The notes under the pieces: generated by a model
What the model was told of the DNA's origin: nothing
The model's database searches: none
The model's input: only the letters and a program-made list of their open reading frames with translations
Source: Thainema sp.
Lineage (GTDB): Bacteria > Cyanobacteriota > Cyanobacteriia > Phormidesmidales > Phormidesmidaceae
Assembly: GCA_052168235.1 (NCBI GenBank)
Contig: JBQLZK010000087.1
Span: 1-22,788, forward strand
Length of the DNA stretch: 22,788 bases
Direction of reading: 5' to 3'
Shown here: one piece after another, positions 1-22,788 of the stretch
Numbering within the stretch: position 1 is the first letter of the stretch
How the letters are laid out: every line of letters starts with the position of its first letter
Made by a program: the position numbers and the translations under genes

Positions 1-910
1 CCAGATGGATGTAGTGCCTGATTTCTTTTAGGTCAACACCCAGGAACAGCGATGGCCGCTTAGGGACGGGAATATCGTCAATCTCGTCTGCCAGCTTCCG
101 TAGCTCCCGATCGGGACGAGCCAGCGACAGGGATAGAAAACCATGCTCGTTGTCCGACATGGGCAGTTTGGGCAGGTGCAACGATGCCTGGACGATCGAC
201 GGGGTTCGGTCGATGGCTTCGGGTAGTTTCTTGGGATCTCGCATCTCCAGAATGAACTGGATAAACGATGGGCCTTTGAAACAGGTCACATAGTCGGCGT
301 AGTAATTCGCCTTGTGAATCGCCTTCAGCGTCGCCTGCAAAAGTCCATGCACGGTTGGATCGTCGGGTGGATTCGGTATCCGTGGCTCCGACGTATCGTT
401 TTCACGCGATACAGGTTGAGCGGGTAAGGCTTCCAGCTGTGGAGCACCCAGCGCTTTCAATTCAGCCACGTCAATGCCGAGAATGGCGGCGATTTCCTCA
501 TCACCCTTTTCTTCAGCTCGCAGGTTCTCCACCACTTGAGCAATCTTGAGCATTTCAGAACTGGCCAGCAGTTGCCGTTGGAGTTCTTCCTGCTCTCGAA
601 CGGCTCGCAGTCGCAGTTCATGATTGAGCTGGCGCAACAGTTCACGCTCATCTTTTTCGGCTGTTTTGCTGGTTTGGTATGCCTTACCGAAACCTGCGAT
701 CGCAATCATAATCCCTGCCATCTTTGACCAAGAATCCGGCGCGTAAATGGCGCTGATTTGGGCGCGGTTGGTGATGGCCCAGTGTGGGAGCCGTTGACCG
801 TTGGGGGTGAGTACCGTTGGATCGAGCCGTCCCCATGAGGCAATCAGCAGACCAAACACTCCAGCGGCTTGATAAATCAGGATAGATTGTCGGTGGATTG
901 AGAAGTCCAT
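1..910 (-). CDS. FtsK/SpoIIIE-family DNA translocase (TraB/TcpA-like), N-terminal part; runs off the window start
   Basis: Not in the ORF track; translated by hand. Open from ATG at 910 (alternative 931) to base 1. It reads MDFSIHRQSILIYQAAGVFGLLIASWG (hydrophobic), a second hydrophobic stretch, a coiled coil, then FtsK-alpha-like TCFKGPSFIQFILE...SLARPDRE...LFLGVDLKEIRHYIHL. Confidence 0.85.
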   Translation of the reverse strand, partial: MDFSIHRQSILIYQAAGVFGLLIASWGRLDPTVLTPNGQRLPHWAITNRAQISAIYAPDSWSKMAGIMIAIAGFGKAYQTSKTAEKDERELLRQLNHELRLRAVREQEELQRQLLASSEMLKIAQVVENLRAEEKGDEEIAAILGIDVAELKALGAPQLEALPAQPVSRENDTSEPRIPNPPDDPTVHGLLQATLKAIHKANYYADYVTCFKGPSFIQFILEMRDPKKLPEAIDRTPSIVQASLHLPKLPMSDNEHGFLSLSLARPDRELRKLADEIDDIPVPKRPSLFLGVDLKEIRHYIHL

Positions 911-1446
911 TGGTTCAGATACGCTTGCCATGCAGCGTCATAGGCTTGCTCGGAATTGGTCTGCTGCGATTCGACCTGGGATTGTTGCTGAGCTTTGGGC
1001 TGTCGAACGTTGAAGAACACTCGAAACAGGCCAGCACTCAATACAAACCCAATCGCAACGATGAAGAATTTCCAAATGGGGCTGCCCTGGTAATAGAACA
1101 GGCCCAGCAGTAAATCCCAACTGGCCAGCAGCGTGGCAATGACCACTCCAAAGGCTGTAATGCCGACCAACGTGAATAAGTTGGGATGACCTGCGATCGC
1201 AACGTAGAAACAGGCCAAAAGACCAGCCCCGGCAAGGATTCCATAGATAAAAGCGAAGTCAGGCAGGAGCCGAGCCAGGAACGTGAGAAACATCCAACTG
1301 CCGATCAGCAGACCAAACATTGAACCCGCTCGGTTGATCGTGTGGTAGTTCCAGGTGGGAACTTCAGGATGGGGCGTAGTTGCGATCGCAGATTCTTGCA
1401 GCGCTCGCAGGCGCTCTAATTCAGGATCGTGTTGCTGTGCATACAT
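877..1446 (-). CDS. Multi-pass membrane protein (~189 aa, about 4 TM segments) in the FtsK cluster
   Basis: Re-started at ATG 1446 (MYAQQHD), which has an AGGAG RBS at 1454-1458. Four hydrophobic segments; overlaps the FtsK start. Confidence 0.8.
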   Translation of the reverse strand: MYAQQHDPELERLRALQESAIATTPHPEVPTWNYHTINRAGSMFGLLIGSWMFLTFLARLLPDFAFIYGILAGAGLLACFYVAIAGHPNLFTLVGITAFGVVIATLLASWDLLLGLFYYQGSPIWKFFIVAIGFVLSAGLFRVFFNVRQPKAQQQSQVESQQTNSEQAYDAAWQAYLNQWTSQSTDNLS

Positions 1447-1456
1447 AAGCAATCTC

Positions 1457-1729
1457 CTAAAGCCGACGGCGGAGCGCGTTGATTTTTGCCTGGTAGCGAG
1501 CGGTGATTTGGTTTCGTTCTGATTGCCCCTGCTGTGCAATCGCACTTAGCTCAGATTCGGTTCGTGCAGCGGTTTGCTGTGATGATTTCAGGTAGTTGGC
1601 GCTTTGGGCGTTTGCTCGGTCTAAATAGCCATTTACCCGAGATGAACCTCTCTCAACACTTTGGGCCAAGCTGCGTTTCATGGATTCAAGCTGCGCTTGC
1701 AGGTGGGCAATCTCTTGGGATTTCTCCAT
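1457..1729 (-). CDS. 90-aa coiled-coil hypothetical protein, paralog of the upstream gene
   Basis: GGAGG RBS and tight operon spacing. Shares LSAIAxQGQxERxxxTxRYQxK with 1743..2411. Confidence 0.8.
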   Translation of the reverse strand: MEKSQEIAHLQAQLESMKRSLAQSVERGSSRVNGYLDRANAQSANYLKSSQQTAARTESELSAIAQQGQSERNQITARYQAKINALRRRL

Positions 1730-1742
1730 CGGTAAAGCCTCC

Positions 1743-2411
1743 TCAAGAAACCAGATTCAAGATGCGCTGGAATGGGCCTCTTGATCGCCCAGTCCCAGGC
1801 GTATAGTCATCGGCTCGGATGTAGCGCTTCAGTGCGATTTCTTCCTGCTTCTGCTGTTCCTTAGCAGCGGCTTTCTGCCGTGCATCGTCCAGCTTCATCT
1901 GGGTTTCCTTACCCATGTTGGTTCCCATCTGCTGAAGCTTACTGGCCTGCAACTGGCGGGCCTGTTGCGCTTTCAGTTGGTATCGGGTTGTCAGTGTGTC
2001 GCGTTCCATCTGGCCTTGTTCTGCGATCGCAGATAGGCCCAATTGAGTTGCGTGGGCAGTAGTTTGCAGATGTTGCATGTACTGGCCGGTTTGCAACTGG
2101 GCACGGCTGACCAGGTTATCGACGGCTTTGGCACCTTCAAGACCTTTAGCCAGCAGGTCGGTACGCAGCTCTTCAATCGTGACTTTGGACTTAATCACGT
2201 CCTCTGAGGCCGTCTTGTACTGTTTGGCCAGCACAACCTGCTGACGCAGATCTTTGGCCAGTTGGGACTGGGCGCGAACTTCGGACGGGGTAAGGCGACC
2301 CAGCTTGTTGATATCAACGCGAAATTCGTCATTGACGCGGGCGGCTCCATTAGACGAGATACCCGTTTGTCCAACGCGCCAATTCATTTGAGGGGGTGCG
2401 GCTGTTGCCAT
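1743..2411 (-). CDS. 222-aa Gln/Ala-rich coiled-coil protein, first gene of the leftward FtsK operon
   Basis: Long ORF with a GAGGA RBS and heptad-like composition. Confidence 0.8.
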   Translation of the reverse strand: MATAAPPQMNWRVGQTGISSNGAARVNDEFRVDINKLGRLTPSEVRAQSQLAKDLRQQVVLAKQYKTASEDVIKSKVTIEELRTDLLAKGLEGAKAVDNLVSRAQLQTGQYMQHLQTTAHATQLGLSAIAEQGQMERDTLTTRYQLKAQQARQLQASKLQQMGTNMGKETQMKLDDARQKAAAKEQQKQEEIALKRYIRADDYTPGTGRSRGPFQRILNLVS

Positions 2412-2583
2412 AAACTCAGTTCCTCATGTAGCGAATTAAGCAAAAGATGCAATGTTTGCAATCTCTGCTAGGATGTTAGCATATTTTTAGTAGCTGACAA
2501 GCTAATAATCAGTAGCTCAACAAAACGAAAAGCTGCAATCTAGCTACTAATCCGCGCAAATCCGTAGTATTAAAGGAGTGGTA
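2412..2583. promoter_or_regulatory. Divergent promoter region with AGTAGCT direct and inverted boxes (putative RHH operator)
   Basis: tagtagctga 2488-2497, cagtagctca 2510-2519 and inverted tagctacta 2541-2549 lie in an AT-rich gap between divergent genes. Confidence 0.5.
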
Positions 2584-2955
2584 ATGGTTTTGAAAGTGAG
2601 CAAACGGGTATTCCTCACACTTCCAGATGCGATCGCGGATGCGCTGGAGCGATGGGCTGAAAAAGATGGAGGTAAAGCAGCAACGCTGGCTGGATTCTTA
2701 GTGGAGCGCGAGGTTCGAGCTGCATTGAAAACCGGGGAAATTCCGCCAGAAACGCCGAACTACGAATCTATTCAGCAGTTGGTACTAGCAAATCACGATA
2801 AGCTTCTGGAATCTGGCAGGTTTTCGGATTCGCGGCTAAAAGAGCTCGAATCTGGGGATACCCCTTCAGAGGTTGAAATAGTACGCTTAGCGCTACTGCT
2901 GGGCTTATCCGAAGAATATGTGATGAATCTGCTACCCAGAAACAGTAAGAAGTGA
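2584..2955 (+). CDS. CopG/Arc-like ribbon-helix-helix regulator with a C-terminal helical (HTH-like) extension
   Basis: SKRVFLTLPDAIADALERWAEKDGGKAATLAGFLVE is a typical cyanobacterial RHH pattern. AAGGAG RBS at about 2573-2578. Confidence 0.75.
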   Translation: MVLKVSKRVFLTLPDAIADALERWAEKDGGKAATLAGFLVEREVRAALKTGEIPPETPNYESIQQLVLANHDKLLESGRFSDSRLKELESGDTPSEVEIVRLALLLGLSEEYVMNLLPRNSKK

Positions 2956-2968
2956 GGCGCGATCGCAG

Positions 2969-3550
2969 ATGAGCAACGGAGACACAGTTAAAGCTCAACC
3001 CGCAGCGCTACAAATCGGTGAGCTAGCCATTGAGGGGTATATGCTGCCCGATGGAAGTTACCGGATGTCGCAAACTCAGGTTGCCGAGTGCATTGGCTTG
3101 AGCGAAAGAAACGCCCGCGATTTTTTGCGCTCAAAAGCCGTCAAGTCTTTACTGGGAGAGGGTTATACGCCCGCGATTTCTCAGATAGAAGTTGAATCAG
3201 AAGCACAAACCAGAGGGCAAACCCGATTTAATGCACTGCCGCTAGAGGCTGTGTGTGCCTATTGGCAATGGCAGGCTTTCCGAGGGAACAAAACTGCTCT
3301 CGGTTTGTGCATGGCGTTGATGCTGGAATCTCTAGAGCGTCGCTTTGATGCAGCCTTCAACGTTGACCGCTCTGAAGCTGATTACAATCAGCGCGTAAGT
3401 GAACGGATAGAGCAACTAGAGCAGACTTTTGGTGATGCCTATGCCTTTGCCGACGATGCGGCAAAAGAACGTGATGAATTTCTCCGGCTGCTACAGGAGA
3501 ACGGCATTGACCCCTATGGCATCCCAGGTGAGGAGGAATCACAAAGTTGA
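2969..3550 (+). CDS. P63C/antirepressor-like DNA-binding protein with a C-terminal coiled coil
   Basis: N-terminal LQIGELAIEGYMLPDGSYRMSQTQVAECIG resembles the N-domain of P63C-associated phage proteins. Confidence 0.6.
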   Translation: MSNGDTVKAQPAALQIGELAIEGYMLPDGSYRMSQTQVAECIGLSERNARDFLRSKAVKSLLGEGYTPAISQIEVESEAQTRGQTRFNALPLEAVCAYWQWQAFRGNKTALGLCMALMLESLERRFDAAFNVDRSEADYNQRVSERIEQLEQTFGDAYAFADDAAKERDEFLRLLQENGIDPYGIPGEEESQS

Positions 3551-3940
3551 TGAAGCTTGCGAGTTGCGATCGCACCCCCAGGGATTTTGGGGTATTAGCG
3601 TAAAATAATCTCAATCGAGATTCTGGCCAAACCTAAACGCAACGAAAGGGGGCCAGCTAAAGTTTGACCAACCACTTCAGGAGGTGAATGACATGGGTGA
3701 GTAATAAGAATCAAATCAAGAAAGTCGAAAGCCCCAGTTGTGGGGACAACTGAGGCTCAAAAAGACTTTCGATTCAATTTATGGTTTCAAGCGGAACCTA
3801 ACGTGTGCTTTGGCGGGCCGACGTTAGGACTCCACAGAGTTGTGCGCCTTTTTGCGCTTCTGGCAATAAGAGTAACACAGGAACCATCCGAGTGGGCAAC
3901 GACATTCAGCGACCTGGAGCGTAATCCCGCAAGAAATTAA

Positions 3941-4170
3941 TCACAACATTGTGATCCAATCGTTTGGATCGTTGATAGTTCGCTGATAGTGAATTTTTTG
4001 AAAATAAATTAGCTAGTAGTTAATTTATCAACGCCAAACGCTGATTTATTGACAAGGATATAATGCCTGTCTATCAATCGCTTGACACATTCGCTTGACG
4101 CATTTTGCGAGCAACACATTGCCACACTTTTCCACACTTTTCCCCAAGCTTATTGAGTAAGAAATACTCA
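3941..4170. repeat. AT-rich region with tandem repeats and a DnaA box; candidate origin or control region
   Basis: TCACAA-ca-TTGTGA palindrome 3941-3954. 11-bp tandem tcg(t/c)tgatagt 3969-3990. 13-bp tandem tcgcttgac(a/g)cat 4078-4103. 10-bp tandem ccacactttt 4122-4141, which contains TTTTCCACA at 4128-4136. Confidence 0.55.
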
Positions 4171-4424
4171 AAGCGACTTTCTATCAGAAATTGCTGCGAT
4201 CGCTTAGCGTAGGAGTTTCGGAGATTTAGCCAATGGATTTGAATCAGATTTGATTCAGCTCAGCTCATAAAATTTCTGGTGCTGGGTTTACCGCTATTTT
4301 GAAAGTAGTTTTTTTTGCCAGACCTGTGCACAAAAACAAAAGTTGCACATATAATCGGGATAGGTGCGATCGCACTGTGTTCTGGAGGCGTAATGCCCAA
4401 AGGGGATGAGGTTATGCAGTATCC

Positions 4425-4637
4425 ATGCCCAAAACAAAACGAGCAATTGAACAAATGGCTAATCAATCTGAAGCGTTTGGAATCCGTGTCTCTCGTGAAT
4501 GCTGGACTGCATTAGCCAGCCTGCAATCGCAGCGGGGCGATATCCCGCGCAATCGGTTGATCAATGAAGTGCTAGCGCGTGGGCTGGAAACGTATCCCGA
4601 ACTAAAGCCTGATAAAGTGAAAGCCTCAGTCGGTTAG
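4425..4637 (+). CDS. Small RHH (CopG/Arc-like) protein upstream of rep; start may be 4455
   Basis: SEAFGIRVSRECWTALASLQSQRGDIPRNRLINEVLARGL has a strand-helix-helix pattern. Confidence 0.6.
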   Translation: MPKTKRAIEQMANQSEAFGIRVSRECWTALASLQSQRGDIPRNRLINEVLARGLETYPELKPDKVKASVG

Positions 4638-4676
4638 GTGGTGGTACACCTGATTGACTGAGGCTTTCGGTTTTTC
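4620..4676 (+). terminator. 21-bp RNA hairpin with a U-tract (terminator or attenuator upstream of rep)
   Basis: aaagcctcagtcggttaggtg pairs with cacctgattgactgaggcttt, with three G-U pairs valid only on the + strand. It is followed by cggtttttt. Confidence 0.7.
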
Positions 4677-4755
4677 CTGTACATCCTAAATCGCCATCTC
4701 GCCAAAGTTGATCGATTTAGGGCATTGGCACCGTTTTAACGGTGTGCACATATCT

Positions 4756-5247
4756 ATGTTAGACAATTTACCTTATGTGAGTCACCTGCGCGAGGGTGAT
4801 AGCTGTTTATCAGATCAGGATTTCTTAACTAGCAATTCTTGCCCTCATCATAGCAAAAATGCCCCCCCAGGGCATAGGGTAGCAACCCCTCAGCGGGTAA
4901 AGGATTGCACGGCATACCCCCCAGGGGGATTAAGCAAGCACTTCACAATTGCTGATTATCGACGCTTAGAGAAGATTGCTGCGCCTGAGCCTTTCGAGGG
5001 TTGGCTGAAGGTTTTTGAAGTGGCAGAGCTCGATCGCATTGGCGACCAGCGGCGATGGAAGCTGTCTGTCTGGTGCGAGTCTGAGGGCTGCTATCGGGTG
5101 ATTGCTGGCCAATTCTTCAAGCCGGAAATCGATTGGATCAAGGATAGGTATCGAGAAACTAGGGATAAAGGGCGGTTTGCCTTAGCGATTGAGGTGTGGC
5201 TCCAGCGTGCGATCGAAGTTTGCACCTCTCAGGAGGTGGCAGCATGA
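4756..5247 (+). CDS. Hypothetical protein translationally coupled to rep
   Basis: Its stop TGA overlaps the rep ATG (ATGA 5244-5247). The start is uncertain (4708 or 4756). Confidence 0.6.
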   Translation: MLDNLPYVSHLREGDSCLSDQDFLTSNSCPHHSKNAPPGHRVATPQRVKDCTAYPPGGLSKHFTIADYRRLEKIAAPEPFEGWLKVFEVAELDRIGDQRRWKLSVWCESEGCYRVIAGQFFKPEIDWIKDRYRETRDKGRFALAIEVWLQRAIEVCTSQEVAA

Positions 5248-8200
5248 GCGCGATAGCACCTCAACTGAACCAAGCATTAACTGGCCTCGATGCTTTTGAG
5301 GCGTTCTGCCAAGCCGTAGGCATCACTGAAGGGACTGAATTTCTGTGCGCCTACGGTGAGGAAAACAAGCTTACCCTGAAGGCTCGAAAGCTCGAAAAGG
5401 GCTTAGTTGCTTGGCAGGTATACAAGAAAAATAATTATCAAGGGCGGGGCTTTGGCAAGCTTTACCGATATGAGGATTTGCGGGAGCTGGCCAAAATCCA
5501 GAACCTATTCTTTATCCCAAACCTGACAACTAAGGGCAGATCAAACGCCTGCGTCGATACACCTGCTAGATATCTCTATGCCGAAATCGATGATTTGGCG
5601 ATTGCTGAGCAACGGCAAAAATGGGGCGATTTCTACCAGCGGTCTGGACTGAAACCACTGGCTCAGGTTCACACAGGCAACAAATCCGACCATCACTATA
5701 TCGGCGTTGAACCCGATTCTATTGAGGAGTGGGGATACCTCCAGAAGTGGCTTTGTGCCTTGATGGATGCTGACCCAGCACCGACCAGCCCACACCAGCC
5801 GATGCGGATGGCTGGTTTCCCTCGGATCAAAAACGATACTGAGCGGGAAGTATCGTTGCTAGAAAGCAATCCCGCCACTTATTACACCAGCGAGGAAATT
5901 AGAGCAGCCTTTGAGAAGGCTTGGCCATATTCAGAACCGTTTTCTCTGGAGCGATGGGAAAAATATCGGAGTGCGGTTGCGATCGCAACCAATCCAAACA
6001 TTGATAACAGCCGCATGGCTCCAATGTCTGAGCCTGCTGACGCTTTCAGGCTATCGGATGGCGAACTATTCCCCAAAGGCAAAACTAAGGCCAAGAATCG
6101 GCAGAAAGGCGAGAGTACAGCCACATACACCAGTGGCCAAAAATCTGACGGCGGCTTTCTGGATGAGTTAATCAACCCTCTGCTAGATCTACCTTTAGAA
6201 TCTCAATATTCACTTGGGAACTACGATCATCAGTTTCAAGCTAAAGCACCCGGTTTAGTAGGCTGTAGCCCCTGGAGTCCGACAAACGAAAGCGGAGAAT
6301 CATTCAAGGTTTTCACCAGCAACGGCGGTTGGTTTTGCCATGCCTCACAGCAAGGCGGCGGTTTGTTGCAATACCTGCAACTGCAATGGATCGGCAAGCT
6401 TTGGGGCGAAATGGAGCCGGACGAGCGGAAAACGTTTGTCCGTAAGCTTGAAAAAAATAGCTATTGGACAGCATTCGCCAACCAATCAGGGATTGAACTG
6501 GACTATAGCCAGAGTGAATCACACTGGCGATCGCAGATTGAATCAGCACTTGCTGCACAGCAGATGCTATCTGGCCCCGTAGAGGTTGGCACTTTTCCAG
6601 AGTTGGAGATTGGGCCTAATCCTCAGCTTTTCGTACTCGACGGGCAAAAAGGCACTCGCAAAACGAGCAAATCCATTAAATCCCTGATTGCAGATTGCAA
6701 GAAAAAGGGACTGCGAGCTGTCGTATTCTCGCCGACTCGGCTACTCAATAAATCCGAAAAACGCACTCTGGGACTCCCGACGATTGACGAGGTGAAGCTA
6801 TCTCAGCGGGATAAGGTGCCGTTTGTTATCGCTTGCCCTGAATCGGCTCATAAGCTTTCTTTGCTTGATTTTGACCTGGTGATTATCGATGAAGCGAATG
6901 AGGTTGTCGAGCGAATCTTAGAGGGCAATTTAGGCAATCAGCCAGCCAATTCACGGCGGCAATTCAAGCGGCTTCTGAACGCGGCAAAAACAGTCGCGAT
7001 CGCGAATGACATGCTCTATAAATCGACCCTGAATTACGTTCAGCGGGTGGGTCGATTCAGTGCCGATGAAGTCACCGTCATTCGGCGGCGGCGGCCACAA
7101 ACGAAGATGAAGATCAATCTTTACGTGGACAACGGCGCAAGCGCTGAGCGGTGGGACGGTACAGATTCAGATCAGCCGAAGCAAAACACGGCTTTCCTGG
7201 ATTGGACACATAACTTAATGCGCAGTTTCAGTGATAAGTACGAATCGGTCAGTATCCCTTGCGGCTCGCAGAAGCGGGCGAGAGAGCTCGATAGGCTCCT
7301 CTCTCCCCACGCAGGCCCATGGTCGAACGTTCGCTGCATCGACGGGCAATATACCCCTAAGCCAGTCAAGGAAGCACTCGCAGCAGATCCGGACGGATGG
7401 CTGAAGCGAGAGCGGATTGGGGCGATGATTTTCACGCCAACTTTCAACAGTGGTGTGAGCTTTGAATCTGACCACTTTAGGCGGCAGTTCGAGTGTCAAA
7501 CCGCCTTTGAGACGGCTTCAGCCGCATCACAGCGAGGGGAACGGGTACGCGATGCCATTTGGGGCAAGCGCATCCGTGAACGGCACATTTACACCTCTCG
7601 CAGGGGATTGGCCAAGTATCCCGATACCGGCATTTTCTTTCCCGAATATTGGGCGAAATTTCTCAAGGCCGACCTAGCGGAGCGATCGCACAAAATCGAA
7701 GAAGAAACCGCGTCTACCCTTGGGGCTGCGGAAATTTTCAAAGGTGTTCGGGATATTAAGCTCGACGATTTCAGCGACATTCAGGAATTACCCGAATTTC
7801 TAGCCATTCGCGCCAGAGAAATCCATTTCAAAATTGAAGCCCTTTCGCGAGAATGGACTTCAAACGGTTGGGAGATTTGCTCTGGCTGCTTCGCGACGGA
7901 AGATGAGCGGGATGAGATCCGCAAGCGATACCAACGAGTACAGCAGGGCATTATCGAGCAAAAATCTCGGATTGGGGCAAAGGCTAAGCCTGCTGCGGTG
8001 TGGCAGGGTGTAGAGCCAGAAGGCCCGATCCATGCCGCGAAAATTCACAAGGCCCAGCTTTTTGATAAGCTGGGCGGTTTTAAGCGGCTGTGGGAAGCGA
8101 AATGGCTCGAAGCTTGGGATGTTGCGTCAGGCAATAAAAGCCTTGATCAAATCCAATTGCGGGCACTGCTGCAAACCGCGCAAACCGCACCCGACGAATT

Positions 8201-9044
8201 TGACGAGCTGCGGCGGTTTGGCGTTCTGCGGCTGATTGCAAAATCTGCGGATTTGGAAGCCAGCACAGAAGCGCGCTTACCTATCCCCAGGCGGCAATTG
8301 GAGACAGCAGTATTGCTCAGCCAGTGCCCCGAATTCCTAGATATCGCGTTTGGGCGCGTAGCCGAGTGGGATAAAAAATCTAGTCACGTTACCGCGATCG
8401 CGGCTTTCATGCGAAGCCATGCACGCGAGTTTGCCACATTGACCAGCCATAATCAGCGGATTCACGGCTTGCAATTCACCGAAAAAACGCCGGATATCAA
8501 ATGCGTTAATAAGGCTTTAAAGCTGCTTGGATTAGAGCCTGCCTGCCTGCGCCGGGAAGGAGAGAAACGGATTTCTATCTACGGCTTCAAGTCAACCGAG
8601 CAAAAGCTTGAGGCGTTGCTTGAGGAGCTGGATAAGCGGCAAATGCAGGAAAAGCCAACCTGGGAGGTTAACCGCAAAATCACCCGCGCCGAAACCGAAG
8701 ACGAACTCTGCGAGCAATTTCGCAGCCATCTGATGGCTACCGTCGCCGACCTTCAGCCGCAGTGGAAGGGGTTCTCTGAGAGGGTTTTAGCCGAGTTAAA
8801 AATCGCGACTAAGAACCCTGACACAACTTCAGTTAAGAGTAAATCTTCTCTTACTGAAGTTGTGTCGCCCCAAACAGACTCGCTCATTGGGCGATGGGTG
8901 AAGGTCGGGACAAGCCTGTCAAAGTGGCTTGTTGAGGCAGTAGAGCGCGGGCAAGCAATCATCACCCAATCAAATATTTACGGCTTGCAGCGGCGCGTGG
9001 TGGATTTGAGCCAAATATCAGTATGGGAGGGCGCGATCGCATGA
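5244..9044 (+). CDS. repA: Plasmid replication protein: RepB'-type primase, degenerate zinc-ribbon and SF2 helicase (CyRepA1-like)
   Basis: AGGAGG RBS at 5231-5236 before ATG 5244. Primase motifs YAEIDD, HTGNKSDHHY and DPA..SPHQPMRMAGF. Helicase motifs DGQKGTRKT, FSPTRLL, ACPES, VIIDEANE and FTPTFNSGVSF. Confidence 0.85.
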   Translation: MSAIAPQLNQALTGLDAFEAFCQAVGITEGTEFLCAYGEENKLTLKARKLEKGLVAWQVYKKNNYQGRGFGKLYRYEDLRELAKIQNLFFIPNLTTKGRSNACVDTPARYLYAEIDDLAIAEQRQKWGDFYQRSGLKPLAQVHTGNKSDHHYIGVEPDSIEEWGYLQKWLCALMDADPAPTSPHQPMRMAGFPRIKNDTEREVSLLESNPATYYTSEEIRAAFEKAWPYSEPFSLERWEKYRSAVAIATNPNIDNSRMAPMSEPADAFRLSDGELFPKGKTKAKNRQKGESTATYTSGQKSDGGFLDELINPLLDLPLESQYSLGNYDHQFQAKAPGLVGCSPWSPTNESGESFKVFTSNGGWFCHASQQGGGLLQYLQLQWIGKLWGEMEPDERKTFVRKLEKNSYWTAFANQSGIELDYSQSESHWRSQIESALAAQQMLSGPVEVGTFPELEIGPNPQLFVLDGQKGTRKTSKSIKSLIADCKKKGLRAVVFSPTRLLNKSEKRTLGLPTIDEVKLSQRDKVPFVIACPESAHKLSLLDFDLVIIDEANEVVERILEGNLGNQPANSRRQFKRLLNAAKTVAIANDMLYKSTLNYVQRVGRFSADEVTVIRRRRPQTKMKINLYVDNGASAERWDGTDSDQPKQNTAFLDWTHNLMRSFSDKYESVSIPCGSQKRARELDRLLSPHAGPWSNVRCIDGQYTPKPVKEALAADPDGWLKRERIGAMIFTPTFNSGVSFESDHFRRQFECQTAFETASAASQRGERVRDAIWGKRIRERHIYTSRRGLAKYPDTGIFFPEYWAKFLKADLAERSHKIEEETASTLGAAEIFKGVRDIKLDDFSDIQELPEFLAIRAREIHFKIEALSREWTSNGWEICSGCFATEDERDEIRKRYQRVQQGIIEQKSRIGAKAKPAAVWQGVEPEGPIHAAKIHKAQLFDKLGGFKRLWEAKWLEAWDVASGNKSLDQIQLRALLQTAQTAPDEFDELRRFGVLRLIAKSADLEASTEARLPIPRRQLETAVLLSQCPEFLDIAFGRVAEWDKKSSHVTAIAAFMRSHAREFATLTSHNQRIHGLQFTEKTPDIKCVNKALKLLGLEPACLRREGEKRISIYGFKSTEQKLEALLEELDKRQMQEKPTWEVNRKITRAETEDELCEQFRSHLMATVADLQPQWKGFSERVLAELKIATKNPDTTSVKSKSSLTEVVSPQTDSLIGRWVKVGTSLSKWLVEAVERGQAIITQSNIYGLQRRVVDLSQISVWEGAIA
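8820..8866. repeat. 19-bp inverted repeat inside the rep 3' end
   Basis: gacacaacttcagt(t)aagag-taaatctt-ctcttactgaagttgtgtc, with one bulge and an 8-nt loop. Confidence 0.85.
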
Positions 9045-9229
9045 ACCAACCAGCCCCCACCCGCGACGAACTCAAGCTTGAGTGCTACCAGTTGATCGAC
9101 GCGATCGCGGCTCATCGCTACGGCATCAAGCTTTTGATAGCGGCAAAGCAGGGGCTAATGCTCTACGTCGATTACAAGGGCAATCGCAAAATGGTACACA
9201 ATAGACTCAATGTGAGAAAGGAGGGATAA
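9041..9229 (+). CDS. 62-aa hypothetical protein coupled to rep
   Basis: ATGA overlap with the rep stop and a GGAGG RBS. Reads MNQPAPTRDELKLECYQLIDAIA. Confidence 0.7.
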   Translation: MNQPAPTRDELKLECYQLIDAIAAHRYGIKLLIAAKQGLMLYVDYKGNRKMVHNRLNVRKEG

Positions 9230-9232
9230 CCT

Positions 9233-9457
9233 TTGGAAGAGAAGCGCGAAAGAGATCCGCAAGCCACCGATCAAGATCGACCATACCAACCGACTCAATT
9301 GCCTACGCCGGAAGAGGTTGCGGCCTATCTGCGGTGGCTTGGCTATCCAGAAGAGCGGTATCGCCGGCTGGATGCAGCAAATCGCCAAAATTCCGACGTT
9401 TTGGCGCTGCTGTGGGCAAAAAATGTTCGACCTAGACTCAAAAAAGGAGCCTTTTAA
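9233..9457 (+). CDS. Small hypothetical protein (repeat family member)
   Basis: TTG start after AGGAGG; abuts both neighbours. Confidence 0.65.
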   Translation: MEEKRERDPQATDQDRPYQPTQLPTPEEVAAYLRWLGYPEERYRRLDAANRQNSDVLALLWAKNVRPRLKKGAF

Positions 9458-9682
9458 ATGTCAAACAAGCATTGGGATGAAGTCGCGATCGCGCGCGCCC
9501 AACGCCAGCGCGAATTACCCGATCGCACCAACGGATTGCCCGACCAGTGCGAGCAGTTTTTCGGGTGGCTGAAGAGCGAAAAACGCATTGATAACGGGCA
9601 ATACAGCGTCCTCACCCCGTGGCAACGCGTGGGATTATTGCGCGAGTTTGGCGCGAGTTTACCGAAGGAGGAAAACCAATGA
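9458..9682 (+). CDS. Small hypothetical protein (repeat family member)
   Basis: AAGGAG RBS. Contains FFGWLKSEKRIDNGQYSVLTPWQRVGLLREF. Confidence 0.75.
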   Translation: MSNKHWDEVAIARAQRQRELPDRTNGLPDQCEQFFGWLKSEKRIDNGQYSVLTPWQRVGLLREFGASLPKEENQ

Positions 9683-10080
9683 CAAACATTCCAGCGGGCA
9701 CCCTCGAAAGATTCCTAGAAACTCATGGTGAATCGCTCGATTCATACAACGAAATGCCCCCCAAAGAGCGCCAGAAGTGGCTTGCAGCTTGTGGGGAATG
9801 GTGGGAGCTGTTGAAGCTCCACGAAACAGAGCCACTGCCGTTTTACTTGGCTCCGCAAAGTCGCTGGCCCTTGCCAGCCCCCAATGGCGATTTCTTTCAT
9901 TGGCTCAAAGATCGAAAGCAGTACAGCAAAGCGGAATATCAGCGAAGCGATTTGCTGCACAAGCTGGGCCTGCTGCGCTGCTACGCCTTCGAGCTGAGCC
10001 GCAAGCCGATTGAGCCGGAAAAACCAAAAACTAAATACGTCGGCTACAAGTTGAAGCGAACAGTACTGCGGAATTTTTAA
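9679..10080 (+). CDS. Hypothetical protein with two copies of the small repeat module
   Basis: Start ATG 9679 (AAGGAGG RBS, ATGA overlap). Contains FFHWLKDRKQYSKAEYQRSDLLHKLGLLRCY. Confidence 0.75.
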   Translation: MTNIPAGTLERFLETHGESLDSYNEMPPKERQKWLAACGEWWELLKLHETEPLPFYLAPQSRWPLPAPNGDFFHWLKDRKQYSKAEYQRSDLLHKLGLLRCYAFELSRKPIEPEKPKTKYVGYKLKRTVLRNF

Positions 10081-10083
10081 ACT

Positions 10084-10551
10084 ATGTCTACCGTCGATGA
10101 AAAATATTTCAATCCCGCCACTGGCAAAGCCAACTGGCCCGCAATCAGCAAATTGAGCCAGAGTAACAAAGAGCTGGCTTTGGAAATTACAAAAGCCGTG
10201 CAGGAGCGCCAGCGCCCCTACTTGCGAGAGCAACGCGAAAAGGAAGAAAAAACAACCGCAGCAACCGCCAGCAAATTCACAGGAAAAAATCCTTGGGTCG
10301 ATTTGCCGGGGTGGAAAAACCTCACAGCCCAAGGGCGGCTGGTGATGACGGGCGATCCTGAAGAAGTCGCCAAAATGCGCCGCGATGCCGAGGCTATCAA
10401 TGACTACATCAAAACCTATGAAAGCTACGCAGAGCAACGTATCGAGGGATTGAAGCAAGAAATCGCAGAACTCGAAGATGTGCGATCGCGCCTCAAATCT
10501 GGCCACGTGCTGATCGATGTGGGCGCAAATGGCAACGTTGTGATTTCTTAA
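10084..10551 (+). CDS. Hypothetical coiled-coil protein
   Basis: 155-aa ORF starting 3 bp after the upstream stop. Confidence 0.75.
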   Translation: MSTVDEKYFNPATGKANWPAISKLSQSNKELALEITKAVQERQRPYLREQREKEEKTTAATASKFTGKNPWVDLPGWKNLTAQGRLVMTGDPEEVAKMRRDAEAINDYIKTYESYAEQRIEGLKQEIAELEDVRSRLKSGHVLIDVGANGNVVIS

Positions 10552-10600
10552 ATTCCCCTATCAATCAGGGTGCATCTACTGCTTTTCAGGGAATTGACTT

Positions 10601-11269
10601 ATGGAAATCTTCTACAAAGAATGGAGCGGGCCTGAATCGAACACCCTCGAAAAAGCCTGGGATACTACCCAGCCCGTACCGGGGCGCTGGTATCTCGTTC
10701 GCACTGTGCTCTGGTCGAGTAACCTTGAGAACATGCCAGTGTATTTCGAACCGCATGATGATGGTAACAGCGAAGGTTTGCACATTCATTTTGACGTGCG
10801 GTTCATGAGTCTTTTGCAATGCCAAGACGCGGCTGGGCTAAAGCCTGAATACCGCTATGAACTCGATTTCGATCCGGTCAGGCAACAGAATCTAATTCAA
10901 GCAAATATTCGGTATTGGGCGTGGGGAATTCGCTCGTTACTCCTCAATCCTGATGATTCTTTGTTAATCGAGTGGCGGCCTGTGCAATGCCGATTATCGA
11001 GGTTTCCTGAAAGGTGGCGTTACCGCTGGTTCGGCGACGTGGACTATGGGTTAGAGGAAGATGCAAAAATTCAAAACGGGATTTGCCCCCATAGAGGCTT
11101 TGATCTATCTAGCGTCAAACCAGATTCTAGGGGAGTGATTGAATGCCCAATGCATGGCGCTACGTTCTGCCCCCTCACTGGAAAATACAAAAAGGTGCCG
11201 CAATCAAAACTGCGTCGATACTTTGATGTCGAGACTGGAGATCCGTATGGGTATCAGCCTCGGGGGTAG
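10601..11269 (+). CDS. Rieske [2Fe-2S] motif protein 1 with an unrecognised N-terminal His/Asp domain
   Basis: CPHRGFDLSSVKPDSRGVIECPMHGATF matches CxH-x17-CxxH. Confidence 0.8.
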   Translation: MEIFYKEWSGPESNTLEKAWDTTQPVPGRWYLVRTVLWSSNLENMPVYFEPHDDGNSEGLHIHFDVRFMSLLQCQDAAGLKPEYRYELDFDPVRQQNLIQANIRYWAWGIRSLLLNPDDSLLIEWRPVQCRLSRFPERWRYRWFGDVDYGLEEDAKIQNGICPHRGFDLSSVKPDSRGVIECPMHGATFCPLTGKYKKVPQSKLRRYFDVETGDPYGYQPRG

Positions 11270-11276
11270 TAAATTA

Positions 11277-11837
11277 ATGGAATCAACAATCCTGGAATAC
11301 GACGGGCTACAACACAACCTCAAGAAAATTGATGAGGTAAAGCGCCCTGTGTCTGGGTCTCTTTATCTAGTGCCCTGCCTGCTGGATAACTGGCAGTTTT
11401 GGCCTGTTATCCCCCATATTCATACCGATGACTTCAATGATCTGACGCGAGAAATCGGCTCCCACATACACTACGACACCCGTTTTTTAAGCTGGGAACA
11501 GGTTTGCAGCTTGCTGGACGATCGGCAAGATATGAGCAACGAGGAAGCTCACCAGTGGTATTGGTCGCAGGCGATGGCGCTTGTCCATGCCGCATCAAAA
11601 CAAATCAGGCTACAGTATCGCCCCGTCCGCTGCGTCTGGTCTGATTTCCCCGAGCGTCGCGCGGCTTATACAGCAGAAGAATTGAAGCGGTTGTACGCCA
11701 ATGCGAGAATGTGCGATCGCAAGTGCCCACATCACCAATTTGATTTGAGCAACATCAGGCCCAACCGTAAAGGGCTGATTGAATGCCCGCTGCATGGTTT
11801 GACGTTCGATCAGCAGACGGGTAAGGTTGTGCCGTAG
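11277..11837 (+). CDS. Rieske [2Fe-2S] motif protein 2, tandem paralog
   Basis: Start ATG 11277, 7 bp after the upstream stop. Contains CPHHQFDLSNIRPNRKGLIECPLHGLTF. Confidence 0.8.
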   Translation: MESTILEYDGLQHNLKKIDEVKRPVSGSLYLVPCLLDNWQFWPVIPHIHTDDFNDLTREIGSHIHYDTRFLSWEQVCSLLDDRQDMSNEEAHQWYWSQAMALVHAASKQIRLQYRPVRCVWSDFPERRAAYTAEELKRLYANARMCDRKCPHHQFDLSNIRPNRKGLIECPLHGLTFDQQTGKVVP

Positions 11838-11840
11838 TAG

Positions 11841-12902
11841 CTACTTCTCAAAACGTGGCTGACCCACTGAGATAGATACCAGTTTTCGCCCAGCGCTAGA
11901 GTAAAAGATCAGTATTGGCGTTTGACAGTTGCACTGCTGTTGCCAAACGTTCCTCAAGCTAACTGCAATATCGGCTTGAGTTCCTTCAGGGAGTGTGTAC
12001 CAATCTTGTTGTACGACAATATCAAGAGCATCTTTTGAGTAAGAGCTTAGGTTGATGCTGGCAATTAGCGCACCGTTAGGATCTGCGCTGGCTACAGCTT
12101 CCTTGAATATGATTAGTCGCTGCGCCTCAGCCTGAGCTTCCTGCTGCAACCGTTGCGCCTCCAGTGTTGCCACCCTACCAGCCGCATACTGGCGATTTTT
12201 CTCATACTCAGTTGCCTTTTGCTGAGAGAGCGCTTTGTTGGGGCTACCTTCTGGCACAGCGTTCATTTGGCCTATGGCTGCTTCCCATAGATTAGATGTG
12301 CGTTTCCACTCACTTTCTAACTGTGCATTTTGAGCTGAATTTGCAGCGCTTGTCGCGTATTCAATCCCTTTAGCAAATGGGTCAACAGGAGGTGCTGGTT
12401 CTTCTGGCTGTTCCTCTGTTGCTCCAGCAAACCTCTCCTCAATGCGCGACCAGGTGCCGTTATAAACCAAGAACCCCCTGCCGAGCAAAACAGCAAGAAT
12501 GGCTAACAGTCCCCAGACAAAAATCTTTCCGCAACCGCTCCCCGATTGAGGTTCGGTCTTAACTTCAGATGCAGCTTTTTGCGAGCTATTGGCAGCGCTT
12601 GTTTTTGCCACTGGCTGCGGCCCGCCTAAAGCCCACTGCTCAATCCAGCTATCCTCACCACCACTAGCTTGAGCCTTCAGAAACACCTTTTCAACGCCAG
12701 CGGGCCTAATGCCGTCAATACCTTTTCTCATAGCTCCAGCCAGCTTACGATCGGGCAAGCGATCGCTCTCCATCAATACCTTCAGCACCGCACCCGACCG
12801 AACCACTTGAACTCGAATCCCTTTGGGCTGAAAGCTCTGATTCATCAACTGGGCAAGGGCTTTTGTATCACCAGCACGGGCTGCGGCTTTGATGTCGTTC
12901 AT
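11841..12902 (-). CDS. Single-TM cyanobacterial hypothetical protein with a TPR-like helical domain
   Basis: N-domain ALAQLMNQSFQPKGIRVQV, TM segment IFVWGLLAILAVLLG, and helical motif W...SNLWEAAI..MNAVPEGSPNKALSQQKATEY. Confidence 0.75.
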   Translation of the reverse strand: MNDIKAAARAGDTKALAQLMNQSFQPKGIRVQVVRSGAVLKVLMESDRLPDRKLAGAMRKGIDGIRPAGVEKVFLKAQASGGEDSWIEQWALGGPQPVAKTSAANSSQKAASEVKTEPQSGSGCGKIFVWGLLAILAVLLGRGFLVYNGTWSRIEERFAGATEEQPEEPAPPVDPFAKGIEYATSAANSAQNAQLESEWKRTSNLWEAAIGQMNAVPEGSPNKALSQQKATEYEKNRQYAAGRVATLEAQRLQQEAQAEAQRLIIFKEAVASADPNGALIASINLSSYSKDALDIVVQQDWYTLPEGTQADIAVSLRNVWQQQCNCQTPILIFYSSAGRKLVSISVGQPRFEK

Positions 12903-12965
12903 GGTGTGGGATGGGGCGAGGGGACATTTTACTCTTCACACCCAATATGCCCACTCCGGCCATAT

Positions 12966-13574
12966 CTATTTGAAGTTTTTGTCTGCTTTCTTCTGATACC
13001 GCTCAATCCTCTTCTCCCAATCGCCTGCCCATCCTTGCTTGAGTGCCTGAGAGCAAAGTGCGATCGCAGCTTGCAGATCACCTTCCTTTTCCCTGATGAT
13101 GGCTAACTGCTCATAACCGCGATGTGCTGGCAGAGGGCCAGAATAACTGCGCTTCATCGCAGCCGCTACTTTAGGAGCTATCTCAATCATCCGCCCTGCG
13201 GACTCAATAGCCTTCTGGTAGGAATCAGGGTTTGCTCTGTCTTTGTAGTGGATAGCCATTAGACTCCCATACATGAAATGGAGGTCTTCAGCTTTGACTT
13301 TGCTAGAGTCGGCGATTGATTCGGCTTTCGCCAGAATTCGCTTGGCAATATCGAGATCTTCTTTTTTCTTGAACCAAGACGCTAGCCCTGTCAGGAATTG
13401 GATTGAAGATGCCGAAGATTTGCCTATTGTCCCGCTTGTCAGGGTGGGAGAGCTATTTCCCACAGTAAAGGGTGAATAACAGTCTTCTATGTACCTTCGT
13501 TCTGCGTTTGAAAACTCAGAAAACCACCAATCGTCTAGCTTGTAATAACCAATTTCACCTGTATTCCGCATCAT
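12966..13574 (-). CDS. TPR-like hypothetical protein
   Basis: C-terminal HRGYEQLAIIREKEGDLQAAIALCSQALKQGW has a TPR-like pattern. Confidence 0.7.
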   Translation of the reverse strand: MMRNTGEIGYYKLDDWWFSEFSNAERRYIEDCYSPFTVGNSSPTLTSGTIGKSSASSIQFLTGLASWFKKKEDLDIAKRILAKAESIADSSKVKAEDLHFMYGSLMAIHYKDRANPDSYQKAIESAGRMIEIAPKVAAAMKRSYSGPLPAHRGYEQLAIIREKEGDLQAAIALCSQALKQGWAGDWEKRIERYQKKADKNFK

Positions 13575-13712
13575 CTCTGGACTGTGTGACTAGCAATATT
13601 CCAGCTCAATCAGGCGGATAGGGGCGAGTGTCAGCGGATTTTTACGAAAAAAGTGTTTGCTGAGGATGAAAGCGCCAGGTCAGGGTGGCTCATTCATCAT
13701 CGGATTAACAAT

Positions 13713-14213
13713 TCACCCCGTTCCGATTGTTTCTTCAATATCGCTCATCGTAAGCATTAGTGTTAGTGGGGCTAAAGGGGATGGCACAAAGCCAAACTGC
13801 GTATAGAAGTCCACAAGATCTTCTGAAATTGCATGAACCAGCAATGCTCTTATTCCTGCGATCCTGCTAGCTTCAAATGTTTTCAGGATGGCGTTACGTA
13901 CCATTCCTCGCCCGATTCCTTTTCCGCTCCAGTCTTTATCAACTGCTAATCGCCCTAATACCATTACGGGAATAGGATCAGGCGAATTGCGCTGCTGTTG
14001 TTTTGGCAGCAGCGCCCTTTGTATAGAACCAGCTGCCAATGCGTAATATCCAATAACTGTGTTATCTACGCAGACAACATAAGTTCGAGAGTTGTACTTA
14101 TTTTCATTTGCTAAAGCCCTCTCTTTCAACCATCGATCTAGTGATTCAACTCCAGAGTTGAAAGCCTCTGTGTTGTGTTGGTTTTCTAGTTTTTGTGGTG
14201 CCTGAATCTTCAA
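13713..14213 (-). CDS. GNAT acetyltransferase toxin (TacT/AtaT family)
   Basis: FNSGVESLDRWLK, PIPVMVLGRLAVDKDWSGKGIG (acetyl-CoA-binding motif) and ALLVHAI...FYTQFGF. Confidence 0.92.
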   Translation of the reverse strand: MKIQAPQKLENQHNTEAFNSGVESLDRWLKERALANENKYNSRTYVVCVDNTVIGYYALAAGSIQRALLPKQQQRNSPDPIPVMVLGRLAVDKDWSGKGIGRGMVRNAILKTFEASRIAGIRALLVHAISEDLVDFYTQFGFVPSPLAPLTLMLTMSDIEETIGTG

Positions 14214-14239
14214 AGAGCTTACCTACCGCTATTTGCCAC

Positions 14240-14536
14240 TTATTCCCAAGGGGATGGTGTATCTAGCAATGCTTTTAATTGTGGTAAAGCCCTAGGAGGT
14301 GCATCAAGTACACTGACAAATTCATCCCACTGAGATTCATCAACAAAAAAGTTGCTCTTATCCAGCAAGATATCCTCAGCTCTAGAACAAGCCGCTTCCA
14401 GCACAAAATCTGAAAACGTTTTGTTCTCCAAAGCTGCGGCTCTGTTGATTAATGCTGTCTGTCTTTTTTGAGCCCGAATATTGATTCGATCGTCTTTCGT
14501 GCTGTTAGCACTTCTCTTGTTCGCTGTATGTACCAT
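14240..14536 (-). CDS. DUF1778 RHH antitoxin (TacA/AtaR family)
   Basis: KDDRINIRA...INRAAALENKTFSDFVLEAA...WDEFVSVLDAPP...L...PSPWE; directly upstream of the GNAT gene. Confidence 0.92.
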   Translation of the reverse strand: MVHTANKRSANSTKDDRINIRAQKRQTALINRAAALENKTFSDFVLEAACSRAEDILLDKSNFFVDESQWDEFVSVLDAPPRALPQLKALLDTPSPWE

Positions 14537-14640
14537 GAGCTTTTGCTCCTGCCAATCATATTTGAATCAGCTTTTACGTATATGCTTATGCTAGTTTTTT
14601 GTACTCACAATGTCAACACACAAAAGTTTGAGCGACTTGA

Positions 14641-14696
14641 TATTGTAATCATTGCAGTAATGCAGTATTTAATGCAGTAGTTCAGTAATTACTGCA
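14641..14696. repeat. Centromere-like AATGCAGT repeats upstream of parA
   Basis: attgcagt, aatgcagt, aatgcagt, agttcagt and an inverted actgcaa. Confidence 0.75.
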
Positions 14697-14700
14697 AACT

Positions 14701-15348
14701 ATGACCACTATCGGCATCGTCAATCAGAAAGGCGGTTGCAGCAAATCGACTACAGCAGTTCATTTTGCCGTGTGGCTTCACTCGCAGGGGCATTCTGTTG
14801 CAGTTATTGATGCTGACGCCCAGCGCTCTAGCTCCATCTGGATTGAAGCCTTGGAAGGGATAGACATCCCGATCCACGTCATTCAATCCGCTGACGAACT
14901 GCTGGACGAAATACCCAACATTGCAGCCGAGCATGACTATTGCATCGTCGATGGGCCTGCTGGATTGTCGGAAGCAACCAGGGCAATTCTGTTTCGTGCA
15001 GATTTAGCCGTCATTCCCTGCCAACCCAGCGGCGTTGACCTTCGCAGCGCAGCCGATGCGGTCAAGTTGGTGAAGCAGGCCCAATCAGTTCGCAATGGGC
15101 CTCCAGATGCACTGGTCTTTCTCAGCAGGGCAGTGAAGGGGACAAAGCTCAAAGATGAAGCGATCGCACTGCTCAGTAAATCGGGCGTTCCAATCATGCA
15201 GGCCGTCATCCATCAGCGGCAAATTGTGGCAGATACCTTTGGCCAGCGAGCAACGGTATTCGATCTTGCAGGCCGTCCTGCAAGAGATTCCGAGCGGGAA
15301 TTCATCGCACTGTTCAACGAGATTATGGAGGCGCTATCGGATGAGTAA
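14701..15348 (+). CDS. parA: Type Ib ParA partition ATPase
   Basis: Deviant Walker A NQKGGCSKST, IDADAQ and Walker B IVDGP; no N-terminal HTH. Confidence 0.95.
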   Translation: MTTIGIVNQKGGCSKSTTAVHFAVWLHSQGHSVAVIDADAQRSSSIWIEALEGIDIPIHVIQSADELLDEIPNIAAEHDYCIVDGPAGLSEATRAILFRADLAVIPCQPSGVDLRSAADAVKLVKQAQSVRNGPPDALVFLSRAVKGTKLKDEAIALLSKSGVPIMQAVIHQRQIVADTFGQRATVFDLAGRPARDSEREFIALFNEIMEALSDE

Positions 15349-15658
15349 GCGTAGATCGATGGCAGATGATGATGCAGCGGCGTTTGTGTTTGGACAGGAC
15401 AGAGATCGCGTTACAGAACCATCACCACAACCTAAGCCAGAATCAAAGCCTCAACCCTCCAAACCAACCGCTAAGAAAAGTAGAGCAATCGATAAACTTA
15501 TGAAAACAGCAGAACAGGAAAGACAGGTACGCATCACAGTTGATTTGGCTGCGTCGCAGCATCAGGAGCTGACGCTAGCATCGGCAAAGCTTGGCAAGAG
15601 TAAAGCCGAAATCATCAGAGCATTAGTTGATGACTTCCTTTCTGAATTAAATGATTGA
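15341..15658 (+). CDS. ParG/CopG-like RHH centromere-binding protein
   Basis: ATG 15341 overlaps the parA end. Disordered N-terminus and C-terminal VRITVDL...HQELTLASAKLGKSKAEIIRALV. Confidence 0.85.
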   Translation: MSKRRSMADDDAAAFVFGQDRDRVTEPSPQPKPESKPQPSKPTAKKSRAIDKLMKTAEQERQVRITVDLAASQHQELTLASAKLGKSKAEIIRALVDDFLSELND

Positions 15659-15691
15659 TGCAGTAATGCAGTAATGACTTACTGCATTACT
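15657..15691. repeat. Centromere-like AATGCAGT repeats downstream of the partition operon
   Basis: gatgcagt, aatgcagt, aatg and an inverted ttactgcattac. Confidence 0.75.
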
Positions 15692-16006
15692 TAAATATTT
15701 GATTGAGTATTGAGCATCTTGTCAAACTCAAACTGGCACAATCACCATAAATCCCGGCTGAGATCGCAACTCCGATTTAGTCCAGTATCCAAGAATTGGA
15801 CTAAGGCAAAAACTCAAAGCCTTATACAGTAAAGATTTCGAGGGTTTGAATATTTGCTCAATACGCAATTAATCAGGCTGAACTAACGCAATATCAATGC
15901 TTTCAGCCGTTTTGGGCTGACTGTGCCAGTAATTTTGTGCAAGTACCCGAATCTCAAAATAAAACGATTAGAATTGATTTGAGACAAACGAACTGGACAG
16001 AAGCTC

Positions 16007-16639
16007 ATGCCCGATATCCTCGACGAACTCAATGAAAAAATTGCCGAGCTGAAACAACTAAAAGCAGAAGTGCTAGACCCCGCTATCAAAAAGCAAAGCT
16101 ACGATCCGGCTGCTGACTTGGGTAAGGCAATGGCCCACACACAGCAAGGGGGCATTGCAGCCGCAATTAGCGCTGGGCTTCTGGGGTTGGGTAGTGCTGG
16201 CCAGCATCACCTTCAAGAAAGTGTCGTTCGAGCTGCTGATCGGGTGAAGAGTGGCGATATGAGCGACATCGAACAGGTGCTAGCTGAGCAATTCCTGCTG
16301 TTCAACGCATTAACCCTTAGATATGCGGACATCGCCAGCACCAGCCATGCTGAAAGCCAAGTGAGAGGCCCGCAAGCGCTGGACATGGCGCTGAAGTGCA
16401 GCCGCGCTACTCGGCAGATTGGAGCCGCGATCGCGGGCATCAAAAAGCCCAAAAAAACTACGTTTGTCAAAAATCAAGTTCAAAACATTCTGGTTGCAAA
16501 GCTGGATGCACTGGAAGAGAAATTAAACCGATTGGAGGTTGCAACCAATGCCAAGATGGACGTCGGAAGCGCGGGAAGCACAGCGCCAGCGGATCTTGAA
16601 GCAGCAGCCGTGGAAGTGTTCGACCGGGCCAAAGACTGA
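16007..16639 (+). CDS. Hypothetical helical protein
   Basis: 210-aa ORF that overlaps the next gene by 92 bp. Confidence 0.75.
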   Translation: MPDILDELNEKIAELKQLKAEVLDPAIKKQSYDPAADLGKAMAHTQQGGIAAAISAGLLGLGSAGQHHLQESVVRAADRVKSGDMSDIEQVLAEQFLLFNALTLRYADIASTSHAESQVRGPQALDMALKCSRATRQIGAAIAGIKKPKKTTFVKNQVQNILVAKLDALEEKLNRLEVATNAKMDVGSAGSTAPADLEAAAVEVFDRAKD

Positions 16640-16766
16640 AGCGGGTAAGGCCAAATCGTCGCAGAATGCCTTAAAGCATGGGTTGCGGAGTGCTGAAACC
16701 GCTGAACTGAAGCGGGCAATTTCGGAGCTTAGGCGATCGGTGCGGGCTTTGGCTGAGTCAGCTTAG
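16548..16766 (+). CDS. Small basic protein with an STGPKT-GK-SSQNALKHG motif (HGGxSTG-related)
   Basis: GGAGG RBS at 16534-16538 and ATG 16548. Contains PWKCSTGPKTEAGKAKSSQNALKHGLRS. Confidence 0.8.
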   Translation: MPRWTSEAREAQRQRILKQQPWKCSTGPKTEAGKAKSSQNALKHGLRSAETAELKRAISELRRSVRALAESA

Positions 16767-16919
16767 GGGAACCTTAAGGGAACCAAATTAAGGTCACTAT
16801 AGTAACCTTGCCCGTCACCTTAAAACCTTGCTCAAAGAGGCTTTGAGCTGATTGGGGACGATTGAAAAATATACCTGGAAATATACTTATCTGTATATTG
16901 ATGTATTGGCAGAATTTGA

Positions 16920-16944
16920 AAGGGCACCCGCTGAGAGTGCCCTT
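16920..16944. terminator. Hairpin between convergent genes
   Basis: aagggcac-ccgctgaga-gtgccctt. Confidence 0.55.
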
Positions 16945-16962
16945 GTTCGTTTCTTGTGGGGG

Positions 16963-17358
16963 TTAGCAGGGCAGGTTGCTACTGGCAATCTCAAGCGCCC
17001 TTGCGCCCTCTGGACAGCCTTGTTTTTCGGCTTCAGCCGCTAACATTTCCGCCAACTCTGCCAAACTCACCTCGCTCGCCAGTTCTCCCACAATCCGCTG
17101 AGTGCGTTCGTTGGGTGTGATGCGATCGCGCCGCTCTTCTTCCAGCCGCGACAGGGTATCGCCTGCCGTGTCGATTGCGTCAATTGCTTCGTGATAGCCA
17201 CCTGCGATCGCTTCCTGCCTGATGAAACAGATAACGTCTGACAACCACAAATGCCGCGTAATGACTTGAACAGCCCGCTGAGCCGTTTTGTGTTCCTCCC
17301 GTCGCAACTCAGAGCTTACGTGTGAATCTAAGTTTTCTAGTACGGTCATTGCGTCCAT
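16963..17358 (-). CDS. Hypothetical protein with an internal duplication
   Basis: Re-started at ATG 17358 (MDAMTVL), which has a GGAG RBS at 17366-17369. Confidence 0.7.
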   Translation of the reverse strand: MDAMTVLENLDSHVSSELRREEHKTAQRAVQVITRHLWLSDVICFIRQEAIAGGYHEAIDAIDTAGDTLSRLEEERRDRITPNERTQRIVGELASEVSLAELAEMLAAEAEKQGCPEGARALEIASSNLPC

Positions 17359-17428
17359 GATTTTTCTCCGATTGATTGGTTGGTAAGGGTCATCTGCGTT
17401 TAACGGATGCGCAACCCCCGCTGATTGC

Positions 17429-17554
17429 TTAGCCTTGCTGCTGAATCGCAGCCGCGATCGCGTCTTGGCCATGAAGCCGAATTAATGCGTCGAGGATGTC
17501 GGGTAAGTCATACTCGGTAAGGCTTTCGAGGATGTCAGGGTGTAATTTTTCCAT
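17429..17554 (-). CDS. 41-aa acidic small protein, below the ORF-track cutoff
   Basis: MEKLHPDILESLTEYDLPDILDALIRLHGQDAIAAAIQQQG, with GGAG upstream and the same orientation as the operon. Confidence 0.55.
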   Translation of the reverse strand: MEKLHPDILESLTEYDLPDILDALIRLHGQDAIAAAIQQQG

Positions 17555-17617
17555 TGGGTCAATGCTCCAGAATGTGGCGTTATGTGTCGTGTTGGGGGGC
17601 TTTTTGCCCCCTGTGGA

Positions 17618-17851
17618 TTAGTGCTCGTCAGTGCGAGACTCGAACTGCTCTGACCAAACTGCGATCGCGGGCGTGCGAACGATGCGATCGAACAGGTCAG
17701 GCCGACGGCGGAGGCGGCAGAATTCCTCCTCCCAGTGCTTCAGATAGTCTGGGTGAGAGGATTGCGGCATGAGTCCATGTGCCCCGTCGCTTGCGCCTTC
17801 GTAGGCCAGTGCAGATAGAGTCGATACGGGATTGAGAAGTTGTGCAATCAT
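17618..17851 (-). CDS. Phage-like small hypothetical protein
   Basis: AGGTG RBS and operon orientation. Confidence 0.6.
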   Translation of the reverse strand: MIAQLLNPVSTLSALAYEGASDGAHGLMPQSSHPDYLKHWEEEFCRLRRRPDLFDRIVRTPAIAVWSEQFESRTDEH

Positions 17852-17961
17852 GAAATCACCTGTAACGGGTAGTGAGGGCGATTTGTACTTTGGTCGGTGC
17901 GATCGCCCTCGTTTGCATTGGTGGGAGTTTTTGCGGCCTGCTCCAAAAGGCGACGGGATTG

Positions 17962-18369
17962 TTAGGCGAGGGCTAATGCCTCCACCATTTCACCCTTACG
18001 CATGTGCTTGTTTTTGCCGTGGACGTTGCGCCACTTGATGCCCGCGTCGGTGCAGTGTTTGCGGAGTTCGGCGGACGACATGTTTTCGTACAGAACTACA
18101 TCGCACTCGCGCAGTGCTGCGTCAGTGTTGGCCATCGCTTCAGCCAACTGCTGACCAAAATCAGCCAAATCCAGTTCGATAGGCTCGAACTCAACGGGAC
18201 AAGCGAACGGCGTTGATTGGCCTGTCAGTTCCGGCTGGGGCGCTTGATAGGCGTGAACCTCTTGCAGCTCAATGTGACGCGCTGCAAAGCCAATAACGAA
18301 CGCGGTAGCGAAGAACAGGAAAGCGGAAACAGAAACGAACTCGAAGGCGAAAGTAAAAAAGTTAGACAT
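17962..18369 (-). CDS. Protein with an N-terminal TM segment and a C-terminal Rho_N/SAP-like helix-extension-helix domain
   Basis: Start MSNFFTFAFEFVSVSAFLFFATAFVIGFA. C-terminus YENMSSAELRKHCTDAGIKW...MRKGEMVEAL. Confidence 0.7.
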   Translation of the reverse strand: MSNFFTFAFEFVSVSAFLFFATAFVIGFAARHIELQEVHAYQAPQPELTGQSTPFACPVEFEPIELDLADFGQQLAEAMANTDAALRECDVVLYENMSSAELRKHCTDAGIKWRNVHGKNKHMRKGEMVEALALA

Positions 18370-18408
18370 TTGAATTACCAAATAACGACGTGCCCTGTAG
18401 AGGTGGGC

Positions 18409-18513
18409 TAGGCAATCGACCGGATTCGATCCGATACCTCGCGGCTGTGCGATCGCAGAAGTGCGGTGCTTGCTCCCCTTTCGGGTTGGTGGCAACATTC
18501 CCTTCGGTTGCCC
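18409..18513 (-). ncRNA. Putative tRNA-like structured RNA in the leader of the leftward operon
   Basis: GGGCAACCG/CGATTGCCT closing stem, T-arm-like ATCGG-ATCGAAT-CCGGT, and GNRA hairpins CCC-GAAA-GGG and GCC-GCGA-GGT. Confidence 0.5.
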
Positions 18514-18580
18514 AGTCTGCTCTCGCCCGCAGTTTGCGCCCCGTGCCCTGGGGTGGGTTATTTAGCTATCCATGTCTCTA

Positions 18581-18609
18581 ATACTAACTACTAGTTTGTG
18601 GTTTGTCAA
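18581..18609 (-). promoter_or_regulatory. Sigma70-type promoter (TTGACA-17 bp-TAGTAT) overlapped by AACTA..TAGTT operator-like boxes
   Basis: -35 at 18604-18609 and -10 at 18581-18586; divergent from the XRE gene. Confidence 0.75.
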
Positions 18610-18685
18610 CAACTAATTTGTAGTTTGCAGTTTTTGCGAAAATAGTTTACAACTAGTTAGTAGTTCGCAAATATAGGAGGGCTGT

Positions 18686-18937
18686 ATGTTGGCCGCGACT
18701 ATGAAGGTACGAAGGACTCGGGAATGGGATATTCCCTCGTTGCCTGAGCAATTAAAGAAAGCTGCTGAAGCATCTGGAAAATCAGTCGTCCAGATCTGCA
18801 AAGACGCGGGCATCTCTACCGCTTTCTGGTATCAGATGCTCAAGGGGAACCGGGATAGCATCACCTACGAAACGCTTGAAAAGGTGTGTGATGCGATTGG
18901 CGTAAAGATGAACTCGTTAGGGGTAGAGGTGGATTGA
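18686..18937 (+). CDS. XRE/Cro-family HTH transcriptional regulator
   Basis: LKKAAEASGKSVVQICKDAGISTAFWYQMLKG...ITYETLEKVCDAIG; AGGAGG RBS. Confidence 0.88.
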   Translation: MLAATMKVRRTREWDIPSLPEQLKKAAEASGKSVVQICKDAGISTAFWYQMLKGNRDSITYETLEKVCDAIGVKMNSLGVEVD

Positions 18938-19254
18938 TGACGAATTTCATCGGCAAAAAGGGGCTAAAGCGCCGTGGATGGACTAACAGCCTCATGAAAA
19001 AATTTCTTCCAATCAATACTTCAATCACTTTGGATCTAGTTGCCGAAATTGAAGAATCTGAGGCTTTTAAGTTGGCAAAAGCCAGATCTGCGCTCTTGGT
19101 TGAAGAAAACAAAATCAGAAGCCAGCAGCGCAAAGAAGATGACGAGGCATTGATACGCTTTCAGTGGGAGGTGCTGTCAGAAGGTCTGGGGAAGTTTGCA
19201 GATCCCGATGTTGTTATTGACGCTTTTTGTGGGTTGCAAAGGATGAAAACCTGA
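18934..19254 (+). CDS. Hypothetical protein coupled to the XRE gene
   Basis: Start overlaps the XRE stop. Confidence 0.65.
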   Translation: MMTNFIGKKGLKRRGWTNSLMKKFLPINTSITLDLVAEIEESEAFKLAKARSALLVEENKIRSQQRKEDDEALIRFQWEVLSEGLGKFADPDVVIDAFCGLQRMKT

Positions 19255-19284
19255 GATGGTCTGAGGTTTGGTGGAATCACCCAA

Positions 19285-19491
19285 CTATAGAAGCCGCAAT
19301 GGCGAGCCAAGAAGTGACAACGGAAGCCGAGCGATAATCTGCGATCGCAACTGGGCACACTGAAGCCAAATGTATTTCCATTCGCTCGCCTGCTCTCTAC
19401 CTTTGAGGCGAGCTTTTTTATTAAGGGCAGCCAATAGAAAAGCCCCAGCAGTTGCCAGGGCTGAACCCGAGTCGTTCTTTAATACGCTCAT
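19285..19491 (-). CDS. Possible small hypothetical protein
   Basis: 68-aa ORF with weak support; it lies beyond a terminator. Confidence 0.35.
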   Translation of the reverse strand: MSVLKNDSGSALATAGAFLLAALNKKARLKGREQASEWKYIWLQCAQLRSQIIARLPLSLLGSPLRLL

Positions 19492-19571
19492 GCTCTCAGC
19501 CTCGCTAAGTTGATGGCGGAGTTAATCAGCACTGAGCAGGAGATGCACACTGCGATCGCAGATTGCCAATG

Positions 19572-19595
19572 AAAAACCCCGGTTGCGTACCGGGG
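19572..19595 (-). terminator. Rho-independent terminator closing the leftward membrane-protein cluster
   Basis: Minus strand reads CCCCGG-tacgcaa-CCGGGG-TTTTT. Confidence 0.7.
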
Positions 19596-19609
19596 CATCA
19601 TCAAGATTT

Positions 19610-19984
19610 CTAGCCACAACTGGGAGATTTTCCGAAGCAGGGCGTTGCGTCTTGCTCGTACCAGGGCGTTGCCTTTTCGTTTGGTGCAAGCGGGTCTGGA
19701 TTGATAGCCTTTGGGTCAGGTGGCAGCACGGCGCAAGGGGGAGGTACGATGCAGGTTTTCCAGGTGCTGGAGTCATCCGGATCGACGGTGGGTTCTTCCT
19801 GCTCTGGCTCCGTCGGCGTCGGTGAGGGTTTGGGAACTTCAATCACTGGAGTTGCAGCAATTCCCGATTCTGCGATCGCAACGGGTTTCCTCCGCTGCGA
19901 CATAATCAGCAGGAGTAGGAGAGCAGTTCCTAGTGCCAACCATGCCAGCAGCGGTAAATCTTTCTGCTGAATCCTAACGGCCAT
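19610..19984 (-). CDS. Single-TM protein with a Pro-rich linker and four C-terminal cysteines
   Basis: TM segment LPLLAWLALGTALLLLLIM; overlaps the upstream stop. Confidence 0.7.
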   Translation of the reverse strand: MAVRIQQKDLPLLAWLALGTALLLLLIMSQRRKPVAIAESGIAATPVIEVPKPSPTPTEPEQEEPTVDPDDSSTWKTCIVPPPCAVLPPDPKAINPDPLAPNEKATPWYEQDATPCFGKSPSCG

Positions 19985-20381
19985 AGGTCACACCATCTTT
20001 AAATCCCTGATACTCAGCTTCAAGGCGCTGATTCTCCAGCGCTTGCTGTTCTGCCGTCCATCGTGCCCGCTCCTGCTTCAGCAGAGCATCAACCTGGGAT
20101 TGAGTTAGGGTTGGCTCTTGCGGCTTCGGTTTGAATGACTGAATGAGCAGGAGTAGCGCTACAAAGAAGCAGGTTGCTGCGATCGCAGCTCTCAACGTAT
20201 CCCAGTTGATACCAGATTGCGGAACGGTAAACACTCCGACCTGATCATGCGGCTCAACCAGTTCAGCTTGAATCGGCTGTGTCTGTCGCGCTAACGGTTG
20301 CGCTGCAACAACCGGGGTAGAGGTGGGGAGCTGTCGCTGCTGGTCGTGGGGAAGATTGATGTTGATATTGATTGGGTTCAT
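19974..20381 (-). CDS. Single-TM protein with a C-terminal coiled coil
   Basis: GAGG RBS. TM segment AAIAATCFFVALLLLI. Confidence 0.75.
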   Translation of the reverse strand: MNPINININLPHDQQRQLPTSTPVVAAQPLARQTQPIQAELVEPHDQVGVFTVPQSGINWDTLRAAIAATCFFVALLLLIQSFKPKPQEPTLTQSQVDALLKQERARWTAEQQALENQRLEAEYQGFKDGVTYGR

Positions 20382-20445
20382 AATGACCTCGTCTCTTAAG
20401 GGAGATAGGGCAGGGGCTACTTTTGCGGGTTCCCCTGCCTGCTAA

Positions 20446-20508
20446 CTAACGGCTTGTCAGTTTGATGATGATGGCTGCGATCTCAAGCCCGATAATCAGT
20501 TCACACAT
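20446..20508 (-). CDS. 20-aa hydrophobic peptide, followed by a hairpin at 20409-20439
   Basis: GAGGA RBS then MCELIIGLEIAAIIIKLTSR. The hairpin is ggcagggg/cccctgcc. Confidence 0.45.
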   Translation of the reverse strand: MCELIIGLEIAAIIIKLTSR

Positions 20509-20518
20509 GGGATAGTCC

Positions 20519-20905
20519 TCAATGGTTTACGGCGGCCAGCCACATGCCAGCCATTAATGCGGGGATAAGCAATAGGGCCGAATAGCCACTCATGCCAACT
20601 GCGATCGCACATCCGACCGGGATAATCGCAACCAGCAGTCCATAGAACAGGGTGCGACCGATGAACCGCAACCGCTCGTCGAGTCGGACAACTGCCACGT
20701 ACTCACCCAAATATCGGCTCATGGCTTCATCACTGGCCTGCGTCAGGCAAAAGCCCTTGTAGTTTTGGTCTAAGCGCTGTGAATAGCTGGACTCAGCCAC
20801 ATCAAACTGAAGGTCTGCCATGTGCTGCCCAATTGCGATCGCAAGAGTTGGATCGAACTCGTCCGGGATTTGCTCAATGTCGTTATTCATCGGCTTCACC
20901 CTCAT
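20519..20905 (-). CDS. Two-TM membrane protein; start may be 20890
   Basis: C-terminal hydrophobic hairpin; overlaps the upstream gene. Confidence 0.75.
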   Translation of the reverse strand: MRVKPMNNDIEQIPDEFDPTLAIAIGQHMADLQFDVAESSYSQRLDQNYKGFCLTQASDEAMSRYLGEYVAVVRLDERLRFIGRTLFYGLLVAIIPVGCAIAVGMSGYSALLLIPALMAGMWLAAVNH

Positions 20906-21278
20906 CTGGAGCGGTAATGTAGGCGCTGCGGATACTGCCAGCCTTAACCGCCATTCCGTTAAACAGCGTTGCCATCATGTAATTGGTGCGCTTCACCAAC
21001 TGCTGGCCACGTTCCTTAAACCGTTTCTCCATTCCGTGTTCAGCCGCATCAAAGGCAGCGTCTACCAGTTCCGTTCCACCCTGGACGAGCTGAGCGGGTT
21101 CAAACTGCTCAACGTCTACATTCACGTTGGGGTTCTCAGTCTGGACGGCTGGAGGGCGATAGGGTTTAGATGAAGCCTGCGATCGCGCCATCTTGCCACC
21201 GGCTGACGTATCGACGGAACGAGCTAGGCTGGCCTGCTGGTCTGCGGTCTTAGCGGGCTTGTTGTTGTTCGTGGTCAT
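20883..21278 (-). CDS. Hypothetical protein
   Basis: AGGAG RBS; 131 aa. Confidence 0.75.
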   Translation of the reverse strand: MTTNNNKPAKTADQQASLARSVDTSAGGKMARSQASSKPYRPPAVQTENPNVNVDVEQFEPAQLVQGGTELVDAAFDAAEHGMEKRFKERGQQLVKRTNYMMATLFNGMAVKAGSIRSAYITAPDEGEADE

Positions 21279-21335
21279 GGGGCTAATCTCCTGTAGAAAT
21301 CAAGTGGCTGAATTTTTCCGTTGCTAATGGATGGC

Positions 21336-21758
21336 CTATGCAACGGTGCTTGATACGTTGATGGTTTCTTGCTGGATACGGCGCTGATTGCGCTTGATGA
21401 GCATTTCCTCAATCCCGGCGTTACAGTCTTCCTGCGAGCCTCCAGCCAGTGCTACGACTGCCCAGATTTGCTCGTCAGTGTTCTCATTGATGAATTCCTG
21501 AATCTCACTCGTCAGGATTTGGTGACGACCTCTGGCGTACTGCACATGCCGATACATGGCGACACAGTACAGCGTCCGCACCTGTGTTTTATTCAGCAGG
21601 GAAAACAGGGGACGGTCAGGCCATAAAGTCTTGCAGTCCCTGCTGATTTGGTCTTTGGATGCTCCCAGCATTTCGATGACTTCTTTCTGCCGAAATCCGT
21701 CACACATATCCAAAAGAGCAGGAACGCGGGTTGTTGCTGGTCGTCTGCGTCGTGGCAT
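21336..21758 (-). CDS. HTH-containing putative DNA-binding protein
   Basis: Re-started at ATG 21758 (GGAG RBS). FRQKEVIEMLGASKDQISRDCKTL has an HTH pattern. Confidence 0.65.
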   Translation of the reverse strand: MPRRRRPATTRVPALLDMCDGFRQKEVIEMLGASKDQISRDCKTLWPDRPLFSLLNKTQVRTLYCVAMYRHVQYARGRHQILTSEIQEFINENTDEQIWAVVALAGGSQEDCNAGIEEMLIKRNQRRIQQETINVSSTVA

Positions 21759-21779
21759 GAGATGTAGTCTCCATAGGGG

Positions 21780-21975
21780 GTTTGCAAGTTTTGAAGGTTT
21801 TTCGCAACGTTGCATTTTTTGGCGGCAAAATTGCAACGTTTCCGAACAAAAGCATGAGATAGTAACGATTCGAGGGGGTGACTTGCAATCTAGAATGATG
21901 CTGAGATAGCCCAAAACGGTTGTGATGACTGGGTTTTAGCGGTTAAATCGCAAGTCAGAGTTGCTATAGCAACTC
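21780..21975. repeat. GCAACGTT/TTGCAA repeats and a perfect 18-bp palindrome directly downstream of the FtsK gene
   Basis: gcaacgtt at about 21804 and 21833, several ttgcaa, and gagttgctatagcaactc at 21958-21975. Confidence 0.6.
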
Positions 21976-22788
21976 AATCGGAAAAATTGCCGCTGTCGCC
22001 AGAATCGGTACTAGGGGGTGAATTTTCAGGATGGTCTTGCATGGTTAGCTCCAGAAATTCCTGCTGGGCGGCTGGCCAGCCTGCATCACCTTCAGCGACG
22101 TTCCACACGCGGCTGATGATGTAGGGGTTACTCTTGCCCTTGCTGCGTAACTCGAAGATGCGATCGCGTTTCTGGTCGCGGGTGAGTTTGGCAATCTTGG
22201 GAAAGCACCACTCTTTCAGGTCACTGATGGAGGTGTCATAGGCTTGCAGTCGCACCGGCTCTTCTCCACCTCGACGGGCCAGCATATCGCCTTTACCGAG
22301 TAACCGCTCACAGCCTGCCTGCTGAATGACCAGCTCAGAATCCTTATCTCGCTGGAGCAACAAGCCGATCCGATGGCCGATTTTGGCATCGACCTGACGG
22401 TGAATTGTCTTGCGATCGGGGGCTTGAGTGCAGAACAGAATCAGCCATCCGAACGTGGCAGCGACAGACATAACATCCGATAGGCGCTTCACCTGTGTGG
22501 GTTTGCCGTCGATGACCATTGACTCCTTTCGCATATCGGGAAAGCCAATGTGAGACTCGTCGAGAATCCACACCTTGTAGTCCGCTTTGGTTACGCCTTC
22601 GAGATGGTTAAAGTCCTCGATGTTGGACACACCTTGATAGGCGAATAGGCTGCGACGGTTTTCGATATCCTGCTCAACCCACTGGAGCTGGAGTTCTGCA
22701 TCCTCTTCTGAATGCCCGACCAGACGGTTAGCCGTCGATGGCCATTCCGCCAGGTAGGGGGAATTCTTGAGCGGGTTCAGTTCCGTAC
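21974..22788 (-). CDS. FtsK/SpoIIIE-family translocase, C-terminal part; enters from the window end
   Basis: Frame is open to 22788. It reads TELNPLKNSPYL...DIENRRSLF...GVSNIEDFN, Walker B VWILDE, LFCTQAP, GCERLLGKGDML and RLQ, followed by an HTH-like tail. Confidence 0.9.
   Translation of the reverse strand, partial: TELNPLKNSPYLAEWPSTANRLVGHSEEDAELQLQWVEQDIENRRSLFAYQGVSNIEDFNHLEGVTKADYKVWILDESHIGFPDMRKESMVIDGKPTQVKRLSDVMSVAATFGWLILFCTQAPDRKTIHRQVDAKIGHRIGLLLQRDKDSELVIQQAGCERLLGKGDMLARRGGEEPVRLQAYDTSISDLKEWCFPKIAKLTRDQKRDRIFELRSKGKSNPYIISRVWNVAEGDAGWPAAQQEFLELTMQDHPENSPPSTDSGDSGNFSD

Follow-up and report, generated by a model that had tools for sequence, protein, structure and literature searches.

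How might a cyanobacterial plasmid without a recognisable relaxase or type IV secretion system (T4SS) pass from cell to cell, and could a compact operon built around an FtsK-like ATPase be the means? We explore this question for a 22,788-nucleotide stretch of DNA (the window), beginning with the replicon and its operon, examining the family and phylogeny of the ATPase and the proteins encoded around it, and weighing a predicted role in DNA transfer against other readings. An earlier note, made from the letters alone, had interpreted the locus as a TraB/Spd-like module for conjugation or intra-filament spreading.

Replicon and host

The replicon is a plasmid of cyanobacterial type, as first proposed, with a CyRepA1-type Rep protein and 37 HIP1 sites against 0.56 expected in the window. 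The Rep matches are cyanobacterial plasmid records in 12 of 12 cases, and the HIP1 count and these matches establish that the host is cyanobacterial. Rep is not a relaxase, its domains being an AEP primase and a CyRepA1 helicase. The basis for a bias towards filamentous hosts is a single source name, one cluster member being named Thainema sp. (Leptolyngbyaceae). Cyanobacteria are diderm. For its maintenance the plasmid carries ParA, a TacA/GNAT pair and a ParG-like protein flanked by repeats; small helical proteins are encoded on it as well.

A conserved operon and its control

Nine co-oriented leftward genes form one block, which starts at 2411, crosses the window ends and finishes at 19610 (Table 1). 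Adjacent genes are either 10-13 bp apart or overlap by 11-55 bp. The earlier note had described about ten leftward genes wrapped around the junction of the window ends; the co-oriented block stands, with nine genes, but the wrap-around is not exact, 141 bp being absent in comparison with relatives. Seven of the genes are conserved in a second contig, L002, at dN/dS values of 0.04-0.13 (the set comprises the coiled-coil and 4-TM proteins, both parts of the ATPase, and the 131-, 128- and 135-aa genes). Judged by this comparison, the gene cluster is real and these seven genes are under strong purifying selection. L002 has neither the 90-aa paralogue nor the 124-aa gene, and its colinearity with the window ends at 19988; since the 90-aa paralogue is missing there, it is a variable part of the operon. 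Moreover, relatives of the first operon protein and of the ATPase occur on contigs of the same three sizes (37084, 18431 and 17997), and synteny was seen among close relatives only (at least 64% identity).

Table 1. Features of the operon and its flanks, with their counterparts in contig L002 (identity at the amino acid level)
Feature	Position	Strand	Basis	Comparison with L002
FtsK-like ATPase, N-terminal part (two hydrophobic segments, long helix, linker, motor start)	1..931	-	ORF 2-931	95% identity
Polytopic membrane protein, 189 aa, ~4 predicted TM helices	877..1446	-	Hydropathy; start from L002 orthologue	84% identity, dN/dS 0.094
Protein paralogous to the middle of the 222-aa protein, 90 aa	1457..1729	-	BLASTP	Missing
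First operon gene, coiled-coil-type protein, 222 aa	1743..2411	-	ORF; no family match	92% identity, dN/dS 0.069
Divergent control region (promoter-like site, TGCAA repeats, AGTAGCT/AGCTACT repeats)	2412..2577	.		TGCAA repeats kept
Divergent regulator, 125 aa, N-terminal ribbon-helix-helix (RHH) domain	2578..2955	+	Pfam RHH_5	57% identity over 51 aa
Terminator-like hairpin and T run, immediately past the end of the operon	19576..19596	-	Consensus match only	
Protein with N-terminal TM or signal anchor, Pro- and Cys-rich tail, 124 aa	19610..19984	-	ORF, hydropathy; 11-bp overlap with preceding gene	Missing
Single-pass membrane protein, charged helical C-terminus, 135 aa	19974..20381	-	Hydropathy	85% identity, dN/dS 0.127
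Protein with C-terminal hydrophobic hairpin, 128 aa	20519..20905	-	Hydropathy; 23-bp overlap with preceding gene	90% identity, dN/dS 0.078
Soluble protein, 131 aa	20883..21278	-	ORF; no family match	80% identity, dN/dS 0.043
Small protein with HTH-like stretch, 192-aa ORF	21336..21914	-	Sequence pattern	61% identity over 164 aa
FtsK-like ATPase, C-terminal part (rest of motor with Walker B 'DE', then 88-aa helical tail, 21977-22240)	21974..22788	-	ORF 21974-22786	

The divergent RHH regulator of the first description is borne out by a Pfam RHH_5 match at 1.2e-8, above the cut-off, beside a weak HTH_19 match. Between it and the operon lie 'TGCAA' direct repeats with a spacing of ~9 bp (~2446-2475), a putative operator, and the AGTAGCT/AGCTACT repeats. 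A promoter scan places a promoter-like site for the leftward operon at 2500-2473 on the minus strand; such sites are no more numerous than in shuffled sequences, so this one is a consensus match only. At the far end, the terminator-like hairpin (19596-19576) has 8 pairs, 6 of them GC, and the tail TTTTCATTGG, and a doubtful 68-aa ORF (19285-19491) lies beyond it. On the other flank, the gene next after the regulator belongs to a very widespread cyanobacterial family with 623 relatives, called a KilA-N DNA-binding protein by one source. A neighbouring 193-aa protein has a PHROG match of unknown function (2e-12).

An FtsK-family motor divided between the window ends

The N-terminal part of the ATPase, whose architecture was taken from an AF2 model of the relative P0001 together with hydropathy, stops at the edge of the window, immediately ahead of the P-loop. 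The reading frame is continuous across the junction (581 aa). Two full-length relatives, P0001 and P0002, and contig L002 carry 141 extra bp (47 codons) at this point, including the P-loop 'GGLPRVAGKT', so the window ends do not abut and the window contains a truncated ATPase gene. The missing 141 bp most likely reflect a gap left by assembly or trimming; were the gap real and not an artefact, the window's copy would have no P-loop. The Walker A codons, absent in the window, are present in L002 at about nt 6510. The missing segment also explains why the C-terminal piece falls under the cut-off for Pfam FtsK_SpoIIIE (21.8 bits; cut-off 24) and the N-terminal piece has no Pfam match at all.

Family membership is clearer in the full-length relatives, which are 92% (P0001) and 78% (P0002) identical to the query over the window's C-terminal part and match FtsK_SpoIIIE (PF01580) at 48.1 and 48.9 bits (1.3e-12 and 7.4e-13). 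FtsK provides the sole PDB sequence matches of the ATPase, with phmmer aligning ATPase residues 205-531 to FtsK residues 62-400. The AF2 model of P0001 (pLDDT 82.4) finds the FtsK motor 2ius as its best Foldseek match (E 2.3e-24, TMt 0.76, 398 columns, alpha+beta), followed by TcpA (7e-15) and EccC/EssC (2e-10 and weaker). Furthermore, G321, K322, D427, E428, Q472 and R490 do not vary among all 11 of the aligned sequences of the clade and its neighbours. With a family-level score, Walker A and B motifs, an arginine finger and the alpha+beta fold all found in the full-length relatives, sequence and model together identify them as FtsK/SpoIIIE-family proteins.

The earlier note had spoken of a membrane-anchored FtsK ATPase with an HTH-like tail, and here the family assignment holds (48 bits; Foldseek E 2e-24). 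Two moderately hydrophobic N-terminal segments, clearer in the relatives, suggest a membrane anchor. The 88-aa tail is modelled as a confident three-helix bundle (pLDDT 72.9, core 86-91), but its HTH character stays putative: it has no Pfam family match and no PDB fold match at E<=0.001, and its best sub-significant fold matches (E 2.1 and above) include assorted wHTH/HTH domains, with no FtsK gamma among them.

FtsK-like domains also occur in defence proteins, and the ATPase with its membrane partners might have a non-transfer role, either in a defence or conflict system or in EssC/EccC-type protein secretion. P0001 matches SspH models at 2.5e-15, a Crocosphaera plasmid has such a giant protein adjoining a cysteine desulfurase, and the best NCBIfam match is an EccCb domain (9e-7), far under the cut-off at 27.5 bits against 346; the small helical proteins on the plasmid would also fit. 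However, the SspH and EccC matches are domain-level only and partner genes of either system are absent, the protein contains one ATPase domain and lacks both FHA and further ATPase domains, and EccC/EssC rank well below FtsK structurally, over fewer columns. The catalytic motifs are moreover kept, unlike those of the inactive FtsK effector domains described in the available text of PMC7159879. We regard such a role as quite improbable.

Phylogenetic placement of the ATPase

The ATPase falls in a rare clade of 11 rows (support 95/92). In the best ML tree this clade has a weakly supported sister relation (58/91.5) to the Tra proteins of small plasmids from Actinobacteria, but a clade uniting it with canonical FtsK is not rejected by an AU test (p 0.253). 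TraB-like references are scattered over the tree, and TcpA lies elsewhere. The ATPase clade and the actinobacterial Tra clade have in common the motif variants 'GGxPGxGK[ST]' and 'DGK', the FtsK counterparts of which are 'AGxTGSGKS' and 'DPK', and P0001 aligns with a Streptomyces TraB-like protein around the P-loop only (E 0.003). The ATPase and the actinobacterial Tra clade may have a common ancestor.

The AU result also bears on a reading as plasmid maintenance, whereby the pump would work in the host's own septa, like FtsK, SpoIIIE and SftA, and clear or distribute plasmid copies or resolve trapped multimers in a polyploid filamentous host, beside the ParA/ParG-like genes and without cell-to-cell transfer. 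The closest sequence and structure matches are indeed chromosomal FtsK motors, and an effect of pIJ101 SpdA2 on segregational stability is reported in the accessible part of PMC4447253. The plasmid's investment in ParA, the ParG-like protein with its repeats and the TacA/GNAT pair points the same way. Against maintenance, the 38 ORFs gave no recognisable recombinase or dif-like partner (Pfam), an FtsK gamma-like domain was not detected, and at least six dedicated conserved accessory genes for membrane and coiled-coil proteins plus a dedicated repressor would seem to exceed the needs of such a role. A cyanobacterial host should, in addition, possess its own FtsK. On balance we consider maintenance unlikely, while giving it real weight.

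Proteins encoded around the ATPase

The first operon protein has no match in Pfam, NCBIfam, PHROG or PADLOC and has eight relatives at 64-93% identity. Its shorter neighbour is 35% identical to it over 79 aa (BLASTP, E 1e-13), in agreement with the two coiled-coil paralogues described earlier. The 4-TM protein also named then shows 4-5 hydrophobic segments by hydropathy; judging from its L002 orthologue, its gene most likely starts at 1446 and not at 1545. Its first TM region has weak similarity to the N-terminus of the ATPase (E 0.007), and it compares with pIJ101 SpdB at E 3.8 and gives no alignment with a DUF2637 protein.

Downstream of the ATPase, the 192-aa ORF is conserved from residue 29 only, and its true start is therefore probably internal. 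This gene had been described as encoding an HTH protein; it is conserved in L002, and a sequence pattern suggests the HTH, with Pfam matches that are weak and sub-threshold. The 131-aa protein has no family match in Pfam, NCBIfam, PHROG or PADLOC. Hydropathy places TM segments in the 128-, 135- and 124-aa proteins, consistent with the several small TM proteins noted before. None of the accessory proteins has detectable similarity to SpdB, DUF2637 or anything named.

Hallmarks of known transfer systems

That no relaxase or VirB4 gene was to be seen is corroborated by profile searches: relaxase, VirB4 and VirD4 have no match at E<=0.01 in 38 ORFs (Pfam) or 32 proteins (NCBIfam). In a search for a clt-like locus, repeated 6- to 8-mers formed no significant cluster, and no 8-mer proved both polar and over-represented; a divergent or degenerate site may nonetheless be present. 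One candidate, GGCCTGTT, which occurs four times in the 4-TM gene, was rejected as clt, its counts not being significant and being explained by Gly-Leu-Phe/Leu codons. No outer-membrane or peptidoglycan-cutting component is recognisable.

These searches also bear on a coupling-protein reading, in which the ATPase would be a TcpA/ConQ-type FtsK-like T4CP for ssDNA conjugation or mobilisation, delivering a relaxase-bound strand to a helper T4SS elsewhere, for example a cyanobacterial MPF-C system, the relaxase being too divergent to recognise. An FtsK-like domain behind two N-terminal TM segments is a common T4CP architecture. In the structural search TcpA ranks second, the divergent RHH gene might serve as an accessory of a relaxosome, the plasmid has many ORFs of no assigned family, and MPF-C systems occur in cyanobacteria according to the accessible portions of PMC3548315 and PMC8600333. 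Yet no ORF matches a relaxase family, the RHH gene is followed by a member of a very widespread cyanobacterial family that is not relaxase-like, and a phmmer search with the motor domain found FtsK and missed TcpA and TcpB. TcpA-type T4CPs, moreover, co-occur with VirB4 according to PMC3548315, and VirB4 is not found here. We judge a coupling protein improbable, though it too deserves weight.

The many small membrane proteins without a family, together with PHROG matches of P0001 to FtsK/SpoIIIE-like families (4e-33) and of the 193-aa neighbour, raise the further idea of a virus-like or vesicle-forming element or its remnant, with an FtsK-HerA-type ATPase loading plasmid DNA into vesicles or particles made with these proteins. 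No virion family (capsid, terminase, portal or other) was matched among 20 proteins scanned (PHROG), and the ATPase appears to be an FtsK-type motor with a membrane anchor and an alpha domain, which sets it apart from the small packaging ATPases. This idea has only a very slight chance of being correct.

A predicted route for double-stranded DNA

We consider a TraB/Spd-like dsDNA transfer module to be the best reading, a functional prediction made by analogy and held tentatively. The inference of the earlier note is favoured by a plasmid with no recognisable relaxase or T4SS, an FtsK-type motor, membrane and coiled-coil partners and a divergent repressor, and weakened by the want of recognisable clt-like repeats and Spd similarity and by a regulator that is RHH and not GntR. 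On the transfer reading, the operon would encode a plasmid-borne, repressor-controlled DNA translocation apparatus. Its core would be a membrane-anchored, single-domain FtsK-family motor with two N-terminal hydrophobic helices, a long stalk helix, an alpha+beta ATPase and a conserved three-helix tail, probably forming a hexameric pump for double-stranded DNA. Its conserved partners, the ~4-TM protein, the coiled-coil proteins and a further three or four small membrane proteins, might contact this motor and position it in the membrane or septum at the cell-cell interface. Unprocessed plasmid dsDNA would then pass from cell to adjoining cell along a filament, or from one filament to another in contact with it, with no need of a relaxase or T4SS, in the manner of TraB and the Spd proteins of Streptomyces; the direction and purpose of such transport are our inference. 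The divergent RHH protein would repress the operon via the TGCAA repeats.

Should this prediction hold, the system could be the first case of FtsK-driven, relaxase-free dsDNA conjugation or intra-filament spreading outside Actinobacteria, acting across a diderm envelope or the septal junctions of filamentous cyanobacteria with accessories that have no known homologues, possibly sharing ancestry with actinobacterial Tra, and offering a route for plasmids scored as immobile; we think this broader claim possible but doubtful. A literature search, with subscription journals mostly outside its coverage, found no paper on such a system in cyanobacteria. The available text of a 2012 survey places TraB homologues in Actinobacteria only and TcpA homologues in Firmicutes only (PMC3548315), and that of a 2021 survey rates 88% of the 424 cyanobacterial plasmids it covers as likely immobile, since these lack the relaxase, VirB4 and VirD4 set (PMC8600333). 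If the prediction is true, a simple conjugation mechanism would extend to a diderm phylum, 'immobile' cyanobacterial plasmids would gain a candidate route of horizontal spread, and a compact set of 7-9 genes would become available to move DNA between cyanobacterial cells. Even if the function were segregation, the operon would represent a rare conserved set of unfamiliar membrane proteins working with a DNA pump.

Comparison with known systems

Among systems built on FtsK-like ATPases, the type VII proteins EssC/EccC have two or three FtsK-like domains in tandem, FHA or DUF domains and Ess/Ecc partners, whereas the ATPase studied here has a single domain and no partner families. TcpA-type coupling proteins (pCW3, Tn916, ICEBs1) resemble it as membrane-anchored FtsK-like ATPases on mobile elements and as the second-best fold match, but TcpA is adjoined by the VirB4-like TcpF, the relaxase TcpM and a peptidoglycan hydrolase, none of which is found here, and there is no direct sequence match. 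The likeness to the pELF linear plasmids of Enterococcus is one of concept: the accessible part of PMC13492992 describes an FtsK/VirD4-type motor and variable integral membrane proteins in one operon and reports no nickase homologue there, but pELF also depends on TraC as a second ATPase and on a rhomboid-like TraG, and TM helices are absent from its TraD, whereas the one ATPase here has its own hydrophobic N-terminus.

The FtsK/SpoIIIE septal translocases are the best match in sequence and structure, sharing the alpha+beta motor, Walker A and B and the arginine and glutamine residues. They differ in size (1329 aa in E. coli FtsK, ~620-630 aa here) and in having four N-terminal hydrophobic segments in place of two and a gamma domain, which was not detected here; the plasmid-borne ATPase, in turn, has a dedicated operon, a separate 11-row clade and an altered P-loop context. 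That context, with the 'DGK' variant, is instead like Tra of the small actinobacterial plasmids.

Comparison with the TraB/Spd systems of Streptomyces (pSVH1, pIJ101) reveals several differences. The cyanobacterial host is diderm, in gene order the ATPase follows the coiled-coil and 4-TM genes, 8-bp clt repeats were not found, and the accessories are without detectable SpdB/DUF2637 similarity (with SpdB of pIJ101 as the one compared), their architecture being analogous only. In Streptomyces, the TraB C-terminus binds direct 8-bp repeats of the cis-acting clt locus. The tail of pIJ101 Tra has a MarR-like match, whereas the cyanobacterial tail matches nothing, and the TraR/KorA (Kil-Kor) repressors are GntR-type, so that an RHH protein of another family occupies the same divergent position here. 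There are likenesses too. In both cases the plasmid encodes one FtsK-like motor, which has a membrane part at its N-terminus and a helical tail at its C-terminus. Overlapping genes for small membrane and coiled-coil proteins, among them a ~4-TM protein, form an operon downstream of the motor gene or flanking it, a repressor gene is divergent, and neither shows a relaxase or T4SS. For example, pSVH1 has a 4-TM SpdB2 with a coiled coil, and its spd genes are translationally coupled (accessible part of PMC4447253). The pIJ101 layout, korA / tra-spdA-spdB-kilB, likewise parallels that of the cyanobacterial operon.

Organization and control of the operon

ORF calls in the window (22,788 bp, GC 44-55%) place a minus-strand block from 2411 to base 1 that resumes at 22788 and ends at 19610 (see table). 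An earlier note had these co-oriented leftward genes wrapping around the junction, which both the block and a reading frame open across it support, except that 141 bp are missing at 22788|1 relative to L002, a related 9,783-bp contig with an orthologous operon. Several genes are joined by gaps of 10-13 bp or overlaps of 11-55 bp. The listed GTG ORF of the four-transmembrane (4-TM) gene reaches 1545, overlapping the preceding gene, and its L002 orthologue starts at the equivalent of 1446. A 68-aa ORF past the terminator-like hairpin is doubtful as a real gene.

Three further claims of that note are borne out: the 222-aa coiled-coil (CC) protein and the 90-aa protein are paralogues (35% identity over 79 aa, E 1e-13), hydropathy gives four to five hydrophobic segments in the 189-aa protein, and the divergent regulator belongs to a ribbon-helix-helix (RHH) family. 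Hydropathy further indicates a C-terminal hydrophobic hairpin in the 128-aa protein and a single hydrophobic segment each in the 135-aa and 124-aa proteins. TGCAA repeats spaced by about 9 bp lie between regulator and operon and recur in L002. Within the operon, the 128-aa and 135-aa genes stand 137 bp apart, and in this spacer a GC-rich hairpin lacking a T tail, GGCAGGGG...CCCCTGCC, may serve as an RNA processing or attenuation signal. Rfam and tRNA scans of the window returned no match, and an ESM Atlas search with the CC and 4-TM proteins gave no lead, every score being below 0.9.

Features of the window, with conservation of operon products in L002
Feature	Position	Strand	Identity to L002	dN/dS	Remarks
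222-aa CC protein	1743-2411	-	92%	0.069	First gene transcribed
90-aa protein	1457-1729	-	not found		Second gene
189-aa 4-TM protein	877-1446	-	84% with start at 1446 (75% by tblastn from 222-aa GTG ORF)	0.094	Third gene; hydrophobic
ATPase	2-931 + 21974-22786	-	95-96% (N and C parts)	0.065 (N), 0.048 (C)	Fourth gene; split by window ends
192-aa ORF (HTH-like protein)	21336-21914	-	61%	not computable (synonymous sites saturated)	Conserved from residue 29 onward only
131-aa protein	20883-21278	-	80%	0.043	
128-aa protein	20519-20905	-	90%	0.078	
GC-rich hairpin	20405-20445	-			
135-aa protein	19974-20381	-	85%	0.127	
124-aa protein	19610-19984	-	not found		Last operon gene
Terminator-like hairpin	19596-19576	-			Directly 3' of last operon gene
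Promoter-like site for operon	2500-2473	-			Consensus match between regulator and operon
Divergent regulator	2578-2955	+			Pfam RHH_5, 1.2e-8
193-aa protein	2969-3550				Gene after regulator
Strong 20-pair hairpin	4621-4666				Upstream of 179-aa ORF
179-aa ORF	4708-5247				Precedes Rep gene
1282-aa Rep	5196-9044				NCBIfam CyRepA1, 3.4e-22, under family cut-off; helicase region, residues 480-831
222-aa Rieske-domain protein	10601-11269	+			C-terminal [2Fe-2S] domain, 5e-10
232-aa Rieske-domain protein	11139-11837	+			C-terminal [2Fe-2S] domain, 9e-7
TacA-like antitoxin and GNAT acetyltransferase	13713-14536	-			Antitoxin, Pfam 4.6e-23
TGCAGTAATGCAGTA, three copies (two exact)	14653-14687; 15659-15673				Likely partition sites
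parA	14701-15348				Pfam
parG-like gene	15155-15658				Pfam

Conservation of the operon

L002 is colinear with the window from 2396, past the junction, to 19988, with dN/dS between 0.043 and 0.127 wherever it could be computed. At 3249-4279 of L002, an IS630-like transposase pair has entered the stretch that runs from the RHH regulator to the first operon gene, parting operon and presumed operator. Eight clusters of CC-protein relatives (64-93% identity) lie on contigs of 37,084, 18,431 and 17,997 bases, and the ATPase relatives P0001, P0164 and P0002 lie on contigs of these same sizes; the matching sizes suggest that CC protein and ATPase co-occur in three further elements.

A gap at the junction

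The ATPase frame is open across 22788|1 and encodes 581 aa. In P0001 (628 aa, 92% identical) and P0002 (615 aa, 78%), 48 residues separate '...RHYIHL' from 'TELNPL...', where the window has one codon. By blastn, L002 is colinear with the window on both sides of the junction and carries 154 bases (6464-6617) against 13, so that 141 bp are absent, equal to 47 in-frame codons that hold the ATPase P-loop (near nt 6510 of L002). From this extra sequence in all three relatives, we read the window as a circular plasmid that is nearly complete but for 141 bp. The gap is most likely an artefact of assembly or end trimming; a real deletion, in frame and fatal to ATPase function, is less likely, because the source record annotates the pieces as two partial proteins (310 and 270 aa) on a contig of 22,788 bases and because 141 is also the largest default k-mer of MEGAHIT. 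The missing bases also account for the C piece staying below the Pfam FtsK_SpoIIIE cut-off (21.8 against 24 bits) and for the lack of any match to the N piece; full-length relatives score 48-49 bits.

Family and fold of the ATPase

Sequence matches of the ATPase in the PDB are FtsK motors only. In an AlphaFold2 model of P0001 (11-sequence alignment, mean pLDDT 82.4), residues 4-25 form an N-terminal helix, alongside a small beta region; residues 60-132 form a very long helix, followed by two short ones; residues 156-184 are a disordered linker, residues 185-535 a compact alpha/beta domain and residues 538-609 a helical tail. Residues G321, K322, D427, E428, Q472 and R490 are invariant in 11/11 aligned sequences. 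P0001 has two moderately hydrophobic N-terminal segments, which are clear in its relatives P0003, P0005, P0007 and P0008. The predicted complex of the ATPase N-terminus (1-135) with the 4-TM protein scored 0.10 against a mark of 0.32, a result that speaks neither way on binding.

Foldseek ranks the E. coli/P. aeruginosa FtsK motor first for this model (E 2e-24, TMt 0.76, about 398 columns), a likeness that also suits a septal segregation pump acting for the plasmid itself, which we consider unlikely. Below it follow, in order, pCW3 TcpA (7e-15), EccC/EssC (2e-10 and weaker) and HerA. A TcpA-like protein might instead couple the plasmid to an unseen relaxase and a helper T4SS, a quite improbable arrangement: no family of relaxase, VirB4, VirD4, pilus or peptidoglycan hydrolase was found in 38 ORFs (Pfam, E<=0.01) or 32 proteins (NCBIfam), as the earlier note had anticipated for relaxase, VirB4 and pilus genes. 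A defence or secretion system and a vesicle- or virus-like DNA-loading device are both less likely; PADLOC and PHROGs gave only generic FtsK-domain matches for the ATPase.

The proposal of an FtsK ATPase with an HTH-like tail holds for family and fold, as judged from the relatives, and the HTH of the tail is putative: Pfam found no HTH family there, and no PDB fold matched at E<=0.001 (best E 2.1). Folded alone from a 10-row alignment, the tail is predicted to form a three-helix bundle (pLDDT 72.9, core 86-91), and its weak fold matches include assorted wHTH/HTH domains, with FtsK gamma absent. A conserved pattern common to P0001-P0004 and P0006 would make it 'HTH-like'.

Rarity and phylogeny of the ATPase

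A HMMER scan of the full set of 1.84 billion representative proteins returned 5106 proteins at E <= 1e-3, 188 at E <= 1e-10 and three at E <= 1e-30. Across 185,579 species, each represented by one genome, a close ATPase relative came only from L002; besides it, one Streptomyces plasmid locus was returned. Motor-domain trees combined 45 representative matches, picked from the top 55, with references: pIJ101 Tra, four further actinobacterial plasmid Tra/FtsK-like proteins, the pSTRVI01 FtsK-like protein, pDYM4.3k, B. cereus pBCA2, pCW3 TcpA and TcpB, E. coli and Listeria FtsK, and a Crocosphaera SspH-like protein. The careful tree had 58 rows and 356 columns, one short Corynebacterium row being left out; it contains many long branches, with warnings on pIJ101 Tra, pDYM4.3k and TcpB.

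The window ATPase groups with P0002 in an 11-row clade (95/92) that also holds P0003, P0005-P0009, P0012, P0017 and P0019. Small-plasmid Tra proteins of actinobacteria (Bifidobacterium pB21a, Nocardia pYS1, S. stoeckheimensis p1 and Streptomyces NBC_00080, whose gene has a divergent GntR gene and a DUF2637 neighbour) form another (97/99), and canonical FtsK falls within a 38-row group (89/92). In the best tree the window clade is sister to this actinobacterial clade with support of only 58/91.5, and forcing it to join canonical FtsK costs 12 log-likelihood units without being rejected (p-AU 0.253). The phylogeny proposed as a check thus hints at kinship with actinobacterial plasmid transfer ATPases without establishing the relation. 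Independently of the tree, both clades have 'GGxPGxGK[ST]' and '[FI]DGK', where FtsK and TcpA-type proteins have instead 'AGxTGSGKS' and 'DPK' or similar. By BLASTP, P0001 aligns with the Streptomyces NBC_00080 protein in the P-loop/DGK motif region only (E 0.003).

Synteny, another proposed check, was found in L002 but not around the FtsK-like genes that large plasmids of filamentous cyanobacteria carry, including Nostoc PCC 7120 pCC7120beta and Pseudanabaena PCC 7367, found with P0012. These genes were rejected as the same module because their products are 23% identical to P0001 and no neighbour resembles a window gene. The Pseudanabaena protein has the canonical P-loop and DPK, and in locus L016 (pCC7120beta 161920-180909) the FtsK-like gene is part of an extended co-oriented run that also includes an M23 peptidase gene and many small uncharacterised ones. 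A Crocosphaera plasmid match, an 1841-aa FtsK-domain protein adjoining a cysteine desulfurase, is an unrelated system.

The replicon and its other genes

Rep has an AEP primase-polymerase stretch at residues 122-212 (PDB 6zp9, 5.4e-5), and all 12 of its tblastn matches in PLSDB are cyanobacterial plasmids; neither the whole window (megablast) nor the ATPase N part (tblastn) matched PLSDB. The palindromic octamer GCGATCGC, which we take to be HIP1, the hallmark octamer of cyanobacteria, occurs 37 times against 0.56 expected (for example at 696, 1193, 2023, 19341 and 22160), an excess that marks the replicon as cyanobacterial. By taxonomy Thainema belongs to the Leptolyngbyaceae, thin filamentous cyanobacteria.

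Copies of TGCAGTAATGCAGTA on either side of the parA and parG-like genes are likely partition sites. The TacA-like antitoxin gene lies upstream of that for the GNAT acetyltransferase, a layout as in TacAT-type toxin-antitoxin pairs, and the N-terminal parts of the two adjacent Rieske-domain proteins appear mutually similar. The cyanobacterial family of the 193-aa protein is very abundant and far commoner than the operon, with 623 relatives at E<=1e-3; identities among the 120 matches listed are mostly 55-72%. The protein, which in one source carries the name KilA-N DNA-binding protein, has a further match in phrog_32599 and looks unlike a relaxase.

Interpretation and comparison with known systems

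Read most economically, the operon encodes a plasmid-borne apparatus for DNA translocation that has an FtsK-type dsDNA pump at its core and serves the plasmid. Our literature search on FtsK or TraB in connection with cyanobacteria or plasmids turned up no account of such a module. A 2012 survey, in its available text, confines TraB homologues to Actinobacteria and TcpA homologues to Firmicutes (PMC3548315). Of 424 cyanobacterial plasmids, a 2021 survey judged 88% likely immobile by relaxase, VirB4 and VirD4 only, and the words FtsK and TraB are absent from its accessible sections (PMC8600333). The available part of a 2025 review mentions both the dsDNA system of Streptomyces and the MPF-C type of cyanobacteria, each on its own (PMC12282955), and that of a 2026 paper names Gram-positives, Mycoplasma, Thermococcus and Pseudomonas, but no cyanobacteria, as carriers of 'minimal FtsK-type motor units' (PMC13492992).

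The likeness to the Streptomyces TraB/Spd transfer system claimed earlier stands for architecture but not for Spd homology, a GntR regulator or clt repeats, and for lack of these three family-defining features the module is not filed as a TraB/Spd family member. The 4-TM protein has no similarity to pIJ101 SpdB or to a Streptomyces DUF2637 protein, and a k-mer enrichment search for a clt-like element gave no polar over-represented 8-mer. A local repeat search found a single cluster, four copies of GGCCTGTT within the 4-TM gene, kept in L002; it was rejected as clt, since its copies fall on Gly-Leu-Phe/Leu codons and the overall counts show no significance. The parallels are architectural. In pIJ101, a divergent korA faces a tra-spdA-spdB-orf-kilB operon. 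In pSVH1, as described in the available sections of one report, TraB is the key translocase, whose C-terminus recognises the 8-bp clt repeats, SpdB2 forms oligomers and combines four TM segments with a coiled-coil domain, translational coupling links the spd genes, and TraR, a repressor of the GntR type, takes part in a Kil-Kor relation (PMC4447253). By analogy with these systems, the Thainema operon may work like TraB/Spd.

Follow-up and report, generated by a model that had tools for sequence, protein, structure and literature searches.

Rieske clusters are known from respiratory complexes, from ferredoxins and from the electron entry of large multi-component oxygenases. The alpha subunits of Rieske non-heme iron oxygenases (DdmC, 3gb4; SxtT, 6wn3; CntA, 6y8j) comprise 340–450 residues, and the catalytic motif of these enzymes is E/D-x3-D-x2-H-x4-H. 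Rieske-type ferredoxins such as TodB (3dqy), CarAc (3gce) and T4moC (1vm9) consist of about 105–115 residues with the full three-sheet fold and nothing more. In bc1/b6f-type Rieske proteins an additional disulfide cysteine is found in each box, and the N-terminus bears a membrane anchor or a Tat signal. CMP-N-acetylneuraminic acid hydroxylase unites a Rieske cluster and a non-Bet-v1 metal domain with His/Asp motifs in one chain; its Rieske domain is complete and N-terminal, and its partner is a large metallo-beta-lactamase-like domain.

The window analyzed here, a stretch of 22,788 nucleotides from Thainema sp., encodes two adjacent proteins, A and B, which have the low-potential-type CxH...CxxH box in common with the oxygenase alpha subunits and might also work by the same logic, with electrons passing from a Rieske cluster to a His/carboxylate metal site. 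However, the domain order is reversed, with the box being C-terminal, a Bet v1-like catalytic domain was not detected and the E/D-x3-D-x2-H-x4-H motif is absent. The proteins are also shorter, at about 180 residues, only the cluster-binding subdomain is recognizable, and the loci lack the reductase and ferredoxin genes of oxygenase systems. If compared to the ferredoxins, the basal sheets are unrecognizable and the box is preceded by a domain of 145 residues without a known fold. The likeness to CMP-N-acetylneuraminic acid hydroxylase lies in the one-chain design, while sequence or fold similarity was not detected. The preliminary description was right to state that neither the layout of Rieske oxygenases nor that of PetC fits: the box is C-terminal and Rieske is the sole credible Pfam family, while both boxes lack the extra cysteine pair of the bc1/b6f type and a hydrophobic N-terminus is not visible in A or B. 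The PHROG entry phrog_10072 resembles A and B in layout and length; it comes without function, domain description or structure.

Genes A and B, their setting and their family

The genes of interest are the last two of a same-strand gene row:

5196..9044, + strand: PrimPol-helicase-like replication gene, 1282 aa, heading the row that ends with A and B
10601..11269, + strand: gene A (P0001), ATG to stop, 222 aa, from open reading frame and translation
11277..11837, + strand: gene B (P0002), ATG start, 186 aa, from translation

Gene A comprises an N-terminal domain (approximately residues 1–150), a minimal Rieske box and a tail of 37 residues. For gene B a TTG at 11139 is given as start in the list of open reading frames; since the family profile aligns only from just after the ATG at 11277, 8 nt past the stop of A, the gene most likely spans 11277–11837. 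A and B are paralogs, two diverged copies with 65 of 200 identical positions in an end-to-end BLASTP alignment (33%, E 7e-27). All blocks previously listed as shared (PVPGRWYLV/PVSGSLYLV, PHDD/HIHTDD, HIHFDVRF/HIHYDTRF, WRPVQC/YRPVRC and FPER) were found in this pairwise alignment, and both proteins score against family profiles (A: E 5e-40 with profile A2; B: E 1.6e-47). Both were also said to end in CPH-x17-CPxHG. The motif is present in A and B, but only in B is it close to the C-terminus, 13 residues following the box there and 37 in A. At homolog-bearing loci a single copy is found (32 of 32 examined).

The first gene of the row matches the PrimPol AEP domain of PDB entry 6zp9 (E 5.4e-5, residues 122–212) as well as PHROG families of DNA helicases and replication proteins. 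With ParA and ParG nearby, the proposed replication-operon setting on a plasmid-like contig is supported. No strong terminator-like site was found on the + strand between 5196 and 11837, and promoter-like sites are not more frequent than in shuffled sequences. A reductase gene had been reported as missing, and this extends beyond the window: neither a reductase nor a ferredoxin nor a constant partner was found among the 24 open reading frames of the window, the 117 of six cyanobacterial loci and the 122 of ten viral loci. HNH genes are located near three of these cyanobacterial loci and one of the viral loci, and neither set gave a clue to the substrate. Thus, in phage contigs and mobile elements the gene occurs on its own, as an accessory gene without a fixed neighbor. 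The search for related loci employed a 27-row subset, one peptide pattern and the exact box only, so that its counts are lower bounds.

At E ≤ 1e-10 a profile search delivered 149 clusters, and at E ≤ 1e-3 their number rose to 1080; most comprise 160–210 aa and have the same two-part layout. Judged from these profile scores, the family comprises at least 149 sequence clusters and possibly about a thousand. The His/Asp-bearing N-terminal part and the Rieske part always travel together: among the 150 matches listed, all carry the N-terminal motif and 149 all four Rieske ligands. In one representative, P0008, a Tyr replaces the third ligand. Longer fused forms were not found among 4851 candidates, which is weak evidence, and for 17 longer members and one shorter member Pfam returned Rieske only.

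While the source annotations of the members read just "hypothetical" or "Rieske", 128 of 132 aligned members match phrog_10072 (function unknown), many of them end to end, the matches spanning its 178-position profile (e.g., positions 5–165). Direct scanning with this profile gave no match for A and a weak one for B (E 0.0017, profile positions 131–166 only). The family is therefore new in the sense that it has no described function or fold match, but it is no isolated novelty, since it already stands in PHROGs. It is undescribed, though widespread, and a full-text literature search on phage-linked Rieske proteins found no paper on it. Its members derive mostly from phage-like contigs and mobile elements, with hosts from several phyla, and were also found in metagenome-assembled genomes labelled Dehalococcoidia and Latescibacteria. 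Since phage-like contigs and non-cyanobacterial genomes are the source of most members, the earlier suggestion of a tie to the photosynthetic redox state is unlikely to hold as a family function. Searches with nucleotide and protein queries gave no match in 50,697 isolate phage records (tblastn of A, P0017, P0029 and P0008) or in plasmids (blastn and tblastn of the region and gene A). A word-indexed search with gene A alone recovered just gene A among 69 candidates, and 60 close relatives of the host genome yielded Rieske-only matches.

The C-terminal Rieske-type box

The two boxes are located as follows:

11084..11158, + strand: Rieske box of gene A, C162-P-H164-x17-C182-P-M-H185-G186, from Pfam PF00355, VIA-align and conservation
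11724..11798, + strand: Rieske box of gene B, C150-P-H152-x17-C170-P-L-H173-G174, from Pfam PF00355 and sequence

Both proteins score above the PF00355 gathering cut-off of 20.3 bits (A: 39.5 bits, E 5.4e-10, residues 156–203; B: 29.7 bits, E 6.2e-7, residues 145–185), as do 130 of 132 aligned members. In this Pfam family the ligand boxes stand 15–17 residues apart; the spacer is 17 in A and B. Besides the four ligands, further features of the Rieske consensus are found, namely CPHRG-x-D-L, a G four residues before the second Cys, CP-x-HG-L-x-F and T-G, the box sequences being CPHRGF / CPMHGA in A and CPHHQF / CPLHGL in B. When PDB sequences were searched with the family profile, all 25 matches were Rieske proteins, led by DdmC (2.6e-6), SxtT, CntA and T4moC, all at profile positions 131–191.

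The Rieske part had been called minimal, and both sequence and structure agree with this. The PF00355 match is confined to profile positions 37–82 of 88, the cluster-binding part, and VIA-align superimposes only 35–47 residues of the model (residues 158–204) on Rieske proteins at Z 2.0–3.2. The best structural matches are 3dqy and 3gce (Z 3.2, rmsd 2.2, 40–41 residues aligned, model residues 159–199), and most Rieske rows in Foldseek are pieces of about 32–53 alignment columns with E above 1. In the tail of gene A a Pro-loop-like stretch aligns with the toluene dioxygenase ferredoxin (TodB) and is modelled at pLDDT below 50. Gene B and most members stop before the third (Pro) loop, which normally covers the cluster; the cluster could thus be labile, or zinc could take its place. 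Taken together, the Cys2His2 box in the C-terminal 45–50 residues is predicted, and likely, to bind a low-potential [2Fe-2S] cluster.

The N-terminal domain and its His/Asp motif

Preceding the box, both proteins carry a His/Asp motif:

10754..10804, + strand: His/Asp motif of gene A, H52-x-D54-x6-H61-x-H63-x-D65-x-R67-F68, kept in 258–262 of 262 members
11421..11486, + strand: His/Asp motif of gene B, H49-x-D51-x11-H63-x-H65-x-D67-x-R69-F70, invariant or near-invariant columns of family alignment A5

In gene A numbering, P46, D54, H63, D65, R67, C162, H164 and H185 are present in all 262 members, H52 and H61 in 261 each, C182 in 260 and F68 in 258. Conservation of the His/Asp residues in homologs had been set beforehand as one of the points on which the idea of a second metal site could fail; they turned out to be essentially invariant (n = 262), and the idea withstood this. 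Since the members are only 22–34% identical to gene A, such near-invariance of His, Asp and Arg speaks for a site of catalysis or metal binding.

The AF2 model of gene A (mean pLDDT 80, pTM 0.69) places the motif on two adjacent strands (E43–53 and E60–64). In this model as well as in that of the N-terminal domain from the gene B entry (pLDDT 81, pTM 0.71), H52 terminates one strand of the hairpin, and H61/H63 belong to the strand that follows. The covariation pairs 51-62 and 45-64 connect the same two strands. Based on the alternation of side chains along the strand, H52, D54, H61, H63 and D65 would share one face. A His-x-His pair together with a His from the adjoining strand forms the metal site of carbonic anhydrase.

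Covariation was also found between the domains. In a sample of about 250 effective sequences, 56 column pairs score above 1.1, compared to 3–6 in each of three column shuffles, a control that ignores relatedness. Eleven of the 56 pairs connect the two domains, among them 68-186 and 56-165 next to the Rieske His ligands, and this gives a weak lead toward a link between the His/Asp motif and the Rieske part. The semi-conserved C35 and C130 were considered as a disulfide or shared site and rejected, as they are not positively associated (odds ratio 0.13).

The N-terminal domain of about 145 residues matches no solved structure. A match to a characterized family had likewise been named beforehand as a point of failure; as previously assumed, the domain has no counterpart among such families in Pfam, NCBIfam, PADLOC, PDB sequences, Foldseek or VIA-align. 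Pfam detected only Rieske in A, B and 132 members, besides two single chance-level matches (E ~0.01). In NCBIfam nothing came near the cut-offs, oxygenase models scoring 17–19 bits versus 113–781, and the PADLOC models gave no match for A and a chance-level one for 1 of 132 members (REase_II, E 2.6e-4). With Foldseek, the N-domain model found no PDB entry at E ≤ 0.001 (best E 0.82, TM at most 0.19), nor did the whole model in the PDB or in viral predicted structures. Among 48,161 chains VIA-align gave one at Z ≥ 2 for the N-domain model, the Sm-like 3by7_A (Z 2.3, rmsd 3.4, 63 residues aligned), which we take as chance. An Atlas search with the N-terminal domain alone, Rieske-bearing clusters being skipped, reached a best score of 0.76, which is noise level.

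A two-centre redox proposal and its alternatives

We tentatively propose, at somewhat less than even chances, that A and B represent a minimal two-centre redox enzyme in which a low-potential [2Fe-2S] cluster feeds the His/Asp metal site. A host ferredoxin or reductase would supply the cluster with electrons, which it would hand on one at a time to a second, mononuclear metal site, built by H52, H61 and H63 with the help of D54 and D65 on one face of the beta-hairpin. R67 and F68 might hold the substrate. On the analogy of Rieske oxygenases, the reaction could be an O2-dependent hydroxylation or demethylation. However, known Rieske oxygenases use a 2-His-1-carboxylate pattern, from which the His/Asp motif differs, and Pfam detected no oxygenase catalytic domain in A, B or 132 members. 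Furthermore, if the Dehalococcoidia and Latescibacteria hosts are anaerobic, O2 chemistry is less likely. One might nevertheless speculate, as a decidedly unlikely extension, that this is the smallest self-contained Rieske-type oxygenase yet, with about 180 residues, a fold absent from the PDB, and cluster and 3-His/Asp iron site in one chain. It would be spread by phages and plasmids because it oxidizes or demethylates either a base in nucleic acids or a nucleotide used in host immune signalling, would take electrons from any host ferredoxin and, in the plasmid pair, would act as a heteromer.

Alternatively, the His/Asp site might be a hydrolytic metal centre (Zn, Mn or Mg; e.g., phosphodiesterase, nuclease or deaminase-like), while the Rieske-type cluster would be structural or a redox/iron switch. 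H-x-H-x-D plus H-x-D indeed resembles hydrolase motifs, HxHxDH being that of metallo-beta-lactamases. The absence of a nearby reductase gene and the members in possibly anaerobic hosts would fit as well, and nucleases are abundant in accessory regions of phages and mobile elements, in line with the HNH genes mentioned above. However, no hydrolase family or fold was found by Pfam, PDB sequence or structure search, and a domain of about 145 aa is far below the size of the metallo-beta-lactamase fold. In addition, the four cluster ligands are as strictly kept as the His/Asp motif, which fits a coupled function, and we know of no purely regulatory role for Rieske clusters. Thus we consider a hydrolytic centre unlikely.

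A further possibility is that the protein is an electron carrier or redox sensor only, a Rieske ferredoxin on a novel scaffold that serves a host enzyme and employs His, Asp and Arg for docking or proton-coupled electron transfer. Phages are known to encode electron carriers, among them ferredoxin and plastocyanin, the Rieske part is structurally closest to ferredoxin components (3dqy and 3gce), and the gene stands alone as an accessory gene. However, docking surfaces are seldom invariant at such low identity to A, while three His, two Asp and one Arg kept in 261–262 of 262 members form the pattern of a catalytic or metal site. Since the hosts belong to several phyla, a single conserved host partner is unlikely, making a pure carrier improbable.

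We regard as least probable that the Cys2His2 box is a zinc knuckle or ribbon of a zinc-stabilized nucleic-acid- or protein-binding factor with the His/Asp motif as a separate active or binding site: the short stretches superimposed on Rieske proteins, the presence of a zinc-ribbon subunit of RNA polymerase I in the same VIA-align list (Z 2.1), the missing basal sheets and, in B, the missing covering loop speak for it, but the Rieske consensus extends beyond the four ligands and both Pfam and the PDB sequence matches point to Rieske proteins.

The family retains just the cluster-binding knuckle of a Rieske protein, fused to an N-terminal domain of 145 residues without a match among solved structures. 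Provided that the two sites communicate, they would represent a novel, highly compact layout for redox catalysis, well suited to structural and spectroscopic studies and possibly to the engineering of enzymes. The gene occurs mainly in phage-like contigs and mobile elements, as an accessory gene standing alone; the substrate of its product therefore likely bears on the dealings between element and host, a field in which nucleotides or DNA are the targets of many enzymes discovered recently.

Tandem Rieske-box genes in a replication row

The two paralogous Rieske-box genes, A (P0001) and B (P0002), lie on a contig of 22,788 bp (C87; all of it is the window), which is part of a 7.5-Mb genome, and close a row of genes on the same strand:

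4621-4666, + strand: terminator-like hairpin, 20-bp stem followed by a T-run, just upstream of the row
5196-9044, + strand: PrimPol-helicase-like gene, 1282 aa, heading the row (PDB 6zp9 AEP, E 5.4e-5, residues 122-212)
10601-11269, + strand: gene A, 222 aa, ORF translation from ATG 10601 to the stop at 11269
11277-11837, + strand: gene B, 186 aa, ORF, start taken at ATG 11277
11841-12902, convergent: next gene after B, 353 aa, without family match

The ORF listing puts the start of gene B at TTG 11139; we set it to ATG 11277 because the match to relatives begins only just past this codon. Both proteins carry the Rieske box C-P-H-x17-C-P-x-H-G and align end to end with 65 of 200 positions identical (E 7e-27). 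The preliminary description had recognized tandem paralogs with shared N-terminal blocks and a C-terminal CPH-x17-CPxHG; this is confirmed, and every block noted there recurs in the alignment. Against the Pfam Rieske model (PF00355; cut-off 20.3), A reaches 39.5 bits and B 29.7 bits, over profile positions 37-82 and 38-76 of 88, respectively, i.e., the cluster-binding part only. NCBIfam yielded nothing but far sub-threshold matches to Rieske ferredoxins and oxygenases. A FastTree phylogeny (154 rows) places A and B with the family protein P0071 (SH-like support 90), apart from the copies of another cyanobacterial genus (g45), a grouping that is tentative given its long branches. It fits an old local duplication. 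All 32 homolog-bearing loci hold a single copy (32/32), and the window is so far the only place where two copies stand in tandem.

The 1282-aa protein also matches PHROG helicase and replication families, and these similarities make it the contig's likely replication protein. Two g45 loci have proteins of 1228-1239 aa upstream of their homologs, to which it shows no detectable similarity. The hairpin at 4621-4666 is by far the strongest terminator-like site within 4400-12200, and no strong one was found on the + strand from 5196 to 11837. Gene B and the convergent gene stop three bases apart (11835-11843), thus leaving no space for an intergenic terminator. The rest of the contig encodes a ParA-type ATPase, a ParG-like protein, an RHH/HTH protein, a GNAT acetyltransferase and an FtsK-like fragment; a comparison of the contig ends revealed no overlap. 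The earlier placement of the pair in the replication operon of a selfish element is supported by the PrimPol-headed row ending in A and B and by the ParA-type and ParG-like proteins of the contig. Leaving A and B aside, a comparison of the window's proteins with the g45 loci detected a relative for just one, the product of 2969-3550 (+ strand, 193 aa), which matches PHROG 32599 (unknown function; E 2e-12) and is 53% identical to ORF 5648-5902 of the g45 locus L035.

Family membership and residue conservation

When A alone served as query in a word-indexed search, only A itself came back. Among 1.84 billion representatives, a HMMER profile of A and B matched 1080 proteins with E<=0.001, of which 149 reached E<=1e-10; many of these matches are 160-210 aa long and extend from profile position ~17 to ~205. 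From the 150 listed matches 132 entered a family alignment (A2); of the other 18, 17 exceed 235 aa and one has 130 aa. Pfam assigned Rieske to 130 of the 132 members and otherwise gave only two single chance-level matches (E ~0.01), PADLOC gave no credible match, and 128 members matched phrog_10072 ("unknown function") over nearly its whole 178-position profile. A search of a 5.8-billion-protein collection with A2 yielded 1156 candidates, 184 of them with E<=1e-10. The best 120 of these 184 are named only "hypothetical protein", "Rieske Fe-S protein" or "Rieske 2Fe-2S domain-containing protein", with PF00355 as the sole precomputed Pfam family; ten representatives checked were all metagenomic singleton clusters, the one named being a Flavobacteriales MAG hypothetical protein. 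Longer fused forms were not found (weak evidence), and Pfam shows no domain besides Rieske in the 17 longer members. In the protein-language Atlas, the cluster nearest to whole A is a 180-aa "hypothetical protein" with 576 members, of which 76% carry Rieske; 58% of the cluster members with a recorded taxon are viral. A and B are part of a real family rather than an orphan pair, and by homology through these relatives they probably belong to PHROG 10072.

For residue conservation, 262 proteins of 140-320 aa were aligned to the family profile, one 130-aa protein of 263 being left out.

Conserved residues among 262 family proteins (gene A numbering)
P46, D54, H63, D65, R67, C162, H164, H185: 262/262 each
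H52, H61: 261/262 each
C182: 260/262
F68, G178: 258/262 each
V33: 253/262
G28: 252/262

Pattern matching found H-x-D-x(6-14)-H-x-H-x-D-x-R in all 150 first-listed proteins, one having N for H61, which is the same exception as in the 261 of 262 counted for that residue. The four Rieske ligands are present in 149 of these 150; the family protein P0008 has its second Cys replaced by Tyr, and three other members have a Rieske spacer of 14 or 20 residues. The His/Asp residues singled out beforehand are thus kept in 261-262 of 262 proteins, although the members are only 22-34% identical to A; the loss of these residues in homologs, named beforehand as a refuting outcome, was therefore not observed. 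A disulfide between the semi-conserved C35 and C130 is unlikely, since the pair lacks positive coupling (odds ratio 0.13).

Carriage and gene neighborhoods

Sixty close relatives of the host gave matches to the Rieske part only. Within the phylum, 23 of 401 genomes have a match at E<=1e-8: only the genome of the window and seven of the 19 g45 genomes carry full-length copies, and the other 15 match the Rieske part alone. A scan of IMG/VR viral contigs with one 8-residue pattern found at least 23 loci, 21 of them with full-length members; of the other two, L045 is cut by the contig end and L059 encodes a 308-aa Rieske-only protein. In contrast, a near-identical pattern found at least 43 loci in 185,579 species (one genome each), with only four full-length members, in MAGs labelled Flavobacteriales, Bacteroidota, Dehalococcoidia and Latescibacteria. 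Both counts are lower bounds because only members with that exact box are seen. Even so, the difference between viral and cellular sequences points to carriage of the family by phages and mobile elements. Isolate phage genomes gave no match in tblastn with four queries. At L036:7944-8414 (g45 genome G302), a family member is frameshifted just past the CPH box and the Rieske box resumes in another frame, which reflects either decay of this copy or an error in sequencing.

Neighbors were compared in six g45 loci (117 ORFs; a seventh, L033, nearly duplicates L032 and was not counted) and in ten viral loci (122 ORFs) that remained after duplicates and loci that are cut or Rieske-only, 13 of the 23, had been set aside.

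Genes neighboring family members
DUF3846: 5/6 g45 loci
MT-A70 DNA methylase: 4/6 g45 loci
HNH endonucleases: 3/6 g45 loci
Short DUF1822 gene, immediately 5' of the Rieske-family gene: 3/6 g45 loci (L034:7513-7896, L035:8588-9067, L036:7219-7914)
FtsH-like AAA ATPase: 2/6 g45 loci
Toprim/D5_N primase, 1228 aa: 1/6 g45 loci
Integrase: 1/6 g45 loci
N6/N4 DNA methylases: 2/10 viral loci
Terminases: 2/10 viral loci
Also in viral loci: HNH endonuclease, NAPRTase, radical SAM protein, YopX, sliding clamp, portal protein; NAD-dependent ligase with pyrimidine-dimer glycosylase

The short DUF1822 genes match just the first ~150 of 370 profile positions. Small genes recurring in L030, L031, L034, L035 and L036 (DUF3846, DUF6283, DUF1257, DUF2997, MT-A70 methylase and HNH_3) look like the shared accessory region of one element family. 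Across the six g45 and ten viral loci, no gene recurs immediately adjoining the Rieske-family gene. As had been stated for the window, no reductase is encoded there, and neither reductase nor ferredoxin genes occur in any of these loci. The family gene behaves as a free-standing accessory gene.

The N-terminal domain and a possible two-center enzyme

AlphaFold2 with A2 modeled gene A with a mean pLDDT of 80 and a pTM of 0.69: strands 30-38, 43-53 and 60-64, three helices (71-109), strands 112-114 and 120-129, helix 137-143, a loop-rich cluster box, and disordered residues 206-222. The N-domain of B alone (145 aa) gave the same order of elements (pLDDT 81, pTM 0.71). Foldseek with the whole A model gave no match at E<=0.001 against PDB, where Rieske rows were mostly 32-53-column pieces, or against BFVD viral models. 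VIA-align of whole A against 48,161 chains gave 21 at Z>=2, all on residues 150-205 and 20 of them Rieske-fold (one, 3c0d, is a nitrite reductase small subunit), with 3dqy_A as best match (Z 3.2, rmsd 2.2, 40 aligned). A PDB-sequence profile search found Rieske proteins only (25/25 at E<=10; best DdmC, 2.6e-6), confined to profile positions 131-191. For the N-domain of B, Foldseek against PDB reached a best E of 0.82 (TM <=0.19), and VIA-align against the same chains gave one at Z>=2 (3by7_A, Z 2.3, rmsd 3.4, 63 aligned), which is unusually empty because, per the tool, models without clear match usually still get Z 7-8. The Atlas, with Rieske-bearing clusters skipped, held no look-alike of the N-domain (best 0.76). 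Thus the N-domain, earlier described as unrecognized, is an undescribed domain.

Rieske proteins of bc1/b6f complexes carry extra cysteines in their boxes. The A/B box lacks these and its nearest sequence relatives are oxygenase and ferredoxin components, which argues for the low-potential kind, of oxygenase or ferredoxin type. Both models show a hairpin in which H52 terminates one strand and the following strand carries H61 and H63; given side-chain alternation along strands, H52, D54, H61, H63 and D65 should face one side. Mean-field covariation (262 sequences, ~250 effective; 198 columns) gave 56 pairs scoring >1.1, against 3-6 per shuffle in three column shuffles that ignore relatedness. 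Pairs 51-62, 45-64 and 35-44 are consistent with the predicted hairpins, while 30-127, 20-125 and 49-125 join strand 120-129 to the sheet. Eleven of the 56 link the two domains, for example 24-171 and 31-190/191; also among these eleven are 68-186 and 56-165, which flank the Rieske His ligands.

Based on the box type, the hairpin, covariation and side-chain alternation, we tentatively favor a two-center redox enzyme: a host reductant would reduce the predicted [2Fe-2S] cluster, an electron would move from there to a putative His3/Asp metal site, and O2-dependent oxidation would take place at this site. The same His/Asp residues could instead form a hydrolytic site beside a structural or regulatory cluster, which we consider unlikely. 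That the protein is a carrier or sensor only is improbable, and a zinc knuckle in place of the cluster is the least probable of these readings.

In working logic the proposed enzyme would most resemble a Rieske oxygenase in miniature. However, the family does not belong to that group, from which it differs in the order of its domains, in catalytic domain, in iron motif and in partner genes, and identity as a Rieske ferredoxin or a PetC-type protein was rejected as well. A full-text literature search, judged at the level of search results, found no publication on such proteins. By its sequence, the family joins a predicted Rieske-type cluster to a strictly conserved His/Asp domain that is undescribed, and it occurs widely in phage-like DNA. 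What is striking about it is the His/Asp conservation together with the empty fold searches, and the question it raises is directly testable.
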